From the NCBI RefSeq assembly GCF_927798095.1, contig NZ_CAKMMF010000026.1, positions 63,097 through 87,096 of the forward strand: 24,000 bases of DNA. The letters run 5' to 3'. This document shows, piece by piece, positions 1 to 24,000 of the stretch. Position 1 is the first letter of the stretch, and every line of letters begins with the position of its first letter. The notes beneath the pieces are model-generated. The model was not told where the DNA came from, ran no database searches, and saw only the letters and a program-made list of their open reading frames with translations. This stretch comes from Paenibacillus plantiphilus (lineage in GTDB: Bacteria > Bacillota > Bacilli > Paenibacillales > Paenibacillaceae). The translations under genes and the position numbers were made by a program.

Positions 1-728
1 AAGTAAGTGCCCAAGCACACCAGTATGAGAATCGCCATAGAGGCGATCAGCAGATCCAATTCCCACCGTTTAAAGTTAATCGCAAGCATGTACCCCGCTG
101 TAATGAGAAGGACGCCGAGGAAACCCCGTTTCACATCCAATTTGGGAACCGGCTGCTTCTCTACAGCCGCATGAAGCATATCCAATAACCGGCTTCGCTT
201 CACGATCCTGTAATTTCTCAAGCCCAGCACGACAAACAATACAACGAAGACAATCACAAGCTGCAGAACAGCCTCTGAAGACACCGTAAACGGCAGCTCT
301 GCATCGAGGAACATCGCCTTGCCCAGAAGCATAAAGAACAACTTGGAGAACAACAAGCCTACAGGCAAACCGATTAATAAGGATAGTCCGCCCAGCAGAA
401 TGCTTTCAATCGCCATGACCCTTCCGATCCGCGAAGAGCTGATTCCCATCAACATGTACAGTCCCGTTTCCTTCTGTCTCTGCTTGAAAAAGAAGCCATT
501 GGCATGCCACATGAAGAATACGACTGTGCAGAGCAAGACGAAGCCGCATGTCATGCTGGCAACTACAGCAGATTGCAGCTGCTCCGTCAGCTCCACGAAA
601 GCCTCATTGTACTGGATAGCGACAAAGTTATAGTAGGTGGCAACCACCACGACAAGCACGATGAGATAGAAGCCGTAGATGTTCAGATTATTCTTCAGCA
701 GCTTATAGGCCAGCCTATAGGCGTTCAT
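1..728 (-). CDS. ABC transporter permease, FtsX/BceB-like; N-terminal ~242 aa only, the 3' end runs off the window
   Basis: My own minus-strand translation from the ATG at 728 reads MNAYRLAYKLLKNNLNIYGFYLIVLVVVVATYYNF...FFFKQRQKETGLYMLMGISSSRIGRVMAIESILLGGLSLLIGLPVGLLFSKLFF... and stays open to position 1. It has several hydrophobic TM segments. Its start overlaps the stop of the upstream ATPase gene by 14 nt, the usual ATPase-permease coupling. It is absent from the ORF track, presumably because it is truncated. Confidence 0.8.
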   Translation of the reverse strand, partial: MNAYRLAYKLLKNNLNIYGFYLIVLVVVVATYYNFVAIQYNEAFVELTEQLQSAVVASMTCGFVLLCTVVFFMWHANGFFFKQRQKETGLYMLMGISSSRIGRVMAIESILLGGLSLLIGLPVGLLFSKLFFMLLGKAMFLDAELPFTVSSEAVLQLVIVFVVLFVVLGLRNYRIVKRSRLLDMLHAAVEKQPVPKLDVKRGFLGVLLITAGYMLAINFKRWELDLLIASMAILILVCLGTY

Positions 729-1476
729 AATTCGACCCTCCCATTACAGCGAGCATATTCAGAATCCTCTTGAACAGCTCCATCTTGTTGCCGTCGCTAT
801 CCAATCTCCCATGAATGCTGCCGTCCTTCAAGAACAGGATACGATCACAATAGCTTGCTGCCGTAGCATCGTGAGTTACCATAATAATGGTCGTTCCCAG
901 CTTATGGTTGATGCTCTTCAAACACTCCAGCACCTCAGAGGATGACTTGGAGTCCAGCGCACCTGTCGGCTCGTCGGCAAAAATCACTTTGGGTGATGCA
1001 ATAAGCGCTCTACAGATCGCCGCCCTCTGCTTCTGTCCGCCAGATAATTCATACGGATATTTATCCAGCTGCTCTATAATCCCCAATATTCCCGCAAGCT
1101 CCTCTATCTTGCTCAGAATAACCGCCGCCTTCACATTATTCAGAGACAACGGCAAGGCTATATTGTCCCTCACGGTCATATTGTCCAGCAGATTAAAGGC
1201 CTGGAAGACGAACCCGATCGTATCACGCCGAAATCTGGCAGCCTCCTTTTCCTTAATCCGCGCAATATCATGGCCATCCACAAGCAGCTTTCCTGACGTA
1301 GCCGCATCAATTGTGGACATCATGTGCAGCAAGGTTGTCTTGCCGGAACCAGAGGGACCCATAATACCAACGAACTCGCCCTCCATAATATCCAGGCTCA
1401 CATCCTTCAACGCTCTGAATGCGCCTGTGCCGCCATATTCCTTGCTAACATTGGAAACTTCAATGATCTTCCTCAT
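715..1476 (-). CDS. ABC transporter ATP-binding protein (BceA/MacB-type, pairs with the FtsX-like permease)
   Basis: Walker A GPSGSGKTT, Q-loop, signature LSGGQKQR, Walker B VIFADEPTGALD and H-loop VTHD are all present. The ORF track starts at 1521, but the ATG at 1476 (MRKIIEVSNVSKEY) follows a GGGGA SD-like sequence and matches the usual N-terminus of this family. Confidence 0.9.
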   Translation of the reverse strand: MRKIIEVSNVSKEYGGTGAFRALKDVSLDIMEGEFVGIMGPSGSGKTTLLHMMSTIDAATSGKLLVDGHDIARIKEKEAARFRRDTIGFVFQAFNLLDNMTVRDNIALPLSLNNVKAAVILSKIEELAGILGIIEQLDKYPYELSGGQKQRAAICRALIASPKVIFADEPTGALDSKSSSEVLECLKSINHKLGTTIIMVTHDATAASYCDRILFLKDGSIHGRLDSDGNKMELFKRILNMLAVMGGSNYERL

Positions 1477-1671
1477 CGCAACATCCCCGATATATGAATT
1501 TGAATTGCTTCGTGTCTCCATTATAGATGGTTATCCCAATGCCCATCTATCGCTGCAGGTTACATTTCCTATACCGAATGTGACATTATTGTCATCAAGC
1601 GCATGGCACCCCATAACACAAAGAAGACCCTATCGCGAATCGCGAAGGGGCCTTCCGCTCAAGCTGCCTGC

Positions 1672-1740
1672 GGTCGACCGACCGCCGTCATGCAGCGCAA
1701 CACCGCATGCTGGTTCTAGCTGCAGATGAAGCCGTCTCTG
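1672..1740. repeat. REP-like intergenic repeat, copy 1 (shortened variant)
   Basis: ggtcgaccGACCGCCGTCATGCAGCGcAACACCGC... shares a 22-nt identical core plus AACACCGC with copy 2 (5383..) and the CGACCGCCGTCATGCA core with copy 3 (15703..). It lies about 45 nt downstream of the stop of the minus-strand kinase-GH32 gene. Confidence 0.75.
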
Positions 1741-1755
1741 TATGGCTTGTTTTCC

Positions 1756-4188
1756 TTACCAAATGCTGCCCAGCTTCCATGCCTGCAGCTTCGTCACCCT
1801 TATCTCGCCCTGCTCGCTGAACAGCTGCACGCCATTGCTTTGAGCATGGGGATACACCCGGCTGGACAAAGCAACTTCACCGTCATTCGCGAACACTTCG
1901 ATCGAGCTCTTATCGATGAAAATATGCAGCTTCAGCGTTCCTCCTGCTGCAAGCGGCAAAGGCGCTTTGCTGATGATCTTGTCGCCCTTGCCAGCCTTCT
2001 CCAAATCCGCAATGAGCATCTGTTCCGTGAAGCTGTAATAAATGCTGGAATATTCGGAGCCATTGGCGGATTTTCTCAAGTAGAAGCCAAAGCTGCCTCC
2101 GTTCATCGCCTTTGTGTCAAACTCGCAGATGATTTCAAGCGCATCTCCGTTTAGATCGGGAAGATCCATCACACTATTCCCTGATACCGTCAGATCGCTA
2201 TACATGGACTGCTCTCCGCGCAGAAGCTCCAGTTCCTGAACCGGATTGACAAGCACATTGCCCGAAGCAGATAGTGTCAGCTCCCTTGGGATCGTCATCG
2301 CTCCTGCCCAGCCGTCCTTCTGCGTCGGCATTTCCGCTCCCCACATATCCATCCAGCCGACCACAATTCGGCGTCCCTCTTTATCGAGGAAGGTTTGCCC
2401 GGCATAGAAATCCCGTCCGTAATCGGCCTCTGCATAGTGATCCATTGTGAAGCGGCCTGTCCCGTAATCGAAATCACCGACCATAAATATATTTTTGCCA
2501 TTCTTCATATTCATCGGCGAGATCATAAGGACATATTTGTCGCCTAATGGGAAAAGGTCCGGGCACTCCCACATATCGCCCATTCCGTTCGCGCTTTCCG
2601 CCGCAACGCTGAAGAACTCCCAATCCTCTCCATCATGCGATTTGTACAGCACAACTCTTCCCGCATTATTCTTGGAAGTGCCGATCGCCATATAGAACAG
2701 GCCCTCATGCTTCCATACCTTCGGATCTCGGAAATCCTCGGAGGATTGCTTTCTATCATTCTTGACGACAGGGTTGCTCTTCGGCTTGACGAAATGAATG
2801 CCGTCCTCGCTGACTGCCATGCTTTGAACTTCCTTCGGGTTCCTTCCATGATCATGAGAGGTATAATACAGCAGCAGCTTGCCGTCATGCTCGACAGCAC
2901 TGCCTGAGAAGCATCCCTTCTCATAGCTCTGATCCGGACTTAGCGCGACGGGCATATGCTCCCAATTCACCAGGTTGCTGCTCTTCGCATGACCCCAGTG
3001 CATCGGCCCCCATTCTGCGCCATACGGGTAGTATTGATAGAAGACATGATAGTCGTCCTTATAATGAATAAGACCGTTGGGATCATTAATCCAGCCCACG
3101 GGAGCCATGATATGATAATTGAGCCTCCATCTGATATCGGGATCAATCGGATGGCCGCTTATATAGGCATTCGCCTTTTCAAGCGTGTACTGATTGCTTA
3201 TTTTCTCATTCTGTTCGATTTCCACTTGCAGAATCTCTTCCACCTGAGCGAGCGTCGGCAGCGCATTGATCGCACCTTTGCGGGATACGGCAACGGAGCC
3301 GCAGGCATTGGCCAGACTGATCATATGCAGCAGCTTGACCTGATCGACAAGCACCTGCGGGAATGCTTTCACACCTGTCTTCCAGAGCTGGTAGAGCACG
3401 CCCGCGAAGAAGGCATCGCCAGCTCCCGTCGTATCCACAACCAGCGAAACATAGCCGGGATGATTCACCTGATGGCGATGGGTATAGGCGGTGCAGCCCT
3501 TGTCGCCCTTGGTCACCAGAACAAGCTGTACATTGCCCTGCATCAGCTTCCTCACTGCCTCAGCTTCATCCGTCAGTCCAGTTAGAAACACAACCTCTTC
3601 CTCACTGATCTTCACTACATCGGCAAAAGGCAGAAACTCCAGCACCCGCTCTCTGGCAAGCTGCTCCTGCGGCCACAGGCTGAGACGGATGTTGGGATCA
3701 AAGCAGCACAGCCCCTCCTTCTTCCGTACGAGCTCAATGGTCTTTTTCGTTGCCGCTCTGGCGGAGTCGCTAATGAGAGAGATCGAGCCATAGCTCATAA
3801 GATCGCCTTCATGGAACCAATTCTCCTGTATGTCCTCCGCTGACAGCAGCTGATCCGCAGACGGATTGCCGTAGAACTCAAAGTCGCGATCCCCGTCCGC
3901 CGTTAAGGAAACAAAGGCCAGCGCAGTCTTCGCCTCACTCGTCGTCCCTATATATTCCGTATGAACGCCAACATCCCGAAGCGTCTTCAGCAAGTACTCG
4001 CCAAAGGAATCCTCCCCCAGCTTGCTGATCATATAGGCTTGCCCGCCTAGCTTAGCAATACCGCAAGCTACATTCGCCGGGGCGCCGCCGGCAGCCCGCT
4101 TGAATTCCCCAACCTCCGACAATGCCTTGCCCGCCTCTACAGCGACAAAATCAATTAAAACTTCCCCAATGCTAACAACTTTAGTCAT
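1756..4188 (-). CDS. Bifunctional fusion: N-terminal PfkB-family fructokinase plus C-terminal GH32 beta-fructofuranosidase (sucrose-6-phosphate hydrolase/invertase-like)
   Basis: It is a single uninterrupted ORF. The N-terminal part (~nt 3192-4188) carries PfkB motifs: GGAPANVA and DTTGAGDAF near the end of the kinase domain. The C-terminal part (~nt 1756-3191) carries GH32 motifs: WINDPNG (nucleophile), FRDPKV (RDP) and WECPD (EC). The ATG at 4188 (MTKVVSIGEV) is preceded by AAGGTGAAG. The ORF-track start at 4209 has no SD. There is no signal peptide, so the protein is cytoplasmic. Confidence 0.9.
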   Translation of the reverse strand: MTKVVSIGEVLIDFVAVEAGKALSEVGEFKRAAGGAPANVACGIAKLGGQAYMISKLGEDSFGEYLLKTLRDVGVHTEYIGTTSEAKTALAFVSLTADGDRDFEFYGNPSADQLLSAEDIQENWFHEGDLMSYGSISLISDSARAATKKTIELVRKKEGLCCFDPNIRLSLWPQEQLARERVLEFLPFADVVKISEEEVVFLTGLTDEAEAVRKLMQGNVQLVLVTKGDKGCTAYTHRHQVNHPGYVSLVVDTTGAGDAFFAGVLYQLWKTGVKAFPQVLVDQVKLLHMISLANACGSVAVSRKGAINALPTLAQVEEILQVEIEQNEKISNQYTLEKANAYISGHPIDPDIRWRLNYHIMAPVGWINDPNGLIHYKDDYHVFYQYYPYGAEWGPMHWGHAKSSNLVNWEHMPVALSPDQSYEKGCFSGSAVEHDGKLLLYYTSHDHGRNPKEVQSMAVSEDGIHFVKPKSNPVVKNDRKQSSEDFRDPKVWKHEGLFYMAIGTSKNNAGRVVLYKSHDGEDWEFFSVAAESANGMGDMWECPDLFPLGDKYVLMISPMNMKNGKNIFMVGDFDYGTGRFTMDHYAEADYGRDFYAGQTFLDKEGRRIVVGWMDMWGAEMPTQKDGWAGAMTIPRELTLSASGNVLVNPVQELELLRGEQSMYSDLTVSGNSVMDLPDLNGDALEIICEFDTKAMNGGSFGFYLRKSANGSEYSSIYYSFTEQMLIADLEKAGKGDKIISKAPLPLAAGGTLKLHIFIDKSSIEVFANDGEVALSSRVYPHAQSNGVQLFSEQGEIRVTKLQAWKLGSIW

Positions 4189-4240
4189 CGTTTCTTCACC
4201 TTTATCCATCCGAATTGTATTGATTATCCTTGCACAAAAT

Positions 4241-5239
4241 CTATGGTGTCAGTTCGGTTCTAAACGGATAGAGCCGGTCCTTCTTCTCTGGATCGGCCAT
4301 CAATTCAAGCATGATCTCGGCCGCTCTCCTGCCCAGCTCGTCATCAGAAACCTTGATGCTCCGAATCGGCTTCAACGCCTCATCCCAGCCGCTTTGGTTA
4401 TAAATGATGCATGGAATATCAGGCTTCTTCTCGATGAAGTATCGGGCAACTCCAATGCTCAGCGTCTCATCGGTGCAAACAACGGCGTCCGCATGGCACT
4501 GCTCGATCAGGCGCTCTGCCATCGCGTATCCATTGCCGACTGCTGCGGCCGCAGCAGCAACAAGCGAATCATCCAGCCCCCTGCTGCTGTCTCTAATGGC
4601 TTTCTTATAGGCTTGATTGCATTCGATGTTCTTGACACAAGGTTCATCATTCTCAAGGAAGGCGATCGCCTGGCGTCCGCCCTTCACCAGCAAATCAGAA
4701 ACGGCCTCGTACAGCATCGAGAAATGATTGATGTAGATAAAGCAGCCCTGCTCATCCTCCATCGGTCTATAGTCGAGAAACAGAACCGGATAGGCCGGAT
4801 CGCTATTAGCAATGAATCGGCATAGCCGAGTGGTAGGCGAGACAATAATAAGGCCATCTACTGCATGCGTCAGCATGCTCCCTATTTGATCCCCATCTTC
4901 ATAGTCCAAGCTGGAGAACAAAATGCCGTAGCCCTTCTCACCCATTGCATGAGAAATCGCGTTAATCATTCCCATGTGCAAGCGCTTGGACGTACCTTCC
5001 CCTATCACAGGCGTAATAATACGGATCATTCTGGACTTCTTGTTCCTCAGATTCTGTGCTGCAGAATTGGGGACATAGTTAAGGCCCTCAATCGTCTTCA
5101 GCACCTTCTCTTTCGTCTCCGGGCTGACATACCGTGTACCGTTAATGACATGCGATACCGTCGCTATAGAGACGCCCGCTCTCCTAGCCACTTCTTTCAT
5201 ACTTCTATCCATCGGTCTTCTATCCATCGGCGTCACCAT
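4241..5239 (-). CDS. LacI/GalR-family transcriptional repressor
   Basis: N-terminal HTH MKEVARRAGVSIATVSHVINGTRYVSPETKEKVLKTIEGLNYVPNSAAQNLR is followed by a periplasmic-binding-protein-like sugar-binding core. The start is ambiguous between 5239, 5227 and 5200; the HTH begins at the ATG at 5200. Only ~30 nt separate it from the downstream kinase-GH32 gene, so the two are probably one operon. Confidence 0.9.
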   Translation of the reverse strand: MVTPMDRRPMDRSMKEVARRAGVSIATVSHVINGTRYVSPETKEKVLKTIEGLNYVPNSAAQNLRNKKSRMIRIITPVIGEGTSKRLHMGMINAISHAMGEKGYGILFSSLDYEDGDQIGSMLTHAVDGLIIVSPTTRLCRFIANSDPAYPVLFLDYRPMEDEQGCFIYINHFSMLYEAVSDLLVKGGRQAIAFLENDEPCVKNIECNQAYKKAIRDSSRGLDDSLVAAAAAAVGNGYAMAERLIEQCHADAVVCTDETLSIGVARYFIEKKPDIPCIIYNQSGWDEALKPIRSIKVSDDELGRRAAEIMLELMADPEKKDRLYPFRTELTP

Positions 5240-5259
5240 TTGAATGAGTTAAACGATTA

Positions 5260-5273
5260 CGTAAACGTTTACG
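5260..5273. promoter_or_regulatory. Perfect 14-bp palindrome CGTAAACGTTTACG, candidate LacI-family operator
   Basis: The sequence equals its own reverse complement. It fits the LacI/CcpA-type operator shape (..AANCGNTT..) and sits immediately downstream of the predicted -10 of the lacI-like/kinase-GH32 operon. A related half-site, GTTAAACGATTAC, abuts it at 5248-5260. Confidence 0.65.
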
Positions 5274-5278
5274 CGAAT

Positions 5279-5307
5279 AATATAGCATAACTTGCAACCC
5301 CTTACAA
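5279..5307 (-). promoter_or_regulatory. Putative sigma-A promoter of the LacI/kinase-GH32 operon
   Basis: The minus strand reads TTGTAA (5307-5302), a 17-nt spacer, then TATATT (5284-5279). The operator palindrome overlaps the expected transcription start. Confidence 0.55.
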
Positions 5308-5382
5308 GAGCCAATACCGCACCGGCCTGGCCTATCCCTCCCCTGAGCCAGTGGGAGAGGATCTGAGGGCTGGCCTGAGTCT

Positions 5383-5458
5383 GGTGGACCGACCGCCGTC
5401 ATGCAGCGAAACACCGCGCTGGGAGCTGCGCACGGTGCGAAGAGGCTGCGTTGGCAGC
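5383..5458. repeat. REP-like intergenic repeat, copy 2
   Basis: ggtggaccGACCGCCGTCATGCAGCGaAACACCGCGCTGGGAGCTGCGCaCGGTGcga... contains hairpin CACCGCGC (5412-5419) / GCGC(A)CGGTG (5428-5437) and a second hairpin GCTGC-gttg-GCAGC (5445-5458). It lies downstream of the minus-strand YceI-like gene. Confidence 0.75.
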
Positions 5459-5612
5459 TCGTCTGCAGCAGCAATCGAGCATGTATTCGCATGTACACAG
5501 CAAAGAGTCCGTCTCATAAGCAGGATTGCCACTCATGGAACAGACTCTTCACAGCTGCAGAAATACAGCAGAACTTGCTATCGGCGGATCATATCCCCGT
5601 CCCCGTCACAAC

Positions 5613-6281
5613 TTAACTTCCCAGAATCAATTGCAAGTTGACGATGATTTCGTCTTCAATAGTCGCTACAGCCGAGCTCGGATTCTCGATGCCGAAATCC
5701 GCGAATGTCACGGCAGTCTTGCCTTTCAGCTTCCACTGATTGCTCTCGAACAGCGCTTCACAATCAAACACAACTTCCTTGTCAATACCTTTCACTTTCA
5801 GCGTACCGGCCATCTGGATATTCACAGGCTTGCCCTCTATCACTTCCTTGGGCCACTGCTTGATCTCGCTCAATTTAAATTCCGCTGTAGGATACTTGGC
5901 GGAGTCCAGCAGCGAACCCTCGACATGCTTGTCCCGCTCCGCAATCCCTGAATCCAGACCTTTGATATCAACAACTGCCGTTGCCGCCATCTGCCCGGGA
6001 TCCTCTGTATGGATCAGCCAGCTTCCACTTACCCGCTGGAAAGCCATGTTAACCTGTTCATTGGACGTGGTGACGCTTAGGTATACTTTGGATTCACCGG
6101 CGATGTCCCAGCTTTTATTCAACAGCTCATTCGGAATTTGATCGCCAGCCTGAAGCTTTTCATTGTCGAATACATCCTTAATGTCAATCTGGTTGCCGCT
6201 ATAGTAAGCAATTAGTAGATATCCACCTGCCAACAGCATTGCCAACAGCACGGACAATACAACCCACTTTTTCAACCTCAT
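5613..6281 (-). CDS. YceI-like domain protein with N-terminal membrane anchor/signal sequence
   Basis: N-terminal MRLKKWVVLSVLLAMLLAGGYLLIAYY is followed by a YceI-like region (KVYLSVTTSNE..., VDIKGLDSGIAERDKHVEGSLLDSAKYPTAEFKLSEI, GTLKVKGIDKEVVFDCEA). GGAGG abuts the ATG at 6281, so the TTG at 6275 is an alternative start. Confidence 0.75.
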   Translation of the reverse strand: MRLKKWVVLSVLLAMLLAGGYLLIAYYSGNQIDIKDVFDNEKLQAGDQIPNELLNKSWDIAGESKVYLSVTTSNEQVNMAFQRVSGSWLIHTEDPGQMAATAVVDIKGLDSGIAERDKHVEGSLLDSAKYPTAEFKLSEIKQWPKEVIEGKPVNIQMAGTLKVKGIDKEVVFDCEALFESNQWKLKGKTAVTFADFGIENPSSAVATIEDEIIVNLQLILGS

Positions 6282-6463
6282 CCTCCCCTTCGCATTTCAT
6301 TTGCCTCACCAGCCTGAAGCTGTCCTCTCCTCCCAATTGTACGGACTGTCGCGCAAGCCAGCATTACAGCAGCATTAAAGTAAAATTAGAATTTGATTAG
6401 AACGGAAGACCCTTCTTCAATCCCCCAATATATTGTTATATGATGGTTGAAGGGGGAGATACT

Positions 6464-7144
6464 GTGAAAAATATCTTAATTATAGAAGACGAAAAACCGC
6501 TGGCAAGATTCCTTGAGCTGGAATTGACCCACGAGGGGTATTTGGTAGAAACCTGTCATAATGGTCTGGACGGTCTGCATAAAGCTCTGCAGGCTCACTT
6601 CGATTTCATCCTTCTGGACCTCCTGCTGCCGCAATTAAGCGGTCTGGAGGTTTGCCGGAAGATTCGCGCAGCCAAAACAACCCCCATCATCATGATCACT
6701 GCAAGAGACGCTGTTATGGATCGGGTAGTTGGACTGGATCTCGGAGCCGATGATTACTTGACCAAACCATTCGCCATTGAAGAATTGCTGGCCCGCATAC
6801 GTTCGCTGGAGAGAAGAATGGTCCCGCTTATGCAGCCAGCGGCAGTAAATTACGTAATCGGAGATCTGACGCTGAATCCTGATACCCACCGCGTTCATCG
6901 GGCCAATCTGCCCATCGCGCTATCGTTAAGAGAATACGAGCTGCTCAAATATATGATGGAGCATCAAGACTCAGCCATTCCACGCAATCAGCTGTTGAAC
7001 GAGGTATGGGGCTATGAGTTCGACGGTGGAACGAACGTTGTGGACGTGTACATCCGATATTTGCGGGCCAAGCTCGATGATGCTCATCCCGTCAAGCTTA
7101 TCCATACTATCCGAGGATTCGGCTATGCGCTAAGACATCCGTAA
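6464..7144 (+). CDS. OmpR/PhoB-family response regulator
   Basis: Receiver domain (ILIIEDE, FDFILLDLLLP, MITARD, KPF) plus a winged-helix DNA-binding C-terminus (LSLREYELLKYMMEH..., VVDVYIRYLRAKLD, IHTIRGFGYALR). The GTG at 6464 is preceded by AGGGGGAG at good spacing. The ORF-track ATG at 6440 lacks an SD. Confidence 0.9.
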   Translation: MKNILIIEDEKPLARFLELELTHEGYLVETCHNGLDGLHKALQAHFDFILLDLLLPQLSGLEVCRKIRAAKTTPIIMITARDAVMDRVVGLDLGADDYLTKPFAIEELLARIRSLERRMVPLMQPAAVNYVIGDLTLNPDTHRVHRANLPIALSLREYELLKYMMEHQDSAIPRNQLLNEVWGYEFDGGTNVVDVYIRYLRAKLDDAHPVKLIHTIRGFGYALRHP

Positions 7145-7160
7145 TTGAGGGGGAAGCCAC

Positions 7161-8498
7161 ATGTCCATGAAGTGGAAGGTAAGCGTACTTATTACTGTTA
7201 CAACAGCAGCCATCCTGCTTATTATTAATACATTCGTCTACTACCAGGTCAAACAAGTGACTGAGGATCGTGTAATGGCATATTTATTGGAAAAGGGCAA
7301 ACGATTGGCTGAACGGATTCAGCCCTCCACGCTGCCCAATATCGATAAGCAGATTGCAAGCTGGATACAGGAGTTCGAGGTTACCCAGGGCATTCAAGTC
7401 GTGCAGCAGGATGGATCGATTCTGTTCGAGTCCCAAACGACACCGGATAGCCGGCTGATTGGCGAAACCAATGCGGGCGTATGCGCCGAGACAGGCGTCC
7501 CTCTATTAGAAAATATAACGATCAGGATCTACGACCGCGCGGAGAAGGAAGAAATTTTCCTCAGCAATTTACAGTGGGTCCTTATTATCGGAAGTCTCAT
7601 CGGCATCGGTCTGGCAGCTATCGTCTCTTATGTCATTGCCGGACTTGCTATCTCCCCACTGCGAAGAATCATCCAGCAAATGCAGGGGATCGGCATTAAC
7701 GAGCTGAATCAGCGGCTGACAGAGCCCCGTAGCAAGGATGAGCTTCACCAGCTGACACAATCCTTCAACCGCCTCATTCAGCGGCTGCAGGGCGGTGTCG
7801 ATCAACTGAAGCAGTTCGTTTCCGACGCCTCCCATGAGCTCCGCACGCCTGTCGCAACCATTGAGGGCCATGCCAACCTGATCAAGCGCTGGGGCAAGGA
7901 TTCCAAGGAAGTATTGAATGAGTCCATCGACTATATTACGAGCGAAGCGCAGCGGATGACTCATTTGACGAACCAACTGCTCCAATTGGCTTATCTCGAA
8001 CAGAATCAGCCCTTGCACAGCTTCGAGCCATCAGAGGTGATCAGCGTCATTCATGATATACAGCATCAGCTAAGTCCCCTGCATGACCGAATAGAGCTGA
8101 CATCGGACACGTATTCACATGCGATACTTGCCGGCATACCGGCCGATATTCTTCAGCAGATTCTGCTCAATGTAGTAGGCAACGCAATCAAATATTCTCC
8201 GAGCGGCGAATGTATCCATATCGCGGTAGACCAGACCAGTCAGGATGTATATATTCATGTGACAGATGCAGGCATAGGGATTCCTGCCGAAGAGCTGCCT
8301 TATATCTTCGACAGATTCTATCGTGTGGACAAATCCCGAAGCCGAGAGTACGGCGGAACGGGTCTTGGATTGGCAATAACCAAGCGTCTCGCCGAATCCT
8401 ATAGCGGCGAGATCACTGTACAAAGCATAATCGATAAAGGCTCTACTTTCACCATCAGACTCCCTCTTGAAACAGAGCACGAGCTTATTTCCGCCTGA
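7161..8498 (+). CDS. Sensor histidine kinase (2 TM, HAMP, HisKA, HATPase_c)
   Basis: Two hydrophobic segments flank a ~110-aa extracytoplasmic loop. It has H-box SHELRTP, N-box LLNVVGNAIKYS, G1 DAGIGI and G2 GGTGLGLAI. It starts 17 nt after the response-regulator stop and has a GAGGGGGAAG SD. Confidence 0.9.
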   Translation: MSMKWKVSVLITVTTAAILLIINTFVYYQVKQVTEDRVMAYLLEKGKRLAERIQPSTLPNIDKQIASWIQEFEVTQGIQVVQQDGSILFESQTTPDSRLIGETNAGVCAETGVPLLENITIRIYDRAEKEEIFLSNLQWVLIIGSLIGIGLAAIVSYVIAGLAISPLRRIIQQMQGIGINELNQRLTEPRSKDELHQLTQSFNRLIQRLQGGVDQLKQFVSDASHELRTPVATIEGHANLIKRWGKDSKEVLNESIDYITSEAQRMTHLTNQLLQLAYLEQNQPLHSFEPSEVISVIHDIQHQLSPLHDRIELTSDTYSHAILAGIPADILQQILLNVVGNAIKYSPSGECIHIAVDQTSQDVYIHVTDAGIGIPAEELPYIFDRFYRVDKSRSREYGGTGLGLAITKRLAESYSGEITVQSIIDKGSTFTIRLPLETEHELISA

Positions 8499-8519
8499 TT
8501 GCCGATCCGTCCGGCCCCG

Positions 8520-10025
8520 TTAATCCGCCGTATCCAGCTTAATCGTCTCAATATGCCGGTGCATCGCGCCATACCCGTTCGCCGTCTGTGCGATATAGTT
8601 AAGAACGGTGTCGCTCCAGCCATAGATATAGAAGGTATTCTGATCCTGCTGCGGCGTCATTGCATGCCGATAAGGCGCAATGTCGATAATAAATGCCTTT
8701 ACGTCCCGATTGACGGACGCTCTATATTGCTGCAAGGCGACATAGAACGGGCTGCCGCTGTTCTGCTGCTCGTCTGTAATAATGATGATCTGATCGACCT
8801 TGCGGCGCTCGTGGAGCAGCTTGCGAATCGGAGCGCCTGTATCTGTTCCTCCGCGTGCCCGAATACGCTCGGCCTGCGTTAGAATGCTGTCGCGCCGCGA
8901 TGGTCTGGCATCCTCCACCTCGGTATTGAACAGCCAGAACAGGGAGCTACCATTCGTCTTCTTGTACAGAGCCAGCGCAAATACAGAGCCAATCTGCAAA
9001 TAATCACCGCTCATGGAGCCGGAAATATCGAGGAAAATCGCTGTCCTGTCCGCCAAGTCCGGCAGATTCACGAACGTCAATTCCACTGCATCCCGAAGCG
9101 CGTCCCGCAGCACCGGGTGATCCACCTGCCCGAACGCTTTCGCGAATCGGAACGGGAGAATCTTCGCCTTCTCCAATGCCCGCTGATCGGTCAAGCGGCG
9201 AACCGCTGCCGCCACATTAGCCGGGTCATCCATCACGCCTTCACGCTGCAGCGTGTTCAAATGACGCAGCAGCGCGAAGGTCGGCATCTGATGAAACAGC
9301 GCTTCCCATACTGCCCGGGAAGGCTTGATGGCGCCGGTGACGATCTCGTAGGGCAGCCTGCCCTTATTGATCCAATGCAGCTGCTCCGCTTCCGTCGCCG
9401 CCTGCTTCAACCGCTCGAACGCCTCCACTTGCGGAACAAGGAGCAGGTTCGCTTCCTTGCCGCGCAAATAGCGGTACAATGCCTGCTGCTTCAAGTCAGC
9501 CGGCTTCGGGTGCGCGGTCGCAATTGCGTCGCCCAAGCTGTAGCCGCGTCCCCGTCCATTGTACTTCAGCGCCCAATATTCCGAGATGCCGGATAGAAAA
9601 CGGTTCACCTGTCTTTTGACCGCGCGGCCACCCTCTCCACGCCCCAATCCACGCATAATCATTAGAAAATCGGACAAGTCCGAAGGGATTCGAATCACTT
9701 GCAGGAATATAGGCGCGAACAGGTCCGGGCGATAGAGGGATAGAATGGCCAGCCCGAATATCGGCTGCAGCCGCATATAGCCTTCATTGCGCGCAAAGAC
9801 GACAGCCTGTGCCATGAACTGCGGATTGCTTCTCGCCATCTCATGGTGCAGCTCAACGGATTCTGATAGAAGCTCCTGCCCGTCCGCATAGAACGTATTG
9901 CCCAATGTATTGGTCATCAGCGTCTGCACATACTGCTCTTCGGCAGAACGGATGTAGGCGGGATAACCGTCTTTATTCCTAGCAGTCGGTCTGATCACCG
10001 AGAATAATTTTTTTGCAAAGCTCAT
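8520..10025 (-). CDS. rsr: Ro60-related protein Rsr (TROVE domain plus vWA domain)
   Basis: 501 aa counted from the ATG at 10025 (MSFAKKLF), which is preceded by AAGGAGG at 8 nt. The ORF-track start at 10073 has no SD. The N-terminal two-thirds look like a helical TROVE region (GYPAYIRSAEEQYVQTLMTNTLGNTFYADG..., AVVFARNEGYMRLQP). The C-terminus is a vWA fold with MIDAS motif FLDISGSMSG ... GGTDTG ... IIIITDEQ. A Y-RNA-like gene directly upstream supports the call. Confidence 0.85.
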   Translation of the reverse strand: MSFAKKLFSVIRPTARNKDGYPAYIRSAEEQYVQTLMTNTLGNTFYADGQELLSESVELHHEMARSNPQFMAQAVVFARNEGYMRLQPIFGLAILSLYRPDLFAPIFLQVIRIPSDLSDFLMIMRGLGRGEGGRAVKRQVNRFLSGISEYWALKYNGRGRGYSLGDAIATAHPKPADLKQQALYRYLRGKEANLLLVPQVEAFERLKQAATEAEQLHWINKGRLPYEIVTGAIKPSRAVWEALFHQMPTFALLRHLNTLQREGVMDDPANVAAAVRRLTDQRALEKAKILPFRFAKAFGQVDHPVLRDALRDAVELTFVNLPDLADRTAIFLDISGSMSGDYLQIGSVFALALYKKTNGSSLFWLFNTEVEDARPSRRDSILTQAERIRARGGTDTGAPIRKLLHERRKVDQIIIITDEQQNSGSPFYVALQQYRASVNRDVKAFIIDIAPYRHAMTPQQDQNTFYIYGWSDTVLNYIAQTANGYGAMHRHIETIKLDTAD

Positions 10026-10104
10026 GAAGAGCGCCTCCTTGATAGATCGGCGGGAAGAGGAGCAATACCCCATACATAAGCCGATTAGTGATGATTATTA
10101 ATTT

Positions 10105-10208
10105 GGAGCGAGGAAGGTCGTTAAGAAGGCATGCGGCATACCGGCCGAACAGCCGATGACTACCGCTCTTATACTTGGACGAAGTAGCCCTCTTTGGCGC
10201 CTCGCTCC
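10105..10208 (-). ncRNA. Second structured RNA module, homologous to the YrlA-like RNA but without a tRNA-like domain (candidate second Y RNA or structured rsr leader)
   Basis: On the minus strand, outer stem GGAGCGAGG (10208-10200) pairs perfectly with CCTCGCTCC (10113-10105). Inner stem AAGAGGGC (10194-10187) pairs with GCCTTCTT (10130-10123), with one G-U. An apical hairpin is CATCGGC-tgttcg-GCCG(gt)ATG. Its 5' strand GAGGcgccaAAGAGGGCtacttcg parallels GAGGcgcatGGAAGGGTtacttcg in the upstream module. Confidence 0.45.
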
Positions 10209-10209
10209 T

Positions 10210-10371
10210 GATGAAGCGATTGCAGATCGATTGAGGAAAAGGACGGAAAGGTGCCGCTCTACCATCTGAGCTATCCCGCCTTGCGGCGGGAGTTGGACTC
10301 GAACCAACGACATGCCGATTGGAAGTCGAAGTAACCCTTCCATGCGCCTCAATGATCTTCGCGAAGCATCC
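10210..10371 (-). ncRNA. yrlA: YrlA-class bacterial Y RNA candidate with circularly permuted tRNA-like domain
   Basis: The minus strand reads GATCATTGAGG-cgcat-GGAAGGGT-(25 nt)-GTTGG ttcgagt CCAAC-TCCCGCC-gcaa-GGCGGGA-ta-GCTC agatggta GAGC-ggc-ACCTTTCC-gtcctttt-CCTCAAT(C)GATC. That gives a canonical T arm (10308-10292). A 7-bp acceptor stem is capped by a 4-nt loop (10291-10274), with the 3' strand before the 5' strand. A canonical D arm with GG follows. No anticodon arm is present. In its place are an 8-bp helix and an 11-bp helix with one bulged C (10357-10347 / 10236-10225). The core spans 10225-10357; the outer limits are uncertain. It lies immediately upstream of rsr on the same strand. 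Confidence 0.7.
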
Positions 10372-10483
10372 AGCTTGCTAGACTTGCTAAACTCTCCAGC
10401 TTGCAATGTCGGCTTCACTCCCCTATCATCACTTATTTCAAGCTGGACGAACATGGCGAAAGTATGGCGACCCTGCAATTCCA

Positions 10484-10492
10484 TGTTATAAT
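10484..10492 (+). promoter_or_regulatory. Extended -10 promoter element (TGtTATAAT) for the GNAT-ABC-GNAT operon
   Basis: TG-n-TATAAT lies at 10484-10492, about 30 nt upstream of the ATG at 10523. The -35 region is poor (atggcg), which is tolerated at extended -10 promoters. Confidence 0.5.
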
Positions 10493-10522
10493 GGGCCCAA
10501 CAGCAAAGGGGAGATTTCTAGC

Positions 10523-11074
10523 ATGAGCTATTACTTTCAAATCTGCGCAACCGAGCGCTATCAAGAAAAGTACATCAGCTTCTTACTTGAGCATTATTCA
10601 GCACTCAACCTGCCCTATTCATTCCCAGTGGCGCTGAGCTATATTGCTAGTCCCGTTCTTATGACTGAAGAAGCTATTCTATACTTTGACCATAATGATG
10701 AAATAGCAGGCGCACTCGGATACATATACGGAACTGGCGAGCAGCACTATCAGGATACGGGCATCGTTCAGCTCCAAACTATATTTCTATTGGATAAGTA
10801 CCGCGGAACCCGTCTTTTCCTGGAAGGCCTGCAATACCTCACACAATATTTGGCGCAGCTCGACAGGGGGATCACAGAGCTTCGATTCTGGGTCCCAGCA
10901 AATAATCCGCAGCTTCGCCGATTGTGCGGCAAGCTGGCTCAGCGAACCGTCTCCGGCGAGACCGCCTTCGGAATGATAGACGAATACAGGTTGCCACTGC
11001 CACAGCTGCAGCAATATGTCGCCCGCTTCCGTCATGAATCCTACTTTGAAACCTATCGAGGGCATACAGTATGA
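10523..11074 (+). CDS. GNAT-like (acyl-CoA N-acyltransferase fold) protein, paralog 1
   Basis: 183 aa from the ATG at 10523, preceded by AAGGGGAG. The ORF-track start at 10406 would overlap the Y-RNA region and has no SD. It has a GNAT-like beta4-alpha3 segment IVQLQTIFLLDKYRGTRLFLEGLQYLTQYLAQ followed by ELRFWVPANNPQLRRLCGKLA. Its TGA stop overlaps the ATG of the ABC gene (ATGA at 11071-11074). It is a clear paralog of the 13242..13766 product. Confidence 0.7.
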   Translation: MSYYFQICATERYQEKYISFLLEHYSALNLPYSFPVALSYIASPVLMTEEAILYFDHNDEIAGALGYIYGTGEQHYQDTGIVQLQTIFLLDKYRGTRLFLEGLQYLTQYLAQLDRGITELRFWVPANNPQLRRLCGKLAQRTVSGETAFGMIDEYRLPLPQLQQYVARFRHESYFETYRGHTV

Positions 11075-13227
11075 TCATGGTCCTTCGAAATCTGGCAAGC
11101 TATCTTCGCCCGTACAAGCTGCTGTCCTTCCTCTTTTTTGCCGGACTGTTCCTGGATCTCGCTTTCGTTTCTCTTGCTCCCTTGAGCTTCAAGTTCATGG
11201 TGGACAACGCGATCATCCCCCATGATTTCGGACAATTCTACCTGATCCTCTCCATCCTTGGAATCGCAGGCTTAATTGGCTTCAGCTCAGGCATTATAAG
11301 CGACTACATATTATCCAAATTGAGCGCCCGCGTACAAAGAGACCTGCGCAGCGGCTTATTCGCTCACCTTCAACATGTGAATATCGCCTTCTTCCAGCGC
11401 ACTCGCGCCAGCGACCTGCTCTCCTATCTCTCTGGCGACTTATCCGCAATCGACCGGGCAATGACGGTCATTCTGACGACAGGCATTCAATCTGTGTCCG
11501 TTGTAATCATTAGCGCGGGCGTGCTCTTCACATTAGAATGGAGCATGGCCGTACTCGTACTGATCGGCGCCGTTCTTATATTCACCGGACCTTACCTGCT
11601 CGGCGGACGTGCTCAAGCCATCAATGCCCAGTACAAGGATCAGATGTCGCTTATGACTGGCGATGTCCAAGAGAACATTAAAGCACAGCGGGTCATTAAA
11701 GGCTTCCATCTGCAGCAGCTCATGATCGACAAGTTCCATACAAGACTGCAATCCTTATTCGTCATCGATTATAAGAAGAATGTGATCAACTCCAGTCTGG
11801 AGCGCATCCCGATGATTAGTCTGCTGCTGATCAACTTCACCATTATCGGGTTCGGCTCCTACCTTGCGCTGCAAGGCCAAATTACGGTAGGCGCGCTTGT
11901 CGCGTTCTTCACGATGTATACCTCGATGGGCAACTCGGTATTCAACCTGACCTTCGCTATTCCGGCTTTCACAGATGCGAAGGTGAGCATGGATCGCATT
12001 CAACAGCTTCTTGTAGAGCTGCCCGAAGCCAATGGGACAGTGCAGCTCCAGCCGCTGCCGAATCAACAGCTTGACATTGAAGCCCGCGAGCTGACTTTCC
12101 GATATGCGGAAAAGCAGGATGTATTGAAGGACATTAACCTGCATATCCCGCCAGGAACGACGGCAGCATTCGTAGGCTCCAGCGGCTCCGGGAAAAGCAC
12201 GATGGTGCAGCTTATTCTCGGCTTCTACGCCCCCAACGAGGGGCATATTCGAATAAACGGCATCAGCCTGCAGGAAATGGACAAGGGCTCCTTGCGTGAG
12301 CAGATCGGCATTGTGTTTCAGGATAACTTCCTTTTTCGGGGCACGATTATGGACAATTTACGTTTGAGCAAGCCCCATGCCACCAGGGAAGAAGTGATTC
12401 AAGCGGCTGCAAAAGCCGAGATTGACGGCTTCATTCAAAGCCTGCCGGATGGTTATGAGACCGAGGTACTGGATGAGGGAGGCAATTTCTCCGGCGGTCA
12501 GCGCCAGCGAATAGCTATCGCCCGCGCTATCCTTAGAGATCCGCAGATTCTGCTGCTCGACGAGGCAACCTCCGCTCTGGACCCGATCTCGGAAGCCTCC
12601 ATTAACGAAACGTTCCGCCGCTTAGCGCATAATCGCACGGTGGTCACCGTCACTCATCGGCTGTCTGCAATAACGGATGCGGACCAAATTTTTGTATTTG
12701 ATCAAGGAAAGCTGATCGAAAGCGGCACTCATAGAGAGATGCTCGCTGCAGAAGGGTACTATAAAGAGCTGTGGGATAAGCAGAACGGACTGTCTGTATC
12801 GCCAAGCGGCGAAGAGGCGGAGATTGATGAGAACCGGCTTGCGAGACTGCCTTTTTTCCGAGATATGAACATTGACGTGCTTCGCGAAATCAAAGATTTA
12901 TTCAACACAGAAACATTCAGCGCCGGACAAGCGGTCATTCATGAGGGGGAAGCAGGCAACAAGTTCTATATCATCGCCCGCGGCAAAGTAGAAATTTCAA
13001 AACGTCCCGTTGGAGATGCAGAGCGCATCCGGTTAGCCATACTCGCGGACGGGGATCACTTCGGGGAAATTGCGCTGCTGGAAAATGTCCCGCGAACTGC
13101 GGATGTATCGGCATTGACGGAATGCACCTTTCTTACCCTGCAGCGCAAAGTGCTTCATTATGTCCTGTCTCAATATCCCGAGCTTGATGCCCGCGTCCGA
13201 GAGAAGTTAAAGGAACGCTACAACTAG
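11071..13227 (+). CDS. ABC exporter half-transporter (6-TM type I exporter TMD plus NBD) fused to a C-terminal cyclic-nucleotide-binding (CAP_ED) domain
   Basis: The N-terminal ~300 aa are hydrophobic helices. The NBD has Walker A GSSGSGKST, signature FSGGQRQR, Walker B ILLLDEATSALD and H-loop VTHR. The last ~132 aa (nt ~12829-13224) form a cNMP-binding domain: LPFFRDMNIDVLREI..., GEAGNKFYIIARGKVEI, and phosphate-binding cassette FGEIALLENVPRTADV with the conserved Arg. Confidence 0.9.
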   Translation: MIMVLRNLASYLRPYKLLSFLFFAGLFLDLAFVSLAPLSFKFMVDNAIIPHDFGQFYLILSILGIAGLIGFSSGIISDYILSKLSARVQRDLRSGLFAHLQHVNIAFFQRTRASDLLSYLSGDLSAIDRAMTVILTTGIQSVSVVIISAGVLFTLEWSMAVLVLIGAVLIFTGPYLLGGRAQAINAQYKDQMSLMTGDVQENIKAQRVIKGFHLQQLMIDKFHTRLQSLFVIDYKKNVINSSLERIPMISLLLINFTIIGFGSYLALQGQITVGALVAFFTMYTSMGNSVFNLTFAIPAFTDAKVSMDRIQQLLVELPEANGTVQLQPLPNQQLDIEARELTFRYAEKQDVLKDINLHIPPGTTAAFVGSSGSGKSTMVQLILGFYAPNEGHIRINGISLQEMDKGSLREQIGIVFQDNFLFRGTIMDNLRLSKPHATREEVIQAAAKAEIDGFIQSLPDGYETEVLDEGGNFSGGQRQRIAIARAILRDPQILLLDEATSALDPISEASINETFRRLAHNRTVVTVTHRLSAITDADQIFVFDQGKLIESGTHREMLAAEGYYKELWDKQNGLSVSPSGEEAEIDENRLARLPFFRDMNIDVLREIKDLFNTETFSAGQAVIHEGEAGNKFYIIARGKVEISKRPVGDAERIRLAILADGDHFGEIALLENVPRTADVSALTECTFLTLQRKVLHYVLSQYPELDARVREKLKERYN

Positions 13228-13241
13228 GAGGCTTCCCTATT

Positions 13242-13766
13242 ATGACTGCACATCATCTCCGAATCTGCCGAACGGACGAGGATTTCGTCCAATTCACGCT
13301 CTTTTTCATCCGGCACCGTAAGGATTTCAGCAGTAATTTCAGTCTGTCCGACACGTTGATACACACGCTGGAAACGATTCAGACCTCAAATATTCAACTC
13401 ATCTTGGACGAGAGCGATCGAACAATTGGCTGGGTGATCTACCGCTATGTTACAGCGGACTACGAGCCACATCCCCAGGGTGAAATCGTCTTTATAGATT
13501 CAGTGATTATTGCTAGGGAGTATCGCAGCAGCCGCTTGTTCGTTACCGGCCTGCGCCAGTTGCTCCGACATATTGCAGCAGAGAACCGTCATGTGCGCAC
13601 CTTTCAATTCTTCGCCCTCCAGAATGACCGCTATTTGACCCGGCTGTATTCCAAATTCGCCACAATTACGGGGCAGAGAGACGGCTATCACGGAACAGAA
13701 AACATATTTTCCAATAATTTCTATAATGTTTTAAAATACTTTGATATATCTGACAATTTAAGTTGA
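13242..13766 (+). CDS. GNAT-like protein, paralog 2
   Basis: 174 aa, with GGAGG 9 nt upstream and a start 14 nt after the ABC stop. IVFIDSVIIAREYRSSRLFVTGLRQLLRHIAA...TFQFFALQNDRYLTRLYSKFA aligns position by position with paralog 1 (YR-x-x-RLF, GL, N-x-x-L-x-RL-x-K-x-A). Confidence 0.7.
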   Translation: MTAHHLRICRTDEDFVQFTLFFIRHRKDFSSNFSLSDTLIHTLETIQTSNIQLILDESDRTIGWVIYRYVTADYEPHPQGEIVFIDSVIIAREYRSSRLFVTGLRQLLRHIAAENRHVRTFQFFALQNDRYLTRLYSKFATITGQRDGYHGTENIFSNNFYNVLKYFDISDNLS

Positions 13767-13792
13767 CCCCATATTATTCCACATGATATTCT
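13763..13792 (+). promoter_or_regulatory. Putative promoter for the small ORF
   Basis: TTGACC (13763-13768), an 18-nt spacer, then TGaTATTCT (13784-13792, extended -10 type). It lies about 45 nt upstream of the small ORF's ATG. Confidence 0.4.
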
Positions 13793-13836
13793 AAAAGAAA
13801 TCTACATCTTACAATCTATATTAAGGAGGTGGCACA

Positions 13837-13944
13837 ATGTTTCCACCAAAAGCTGGATTCAATAACAAGGGTAAGAAAACCCCTCTTTCATTCGCTGATT
13901 TGCTTAAGCTTAATGAGCAGCTTCGCGTATCTGCTGCAAAATAA
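13837..13944 (+). CDS. Small basic protein, 35 aa (MFPPKAGFNNKGKKTPLSFADLLKLNEQLRVSAAK); below the ORF-track length cutoff
   Basis: A near-consensus SD, TAAGGAGGTG (13822-13831), lies 5 nt upstream of the ATG. It has its own candidate promoter. The stop at 13942-13944 is 17 nt before the IS left end. The central segment KK-x-x-LSFADLLKLNEQL reminds me of the FbpB-type small basic proteins of Bacilli, but that is from memory only. Confidence 0.5.
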   Translation: MFPPKAGFNNKGKKTPLSFADLLKLNEQLRVSAAK

Positions 13945-14048
13945 TCCGTTTCATATTACGAACAGAAGGCTGTCCCTTTAAGTGATATGCTCCCCATACA
14001 GTAGACAGGTGAAATAATAAAACCTGATACTGTAAGGGGAGTTTTTTT

Positions 14049-14726
14049 ATGCATAAAAAGAAGCATACAGCTTCAGAGAAATTAGCAATCATTCAGGAAA
14101 TTGAGAGTGGTCGTATTGGCGTTAAAGCTGCTGTTAAAACATTTGCTGTTTCCAAAACATCCTTAGCGAAATGGCGACGAACGTATCGGCTGTTTGGCTA
14201 TGAAGGACTAGAGGCTCAAACCCATAACCGAAGCTATTCCACCGAGCTTAAGATTCAAGCTGTAAAAGACCATCTTGAAGGGGGCTTGTCTCAATACCAA
14301 GTTATCGACAAGTACAGGATTGCAAGCAGAACACAACTCGCGAACTGGATTAAGAAGTATAATGGTCATATCAGCCTTCGAGCTTATACAGGGGGAATAA
14401 CAGCTATGACCAAAGGACGCACAACAACATGGCAGGAGAGGATCGACATTGTCCTTTATTGCCTGGCAAATGGACAAGACTACAGGAAGACAGCGGACCA
14501 ATTCCAAGTCTCCTACCAGCAAGTGTACGGATGGGTAAGGAAACATAAAGCAGGCGGCCAAGAGGCTCTGCGAGACGGAAGAGGACGCACAAAAGCGCCA
14601 GAGGAGCTGACGGAGTCGGATCAGCATAAACTTGCCCTGAAGAAGATGGAGTACGAGAACGAACGGCTCCGGGCGGAGAATGCATTCTTAAAAAAGTTGC
14701 AGGAATTAGAAAGGAGGCGACTCTAA
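14049..14726 (+). CDS. IS3-family transposase OrfA (HTH domains plus leucine-zipper-like C-terminus)
   Basis: HTH segments occur repeatedly (SEKLAIIQEIESGRIGVKAAVKTFAVSKTSLAKWRR; LSQYQVIDKYRIASRTQLANWIKKY; DYRKTADQFQVSYQQVYGWVRKH). The coiled-coil tail is LALKKMEYENERLRAENAFLKKLQELE. Confidence 0.9.
   Translation: MHKKKHTASEKLAIIQEIESGRIGVKAAVKTFAVSKTSLAKWRRTYRLFGYEGLEAQTHNRSYSTELKIQAVKDHLEGGLSQYQVIDKYRIASRTQLANWIKKYNGHISLRAYTGGITAMTKGRTTTWQERIDIVLYCLANGQDYRKTADQFQVSYQQVYGWVRKHKAGGQEALRDGRGRTKAPEELTESDQHKLALKKMEYENERLRAENAFLKKLQELERRRL
14690..14696 (+). promoter_or_regulatory. Programmed -1 ribosomal frameshift heptamer A_AAA_AAG
   Basis: In the orfA frame the codons are tta-AAA-AAG (14688-14696). 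The -1 frame is open from here to 15604 (KKVAGIRKEATLSEQRQENVYLAIQ...). This is the classic IS3/IS150 slippery motif. Confidence 0.8.
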
Positions 14727-15604
14727 GCGAGCAACGACAAGAGAACGTCTACCTTGCTATCCAAGCCGTACAGCAAGCGGAGTCGCTTAGCATACAGGTT
14801 CTGTGTGAGGTTGCGGAGATCCCACGATCGAGCTATTACAAGTGGCTGAATCGTATTCCCAGCACTAGAGAAACGGAGAACAAAGCGCTAACGGAGGTCA
14901 TGATGGCCTTGTACGAGAAAGTCGAAGGCATATTCGGCTATCGCCAATTACCACTCCATATGCGACGCCAAACCCAGAAATCAATGAACCACAAACGCGT
15001 GCAACGCTTGATGAAGATAAAGGGAATCCAGTCGGTGATCCGCAGAAAGAAAAAGAAGTATGAGCGTTCTACGCCGCAGCAGGTGGCCGAGAATGTATTG
15101 AACCGCGAGTTTCAAGCGGAGGCACCGAACGAGAAGTGGCTAACGGACGTAACGGAATTCAAGTACGGCAATAGTCAGAAAGCGTATTTAAGCGCGATAC
15201 TCGATCTTCATGATAAATCGATCGTCTCTTATGTATTCGGACATTCCAATAATAATCCGCTTGTATTTGAGACGTTAAAATTGGCCTTAATATCCGTATC
15301 CGAGAGCAAGCCATTGCTTCATAGCGACCGTGGCTTTCAGTATACTTCTTTACGGTTTAAGGAAATGCTCGATAAGGCTGAGCTCAAGCAGAGCATGTCT
15401 CGCGTTGGCTGTTGCATTGATAACGGTCCCATGGAATCCTTCTGGGGAACTTTGAAATGCGAGAAATATTATTTGCATACCTACCAGACCTTTGAACAAC
15501 TGAAAAGTGACATTGATGACTACATTCACTTTTACAATTACGAACGATTGCAGGCAAAATTAAACGGCCTCAGTCCTATGGAATTCAGGACAAAGGCCGC
15601 CTAA
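14696..15604 (+). CDS. IS3-family transposase OrfB portion (DDE/rve integrase core), expressed as an OrfAB fusion by -1 frameshifting
   Basis: The -1 frame relative to orfA is continuous from the slippery site onward. The catalytic region has WLTDVTEF (D), LHSDRGFQYTS (D) and NGPMESFWGTLKCE (E). The ORF track only reports the segment from the internal ATG at 14900. Confidence 0.85.
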   Translation, partial: VAGIRKEATLSEQRQENVYLAIQAVQQAESLSIQVLCEVAEIPRSSYYKWLNRIPSTRETENKALTEVMMALYEKVEGIFGYRQLPLHMRRQTQKSMNHKRVQRLMKIKGIQSVIRRKKKKYERSTPQQVAENVLNREFQAEAPNEKWLTDVTEFKYGNSQKAYLSAILDLHDKSIVSYVFGHSNNNPLVFETLKLALISVSESKPLLHSDRGFQYTSLRFKEMLDKAELKQSMSRVGCCIDNGPMESFWGTLKCEKYYLHTYQTFEQLKSDIDDYIHFYNYERLQAKLNGLSPMEFRTKAA

Positions 15605-15702
15605 CTGATTTTTATTTATTGTTCTGTCTACTTGACGGGGTGCAGTTCATAAGAGCTAATAGCTCCTAAGGGACAGCCTTCTGTGTTGCTTGTTGTTTGT
15701 AT

Positions 15703-15770
15703 GGTCGAACGACCGCCGTCATGCACAATCACACCGCGCTGGGAGCTGCGCGCGGTGTGATTCTGGCAGC
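15703..15770. repeat. REP-like intergenic repeat, copy 3 (best hairpin)
   Basis: ggtcgaaCGACCGCCGTCATGCAcaat-CACACCGCGC (15730-15739) tgggagctgc GCGCGGTGTG (15750-15759) forms a perfect 10-bp stem. The segment CACCGCGCTGGGAGCTGCGC is identical to copy 2. It lies ~75 nt downstream of the stop of the large minus-strand transporter gene and 18 nt from the IS right end. Confidence 0.8.
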
Positions 15771-15842
15771 CAAAGCCGCTCTTTGTTTGCAGAGCAGCAC
15801 GGTTATACGCTCACATTGGTTCCCCAACTCGCGCTGCACATC

Positions 15843-18800
15843 TTATGCCACGCCCTTAAGCCGATCGGCGAGAACACGCATCATGCTTCTTAGGACCTCA
15901 ATATTTTGGAAGCAGAATGTCAATACCTGCTCTTTGTGCAGCCTCAGCAGCACAGCTGCGCTTACCACGGTACAATCCGCTGAACGCGGGCCGCTGTCAA
16001 TGATGGACATTTCCCCGAAAAAGTCGCCTTCCCCAAGCACTGCCAGTTCATCGCTTCCACGATGCACACGAACGACTCCTTCAATAATCCCGTACATCGT
16101 ATCTCCGAATTCGCCTGTCCTGCATATAACCTCGCCCTGCTCGTAGCTGACCTCCTCCACATGCTGGGCCAGCCATATGAAGTCCGCTGGCGCTAAATGA
16201 GCGAACAGATCCATCTTTTGCAGGACCAATACTCGCCGGAGAATAGCGGCATCCGTCAATTGCCTCACCGTATCATCCAGCTCTAAGGAAGGAGCGGCCT
16301 CCGAATGGGCGGCACTGGGTTGAACTTCAACCGCCTTCCCGTTTCGACCGTCTGCGAGCTCTAGTACAGCTCTGAGCCTGCGAGATAACAGCTTCATCAT
16401 CTCCAGCACGATGCTCGACTGATCGAACATCATATCATAGAAGTCGGAAGCATGAAGCTTCCATATTCCAATACTCTCTTCCGCGCGGATCGTAGCCGTT
16501 CGGGGCCCCTGAGTCAGAACAGCCAGCTCACCGAAGCAATCGCCCCTGCTCAGCTCGCTGATCGGTTCGCCATTCCGATAGACGCCTGCTCGCCCTTTAT
16601 CCACAATCATAAGCGAGTCGCCTGGCTCCCCTTCATGAATAATGATGCTGCCCTTATCCATGCTGACCTTCTGCAATCGCTGTGCAATGACAAATAGATG
16701 TCTACTCGTCAAGCCTTGAAACAACGATACCTTTCGCAATAGCCGCACGCGTTCCAGCCGATCAGACAGCCGGTTGAATAGTTCCGCTGTATCCTGTTCC
16801 TCTGACTGTCCAGCCGTTTCCTGTCCCTTCTCCTGGAGCATAAAGAAGGTAACCGTCTCACGAAACCACTCGTCTCCCTGAGAAGCGAGCCAGCTCAGTT
16901 TCTCTTCTCTCTGGACTTCGCTATGAGGAGCTGGCGCAATGGCTCTTGGAGCGGACATTAATTTCGCCATCTGGAGCCGAAGCTTCCCGCGCAGCGTTTG
17001 GTCGATCACTTCTTCAGCGTTAGCCTGCCGCCTCGCATCCCCTTCCGACCAGTTTATATATACGGCCTGTATCGTAGGCGCATCATAAAGCAAGGACAGC
17101 AGCTGGAAGATACGGCGGGAGATTCCACTTCGAATTTCACCAATCATGCCTTCTAGTTCGGCATAGCGCGCATCTCCGCTGACGGCCGTTCCATGCTCGC
17201 CATACTGCCAGTACAATTGCAGCTCTTGCGAAATAAGGCGTTCCAGCTCCTGGCTGTCACCTTGCAGCAATCCTGTATCCATCCGAAGCAAGGATTGCAG
17301 GATGCGGTCCCGCAGCTCCTGATTAGCAGCCTCGTAACATGCAAACAGACTCTCGAATGCCCTCTGCGTGCCCATTCGTTCAAAGATAGCCGGCAAATGC
17401 AAGCTAACCTCTTCATTGTCCATATAGGGCTGCAGCTGCGAGAGCATCTCCTGCTCATCATAGCCAGCCAGCGCATCAATTGCATATCGTCTCGTCCGGC
17501 TGTTCTTCAGGCTTCCTATTATTGACGGAATCAAAGCAGGAACGCGCAGCATAGCCGCCGATTCCAACGCTCGTTTCTTCACCTTCGTGCTGCGATCATC
17601 CAGCAATGGGAGAAGCGGCTTATAGAAGCTTGCAACACCAATCTGTCCGAACAGCGCTGCCATAGCAGTTCGTTCTTCCTCTCGGCCGCTCTCAATCAGA
17701 AGCTTAAGCTGGCCAACCGCTCTGAACATGCCCTCAATGCCATAATATTTGATCAAACCAGCGATAGCAGCCGCTTGGATCTGTATGGATTCCGCCTCCA
17801 GACAGCTTGCAATCTCATCCAAATACGCTTCTTCCGCATAAGCAGCGAGCGCAAGAATGGCCCCGGCCTTAACTTCGACGACCGCCGCCGAGCTTGCATA
17901 GGATTGCAGGAGGGGCTCGAAGCCTGCTGGCAGCGTTTCTTCCACAACCTGCAACGCCTCGATGCGAACCTCAGACGCAGGATGTTGAAGCAGCGCCCTT
18001 ATATGAGGGGTCAAATCAAACGTCTCCAGCCCACGCAATATACGAATAGCATACAAGGTTTGCTGCTTGTCAGGACTGGATAATGCAGCAAGCAATAGCT
18101 GCATGCTGGAGGGGTCCACGAAATCGAGCTCCATCCGTTGAAGCTCGCCCTTCCCCGTTTGCAGGCTGGTCATAAGCGCATGCAAATACGCTTTCTTCAC
18201 CTTGACGCCGTAAACAATTCCCACAACAAGCAGGACAATTACGATATAGCTCAGCTGTTGCGGTGCAACCAGCTGTGTAACAACGAGCAAGCAGATGGCC
18301 GCAAGTCCTTTTGCCCCATTCCGCACGATGCCGTCCAGGAAGCTCTTGGCCTTTCCGCGCCATTCCGGGGGAATTGGGAACATCACGAGCTGATTCACGG
18401 AAGAATAAATCGTATCCCCGACAGCCTTGTCACTGCCCTTAACGATAACTGCCATGACCAGAATAGGCAGAAGCATGATTCCGAAGCTGCCTGCTGCCAG
18501 CACGACCGGGAAGATGAGCAGCGAAGTCATAACACCGAACCGCGTTAACACGCGGCCGGCAATAAACAGCTGTACGAATAGAGCAATAAGTCCCGAGTAG
18601 CCGTAGAAGCTGCCCATGAATCCCGCCAACTCATCATTTTGCAAGGAAGTCCTTAATATGACTTTGAACTGGTAATCTATCAAGGTTAGCGACATTACAA
18701 TTGCGACAGATAGAATAGCGATATATTTCAAATAGGGAACATTGGCAAAAAGCCCTGAATTGGATTGCGCTGCCCTCTTGGAGGAATTCGACCTGCGCTG

Positions 18801-19445
18801 TACAGGTCTGGCCTCTTGAGAAGACGAGGATGCGCTATCCTTCAAGATCAGAACTGCAAGGAGACATAGCAAATGAAGCCCCGCGTAGACATAGATCAGA
18901 TTCGCCGTCCCGATGCTCGGAGCCAGCGCCTTCAGCCCGAAGCCGCTCAAGATTCCGCCTGTTATTCCGCCGCTTCCTACGATTCCGATCATTCGCTTCG
19001 CTTTTCGCTGGTCCATAACGGATGTGGCGAACTGCCAAAAACAAACGATCATCAGAAAGTTGATGACATCATAACCGACATAAATAACGGGAAACACCCA
19101 GCGCAGCTCCAACCCGACGCCAACTCTTGAGACAAGAACCAGCGCCGCTGTGAGCGGAATTAAACCGATGATCAAGCGGTCCATTCGTATTCGATGGGAG
19201 AAGCGTTGATATACGAGGCTTGCAACAATCATCGCAGCCGCCAGCGGCAAGTACATATAAGACAGGGACGAATTATCAAACCGACTTAGAAAAAGCGTAT
19301 CCGCAGTCGTTCTTCCAATGGTAGAAGCCGCCGCAACGCAAAATAAATAGCCGAACAGGATGAATACCTTCCGATATTCTTCCCGATCCGCTGAAAGCTT
19401 GTTCCCAATATTCCGAGATGCTATACCCGCTATGAAGCTGCCCAT
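15843..19445 (-). CDS. Large multidomain membrane protein: N-terminal ~12-TM transporter domain (MFS fold, TLC/Npt ATP:ADP-antiporter-like), HEAT-repeat region, two tandem C-terminal cNMP-binding domains
   Basis: About 1200 aa from the ATG at 19445 (MGSFIAGIASR), preceded by GGGGGAA. The ORF-track start at 19508 has no SD. The N-terminus REEYRKVFILFGYLFCVAAASTIGRTTADTLFLSRF and about 12 hydrophobic helices run to ~nt 18110. HEAT-like repeats follow (SPDKQQTLYAIRILRGL, HPASEVRIEALQVV, DDRSTKVKKRALESAAML, SRTRRYAIDALAGY). cNMP domain 1 (~16374-16763) has FGELAVLTQGPRTATI. cNMP domain 2 (~15846-16247) has FGEMSIIDSGPRSADC. Confidence 0.88.
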   Translation of the reverse strand: MGSFIAGIASRNIGNKLSADREEYRKVFILFGYLFCVAAASTIGRTTADTLFLSRFDNSSLSYMYLPLAAAMIVASLVYQRFSHRIRMDRLIIGLIPLTAALVLVSRVGVGLELRWVFPVIYVGYDVINFLMIVCFWQFATSVMDQRKAKRMIGIVGSGGITGGILSGFGLKALAPSIGTANLIYVYAGLHLLCLLAVLILKDSASSSSQEARPVQRRSNSSKRAAQSNSGLFANVPYLKYIAILSVAIVMSLTLIDYQFKVILRTSLQNDELAGFMGSFYGYSGLIALFVQLFIAGRVLTRFGVMTSLLIFPVVLAAGSFGIMLLPILVMAVIVKGSDKAVGDTIYSSVNQLVMFPIPPEWRGKAKSFLDGIVRNGAKGLAAICLLVVTQLVAPQQLSYIVIVLLVVGIVYGVKVKKAYLHALMTSLQTGKGELQRMELDFVDPSSMQLLLAALSSPDKQQTLYAIRILRGLETFDLTPHIRALLQHPASEVRIEALQVVEETLPAGFEPLLQSYASSAAVVEVKAGAILALAAYAEEAYLDEIASCLEAESIQIQAAAIAGLIKYYGIEGMFRAVGQLKLLIESGREEERTAMAALFGQIGVASFYKPLLPLLDDRSTKVKKRALESAAMLRVPALIPSIIGSLKNSRTRRYAIDALAGYDEQEMLSQLQPYMDNEEVSLHLPAIFERMGTQRAFESLFACYEAANQELRDRILQSLLRMDTGLLQGDSQELERLISQELQLYWQYGEHGTAVSGDARYAELEGMIGEIRSGISRRIFQLLSLLYDAPTIQAVYINWSEGDARRQANAEEVIDQTLRGKLRLQMAKLMSAPRAIAPAPHSEVQREEKLSWLASQGDEWFRETVTFFMLQEKGQETAGQSEEQDTAELFNRLSDRLERVRLLRKVSLFQGLTSRHLFVIAQRLQKVSMDKGSIIIHEGEPGDSLMIVDKGRAGVYRNGEPISELSRGDCFGELAVLTQGPRTATIRAEESIGIWKLHASDFYDMMFDQSSIVLEMMKLLSRRLRAVLELADGRNGKAVEVQPSAAHSEAAPSLELDDTVRQLTDAAILRRVLVLQKMDLFAHLAPADFIWLAQHVEEVSYEQGEVICRTGEFGDTMYGIIEGVVRVHRGSDELAVLGEGDFFGEMSIIDSGPRSADCTVVSAAVLLRLHKEQVLTFCFQNIEVLRSMMRVLADRLKGVA

Positions 19446-19553
19446 GCAGCAGTTCCCCCAATTCGCTGTCTGTGTCCATTTACTGAAATAACATAACAAT
19501 GTTTTCATAGATAAGCAATATTGAGACAGCGGTCACCACAACCTATACTGCTA

Positions 19554-19976
19554 TTATCGTGGAGCGTTGGCATCCGAATCGTCTTCAGGCTCAATCTGCT
19601 TATCTACTTCAATGATCTCCTTATTGTTCACAGCGTCTTCACCGAAGAAATCAACCAGCTTGTCCTTCGCTCTCCGCTTGACTTCACCGTCAATGCTCAT
19701 TCCAACTCGTGCCGCAGCGAATAGCAGCACGCCCAAATCATCCGCAAAGCCTCCAGGGATAATATCCGGAATGATATCGATGGGAAGAATCAGATAACCA
19801 AGAGCCCCATAAATAATCGCCTTATCCCTCGTACTTGTATTCGGGCTTTGCAAGGCATAATACAGTACAAGACCGCTGTATACGACTTTTATCCCTGCAT
19901 GGACTGCATGCTTCCGAAGCTTGGTCCAGAATCCGTCCTCTGAAAAATGCTTCTGATACTTCGAATCTTCCCCCAT
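19554..19976 (-). CDS. YkvA/DUF1232-family membrane protein
   Basis: It carries the DUF1232 signature ALGYLILPIDIIPDIIPGGFADDLGVLLFA. The start is uncertain: the ORF track gives a TTG-type start at 20000, while the ATG at 19976 has AAAGGATGG 6 nt upstream. It is co-directional with, and 46-109 nt upstream of, the large cNMP transporter gene. Confidence 0.8.
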   Translation of the reverse strand: MGEDSKYQKHFSEDGFWTKLRKHAVHAGIKVVYSGLVLYYALQSPNTSTRDKAIIYGALGYLILPIDIIPDIIPGGFADDLGVLLFAAARVGMSIDGEVKRRAKDKLVDFFGEDAVNNKEIIEVDKQIEPEDDSDANAPR

Positions 19977-20204
19977 CGCCATCCATCCTTTTTTGTACAA
20001 ATTAAGCTTACATCGTATATTACCATGAATATGGGCAATGCAGGAGGCGGCAGCGATCCGCTGTCTTCATCTCGATAAATGCAAGATCTCCAGCCTCTCC
20101 AACTGAAGGCACTTCGCGGATTCTGGCCGCTCCTCAAATCCCAACCGCCCCTCTGGCATCAACTATGTTATCATTAGAGGCAACTACACCCCAGGAGATT
20201 ATCT

Positions 20205-20831
20205 ATGTTGAAAAAGATTAGTTTAACCCTTCTATATACAGCAGCTGCTATCGCGATCTATCTATTCGGCGACACTATCATGAACTGGCTTCAGCACTCC
20301 ACCAATGTACCGGCCATTATTCTCGTTGCTATTCTGATGGCCTTGTTCCCGATCATCCCTTATCCAATTGTCGGCGGCGTTATTGGTGCGGCGTTAGGGC
20401 CGCTGCTTGGAGCACTAGTGACCTGGATCGGTTCAACGGTCGCTTCTATTCTAATGTTTGCATTCGTGAGATATGGATATCAAGACTGGGGTAACCGCAT
20501 TCTGCATCGCTATCAAAAAATAGACAAGCTGAATTCACTATTCGAGCGCAATGCGTTCTTGGCCGTATTATTTGCTAGACTAATTCCGTTCATTCCATCC
20601 TTTGCAGTGAATGTCTATGCGGCTCTTAGCCGGATGTCTTTCCTATCCTACTCGGTCGCCTCATCCTTGGGCAAAATACCTTCGATGCTGCTGTTCGTCG
20701 TTGTCGGGAGCAACGCAGTCACCGACCCCAAGAGCATCCTTACAACCGTGCTCATATACAGTGTATTTCTTGCCATCTCGCTGGCTGCATATCGCTGGTG
20801 GAGAAGAAGGTCTGGGAAGCGGCTTGCGTAG
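20205..20831 (+). CDS. TVP38/TMEM64 (DedA/SNARE-associated) family membrane protein
   Basis: It has five to six TM helices and the family-typical segment RLIPFIPSFAVNVYAALSRMSFLSYSVASSLGKIPSMLLFVVVG. AGGAG lies 8 nt upstream of the ATG. Confidence 0.8.
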   Translation: MLKKISLTLLYTAAAIAIYLFGDTIMNWLQHSTNVPAIILVAILMALFPIIPYPIVGGVIGAALGPLLGALVTWIGSTVASILMFAFVRYGYQDWGNRILHRYQKIDKLNSLFERNAFLAVLFARLIPFIPSFAVNVYAALSRMSFLSYSVASSLGKIPSMLLFVVVGSNAVTDPKSILTTVLIYSVFLAISLAAYRWWRRRSGKRLA

Positions 20832-20862
20832 GCAGCTAGCTATTGATAAAACACCCTCTAGC

Positions 20863-21789
20863 CTATTCCAAATTTGTAACCCCAAAAGGGACATGTGCGG
20901 ATGGAGAAATACTTGATACGCCCTCAATGTGACCTACTTGATCATCGAAGAAGATATGTGGCCGAAATACCTTCAGTACCCTGCCTTTATCTATTCCCCC
21001 TAAGAAAAATGCTTCGTCAACTCGTATGCCGTAGCTTCTTAAAGTTGTTACAACTCGTTCATGAGCAGGTGCGTTTCTAGCTGTTGCAATTGCTATTCGA
21101 ACACGCGGCGTATAGCTAGTATCCTGTTGCTTCTTCTCCCATTCGCGCCGTTGCAGACGAGCCACCTCCTGAAAAAATTTGATGAGGGGGCCTGGCGGCA
21201 GAACCTCACTCGCCTTTTGCCTCTCATTCTCATGGAATCGCTGCATGCCTAGCTCTTGATATATGCCTTCCGATGAGTCGTCAGCGATAATTCCATCAAA
21301 ATCAAATGCAATTCGAAGTTCAAGCTCTTCTTCATTATCCACAAATTCAGTAGGGAACACTCGGGCTGCTGGCAGTCCTTTGCTTACGGCAGCTCGAACA
21401 TCGTCCAGATTCGCAGAAAGAAATAGCGATGCGTTGAATGCTTCCATATAATTAAACGGGTTGGAGCCAGCAACGAATGCGGCCCGTGTTATTGAAAGCC
21501 CATAGTGTTCAATGGACTTAAAAACACGAAGCCCTGTCTCCGGGTCATTTCTAGACAAAAGAACGACCTCAACCGGTTGATCACTTGGATCATGACTATT
21601 AAGCATAAGCAACCGTTTAATCAATGGAAAAGCTACCCCAGGTTCCAATACAGCCTGCTCATTCGCAAACTGATACTTTCGATATTCCTCTTCGCCCTTT
21701 TCCTGAAACACCCGATCCGACTCCTCAAGGTTAAATAGAGCACTTGAAGCAACGGCAACTACAAATTTTTCTTCTATTAGAAAAGGCAT
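20863..21789 (-). CDS. 5'-nucleotidase of the cN-IA-like (cytosolic 5'-nucleotidase IA type) family
   Basis: N-terminal VVAVASSALFNLEESDRVFQEKGEEEYRKYQFANEQAVLEPGVAFPLIKRLL and the HAD-like DFDG motif (RIAFDFDGIIADD) match my recollection of this family. The SD is GGGGAGGAAA. Confidence 0.7.
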   Translation of the reverse strand: MPFLIEEKFVVAVASSALFNLEESDRVFQEKGEEEYRKYQFANEQAVLEPGVAFPLIKRLLMLNSHDPSDQPVEVVLLSRNDPETGLRVFKSIEHYGLSITRAAFVAGSNPFNYMEAFNASLFLSANLDDVRAAVSKGLPAARVFPTEFVDNEEELELRIAFDFDGIIADDSSEGIYQELGMQRFHENERQKASEVLPPGPLIKFFQEVARLQRREWEKKQQDTSYTPRVRIAIATARNAPAHERVVTTLRSYGIRVDEAFFLGGIDKGRVLKVFRPHIFFDDQVGHIEGVSSISPSAHVPFGVTNLE

Positions 21790-21952
21790 GATTTCCTCCC
21801 CGTATCTCGTTGAAAGGAATTATATCATATATTTTGCAGACCTATATTAAACCGGTAAATTTGTAGTCGGTGGATCAGCCTATGCGCATGCAGCAGCAGG
21901 TTGTAGACTCTGCAACCGTTGCATAGCACCAACTTTATTTTGCAAAAAGCAT

Positions 21953-21982
21953 TTGCAAAAAAACAATTAATTACTCTATATA
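21953..21982 (+). promoter_or_regulatory. Putative promoter of the repeat-protein gene
   Basis: TTGCAA (21953-21958), an 18-nt spacer, then TATATA (21977-21982), in an AT-rich region. The direct repeat ATTTGCAAAAA occurs twice at 21938-21960. Confidence 0.35.
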
Positions 21983-22094
21983 TGAATTAATACATGTAAT
22001 TAGGGTGTATTTATTCCCTAAATATAGTTGAGTGATCTATCATTTAGAGTTAAAATTATACAGACAAAATCTATCAATGGGAGTGGAACAACAG

Positions 22095-23726
22095 TTGAAA
22101 AAATTGTTTATTTTTTTATTAGCAACCATCTTATTAGTAACCCCTGCATTCGCAGCAGAGACAGCAGGCAGCGGATTAGTTACCGTATCGGAGATGACGA
22201 GCAAAACTGATAAGAGCGGGCAGCACATCGTAACCGCCAAGATTTACAACGGTACCGGTGAATCAACTCGCGCTGGATTTGCGGCTTATGGAATGGACGA
22301 GAGCGGGAAGATATTGGAGATTAACAGCAATGATAAATTTATGTCCAAAGGAGCATCAGAAACATTCACCATCATTCTCAAAAATAAAGCAATCAAATCC
22401 GTAGATGGACTTGCCATTGACGGAAGCAGTCGAAACGGCGTTCAGCTGCTGAACTACGGAAGCTATGTGACGGGAGCCGGGGATACGATTGTTACGGGCG
22501 TCGTCTTGAATGGGACACATGATGCAGGGCGGATCGGTTTTGCGGCTTACGGACTCGATGACAAGGGAAATATCGTAGAGGTCAATAGTCAGGATAAATT
22601 CGTTTCGAAAGGTGAATCCAGAACATTCACCCTCTCGCTCAAAAGCAAGGCGACCAAGCGGGTCGAAGGCTTGGCGATCGACGGCATCAGCCTCAATGGT
22701 GTCGAACTGCTAAAGCACGGCAGTTATACAACAGGAGCTGGGAGTACAATCGTAACAGGTGTCGTCTTGAACGGAACGAACGAAGCTAAGCGCATCGGAT
22801 TCGCAGCATATGGATTGGATGACAAGGGGCAGGTCGTGGAGACACTGAGTGCTGACAAATTTGTGTCAAAAGGTGAATCTGCCACATTTACCGTCACGCT
22901 TAAAAGTAAAGCCAACAAGAAAGTTGAAGGTCTCGCGATCGACGGCGGCAGTCAAGACGGCGTCCAGCTATTGAAATACGGAAGCTATCAGACGGGCACA
23001 GGCGAGACGATCGTAACAGGTGTTGTCTTGAATGGAACTGATGAGGCGATACGCATCGGCTTTGCGGCTTACGGGCAGGATGGTCAAGGAAAGCTTATTG
23101 AAGCAAATAGTGCAGATCGGTTTGTATCCAAGGGTGAGTCCCAGACCTTCACCGTGATCCTGAAGAGCAAGCTGAGCAAGAAAATCGCAGGATTAGCTAT
23201 CGACGGCGGCAGCCGGGATGGCGTCCAGCTTATCAAATATGGAAGTTACGTTAACGCGGCAGGAGAAACGGTCGTAACAGGTGTCGTGCTTAACGGAACG
23301 AATGAGGCCACTCGCGTGGGATTTGCAGCATACGGAAAGGATACCAAAGGAAAAGTCGTTGAAGCGTCCAGTGCCGATCGATTTGTATCCAAGGGTGAAT
23401 CCAGAACATTCACTGTCATTCTGAAGGGTATAACCAACAAGAAGATCGAAGCCATTGTAATGGATGGCAGCAGTCTCACAGGTGTTCAGCTGCTCAAGCA
23501 TGGCAGTTATACGAATGGAGCCGGAGAAACGGTCGTAACGGGCGTCATCTTCAATGGAACCAATGAAGCAAAATCAGTTGTATTCAAGGCCAGCGGACAC
23601 AACGCGAAAGGAAAAGCTGTGGAAACCAAAAGCGCCAGCAAATTCGTATCAAAAGGCGAATCGGCAGCGTTCACCATCACGCTCAAGGATAAAACCATTA
23701 CAAAGGTAACCGCTTCGGGCAATTAA
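22095..23726 (+). CDS. Secreted protein composed of six tandem ~87-aa beta-rich repeats (function unknown)
   Basis: From the TTG at 22095 (GGGAGTGG 8 nt upstream) the signal peptide is MKKLFIFLLATILLVTPAFA/AET. The ATG at 22077 and the GTG at 22032 from the ORF track lack an SD. The rest of the protein is six copies of the unit G-V-Q-L-L-K-x-G-S-Y-x-T-G-A-G-E-T-I-V-T-G-V-V-L-N-G-T-x-E-A-x-R-I-G-F-A-A-Y-G-x-D-x-K-G-x-x-V-E-x-x-S-A-D-K-F-V-S-K-G-E-S-x-T-F-T-V-x-L-K-S-K. Confidence 0.85.
   Translation: MKKLFIFLLATILLVTPAFAAETAGSGLVTVSEMTSKTDKSGQHIVTAKIYNGTGESTRAGFAAYGMDESGKILEINSNDKFMSKGASETFTIILKNKAIKSVDGLAIDGSSRNGVQLLNYGSYVTGAGDTIVTGVVLNGTHDAGRIGFAAYGLDDKGNIVEVNSQDKFVSKGESRTFTLSLKSKATKRVEGLAIDGISLNGVELLKHGSYTTGAGSTIVTGVVLNGTNEAKRIGFAAYGLDDKGQVVETLSADKFVSKGESATFTVTLKSKANKKVEGLAIDGGSQDGVQLLKYGSYQTGTGETIVTGVVLNGTDEAIRIGFAAYGQDGQGKLIEANSADRFVSKGESQTFTVILKSKLSKKIAGLAIDGGSRDGVQLIKYGSYVNAAGETVVTGVVLNGTNEATRVGFAAYGKDTKGKVVEASSADRFVSKGESRTFTVILKGITNKKIEAIVMDGSSLTGVQLLKHGSYTNGAGETVVTGVIFNGTNEAKSVVFKASGHNAKGKAVETKSASKFVSKGESAAFTITLKDKTITKVTASGN
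22176..23723 (+). repeat. Six in-frame tandem repeats of 261 bp (unit starts 22176, 22437, 22698, 22959, 23220, 23481)
   Basis: The exact 261-nt periodicity is visible at both nucleotide and protein level, for example GGCGTTCAGCTGCTGAACTACGG at 22437, GGTGTCGAACTGCTAAAGCACGG at 22698 and GGCGTCCAGCTATTGAAATACGG at 22959. The first and last units are the most divergent, and the last unit is 18 nt shorter. Confidence 0.9.
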
Positions 23727-23746
23727 ATAGAAGAACTCATAATTTT

Positions 23747-23797
23747 GATGCTTCCAGCCCCACTTTTACTTTTATAGTGGTTTTGGAGGCATCTTTT
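23747..23797 (+). terminator. Probable rho-independent terminator of the repeat-protein gene
   Basis: An imperfect hairpin, GATGCTTCCAGCCCCAC (23747-23763) with GTGGTTTTGGAGGCATC (23777-23793), is followed by TTTT. It lies 20 nt after the stop codon. Confidence 0.5.
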
Positions 23798-23868
23798 CAC
23801 ATCATTTGGGACTGAGTAACCGAATCTATCATCCCTGCTTCCGAAGCGGAGCAACGATCTGTGATGTA

Positions 23869-24000
23869 CTAGTCGCTGTCTGTAGAGACGCACCCTCCCT
23901 CTCCAACTGTAAGAAGATTTCGAGACAAATCAATTTCATCCTTCTGATTATGCTGCACAGCGAAATAGTCGTCTAATTCAACAAAAACTTTGTTTTTTCG
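23869..24000 (-). CDS. 3' end of an unidentified minus-strand gene (last 43 codons; continues beyond the window)
   Basis: My own translation of the minus strand from 24000 gives RKNKVFVELDDYFAVQHNQKDEIDLSRNLLTVGEGGCVSTDSD*, open to the window edge with a stop at 23869-23871. I recognise no family. Confidence 0.3.
   Translation of the reverse strand, partial: RKNKVFVELDDYFAVQHNQKDEIDLSRNLLTVGEGGCVSTDSD

What the first reader, a model, noticed from the sequence alone, without database searches (positions are those of the whole stretch)
8520..10371. Rsr (Ro60 ortholog) locus with an unannotated YrlA-type Y RNA carrying a circularly permuted tRNA mimic
The 501-aa ORF has the TROVE plus vWA/MIDAS (DISGSM) architecture of Ro60/Rsr. 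Directly upstream on the same strand is a textbook T arm (GTTGG-TTCGAGT-CCAAC). The 3' acceptor strand TCCCGCC follows, then a GCAA loop, then the 5' acceptor strand GGCGGGA, then a canonical D arm (GCTC-AGATGGTA-GAGC). This is a tRNA whose acceptor stem is capped and whose anticodon arm is replaced by a long helix with a single bulged C (GATCATTGAGG / CCTCAAT-C-GATC). That is the architecture described for the YrlA class of bacterial Y RNAs, which tether Rsr to exoribonucleases. Gene finders would miss it or call the spurious 128-aa ORF at 10098..10484. Unlike the Salmonella arrangement, no rtcR/rtcBA RNA-repair genes are adjacent here.
Basis: partly seen in the sequence, partly recalled or inferred. 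Interest (0 to 1): 0.8.

Follow-up and report, generated by a model that had tools for sequence, protein, structure and literature searches.

The report
Two Y RNAs beside a Ro60 gene
Just upstream of a bacterial Ro60 (Rsr) gene lie two unannotated small-RNA genes, one a capped, circularly permuted tRNA look-alike of the known YrlA type. This is a correct call, but it is an ordinary new member of a family described in 2014.

Summary
The ORF at 8520-10025(-) is a Ro60/Rsr ortholog (Pfam TROVE and vWA_Ro60; D. radiodurans Rsr structure 2NVO, E 4e-26).

Upstream on the same strand, 10224-10360(-) is a YrlA-type Y RNA. Its parts are a basal stem, an asymmetric internal loop, a 7-bp anticodon-stem-like helix, a variable arm, a T arm, a capped 7-bp acceptor hairpin and a D arm. 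Rfam's YrlA model matches only the tRNA-like core (38.6 bits, gathering score 69, E 6e-7). Homologous elements sit upstream of rsr in 38 of 44 related Bacillota genomes. There, 95.7% of pair cells are paired, 24 of 38 pairs show compensatory changes, and the tRNA Levitt pair covaries. A model built without the window finds exactly two hits in the 24 kb.

It shares the stem and loop module but has no tRNA-like domain.

Corrections: the bulged C is peculiar to this strain. The published GNCGAAN0-1G motif is replaced by an invariant GAGGCG. No RNA-repair genes are adjacent here, but 29 of 44 relatives have rlaP, rtcB or hen1-pnkp directly after rsr.

Verdict: a new member of a known kind.

The parts
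8520..10025 (-). rsr: Ro60/Rsr ortholog, 501 aa, TROVE ring plus vWA domain with the MIDAS-type motif DISGSM
   Evidence: Pfam TROVE E 4.2e-12 and vWA_Ro60 E 2.6e-9. PDB 2NVO (D. radiodurans Rsr) E 4.4e-26 over residues 15-481, with DISGSM aligned to DVSGSM. 934 homologs, the best 120 being 63-98% identical and named TROVE or 60 kDa SS-A/Ro in Cohnella, Paenibacillus and Brevibacillus. Start at 10025 fits the 497-501 aa length of relatives.
10034..10040 (-). Ribosome-binding site AAGGAGG of rsr
   Evidence: Read from the sequence. It lies 8 nt upstream of the ATG at 10025.
10224..10360 (-). Y RNA 'A' (YrlA type), about 137 nt, with a full tRNA-like effector domain
   Evidence: Rfam YrlA local hit 10253-10315, 38.6 bits, E 5.8e-7. 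Clade model R1 136.2 bits. Leave-out model R2 134.4 bits, E 7e-35. MFE -57.6 kcal/mol, z -4.05.
10347..10357 (-). A: 5' strand of basal stem P1 (GATCATTGAGG). Its 3' end and the following CGC form the invariant GAGGCGC motif, the candidate Rsr-binding strand
   Evidence: P1 has 11 pairs, 8 with compensatory changes. GAGGCG is at the same position in 32 of 33 relatives.
10335..10341 (-). A: 5' strand of P2 (GGAAGGG), the equivalent of the anticodon stem
   Evidence: 7 pairs, 98.7% paired. The fourth pair (alignment columns 23:123) occurs as A-U 18, C-G 7, U-A 6, G-C 1.
10315..10329 (-). A: variable arm (TCGA-CTTCCAA-TCGG), preceded by TTAC (YUAY)
   Evidence: 4-bp helix, 93.4% paired. Its inner pair occurs as C-G 16, A-U 11. 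YUAY at the start of the V region is a YrlA feature (PMC4201824).
10292..10308 (-). A: T arm GTTGG-TTCGAGT-CCAAC
   Evidence: 5 pairs, 100% paired, two of them alternating U-A/C-G across relatives. Matches the Rfam YrlA and tRNA T arm.
10274..10291 (-). A: capped acceptor-like hairpin TCCCGCC-GCAA-GGCGGGA (7 bp)
   Evidence: All 7 pairs show compensatory changes, 99.1% paired. The stem is 7 bp in all 33 aligned sequences.
10256..10271 (-). A: D arm GCTC-AGATGGTA-GAGC, preceded by the TA that corresponds to tRNA positions 8-9
   Evidence: 4 pairs, 99.2% paired. G15 covaries with the last V-region base (C48) as C-G 30, U-A 3, with no unpaired cell.
10245..10251 (-). A: 3' strand of P2 (CCTTTCC)
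   Evidence: helix 2.
10225..10236 (-). A: 3' strand of P1 (CCTCAAT-C-GATC). The extra C is specific to this strain and its sister contig
   Evidence: Relatives read CCTCAATGATC or similar, without the C. L045 is identical to the window here.
10102..10213 (-). Y RNA 'B' (YrlB-like; type B1 in relatives), about 105-112 nt. It has the same P1, internal loop and P2 module (GGAGCGAGG-CGCCA-AAGAGGG ... CCTTCTT ... CCTCGCTCC), and two hairpins in place of the tRNA-like domain
   Evidence: R1 31.5 bits, E 2e-5. Leave-out R2 30.8 bits, E 8e-7, over the full model length. MFE -47.8 kcal/mol, z -4.19. In 24 homologous elements P1 is 96.8% and P2 98.8% paired, with compensatory changes.
10422..10471 (-). 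Conserved upstream block GTCGCCATACTTTCGCCATGTTCG-N9-AAATAAGTGATGATAGG, a candidate promoter or operator of the Y RNA-rsr unit
   Evidence: A relaxed pattern finds 42 copies in the window and 45 loci, all on the Y RNA strand and upstream of the Y RNA elements, none on the other strand. The strict 43-nt pattern with fixed 17-nt spacing occurs once each in 20 loci. It is unique in the window. In L002, L003 and L044 the first Y RNA stem starts 6-12 nt after it.

Best explanation
**What it is.** The 497-bp intergenic region upstream of rsr encodes two Y RNAs that are the RNA partners of the Rsr (Ro60) ring protein.

**Shared docking module.** Both RNAs have the same arrangement. The 5' and 3' ends pair into a basal stem that ends in GAGG:CCUC. 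An asymmetric internal loop follows (5' CGCNN, 3' pyrimidine-rich). Then comes a 7-bp helix that contains an invariant G-U pair. By analogy with Xenopus, Deinococcus and Salmonella Y RNAs, the conserved 5' strand (GAGGCGC) is where Rsr binds (inferred).

**RNA A (10224-10360).** It carries a complete tRNA look-alike: variable arm, T arm, 7-bp acceptor stem closed by a GCAA loop, and D arm. This is a circularly permuted tRNA with no free CCA end, as in YrlA.

**RNA B (10102-10213).** It carries two plain hairpins instead.

**Expression (inferred).** The most likely route is co-transcription with rsr from a conserved upstream promoter-like block. Processing into stable RNAs that Rsr protects would follow, as shown for M. 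smegmatis and D. radiodurans.

**Function (inferred from the family).** The RNAs gate the Rsr cavity. Through their distal modules they recruit partner proteins, such as PNPase or a tRNA-elbow-binding factor, for degradation or repair of damaged structured RNA. In most relatives the same cassette heads an RNA-repair operon. In this genome it stands alone.
For: **Shown here**
- Rsr identity.
- Rfam YrlA hit on the T/acceptor/D core, E 5.8e-7.
- Reciprocal detection of Salmonella YrlA and a mycobacteriophage Bxz1 element by the clade model, with Rfam confirming the Salmonella YrlB and YrlA as positive controls.
- Homologous elements on the rsr strand, upstream of rsr, in 38 of 44 related genomes.
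- Covariation: 38 pairs, 95.7% of cells paired against 38-54% when the partner is slid by 1-3 columns; 24 pairs with compensatory changes; 0 of 500 shuffles reach any measure.
- The tRNA Levitt pair 15:48 covaries (C-G 30, U-A 3).
- Every tRNA-invariant base of the D and T loops is present.
- The leave-out model finds exactly these two elements in 24 kb.
- In the 98%-identical sister contig the two RNAs differ at only 3 positions, all in loops. The 76-nt spacer before the rsr start carries more than 10 changes, most in its last 30 nt. This indicates purifying selection on the RNAs.
- ARAGORN finds no tRNA, and the overlapping 128-aa ORF matches no Pfam family.
- No terminator-like site lies between the RNAs and rsr.

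**From the literature**
- YrlA features, the YrlA plus YrlB pair upstream of rsr processed from one precursor in M. smegmatis, and RNase P cleavage of a YrlA with a 7-bp acceptor stem (PMC4201824).
Against: - There is no expression, end-mapping or Rsr-binding evidence. Everything about stability, processing and partners is inferred.
- The Rfam match is below the gathering score and covers only model positions 24-84 of 114.
- The published candidate Rsr-binding motif GNCGAAN0-1G is not present at the conserved position. It matches literally in only 2 of 33 sequences, and there in flanks.
- No promoter of a recognised type was found on this strand. The conserved block has no assigned sigma factor.
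- The locus lacks the third Y RNA and the repair genes found in most relatives, so it could be a partly decayed version, although rsr is intact.
Confidence: 0.85

Rival explanations
1. The elements are not independent small RNAs. They are a structured cis-acting leader of the rsr mRNA, for example an autoregulatory decoy where Rsr binds its own 5' UTR to control translation or stability.
For: No terminator-like site lies between the elements and the rsr RBS. In relatives the last element ends only 10-25 nt before the RBS. The whole cassette sits between one conserved promoter-like block and rsr.
Against: In M. smegmatis and D. radiodurans the same layout yields stable processed Y RNAs from a polycistronic precursor (PMC4201824). 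In L001 and L043 a Y-like element with its own copy of the upstream block lies about 2 kb from rsr, separated from it by a tRNA array, so it cannot be a leader. In Salmonella the homologous RNAs lie downstream of rsr. A full tRNA-like fold with a covarying Levitt pair is not needed for a simple decoy. The two roles are also not mutually exclusive.
Confidence: 0.1
2. Element A is a remnant of two adjacent tRNA genes (the T arm of one and the D arm of the next), or a tRNA pseudogene, with no function of its own. Chen et al. flagged this kind of false positive.
For: The Rfam tRNA model gives a weak overlapping hit (18.9 bits, E 0.34). Real tRNA arrays lie upstream of rsr in three relatives (L001, L032, L043). 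Tandem tRNAs give partial matches to the clade model (model positions 32-106).
Against: The acceptor strands are joined by a 4-8 nt loop and form one closed hairpin in all 33 sequences. No anticodon arm exists and ARAGORN calls nothing. The flanking P1 and P2 helices, which have no counterpart in tandem tRNAs, covary strongly. The element is conserved next to rsr across families of Bacillota. It is nearly invariant between the window and its sister contig while the spacer has diverged.
Confidence: 0.02
3. The RNAs are genuine Rsr partners, but their main job is in RNA repair rather than exonuclease tethering. They would present Rsr-bound damaged RNA to repair enzymes, or act as tRNA-shaped sensors or substrates. 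In that case the stand-alone cassette in this genome would work with repair enzymes encoded elsewhere, or would be a functionally reduced relic.
For: In 29 of 44 relatives rsr is followed on the same strand by rlaP (26 loci), rtcB (19 loci; downstream of rsr on the same strand in 18) or hen1-pnkp (8). RlaP adds nucleotides to damaged RNA 3' ends and helps restore repaired tRNA (PMC12776372). Rsr, YrlB and YrlA have been proposed to act in repair because of linkage to RtcB (bioRxiv 10.1101/312249). The window lacks the third Y RNA of its relatives and all repair genes.
Against: Linkage is not mechanism. The only demonstrated Y RNA mechanism in bacteria is the Rsr-Yrn1-PNPase machine. The window's own 24 kb holds no repair gene, yet rsr and both RNAs are intact and conserved.
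Confidence: 0.3

Closest known systems
Salmonella Typhimurium YrlA (Rfam RF02553; tRNA-like domain crystal structure 6CU1 as cited in bioRxiv 10.1101/312249)
   Same: Encoded next to rsr on the same strand. It has a basal stem formed by the two ends, an anticodon-stem-like helix, YUAY at the start of the variable region, a T arm, a closed acceptor-like hairpin, the UA linker and a D arm, with the tRNA tertiary-interaction bases present. The two are mutually detectable by covariance models.
   Different: Here the RNA lies upstream, not downstream, of rsr. The acceptor hairpin is 7 bp rather than 6 and the variable arm is a longer 4-bp hairpin. The 5'-strand motif is GAGGCGC instead of GNCGAAN0-1G. 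T-stem sequences differ (GUUGG against GCAGG/GCGGG). There is no sigma-54/RtcR/rtcBA context. The Rfam score is 38.6 against 70.9 bits for Salmonella.
Mycobacterium smegmatis YrlA and YrlB (Chen et al. 2014, PMC4201824)
   Same: Two Y RNAs in tandem upstream of rsr on the same strand. YrlA has a 7-bp acceptor stem like a real tRNA. A second RNA shares the Rsr-binding stem but lacks the full tRNA-like domain. In relatives of the window a further RNA (type B2) carries only a T arm, as reported for M. smegmatis YrlB.
   Different: RNase P cleavage and CCA addition are shown there and only inferred as possible here. The window's second RNA has no T arm.
Deinococcus radiodurans Yrn1/Yrn2 with Rsr and PNPase (RYPER)
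   Same: Y RNAs lie upstream of rsr on the same strand, are co-transcribed (there with a tRNA) and are modular, with an Rsr-binding stem and an effector module. Three relatives of the window also have tRNA genes in the same unit. This is the only bacterial case with a demonstrated mechanism.
   Different: Yrn1 has a T-arm-like element but no full D arm (PMC4201824). The window's RNA A is a complete tRNA mimic. PNPase tethering is untested here.
Metazoan Y RNAs (Ro60 partners)
   Same: About 100-nt RNAs with a long terminal stem that binds Ro60 mainly through its 5' strand, and a distal module that binds other proteins.
   Different: Metazoan Y RNAs have no tRNA-like domain. Their conserved bulged helix (GGUCCGA with a bulged C) has no conserved counterpart here, because the window's bulged C is strain-specific.

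Membership tests
YrlA (tRNA-like bacterial Y RNA; Chen et al. 2014; Rfam RF02553) | Encoded within 4 kb of a Ro60/Rsr ortholog, on the same strand | tested here: met
   The element ends 199 nt upstream of the rsr start codon, on the same strand. The same holds in 38 of 44 relatives.
YrlA (tRNA-like bacterial Y RNA; Chen et al. 2014; Rfam RF02553) | Near-invariant T and D stem-loops separated by an acceptor-like stem-loop | tested here: met
   Rfam YrlA local alignment over model positions 24-84, E 5.8e-7. T, acceptor and D helices are 99-100% paired with compensatory changes.
YrlA (tRNA-like bacterial Y RNA; Chen et al. 2014; Rfam RF02553) | Variable-arm region upstream of the T arm that begins with YUAY | tested here: met
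   UUAC at 10330-10333 is followed by a 4-bp hairpin. GGGUUACUUCG is nearly invariant in relatives.
YrlA (tRNA-like bacterial Y RNA; Chen et al. 2014; Rfam RF02553) | tRNA tertiary-interaction bases, including a covarying Levitt pair 15:48 | tested here: met
   U8/A9, A14, G15, G18, G19, A21, U54, U55, C56 and A58 equivalents are all present. The Levitt pair occurs as C-G in 30 and U-A in 3 sequences, with none unpaired.
YrlA (tRNA-like bacterial Y RNA; Chen et al. 2014; Rfam RF02553) | [quoted passage not shown] | tested here: met
   P1 has 11 bp, 8 with compensatory changes. P2 has 7 bp, 3 with compensatory changes.
YrlA (tRNA-like bacterial Y RNA; Chen et al. 2014; Rfam RF02553) | GNCGAAN0-1G motif near the 5' end (proposed Rsr contact) | tested here: not met
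   It matches literally in 2 of 33 sequences, and only in non-homologous flanks. The window has CGCGAAG just 5' of P1, but this is not conserved. The positional equivalent, as aligned to Salmonella by the clade model, is an invariant (Y)GAGGCGC. The motif is a proposed contact, not a proven requirement.
YrlA (tRNA-like bacterial Y RNA; Chen et al. 2014; Rfam RF02553) | Reaches Rfam's gathering score (69 bits) | tested here: not met
   38.6 bits. No relative reaches it either. The control is informative: Salmonella YrlA itself scores 70.9, and the mycobacteriophage Bxz1 element is missed at gathering. The threshold therefore excludes accepted members.
YrlA (tRNA-like bacterial Y RNA; Chen et al. 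2014; Rfam RF02553) | Stable RNA bound by Rsr, with tRNA-type modifications (pseudouridine 55, dihydrouridine) | not testable with these tools
   This needs a northern blot or RNA-seq, Rsr immunoprecipitation and modification mapping.
YrlB-type second Y RNA | A second RNA at the rsr locus that shares the Rsr-binding stem or motif but lacks the full tRNA-like domain | tested here: met
   10102-10213(-) has the same GAGGCGC, P1/P2 module and GGGCUACUUCG. R2 gives 30.8 bits, E 8e-7. 24 homologs show 97-99% pairing in P1 and P2.
YrlB-type second Y RNA | Sequence membership in Rfam YrlB (RF02565) | tested here: not met
   There is no hit even at E up to 10. Chen et al. found Salmonella YrlB orthologs only in other Salmonella serovars (PMC4201824), so this is a functional analogy, not family membership.
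Ro60/Rsr protein | TROVE (HEAT-repeat ring) domain followed by a vWA domain with a MIDAS-type motif | tested here: met
   Pfam TROVE 46.4 bits (cut-off 23) and vWA_Ro60 37.7 bits (cut-off 27.7). End-to-end alignment to 2NVO, 9L5Y, 9NEN and 1YVP; DISGSM aligns with DVSGSM.

The most novel reading that the evidence does not exclude
Bacillota rsr loci may encode a distinct Y RNA subfamily organised as an array of interchangeable adaptors. All members share one Rsr-docking module (a stem ending in GAGG, a CGCNN loop, and a helix with an invariant G-U pair). This differs from the published GNCGAAN0-1G motif. The members present different distal modules: a full tRNA mimic, a T arm only, or plain hairpins. 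There are two to five per locus. Each transcription unit is preceded by the same roughly 50-bp block with fixed internal spacing, which matches no standard sigma-70 promoter. That points to a dedicated, still unidentified regulator or sigma factor for an RNA-damage response, which in most species also drives rlaP, rtcB or hen1-pnkp. The window would then be a natural minimal version of that system, with two adaptors and no repair enzymes.
Probability: 0.25. Interest if true: 0.55.

Novelty: new member of a known kind. Interest (0 to 1): 0.3.

Why it matters
For this genome, the result places two real non-coding RNA genes in a roughly 500-bp 'empty' intergenic region. It also explains why Rfam-based annotation misses them. 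The curated YrlA threshold is so tight that even the Salmonella type RNA barely passes.

For the field it adds little that is conceptually new. YrlA-type tRNA mimics next to rsr were reported in more than 250 species from at least 10 phyla.

The useful by-products are:
- a well-supported covariance model for the Bacillota branch;
- evidence that the proposed Rsr-binding motif is not universal (GAGGCGC here);
- evidence that these loci carry two to five paralogous Y RNAs with different distal modules;
- a conserved upstream DNA block that could lead to the unknown regulator of Rsr and RNA-repair operons in Gram-positive bacteria.

Tried and rejected
- **Rfam at gathering threshold.** Run on the window and on 15 related loci, it found nothing except true tRNAs. 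I did not take this as evidence against, after the Salmonella and phage controls.
- **ARAGORN.** No tRNA or tmRNA in the window, so A is not a mis-annotated tRNA.
- **Sigma-70 promoter and intrinsic terminator scan of 9900-10700.** Nothing on the minus strand.
- **Assigning a sigma factor to the conserved upstream block.** By eye I compared it with SigA, SigB, SigE/F/G/K, SigH, SigW/X-type ECF, sigma-54 and the LexA box. None fitted convincingly and I left it unassigned. I also asked whether the block forms an RNA hairpin (TTCGC...GCGAA). The variation does not covary, so I rejected that reading.
- **Extending P1 outwards (GAUG...CAUC, GCGA...UCGC; 10209-10370).** This is possible in the window but not conserved in relatives, so I did not include it.
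- **A remnant of the missing third Y RNA (B2) in the 76-nt spacer before rsr.** The best local alignments (scores 17-20) are within the range of shuffled controls (maxima 21-25). This is suggestive only.
- **MAFFT alignment of the B1 elements.** It mis-registered the 3' strand of P2 in several rows. I replaced it with anchor-based extraction.
- **Supplementary tables of Chen et al. 2014.** They are not held, so I could not check whether Paenibacillaceae were among their 254 species. A literature search for YrlA together with Firmicutes genera returned nothing relevant.


Full report

Coordinates were computed.

- T arm GTTGG-TTCGAGT-CCAAC, 10292-10308.
- TCCCGCC-GCAA-GGCGGGA, 10274-10291.
- TA, then the D arm GCTC-AGATGGTA-GAGC, 10256-10271.
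- Outer strands GATCATTGAGG (10347-10357) and CCTCAAT-C-GATC (10225-10236).
- A 501-aa ORF, 8520-10025, behind an AAGGAGG ribosome-binding site.

The ORF list gives a 517-aa version starting at 10073. Relatives are 497-501 aa and the nearest one is exactly 501 aa, so 10025 is the start.

**2. The protein**

- Pfam gives TROVE (E 4.2e-12) and vWA_Ro60 (E 2.6e-9), both above their curated cut-offs.
- Against solved structures the best match is D. radiodurans Rsr (2NVO, E 4.4e-26, residues 15-481). Next come a TROVE-domain protein (9L5Y/9KOP), human Ro60 (9NEN) and Xenopus Ro60 (1YVP). DISGSM aligns with DVSGSM.
- The protein database holds 934 homologs. The best 120 are 63-98% identical, mostly from Cohnella, Paenibacillus, Brevibacillus and Gorillibacterium, and are named TROVE or '60 kDa SS-A/Ro'.

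The window therefore comes from a Cohnella-like member of the Paenibacillaceae.

**3. The RNA against public models**

- No Rfam family reaches its gathering score anywhere in the window.
- With E-value reporting on 10000-10600, the best hit is YrlA (RF02553) at 10253-10315(-). It scores 38.6 bits against a gathering score of 69, with E 5.8e-7. It covers model positions 24-84 of 114, which is the T arm, acceptor hairpin and D arm.
- ARAGORN finds no tRNA.
- The 128-aa ORF over the region matches nothing in Pfam.
- The 143-nt stretch folds to -57.6 kcal/mol (z -4.05), with the arms as described.

**4. Is failing the gathering score meaningful? Controls**

A Salmonella fragment (L047) carrying the end of rsr gave Rfam YrlB at 105.5 bits (gathering 97). 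It gave YrlA at only 70.9 bits (gathering 69). The region around the Ro gene of mycobacteriophage Bxz1 (L046) gave no hit at gathering, although mycobacteriophage YrlAs are part of the original description (PMC4201824). The threshold therefore excludes accepted members, and a significant sub-threshold local hit is what one expects for a distant branch.

**5. Comparative evidence for element A**

A scan of one genome per species recovered 44 loci encoding relatives of this Rsr (58-78% identity).

- A simple T-arm search, followed by alignment, showed the same composite element upstream of rsr on the same strand in 38 of them.
- On the 33-sequence alignment A2 the consensus fold has six helices: P1, P2, V, T, acceptor-like and D.
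- Counting pairs on that structure gives 38 pairs with 95.7% of cells paired. When the 3' partner is slid by 1-3 columns the figure falls to 38-54%.
- 24 pairs carry compensatory changes, and 0 of 500 shuffles reach any of the five measures.
- All seven acceptor-hairpin pairs covary.
- The fourth pair of P2 (alignment columns 23:123) occurs as A-U, C-G, U-A and G-C.
- The T stem alternates between GUUGG, GCCGG and GCUGG, each with a matching 3' strand.
- The tertiary Levitt pair (last variable-region base with D-loop position 15) is C-G in 30 sequences and U-A in 3, and is never unpaired. Chen et al. used this same covariation as evidence for a tRNA-like fold (PMC4201824).

The D and T loops carry the tRNA-invariant bases. 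The acceptor-like stem is 7 bp in all 33 sequences.

**6. An unbiased test on the window**

A covariance model built without the window and without its closest Cohnella relative (R2) was run over all 24 kb on both strands. It returned exactly two hits:

- 10224-10360(-), 134.4 bits, E 7e-35.
- 10102-10213(-), 30.8 bits, E 8e-7.

The sister model R1 also detects the genuine Salmonella YrlA end to end (47.4 bits, E 7e-11). It detects an element about 150 nt upstream of the Bxz1 Ro gene as well (45.1 bits). Together, this makes detection reciprocal.

**7. The second RNA**

- This element has the same GAGGCGC, the same P2 (AAGAGGG with CCTTCTT) and the same GGGCUACUUCG as element A.
- Two hairpins replace the T, acceptor and D arms. 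It folds to -47.8 kcal/mol, z -4.19.
- Relatives carry homologous 'B1' elements between A and rsr. In 24 of them P1 is 96.8% and P2 98.8% paired, with compensatory changes.
- Many relatives have a third element, 'B2', directly before the rsr ribosome-binding site. It has the shared module plus a lone T arm, GCAGG-TTCGAGT-CCTGC. This recalls the report that M. smegmatis YrlB has a possible T arm (PMC4201824).
- The window has no B2. A weak resemblance of its spacer to the 3' end of B2 is not significant.

**8. Selection**

A contig from a public sequencing run (L045) encodes a 98%-identical Rsr in the same gene neighbourhood.

- Across the intergenic region the two RNAs differ at only three positions, all in loops.
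- The 76-nt spacer between B and the rsr start has more than ten changes, most in its last 30 nt. The region upstream of A has a 9-nt indel.
- The gene caller used for that contig called nothing in the intergenic region.
- It started the divergent upstream gene at the position equivalent to window 10523 (183 aa), not at the first ATG at 10406.

**9.

- The tRNA-like core is not joined directly to 'a long helix with a single bulged C'. It is joined through the 7-bp P2, then an asymmetric internal loop (5' CGCAU; 3' GUCCUUUU), then the 11-bp P1.
- The bulged C is an insertion found only in the window and L045. Relatives read CCTCAATGATC or similar. It is therefore not the counterpart of the conserved bulge of metazoan Y RNAs.
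- The published 5' motif GNCGAAN0-1G is absent from the conserved position. When the clade model aligns Salmonella YrlA, its CACGAAUGCUGG falls on the clade's CCGAGGCGCAUGG. GAGGCGC is therefore the positional equivalent and the best candidate for the Rsr-contacting strand. This is inference.

**10. Context**

Within the window there is no RtcB, RtcA, RtcR, RlaP, Hen1 or Pnkp. Rsr is followed by a convergent two-component sensor kinase. Upstream lie a divergent hypothetical gene and an ABC transporter.

The family picture is different. In 29 of 44 relatives rsr is followed on the same strand by:

- rlaP in 26 loci;
- rtcB in 19 loci (in L008 the match lies about 3.5 kb upstream of rsr rather than after it);
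- hen1-pnkp in 8 loci.

This fits the known linkage of Rsr and Y RNAs with RNA repair (bioRxiv 10.1101/312249). It also fits the recent biochemistry of RlaP on damaged RNA (PMC12776372). The window is a stripped-down version: two Y RNAs and rsr only.

**11. Transcription**

No sigma-70-type promoter or terminator was found on the minus strand. A block with consensus TCG(TA/CC)ATACTTnCGCCMTGTTCG-N17-GAWGATARG lies upstream of the Y RNA elements.

- There are 42 copies in the window and 45 loci, all in the same orientation.
- L001 and L043 each have two copies, each followed by a Y element.
- In the window the block is at 10422-10471 and is unique.
- Where element A or its leader is missing or short (L002, L003, L044), the first P1 starts 6-12 nt after the block. 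This is the geometry expected if GAWGAT is a -10 element.

I could not assign a sigma factor. It is a candidate promoter or operator and nothing more.

**12. How it most likely works**

*Shown here:* an intact Ro60 ortholog and two adjacent, conserved, structured RNA genes. One is a complete closed-acceptor tRNA mimic.

*Inferred from the family:*
- The unit is transcribed from the conserved block, through both RNAs and probably into rsr.
- The RNAs are excised and stabilised by Rsr binding to the GAGGCGC strand of the terminal stem.
- They gate the Rsr cavity and use their distal modules to recruit partners, as Yrn1 recruits PNPase in Deinococcus.
- The 7-bp acceptor stem makes RNase P cleavage conceivable, as in M. 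smegmatis.

Which partner the tRNA-like elbow binds is unknown for the whole YrlA class.

**13. Verdict**

It is a new member of a known kind, a divergent Bacillota branch of the YrlA family that Rfam's threshold misses, plus a second Y RNA. A specialist would not be surprised. The side observations (a variant docking motif, arrays of Y RNAs with different distal modules, a conserved upstream block) are modestly interesting leads.

Noticed in passing
It has the same terminal stem, GAGGCGC and P2 module as the YrlA-type RNA, with two hairpins instead of the tRNA-like domain. It is homologous to 'B1' elements in 24 relatives.
   Followed up: yes
window 10422-10471 (-); 42 copies across the window and L001-L045: A highly conserved block (TCG..ATACTTnCGCCMTGTTCG-N17-GAWGATARG) lies upstream of the Y RNA elements, always in the same orientation. 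It fits no sigma factor consensus I could recall. It is a candidate promoter or operator of the Y RNA-rsr (and repair) unit.
   Followed up: partly
L001-L044, about 3800-3990 (e.g. L010 3801-3916, L043 3854-3977); window 10026-10101: Most relatives have a third Y-like RNA ('B2') just before the rsr RBS, with the shared stem module plus a lone T arm GCAGG-TTCGAGT-CCTGC. The window and its sister contig lack it. The spacer's resemblance to the 3' end of B2 is not above shuffled controls.
   Followed up: partly
L001-L044 downstream of rsr (e.g. L012 5527-9490; L043 5512-7549; L010 5700-9355): In 29 of 44 relatives rsr is followed on the same strand by RNA-repair genes: rlaP (26 loci), rtcB (19) or hen1-pnkp (8). 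In 12 loci an uncharacterised protein of about 535 aa, with only a weak HEAT-repeat match, sits between rlaP and rtcB.
   Followed up: partly
L001 1859-2069 and 2741-3053; L043 1350-1555 and 2227-2852; L032 1464-1602 and 2522-3096: Three relatives have a tRNA gene array (3-7 tRNAs) upstream of rsr on the same strand. A further Y-like element lies upstream of each array, and in L001 and L043 it has its own copy of the conserved block. This recalls the Yrn2-tRNA-Yrn1 precursor of Deinococcus. The L001 and L043 elements have a T arm followed by a long hairpin and no D arm.
   Followed up: no
L038 1-550 (Desulfocucumis MAG); L039 2568-2670; L040 3834-3941 (Syntrophomonadaceae): Clostridia-class relatives carry the same GAGGCG...GGGGYUACUUC module. 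L038 has five tandem elements before rsr. Some have a T-arm-like hairpin with a non-canonical loop plus an acceptor-like hairpin, but no D arm.
   Followed up: no
L047 719-918; L046 1823-1975: Rfam's YrlA gathering score (69) is barely passed by Salmonella's own YrlA (70.9 bits). The model misses the element upstream of the mycobacteriophage Bxz1 Ro gene, which my clade model finds at 45 bits. Rfam-based annotation therefore under-calls this family.
   Followed up: yes
window 10406-11074 (+): The mechanical ORF (222 aa from the ATG at 10406) overlaps the promoter-like block and the 5' flank of the Y RNA. The sister contig's gene call and a GGGGAG ribosome-binding site put the real start at 10523 (183 aa). 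The protein matches no Pfam family.
   Followed up: partly
window 11071-13227 (+) and 15843-19508 (-): Two transporters carry C-terminal cyclic-nucleotide-binding domains. One is an ABC exporter-type protein (718 aa). The other is a 1221-aa protein with TLC/MFS, HEAT and two cNMP-binding domains.
   Followed up: no
window 14049-15604 (+): A probable insertion sequence: two consecutive ORFs encoding transposase helix-turn-helix domains (HTH_Tnp_1, HTH_28) and an rve-type integrase core.
   Followed up: no
window 1756-4209 (-): An 817-aa protein fuses a PfkB-family sugar kinase to a GH32 glycoside hydrolase. It lies next to a LacI-family regulator (4241-5239).
   Followed up: no

Follow-up and report, generated by a model that had tools for sequence, protein, structure and literature searches.

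A conserved peptide gene and two divergent GNAT-fold paralogues in Paenibacillaceae suggest a possible new system for the modification and export of peptides

The locus studied here lies in a 24,000-nucleotide window of the Paenibacillus plantiphilus genome and raises the question of what is acted on, and possibly exported, by an ABC transporter gene with a cyclic-nucleotide-binding (cNMP) domain that stands between two related GNAT-like genes. A sequence-only reading had described these as three tightly coupled genes. The three open reading frames (g1, g2 and g3) were found on the + strand, and the operon claim is supported by an ATGA overlap of g1 and g2 at 11071-11074 and a 14-nt gap, containing GGAGG, between g2 and g3 before 13242. 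That earlier description ended at 13766 and omitted a peptide gene (pep, 13837-13944) and a terminator. The features of the locus are:

10484-10492, + strand: candidate sigma-A extended -10 element TGTTATAAT, a consensus match 30 nt 5' of the g1 start codon
10523-11074, + strand: g1, 183 aa, divergent GNAT-fold protein (predicted), paralogue A, with a GGGGAG ribosome-binding site
11071-13227, + strand: g2, 718 aa, ABC exporter half-transporter with a C-terminal cNMP-binding domain
about 11140-11928, + strand: transmembrane domain of g2
about 12124-12573, + strand: nucleotide-binding domain (NBD) of g2
12910-13176, + strand: C-terminal cNMP-binding domain of g2 (Pfam cNMP_binding)
13060-13104, + strand: phosphate-binding cassette FGEIALLENVPRTAD (translation), inside the cNMP domain of g2
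13242-13766, + strand: g3, 174 aa, divergent GNAT-fold protein (predicted), paralogue B, with GGAGG 10 nt upstream
13750-13792, + strand: promoter-like sites at the 3' end of g3, which could act as an internal promoter of pep
13837-13944, + strand: pep, 35-aa peptide gene MFPPKAGFNNKGKKTPLSFADLLKLNEQLRVSAAK, with AAGGAGG 8 nt upstream
13962-13978, + strand: left arm of the terminator hairpin, a 17-nt perfect inverted repeat
13983-15649, + strand: IS3-family insertion sequence, which interrupts the terminator loop and is outside the system
15668-15684, + strand: right arm of the terminator hairpin, pairing with the left arm at 13962-13978

Together, g1, the ABC-cNMP exporter gene g2, g3 and pep form, with the terminator, a four-gene operon. 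The terminator arms now lie 1689 nt apart around the IS3-family element, which has 40-nt imperfect terminal inverted repeats, TAAG on both flanks, an orfA with HTH domains and an orfB with rve integrase-core domains. In a near-identical locus (L057), the element is missing, both arms are contiguous and the hairpin stands immediately 3' of the peptide gene. About half of the related loci have a TGnTATAAT, TATAAT or TATACT sequence approximately 33-47 nt upstream of g1. A promoter scan revealed the candidate sites CTGACA-16-TATTAT (10/12) and TTGACC-18-TATTCT with TG where g3 ends, so that pep may have its own promoter; the scan returned 8 sites against 4.7 +/- 2.0 in shuffled sequences, which makes the evidence for an internal promoter weak.

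Judged by its sequence, pep is a real coding gene with a strong ribosome-binding site and the last before the terminator. A homologous intact open reading frame preceded by a Shine-Dalgarno-like sequence was present in 53 of the 53 loci collected; this sequence was AAGGAGG or close to it in 51 and only GGGGG in the remaining two (L014 and L026). The codon differences, 155 synonymous and 156 nonsynonymous over 31 non-independent pairs, indicate constraint on the gene. The family consists of peptides of 32-45 aa that start with M-x-P, more precisely a conserved M-[FYIVL]-P, carry an [NS]E[QL] motif (mostly NEQ) and, in every case, end in Lys. Their N-terminal part is conserved and their C-terminal tail, devoid of Cys and poor in reactive residues, is variable. 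This is the layout of a modified-peptide precursor and supports the peptide as a substrate. No Pfam, NCBIfam or PADLOC model matched the peptide, and no leader of the NHLP, Nif11 or double-glycine type was recognised in it.

The proteins encoded by g1 and g3 had been proposed to be homologous yet divergent, and this was borne out by BLASTP (E 4e-14, 25% identity) and by full-length profile-profile alignment with hhalign (probability 99%, E 4e-18). The GNAT assignment that came with this proposal held for the predicted fold and failed at the level of sequence: g1 scored 17 bits on Pfam Acetyltransf_1, below the 20.7 cut-off, g3 gave no GNAT match in Pfam, neither matched NCBIfam, and profile searches against PDB sequences gave only E 0.1 to 0.8. 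The AlphaFold2 models (pLDDT 87.3 for g1 and 88.4 for g3) both show the GNAT element order b1-a1-a2-b2-b3-b4-a3-b5-a4-b6. When they were compared with the PDB using Foldseek, 422 matches were obtained for g1 and 573 for g3 at E <= 1e-3, and the best 50 of each were all GNAT proteins (g1, E 1.4e-7, TM 0.66; g3, E 3.8e-8; TM about 0.65). The group is small: 1.84 billion representative proteins contained only 163 matches at E <= 1e-3.

The degenerate acetyl-CoA loop noted earlier is present as DKYRGTRLF in g1 and REYRSSRLF in g3. After b4, the pyrophosphate loop of motif A, Q/R-x-x-G-x-G/A, is replaced by R-G-T-R-L-F in g1 and R-S-S-R-L-F in g3. R-x-x-R-L-F is the majority form in the families of both g1 (31 members, all Paenibacillaceae) and g3 (26 members); when the two families are aligned together, its first Arg is invariant and the other positions vary. 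The family alignments also revealed an invariant Cys8 and a motif-B helix without Tyr in g1, in which YRGTRLF takes the place of the canonical loop, and an invariant Cys9 and a motif-B-like YLxRLYSKFA with an invariant Tyr136 in g3, in which the loop is YRSSRLF. The two proteins are thus paralogues of divergent sequence, with a predicted GNAT fold and a CoA loop that departs from the canonical form; because of that loop, either protein could be catalytically inactive.

The central gene was confirmed as a type I ABC half-transporter, with a six-helix ABC_membrane domain (Pfam, 1e-36) followed by ABC_tran (2e-34) with its ATPase motifs. Behind the NBD lies the CAP-type domain that had been predicted (cNMP_binding, 4e-20; 72 bits against a cut-off of 27.5; residues 614-702), and its phosphate-binding cassette is intact, with the Gly-Glu and Arg-Thr/Ser-Ala residues of the CAP/PKA type. 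Among 108 full-length ABC-cNMP sequences (the window protein and 107 homologues), F-G-E is kept in 100%, Arg675 in 96%, Thr676 in 88% and Ala677 in 96%; conservation extends to the Walker A, signature, Walker B-Glu and H-loop motifs. Other members of the CAP/PKA-type fold bind ligands other than cAMP or cGMP. The closest NCBIfam models (MsbA, HlyB, HepA and bacteriocin exporters) all scored under cut-off, and by these models the core is as close to MsbA/multidrug exporters as to peptide exporters. It is no PCAT, since Pfam gave no Peptidase_C39 match and the transmembrane domain begins at residue 24. The ABC plus C-terminal cNMP architecture was found in more than 100 proteins from Bacillota, Myxococcota and Proteobacteria. 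Solitary homologues with about 40% identity were found in Cohnella and also outside its phylum, in a Nannocystaceae genome, which rules out the architecture as specific to the cassette. A limited literature search returned no characterised C-terminal cNMP fusion behind an ABC ATPase domain.

The three-gene arrangement recurs in other genomes, and the survey of its neighbourhoods redrew the unit. The survey took g1, and not the peptide, as its point of departure and covered 52 distinct loci in Paenibacillus, Brevibacillus, Aneurinibacillus and Cohnella; g1, g3 and the peptide gene occurred together in 52/52, with differing flanking genes. Co-location of a precursor gene with an enzyme candidate across genomes, by which a RiPP locus is recognised, was thus seen in all of them. 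An ABC gene lay within or beside the cassette in 28 loci, being translationally coupled inside it in 25, after it in one and directly upstream in two, and was missing from the other 24, which share no conserved neighbour gene. The two upstream exporters are more distant (approximately 190-200 bits, compared with 480-1240 for those in the cassette). The cNMP domain was carried by 22 of the 28 linked ABC genes and missing from 6. The invariant core is therefore the peptide gene with two divergent GNAT-fold paralogues, and not the triad with the exporter at its centre; the exporter is an optional insert, as is its cNMP domain. These frequencies make the exporter and its sensor domain accessories and take cyclic-nucleotide gating, as previously put forward, out of the core of any mechanism. 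The cassette is sporadic (49 of 185,579 species genomes scanned) and, as far as sampled, restricted to Paenibacillaceae. Our literature search found no paper on it, in agreement with the earlier statement that no characterised system with this architecture was known to its author.

As the invariant unit includes the peptide gene in all 52 loci, the likely substrate is encoded in the operon, and not an unspecified small molecule. The constant company of this peptide gene and the two GNAT-fold proteins suggests that soil bacilli have a hitherto undescribed way of modifying and exporting a peptide. We propose that g1 and g3 would pair up as a heterodimer, much as GNAT domains do in tandem in other acyl and aminoacyl transferases, and acylate the peptide, and that an ABC dimer would export the product under nucleotide control; of the readings considered here, we regard this one as the likeliest while stopping short of calling it probable. 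The heterodimer is inferred from gene linkage and one fusion: in related loci, the two genes are always adjacent or have only the ABC gene between them, their paralogy extends over the full length, a distant pair of the same type has overlapping genes (L058), and in one locus (L037) they are fused in one reading frame, although this fusion is a possible sequencing artefact. The pair would transfer an acyl group, for which the invariant C-terminal Lys and the other Lys residues are the evident acceptors; given the RxxRxF sequence of the pyrophosphate loop, the donor is probably bound otherwise than in the canonical acetyl-CoA mode. The conserved first two-thirds of the peptide (M-x-P ... LLKxNEQxR) may serve for recognition or as a leader, and the variable C-terminal part, made of small residues with Lys at the end, may be its business end. 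Where present, the ABC homodimer would export the product, with the CAP-type domain tuning transport to a cytoplasmic nucleotide. The coupled ABC gene in 25 loci, its intact ATPase motifs and its conserved phosphate-binding cassette favour the link to export. The lack of a protease gene, of a C39 peptidase domain and of a recognised leader type, together with the Cys-free tail and its few reactive residues, speaks against the proposal. Export is not obligatory for the cassette, as 24 of the 52 lack both an exporter and a conserved neighbour. A more specific version, namely a new family of acylated RiPPs whose sole maturase is a divergent GNAT heterodimer (with an invariant Cys in each subunit and an R-x-x-R-L-F-type loop) and whose release is gated in about 40% of lineages by a cyclic nucleotide that acts directly on the exporter through the C-terminal CAP-type domain, is in our view rather doubtful. 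It would amount to second-messenger control of peptide secretion exerted on the transporter itself.

The same components can be read in other ways. If the peptide or a fragment of it were an exported antimicrobial or pheromone, the GNAT pair could confer self-immunity, an idea already raised in the earlier reading, by acetylating molecules left or formed again in the cytoplasm, in the way that MccE acts on microcin C and TfxH on trifolitoxin, with the ABC exporter as the first line of protection. GNATs do serve as immunity proteins beside peptide-antibiotic operons (bioRxiv 10.64898/2025.12.02.691738), the Foldseek matches of g3 include MccE (ranks 28 and 34), and the cassette contains no other possible peptide-maturing enzyme. 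We nevertheless consider this unlikely, if still a live rival, because immunity GNATs are usually single, canonical, dispensable and separately regulated, whereas here two paralogues in the same operon are the tightest partners of the peptide; moreover, an exporter is lacking in about half of the cassettes, and the peptide is neither hydrophobic nor Trp-rich, unlike unmodified bacteriocins. It is similarly improbable that the GNATs modify an amino acid, polyamine or antibiotic exported by the transporter under cyclic-nucleotide control, with the peptide as a regulator or unrelated. The best-scoring structural neighbours are indeed small-molecule enzymes (phosphinothricin, spermidine and aminoglycoside acetyltransferases and PaiA), and the ABC core is no nearer to peptide exporters than to the MsbA/multidrug families. 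However, these structural matches are generic, at 10-18% identity, and such a scheme leaves the constant company of the peptide gene and the GNAT pair, often without an exporter, unexplained.

The exporter-free cassettes, with their unrelated neighbours, would suit an intracellular module in which the pair acetylates the N-terminus or a Lys of a cytoplasmic or structural peptide as a switch, the ABC gene having been recruited secondarily. N-terminal acetyltransferases (RimL, RimJ, Naa50 and Naa60) are among the structural matches, and the peptide N-terminus is conserved. To this possibility, too, we assign little weight: an ABC exporter accompanies 28 of the 52 loci in three positions, even if the two upstream ones are distant, g1 is translationally coupled to the ABC gene, and sporadic occurrence suits an accessory trait better than core physiology. 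Far less credible is a toxin-antitoxin or anti-phage role, with a GNAT toxin and a small antitoxin or an effector of the Pycsar/CBASS type responding to a cyclic nucleotide. GNAT toxins exist, and the cNMP domain of g2 resembles those of Pycsar TIR effectors (PADLOC, E 5e-11). This match (PycTIR), however, is a generic domain similarity; no PADLOC model matched g1 or g3, no cyclase gene was found in the window or the sampled loci, a g3 homologue was absent from all plasmid and phage records searched, and the kind of DNA-binding fold that GNAT antitoxins typically have is missing from the peptide. A GNAT-RHH toxin-antitoxin pair in particular was rejected, as it needs one canonical GNAT and a DNA-binding antitoxin of about 90 aa, and the cassette has two non-canonical GNATs and a domain-free 35-aa peptide.

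If the peptide is the substrate, as we favour, the cassette would need no more than three or four genes to make and export a modified peptide without a recognised maturase type, in genera known for secondary metabolites. A split, divergent GNAT pair would then be a new enzyme solution in ribosomal peptide chemistry. The locus would also offer a tractable case of how a cNMP domain behind an ATPase domain controls an ABC exporter, and as this architecture is widespread, the lessons would extend beyond the cassette.

Known systems share parts of this design. FemX/MurM, the aminoacyl-phosphatidylglycerol synthase domain and N-myristoyltransferase combine two GNAT-fold units, one often degenerate, into one enzyme; such tandem-GNAT transferases act on a peptide or lipid amine and have non-canonical donor-binding loops. 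They are single polypeptides, unlike g1 and g3, so the likeness is at the level of the fold and a lead only. For the exporter, the precedent is HetC of Nostoc PCC 7120, an HlyB/bacteriocin-type ABC exporter that is fused to a CAP-family ligand-binding domain and probably controls the export of a small peptide; this cNMP-type domain is required for function and binds ppGpp in vitro (PMC10986499). In HetC, the domain is N-terminal and followed by a C39 peptidase, whereas in g2 it is C-terminal, after the NBD, without a peptidase; by sequence, g2 has the G-E ... R-T-A residues of a canonical phosphate-binding cassette for cAMP/cGMP, in contrast to the ppGpp-binding domain of HetC.

In the selidamide pathways (KspN, PhaN and NpuN; PMC8784127, PMC13647313), a gene-encoded peptide likewise adjoins an enzyme of the GNAT superfamily, and ABC exporters are often clustered with it. 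The GNAT maturases of these pathways attach acyl groups to terminal Lys or Orn residues of ribosomal peptide cores (PMC8784127), a precedent for the acylation proposed here. Compared by their descriptions, the present cassette differs in having two divergent GNAT paralogues with no lanthionine synthetase or arginase, a 32-45-aa peptide without an NHLP or Nif11 leader and an exporter without C39, and its modification is hypothetical. Finally, the C-terminal domain of MccE (microcin C) and TfxH (trifolitoxin, tiarins) are GNAT-fold proteins beside precursor-peptide operons with an exporter. Both are single canonical acetyl-CoA enzymes that accompany maturation enzymes (MccB; TfxB, TfxC and TfxE), whereas here the GNAT pair, better conserved than the exporter, is the only component that resembles an enzyme.

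The locus in the window comprises three genes on one strand and a small gene behind them:

10523-11074, same strand as g2 and g3: g1, ORF of 183 aa, the first GNAT-like protein
11071-13227, same strand as g1 and g3: g2, ORF of 718 aa, the ABC exporter
13060-13104: phosphate-binding cassette FGEIALLENVPRTAD in the g2 translation
13242-13766, same strand as g1 and g2: g3, ORF of 174 aa, the second GNAT-like protein
13837-13944: pep, peptide gene of 35 codons

The sequence-only reading had described g1, g2 and g3 as tightly coupled, and this was borne out: the stop codon of g1 and the start codon of g2 overlap in ATGA (11071-11074), and TAGGAGG-N10-ATG was read at the g2/g3 junction ahead of 13242. 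The peptide gene lies 70 nt after g3 with AAGGAGG 8 nt upstream, and its translated product is MFPPKAGFNNKGKKTPLSFADLLKLNEQLRVSAAK. Sequences that may start and end the unit are also present:

10484-10492: perfect extended -10 element TGTTATAAT, 30 nt before g1
13962-13978 and 15668-15684: arms of a terminator hairpin, split by an IS3-family element
13983-15649: IS3-family element in the terminator loop, with imperfect terminal repeats of 40 nt and a TAAG on either side
14049-14726: orfA of the IS3-family element
14900-15604: orfB of the IS3-family element

Roughly half of the related loci L001-L052 have an extended -10 element (TGnTATAAT or TATACT) ~35 nt ahead of g1, which suggests that the cassette (g1, g3 and the peptide gene, with or without the ABC gene) is probably expressed from a housekeeping sigma factor and not a sporulation sigma factor. 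In view of these sigma-A-type elements and of the cassette's sporadic distribution, the peptide seemed an unlikely spore protein. Promoter-like sites at the g3 end could conceivably boost peptide expression. In L057, a locus 92-97% identical to the window, the peptide gene is followed by a perfect hairpin with a 17-bp stem, and the IS3-family element is missing. This hairpin and its split arms in the window thus place the peptide gene at the end of the unit.

To follow these genes across genomes, HMMs of g1, g3, ABC core, cNMP region and peptide were run on the 53 fetched loci. An intact peptide ORF was found with g1 and g3 in 53/53 loci, preceded by a clear Shine-Dalgarno sequence in 51. The peptides are 32-45 aa long and start with M-[FYIVL]-P in 51/53 loci; in the other two, both from Brevibacillus fluminis, one more residue stands ahead of I-P. 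They carry LLKxNEQ[LV]R or a close variant, followed by 4-13 residues that are almost only A, S, T, V, P and G, and the C-terminal residue is Lys in 53/53 loci. Homologous small genes adjoin the cassette in Aneurinibacillus soli, Cohnella herbarum and Paenibacillus kobensis. Codon differences were nearly equally synonymous (155) and nonsynonymous (156) over 31 closely related, non-independent pairs, which implies that the peptide gene is probably under purifying selection. The peptide matched no Pfam or NCBIfam model. Scanning metagenome contigs with a degenerate LKLNEQLRV DNA pattern gave 20 matches, about the number expected by chance; none of the 20 adjoins a g1 or g3 homologue, and the seven readable frames are unrelated ORFs.

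The 52 distinct loci fall into six architectures.

Architectures of the cassette among 52 distinct loci
g1 - ABC(cNMP) - g3 - pep, the form in the window: 21
g1 - ABC without cNMP domain - g3 - pep: 4
pep - g1 - g3 - ABC(cNMP): 1
g1 - g3 - pep directly preceded by a different ABC exporter: 2
g1 - g3 - pep, one of them with g1 and g3 fused (L037): 22
pep - g1 - g3: 2

The triad of the sequence-only reading therefore recurs in other genomes, and what is conserved is the GNAT pair together with the peptide. The exporter is an insert that many loci carry, and its cNMP domain is optional in turn. When one genome per species was scanned, 49 loci with a g1 relative turned up, all of them in Paenibacillus, Brevibacillus or a Bacillus-labelled relative. 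The distribution is sporadic, other flanking genes are unrelated between lineages, and a search for conserved neighbours of the exporter-less cassettes found none.

The GNAT-like proteins were then compared with each other and with known families. BLASTP aligned g1 and g3 at 25% identity across 146 residues (E 4e-14), and profile-profile comparison aligned their families over the full length (probability 99%, E 4e-18); judged from these alignments, g1 and g3 are paralogues, in agreement with the homology proposed earlier. The proposed GNAT assignment stood at the fold level but not at the sequence level. In Pfam, g1 scored 17 bits on Acetyltransf_1, below the cut-off of 20.7, and g3 had no GNAT match; no NCBIfam model matched either protein. 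Because the family profiles, when run against PDB sequences, matched solved GNAT structures no better than E 0.1 to 0.8, the assignment rests on predicted structure. AlphaFold2 models built from family alignments (pLDDT 87.3 for g1, 88.4 for g3) both showed the GNAT order of strands and helices. Foldseek returned 422 (g1) and 573 (g3) PDB matches at E <= 1e-3, and the best 50 listed for each were all GNAT acetyltransferases (best E 1.4e-7 and 3.8e-8, TM ~0.65, 10-18% identity).

In canonical GNATs, the loop after strand b4 reads Q/R-x-x-G-x-G/A. Here g1 carries R-G-T-R-L-F and g3 carries R-S-S-R-L-F; most members of each family have R-x-x-R-L-F, with only the first Arg invariant. The Cys ending strand b1 is invariant in both families and in distant relatives. 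g3 retains a motif-B-like YLxRLYSKFA with an invariant Tyr, whereas g1 has Phe or Cys at this position; judged by the analogy of known GNATs, g3 may be the catalytic partner of the pair. Taken together, the two families form a small, distinct group: 163 proteins at E <= 1e-3 in a set of 1.84 billion representatives. The genes of a distant g3-like/g1-like pair from a metagenome overlap as well. Separately, L037 of Paenibacillus sp. MMO-177 carries g1 and g3 in one unbroken 356-codon frame (7977-9044), which may be a true fusion or a mistake of assembly; MMO-58, a related strain, and P. glycanilyticus have them as separate genes.

The central gene was confirmed as an ABC exporter with a cNMP-binding domain. 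g2 matched ABC_membrane (1e-36), ABC_tran (2e-34) and, at residues 614-702, cNMP_binding (4e-20; 72 bits against a curated cut-off of 27.5). No C39 peptidase domain was found in g2, and no cyclase gene within the window. Homologues with the same length and domain composition are numerous. Those examined at >=50% identity (L053, L054 and L057) lie inside the same cassette; at ~40% identity, in Cohnella silvisoli and a Nannocystaceae genome, the homologues occur by themselves among unrelated genes. The window protein was aligned with 107 homologues (108 full-length sequences), and the ATPase motifs were intact. In the phosphate-binding cassette, F-G-E is conserved at 100%, Arg at 96%, Thr at 88% and Ala at 96%, a pattern indicating that the C-terminal domain is probably under selection to bind something phosphate-bearing.

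Several neighbouring genes were also recorded. An orthologue of Ro60/Rsr with TROVE and Ro60 vWA domains (8520-10073, - strand) precedes the cassette in the window, and L057 has the same gene ahead of its cassette. Adjoining it is a Y-RNA-like element with a tRNA-like domain (10253-10315, - strand), which scored 38.6 bits against Rfam YrlA, under the gathering score of 69 (E 4.9e-7), and was missed by ARAGORN and by default Rfam thresholds; at default thresholds neither tool gave a match in the whole window. At 15843-19508 (- strand) lies a 1221-aa membrane protein with a TLC/MFS-like transporter domain, HEAT repeats and two cNMP-binding domains. Proteins sharing its MFS, HEAT and double-cNMP make-up also flank the cassettes of Paenibacillus oenotherae and Brevibacillus parabrevis (L004 11549-15214 and L039 4268-7774, both - strand), and the two cNMP-sensing membrane proteins may be recurrently associated. 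In 11 loci (L027, L028, L030-L033, L035, L038, L040, L041 and L052; ~4900-7830, - strand), g1 is divergent from the genes of a large membrane histidine kinase (~725 aa) and of an OmpR-type response regulator. Upstream in the window lies a distinct, smaller two-component pair (6440-8498, + strand), with the Ro60 gene between it and the cassette. A 564-aa ORF at 22032-23726 (+ strand) had no Pfam match at E <= 1e-5. Canonical GNAT genes above Pfam thresholds directly adjoin the cassette in several unrelated loci:

L002 11436-11987, - strand
L003 9304-9840, - strand
L034 7401-7847, - strand
L040 9349-9744, + strand

These could be chance neighbours, as GNAT genes are abundant in these genomes, or an immunity-type partner.

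We infer that the two GNATs would act jointly to modify the peptide, probably by transferring an acyl group to a Lys, for which the invariant one at the C-terminus would be the prime candidate. The conserved N-terminal two-thirds of the peptide would serve for recognition. The ABC dimer would export the product, tuned by a nucleotide on its C-terminal domain. As a whole, this model seems to us quite possible, if somewhat short of probable. GNAT maturases are known to acylate the terminal Lys or Orn of ribosomal peptides (PMC8784127). Because the exporter is absent from 24/52 cassettes, three rivals are kept beside it: the GNATs might confer immunity, as for microcin C or trifolitoxin; they might act on a small molecule, as first proposed from the sequence; or they might acetylate the peptide inside the cell as a switch. 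As a defence or toxin-antitoxin system the cassette has little support, since PADLOC, like Pfam and NCBIfam, returned nothing above threshold for g1, g3 or the peptide, and g3 has no homologue in plasmid or phage collections.

Searches of the literature turned up no account of the cassette, consistent with the earlier statement that no system of this architecture had been characterised. Taken singly, its parts are familiar: a GNAT fold, an ABCB-type exporter, a CAP-type domain and a small precursor-like peptide. For a peptide exporter with a cNMP-type domain, HetC of cyanobacteria is a precedent, and its related domain binds ppGpp (PMC10986499). However, that domain is N-terminal in HetC and C-terminal in g2; this placement, the split divergent GNAT pair and the combination itself seem to be new.

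Follow-up and report, generated by a model that had tools for sequence, protein, structure and literature searches.

A Paenibacillus plantiphilus member of the NTT-HEAT-cNBD fusion family with duplicated cNMP-binding domains, a candidate cNMP-gated transporter

The window analysed here is a 24,000-nt stretch of Paenibacillus plantiphilus DNA (NCBI RefSeq assembly GCF_927798095.1, contig NZ_CAKMMF010000026.1, positions 63,097 to 87,096 of the forward strand), in which a single intact gene occupies positions 15843..19445:

15843..19445, minus strand: complete coding sequence of an NTT-HEAT-helical-cNBD-cNBD protein, 1200 aa plus stop (ORF list)
19454..19459, minus strand: GGGGGA, a Shine-Dalgarno-like site lying 8 nt upstream of the start ATG (19445; sequence read directly)

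The minus-strand open reading frame runs from 19508 to 15843 and encodes 1221 aa when counted from its first ATG; the ATG at 19445 is Met22 of this longer frame. Direct reading of the sequence found no Shine-Dalgarno-like site upstream of the ATG at 19508, and the GGGGGA that precedes the ATG at 19445 supports Met22 as the true start. The start at 19445 had already been chosen in the original prediction and is backed both by this site and by the database, where the NCBI entry 'hypothetical protein PAECIP111893_04132 [Paenibacillus plantiphilus]' matches the 1200-aa form at 100% identity.

The original prediction had further described a three-part polypeptide with a transporter domain, HEAT repeats and two cNMP-binding domains in that order, and both the Pfam coordinates and the AlphaFold model reproduce this arrangement. 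In the Pfam searches proposed with it, all four families exceed their gathering scores: TLC (51.5 bits against a cutoff of 21, spanning aa 136-345 of the long ORF), MFS_1 (38 bits against 33.4), HEAT_2 (48.7 bits against 27.7, in five stretches) and cNMP_binding (133 bits in total against 27.5, in two stretches). The parts of the protein are as follows:

18156..19385, minus strand: NTT/TLC-type MFS membrane domain, aa 21-430, 12 TM helices (Pfam, PDB matches, hydropathy, model)
17280..18113, minus strand: HEAT-like (PBS-HEAT/alphaRep-like) solenoid, aa 445-722 (Pfam, PDB, model)
16731..17255, minus strand: conserved all-helical domain, aa 731-905 (~175 aa, pLDDT ~90)
16341..16730, minus strand: cNMP-binding domain A, aa 906-1035 (Pfam cNMP_binding)
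16257..16340, minus strand: linker between the cNBDs, aa 1036-1063 (low confidence, poorly conserved)
15846..16256, minus strand: cNMP-binding domain B, aa 1064-1200 (Pfam cNMP_binding, best stretch)

Over 100 proteins of Paenibacillus and Cohnella (49-94% identity) keep the full-length architecture, which suggests that selection acts on the whole protein; 57 full-length orthologues can be aligned end to end at ~50% identity. Database entries for these proteins are uncharacterised, as had been anticipated, or carry the automatic name 'Npt1/Npt2 family nucleotide transporter'.

The predicted count of about 12 TM helices was recovered twice, by hydropathy and in the helices of the AlphaFold models. 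Hydropathy analysis also placed a K/R-rich central loop in the membrane domain, and the 12 TM segments together with this loop indicate that the C-terminal domains are cytoplasmic; the N-in/C-in topology is thus a prediction from hydropathy and the positive-inside pattern only. A model of the TM region alone reached a pLDDT of 81 and a pTM of 0.80, against a pTM of only 0.61 for the full-length model. The placement of this domain in the TLC/NTT branch of the MFS fold, proposed in the original prediction, holds at the level of both sequence and fold: PDB sequence matches were to NTTs only (9j3n, E 7e-13, and 9j3j), and with the TM-only model Foldseek ranks 1-5 were all NTT structures (9j3n, 9j3l, 9j3m, 9j3o and 9j3j; E-values 1.8e-11 to 6e-7, TMq up to 0.74), with non-NTT MFS transporters entering the list from E ~2e-6. 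The best PDB matches by sequence and by fold are thus the two solved ATP/ADP translocators, AtNTT1 and Chlamydia pneumoniae NTT1, and a profile built from the membrane domains of 134 diverse fusion-family representatives recognises C. pneumoniae NTT1 at 124 bits and AtNTT1 fragments at 92 bits. The TIGR00769 'AAA' model, which describes canonical NTP/NDP exchange transporters, scores 48.9 bits against its curated cutoff of 387.2; on this score we do not class the protein among the canonical ATP/ADP exchangers.

Neither the architecture nor the idea that a cNMP tunes nucleotide transport is new. [quoted passage not shown] Judged by its sequence, the P. plantiphilus protein is a member of this known, functionally uncharacterised family, in the duplicated-cNBD form of Bacilli: it shares with the members described there the domain order NTT, HEAT, cNBD, the doubled cNBD of Bacilli and oomycetes, and a free-living bacterial host, and it differs from them not in kind but as one further member. 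The 149 database representatives nearest to its membrane domain (E at most 9e-45) are overwhelmingly fusions of 900-1250 aa with HEAT regions, two cNBDs being present in eight of them, whereas canonical NTTs match only at 7e-13; this score gap is consistent with the published monophyly (PMC5381601). Our literature search retrieved no functional work on NTT-HEAT fusions after 2017 and no assay of any clade member.

Within the cytoplasmic part, HEAT repeats are present as predicted (the excised region scores 59 bits with Pfam HEAT_2 and also matches HEAT_EZ and HEAT); the solenoid is, however, longer than the ~250 aa originally given, at ~280 aa (aa 445-722). Its PDB matches are alphaRep designed HEAT-like repeats, and it is modelled as paired helices with pLDDT above 90. 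What had been called a helical linker downstream of it is rather a conserved, confidently modelled domain (aa 731-905), which has no Pfam match and belongs to no known family and which was also detected in 33 cNBD-less relatives among the 149 best representatives. It contains one strongly constrained segment:

16998..17054, minus strand: invariant motif NWSEGDARRQANAEEVIDQ, aa 798-816, inside the helical domain

The orthologue alignment gives the consensus NWSEGDARxQANAxEVIDQ, and W799, G802, Q807, A808, N809, E812, D815, Q816 and R823 are invariant in the 57 orthologues. This domain, which lies between the HEAT repeats and the cNBDs, was not found in the available parts of PMC5381601.

Both C-terminal cNBDs are modelled as beta-barrels with flanking helices, and each carries the PBC pattern Gly-Glu plus Arg-[Ser/Thr]-Ala, so that the PBC arginines named in the original prediction are indeed retained (R982 and R1154):

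16491..16535, minus strand: PBC of domain A, FGELAVLTQGPRTAT, aa 971-985 (sequence read directly)
15975..16019, minus strand: PBC of domain B, FGEMSIIDSGPRSAD, aa 1143-1157 (sequence read directly)

PKG, PKA-R, MloK1 and CRP are matched by the two domains alike. Domain A matches PKG, PKA-R and CRP, with its beta-barrel strands at E925-998 in the AlphaFold model, and domain B matches MloK1, SthK and CRP. The two sites differ in constraint across the 57 orthologues. In site A, G972 is invariant, R982 is present in 55 and Arg-Thr-Ala is kept, with the ribose-binding E973 (Glu in the P. plantiphilus protein) replaced by Gln in 25; in domain B, F1143, G1144, E1145, R1154, S1155, A1156, D1157 and C1158 are all invariant. 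The intervening linker has a pLDDT below 50 for aa 1037-1063 and an orthologue consensus that is mostly 'x'. From these motifs we infer a 3',5'-cyclic nucleotide as the probable ligand; PBC motifs of this kind cannot tell cAMP from cGMP, cCMP or cUMP.

We propose, at about even odds, that the protein is a cNMP-gated transporter of a nucleotide or nucleotide-like anionic solute. The 12-TM NTT-type MFS domain would span the cytoplasmic membrane, its N- and C-termini both facing the cytoplasm, and would move its solute by alternating access, and the HEAT solenoid and helical domain would form a cytoplasmic arm that carries the two CAP-type sensors. A 3',5'-cyclic nucleotide would bind mainly at the strictly conserved site B, with modulation by the more relaxed site A, and would rearrange the PBC together with the hinge and lid in the manner of PKA-R, HCN or SLC9C1. 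The arm would relay this conformational change to the transporter's cytoplasmic face, where inhibition of the transport cycle would be relieved or imposed. Such a protein would probably allow a free-living soil bacterium to scavenge external nucleotides in a regulated way, according to a nutritional state encoded in cNMP.

Several characterised systems share parts of this design. The sperm Na+/H+ exchanger SLC9C1 (PDB 8pcz, 8pdv and 8xq4), which is among the fold matches of the full-length model, is likewise a secondary transporter with a regulatory C-terminal cytoplasmic CNBD and offers a functional parallel in which a cNMP controls a transporter instead of a channel; however, it is eukaryotic, has an NhaA/CPA rather than an MFS fold, possesses a voltage-sensor domain and a single CNBD, and lacks a HEAT arm. 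The PKA regulatory subunit and PKG, to which the C-terminal 300 aa are closest in both sequence and fold, have two consecutive CAP-type domains (CNB-A/CNB-B), each with a G-E...R-[ST]-A PBC, but these are joined by a continuous B/C helix instead of a disordered ~28-aa linker, their relative orientation cannot be superposed on that of the cNBDs here (rmsd 11-20 Å), and their output is a kinase rather than a transporter. The prokaryotic membrane proteins MloK1 and SthK are gated by a C-terminal cNBD that resembles domain B, including the PRSA PBC; they are tetrameric K+ channels in which one cNBD is joined directly via the C-linker, whereas in the P. plantiphilus protein, a monomer-type MFS carrier, a helical arm of 460 aa separates the membrane domain from the cNBDs.

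The substrate can be approached through the four critical charged residues defined in AtNTT1, K155, E245, E385 and K527 (PMC4256464), of which three are kept here, two of these three as Glu-to-Asp replacements:

19251..19253, minus strand: Tyr65, TM2, at the AtNTT1 Lys155 position, basic residue lost (profile alignment)
19068..19070, minus strand: Asp126, TM4, equivalent of AtNTT1 Glu245 (pairwise and profile alignments to AtNTT1 and CpNTT1)
18675..18677, minus strand: Asp257, TM7, motif D-Y-Q-F-K, equivalent of AtNTT1 Glu385 (pairwise and profile alignments)
18309..18311, minus strand: Lys379, TM11, in the same alignment column as the 'GKSGG' Lys of canonical NTTs (profile alignment)

Among the 134 family representatives, the Asp126 column is acidic in 104, the Asp257 column is Asp in 124 (and invariant in Paenibacillaceae) and the Tyr65 column is Tyr or Phe in 118. 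Lys379, which from its spacing is most likely the equivalent of AtNTT1 Lys527, is invariant in the 57 orthologues and variable across the wider fusion family. Besides the common 12-TM MFS-type fold, the TM4 and TM7 acidic residues and the TM11 lysine, the protein shares the FW.FA...AKR motif with the canonical NTT/TLC ATP:ADP antiporters (AtNTT1 and CpNTT1; PDB 9j3j-9j3o; TC 2.A.12; PF03219; TIGR00769), but it is only ~18-19% identical to them, extends beyond them by ~770 cytoplasmic residues, has Tyr for their Lys155 and belongs to a free-living host rather than to an obligate intracellular organism or plastid. The double-cNBD clade also lacks basic and aromatic residues that are common to canonical NTTs and the wider fusion family: in TM1, R48 (the Lys of canonical RDTKD) is replaced by Ala, and in TM10 R/K343 becomes Gly, Y/F344 becomes Asp and D/N348 becomes Ser, so that the canonical K-Y-x-x-F-D reads G-D-T-I-Y-S. 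The substitutions that this clade has of its own in TM1, TM10 and TM11, which were not found in the available parts of PMC5381601, are the addition of the present analysis. Taken together, A48, G343, D344 and S348 make the predicted cavity less cationic than expected for ATP, and the clade-specific substitutions weaken the case for ATP/ADP as the assumed substrate.

A more specific and rather doubtful reading is that the double-cNBD clade of Paenibacillaceae and relatives comprises cNMP-gated MFS carriers in which the remodelled cavity (A48, G343, D344, S348 and K379) has moved specificity off ATP/ADP. The substrate could then be a different nucleotide-like solute; a nucleoside monophosphate, a cofactor and even the cyclic nucleotide itself are conceivable. 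Were this reading correct, the clade would provide the first demonstrated case of a bacterial secondary transporter switched allosterically by a cNMP via a HEAT-repeat lever. The same five positions, the loss of Lys155 to Tyr65 and the TIGR00769 equivalog score far under its cutoff would also fit a cNMP-regulated transporter of a non-nucleotide, with the NTT-like fold re-used for a phosphorylated metabolite, cofactor or organic ion and 'nucleotide transporter' merely an inherited annotation. A free-living host, judged from its lifestyle, has no obvious need to import ATP. Relatives among the NTTs do carry varied substrates, as PMC5381601 records for AtNTT1, C. trachomatis Npt1 (NAD) and an Amoebophilus SAM carrier; however, the nearest relatives by sequence and by fold are all nucleotide translocators, the acidic residues, lysine and FW.FA...AKR motif named above are kept, and some microsporidian NTTs are still grouped with nucleotide transport proteins although three of the four charges are missing from them (PMC4256464), and we consider a non-nucleotide substrate unlikely.

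Across orthologues, D126, D257, K261, K336, D339, D344 and K379 are invariant polar and charged residues of TM4, TM7, TM10 and TM11, a pattern typical of an active transport path. This argues against the quite improbable alternative that the NTT-like domain only senses a ligand or anchors the protein, as in a transceptor or scaffold, while the HEAT arm recruits partners in a cNMP-dependent manner as a signalling hub, and so do the retention of all 12 helices and the MFS fold at good model confidence (pTM 0.80 for the TM-only model). HEAT repeats are typical protein-protein interaction modules (PMC5381601), the NWSEGDARxQANAxEVIDQ motif of the helical domain is polar and surface-like, and no operon partner points to a metabolic pathway; yet a co-occurring partner gene is equally missing from the window and four orthologue neighbourhoods, in which neighbouring genes indicate no pathway and synteny is not conserved.

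Beside the preferred reading of a cNMP-gated transporter, the surroundings of the gene bear on a defence role. PADLOC identifies a PDC-S08 candidate-defence 5'-nucleotidase in the neighbourhood (450 bits), and an IS3 element and an Rsr/YrlA-like pair also lie there. A cyclase gene, such as the PycC-type pyrimidine cyclase expected next to a Pycsar effector, was found neither in Pfam scans of the larger ORFs of the window, nor with PADLOC in the gene itself and five ORFs around it, nor among the called neighbours of four orthologues. It is very improbable that the protein is a Pycsar-like anti-phage effector in which a cyclic nucleotide made upon infection opens the transporter, drains or exchanges nucleotides and aborts the infection: these neighbours and the match of both cNBDs to PADLOC PycTIR and further Pycsar effector profiles, in the part that binds cNMP (89 bits), speak for it, but the matches are limited to the generic cNBD (profile positions ~33-140), the cyclase is missing from all three surveys, the more than 100 full-length Paenibacillus and Cohnella proteins suggest wide retention of the gene, unlike the sporadic occurrence of defence-island genes, and the wider family reaches cyanobacteria, chlamydiae and oomycetes (PMC5381601).

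A second cNBD-bearing transporter, an ABC exporter, is encoded near the target gene, which suggests that the organism uses cNMP-type signals.

The minus strand of the window holds a single open reading frame running from 19508 to 15843, which amounts to 1221 aa when counted from its first ATG. The start at 19445 given in the original prediction is the second methionine (Met22) of this frame and is preceded, eight bases 5' of the ATG, by GGGGGA; the longer frame from ATG 19508 was ruled out because it has no comparable ribosome-binding site, and is also contradicted by the NCBI protein and the orthologues, which begin at or near Met22. The resulting 1200-aa protein (15843..19445, minus strand) is identical to 'hypothetical protein PAECIP111893_04132' [Paenibacillus plantiphilus], and 57 orthologues (1160–1250 aa) align with it over its full length. 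The open reading frame, the NCBI identity and the end-to-end orthologues together indicate that the predicted coordinates and length are correct and that the gene is intact. A promoter and terminator scan of 15550–20250 returned no more sites than shuffled sequence. A hairpin at 15724..15765 (16-bp stem, 94% complementary, 10-nt loop), about 80 nt downstream of the stop codon, has no T-run behind it in the minus-strand direction and is therefore not a canonical intrinsic terminator.

The protein had been described as a fusion of a transporter, HEAT repeats with a helical linker, and two cNMP-binding domains (cNBDs), and each of the corresponding Pfam models scores above its gathering score.

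Pfam models in the protein, with the gathering score as cutoff
TLC, 51.5 bits, cutoff 21
MFS_1, 38 bits, cutoff 33.4
HEAT_2, 48.7 bits over five stretches, cutoff 27.7
cNMP_binding, 133 bits over two stretches, cutoff 27.5

Hydropathy gives twelve transmembrane (TM) segments and a K/R-rich central loop, the topology being assigned provisionally from hydropathy and the positive-inside pattern. An AlphaFold2 model of the full-length protein, with the 57-sequence alignment as input (mean pLDDT 84.4, pTM 0.61), shows the elements listed below.

Elements of the full-length model
N-terminal amphipathic helix
aa 21–430, twelve long membrane helices
aa 445–722, solenoid of paired helices
aa 731–905 (16731..17255, minus strand), all-helical domain
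aa 906–1035 and aa 1064–1200, two beta-barrel cNBDs, joined by a low-confidence 28-aa linker

Taken alone, the HEAT region reaches 59 bits on HEAT_2, and in a PDB search it resembles designed alphaRep HEAT-like repeats. The segment that follows is helical, as predicted, but is more than a linker: aa 731–905 is a separate, highly conserved domain with an invariant polar motif, NWSEGDARxQANAxEVIDQ (aa 798–816), in the 57-orthologue alignment. It has no Pfam family match and is also detected in NTT-HEAT relatives that lack a cNBD; coupling and partner binding are candidate functions. The original observation is confirmed, and the analysis establishes what the domains are, their order and fold, and how their motifs are conserved.

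Membership of the protein in the superfamily of TLC-type nucleotide transporters (NTTs) is solid. The only PDB sequence relatives of its membrane domain at E < 0.01 are the two solved ATP/ADP translocators, NTT1 of C. pneumoniae (CpNTT1; 9j3n, E 7e-13) and NTT1 of Arabidopsis (AtNTT1; 9j3j, E 2e-4). Neither the first 120 aa nor aa 300–450, used as separate queries, had any match in the PDB, and a profile built from 134 diverse family representatives was used instead; on the fragments of CpNTT1 and AtNTT1 it reaches 124 and 92 bits, respectively. Tandem cNBD matches dominate a fold search with the full-length model, and the membrane domain was modelled separately for this purpose (aa 1–440; pLDDT 81, pTM 0.80). 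Its top-ranked matches in the PDB are precisely the five entries for NTTs, at E values between 1.8e-11 and 6e-7 and with TMq reaching 0.74; generic MFS transporters (such as NorA, VMAT2 and G6PT1) rank after them from about 2e-6. The proposed TLC/NTT-like membrane domain is thus borne out by Pfam TLC, PDB sequence, fold and profile matches. The protein is not an orthologue of the canonical exchangers; it scores 48.9 bits on TIGR00769, for which the cutoff is 387.2.

Four charged residues of AtNTT1 (K155, E245, E385, K527) matter for transport and recur widely in characterized NTTs (PMC4256464). We mapped them using NTT structures released in 2025, rebuilding the aligned parts of the AtNTT1 and CpNTT1 chains from HMMER output; with an offset of 84, E161 and E301 of the chain coincide with E245 and E385, which validates the AtNTT1 numbering.

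Counterparts of the critical AtNTT1 charges
K155, Tyr65 in TM2, basic residue lost; Tyr or Phe throughout the NTT-HEAT(-cNBD) fusion family
E245, Asp126 in TM4, acidic in 104 of 134 representatives
E385, Asp257 in TM7, Asp in 124 of 134 representatives
K527 (putatively the Lys of 'GKSGG'), Lys379 in TM11, invariant in Paenibacillaceae and variable in the wider family

Three of the four charges are therefore kept, two of them as Glu-to-Asp exchanges and the third by a match that we infer from spacing: K527 lies 142 residues past E385 in AtNTT1, and the GKSGG lysine lies 143 past the homologous glutamate in CpNTT1, where the KVKGK lysines are only 127–131 residues past it. Two microsporidian NTTs likewise lack critical charges, three of the four in their case (PMC4256464).

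When family representatives were grouped by the presence of two, one or no cNBD, a five-position signature on TM1, TM10 and TM11 separated the double-cNBD group from canonical NTTs as well as from the rest of the fusion family.

Signature of the double-cNBD clade
Position 48 (TM1), Arg in the wider family, Lys of RDTKD in canonical NTTs, Ala in the clade
Position 343 (TM10), Arg/Lys in the wider family, Lys in canonical NTTs, Gly/Ala in the clade
Position 344 (TM10), Tyr/Phe in the wider family, Tyr in canonical NTTs, Asp in the clade
Position 348 (TM10), Asp/Asn in the wider family, Asp in canonical NTTs, Ser in the clade
Position 379 (TM11), variable in the wider family, Lys in canonical NTTs, Lys in the clade

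TM1, TM4, TM7 and TM10 line the central cavity in MFS transporters. The net effect of the signature is to reduce cationic side chains by two and to relocate one acid, which is unlike an expected triphosphate site and therefore lowers our confidence in ATP/ADP as the substrate. A carrier with a non-nucleotide substrate is possible, though we think it somewhat unlikely.

Both predicted cNMP-binding domains are upheld by the twofold cNMP_binding match and by two canonical phosphate-binding cassettes (PBCs), FGELAVLTQGPRTAT in the first cNBD (site A) and FGEMSIIDSGPRSAD in the second (site B), each with its arginine. At site B, none of the 57 orthologues departs from FGE or from the closing RSADC, and the residues between are nearly invariant, at an overall identity of about 50%. 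Site A has its Gly in all 57 and Arg-Thr/Ser-Ala in nearly all; its ribose-binding Glu is replaced by Gln in 25 of the 57 and is present in the P. plantiphilus protein. The best matches of the cNBDs are PKG, PKA-R, MloK1, SthK and CRP, and as a tandem the pair resembles CNB-A/B of PKA-R and PKG. By motif, cAMP, cGMP and pyrimidine cNMPs are all candidate ligands, and a literature search for cNMP synthesis in Paenibacillus found nothing relevant.

We hypothesize, as the reading with the most support, that the protein is an NTT-type carrier of the cytoplasmic membrane, in which cyclic-nucleotide binding at the two C-terminal sensors would control the transport cycle and the HEAT and helical arm would transmit the sensor signal to the carrier. 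That it is a cNMP-controlled NTT-type carrier with a nucleotide substrate is a reading to which we give about an even chance, and we infer its substrate, transport direction, ligand and coupling. A role as transceptor or scaffold seems improbable. A Pycsar-like defense effector is highly improbable and was ruled out as the main explanation, since PADLOC matches cover no more of the Pycsar effector profiles than the generic cNBD, and no cyclase occurs among the window ORFs scanned or the called neighbors of four orthologues.

The best 120 database matches are all full-length Paenibacillus or Cohnella proteins (49–94% identity), automatically named 'Npt1/Npt2 family nucleotide transporter' or 'ADP,ATP carrier protein'. 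The membrane domain is matched by 8,767 cluster representatives (E 1e-3 or better); among the best 149 of these, two cNBDs are present in 8 and a single one in 35, the rest being mostly NTT-HEAT proteins of about 940 aa. In a cluster look-up, distant double-cNBD representatives are mostly metagenomic sequences. The protein is a member of a family on which Major, Embley and Williams (2017) have published. According to that paper (PMC5381601), NTT-HEAT fusions are monophyletic, the cNBD is a separate downstream gene in some and fused in others, its duplication is unique to Bacilli and oomycetes, and no member had been characterized by then; the authors also suggest that cAMP could adjust NTT-mediated ATP uptake. 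The gated-transporter interpretation of the original prediction is reasonable but not novel. We found no functional study of the fusion family, and later papers merely cite PMC5381601. Architecture and hypothesis were published in 2017, together with the distribution; new here are the residue-level comparison with NTT structures and the clade-specific signature on TM1, TM10 and TM11.

The presence of an NTT is usually taken as a sign of energy parasitism. With its 8,767 matching cluster representatives, the fusion clade is large, and it is found in free-living bacteria, cyanobacteria, chlamydiae and oomycetes. A culturable Paenibacillus with an intact gene is a convenient test case for whether cyclic nucleotides can gate an MFS-type carrier, and is suited to asking what use free-living bacteria make of an NTT.

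The genomic surroundings of the gene were compared in P. plantiphilus, P. oenotherae, Paenibacillus sp. Soil750, Cohnella abietis and C. herbarum.

Features near the gene in P. plantiphilus
10406..13766, plus strand, three-gene cluster adjoining the gene
11071..13227, plus strand, ABC exporter (ABC_membrane + ABC_tran) with a C-terminal cNMP-binding domain, middle of the cluster
about 13983..15649, IS3-family element with 40-nt imperfect terminal inverted repeats
14049..14726, IS3 orfA
14900..15604, IS3 orfB
19554..20000, minus strand, DUF1232 membrane protein, ending 109 nt upstream of the gene on the same strand
20205..20831, plus strand, VTT/DedA-family protein, divergent from the DUF1232 gene
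20863..21789, minus strand, PF06189 5'-nucleotidase (419 bits), three genes upstream, beyond DUF1232 and VTT

The gene stands alone: its neighbors differ in the other four genomes, and no operon partner or neighbor is conserved across the five contexts. Of the species compared, just the two closest, P. plantiphilus and P. oenotherae, have the three-gene cluster beside it, and in both the ABC-cNBD exporter is a second cNMP-sensing transporter at the locus; the flanking ORFs (222 and 174 aa) have no family match. The 5'-nucleotidase, DUF1232 and VTT genes are not syntenic with it in more distant species, and the latter two are not beside the other-species orthologues examined. Over its full length, the 5'-nucleotidase matches PDC-S08, a candidate single-gene defense family of PADLOC (450.9 bits, E 4.6e-136).

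The IS3 element is enclosed by a perfect 17-bp inverted repeat (13962–13978 and 15668–15684), which looks like a hairpin, split by the insertion, that separates the transporter gene from the 174-aa gene convergent with it. P. oenotherae has no such element at the corresponding site, and a megablast search of the plasmid collection turned up no nearly identical copy.

Elsewhere in the window, a divergent Ro60/Rsr-like gene (8520..10073, minus strand) has TROVE and vWA_Ro60 domains and scores only 92.8 bits on NCBIfam Rsr (cutoff 900). The same strand has, about 180 nt upstream of this gene, a match to the Y RNA-like YrlA that stays below threshold (10253..10315; 38.6 bits, gathering score 69, E 2.3e-6; model positions 24–84 of 114), overlapped by an ORF without family match (10098..10484, minus strand); gene and match are probably a divergent Rsr/Y-RNA pair in a Paenibacillus. 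An 817-aa protein (1756..4209, minus strand), adjoined by a LacI-type regulator (4241..5239), has a PfkB-family sugar kinase as its N-terminal part, fused to a complete glycoside hydrolase of family GH32 (N and C domains), and is a kinase–fructosidase fusion for sucrose or fructan use.
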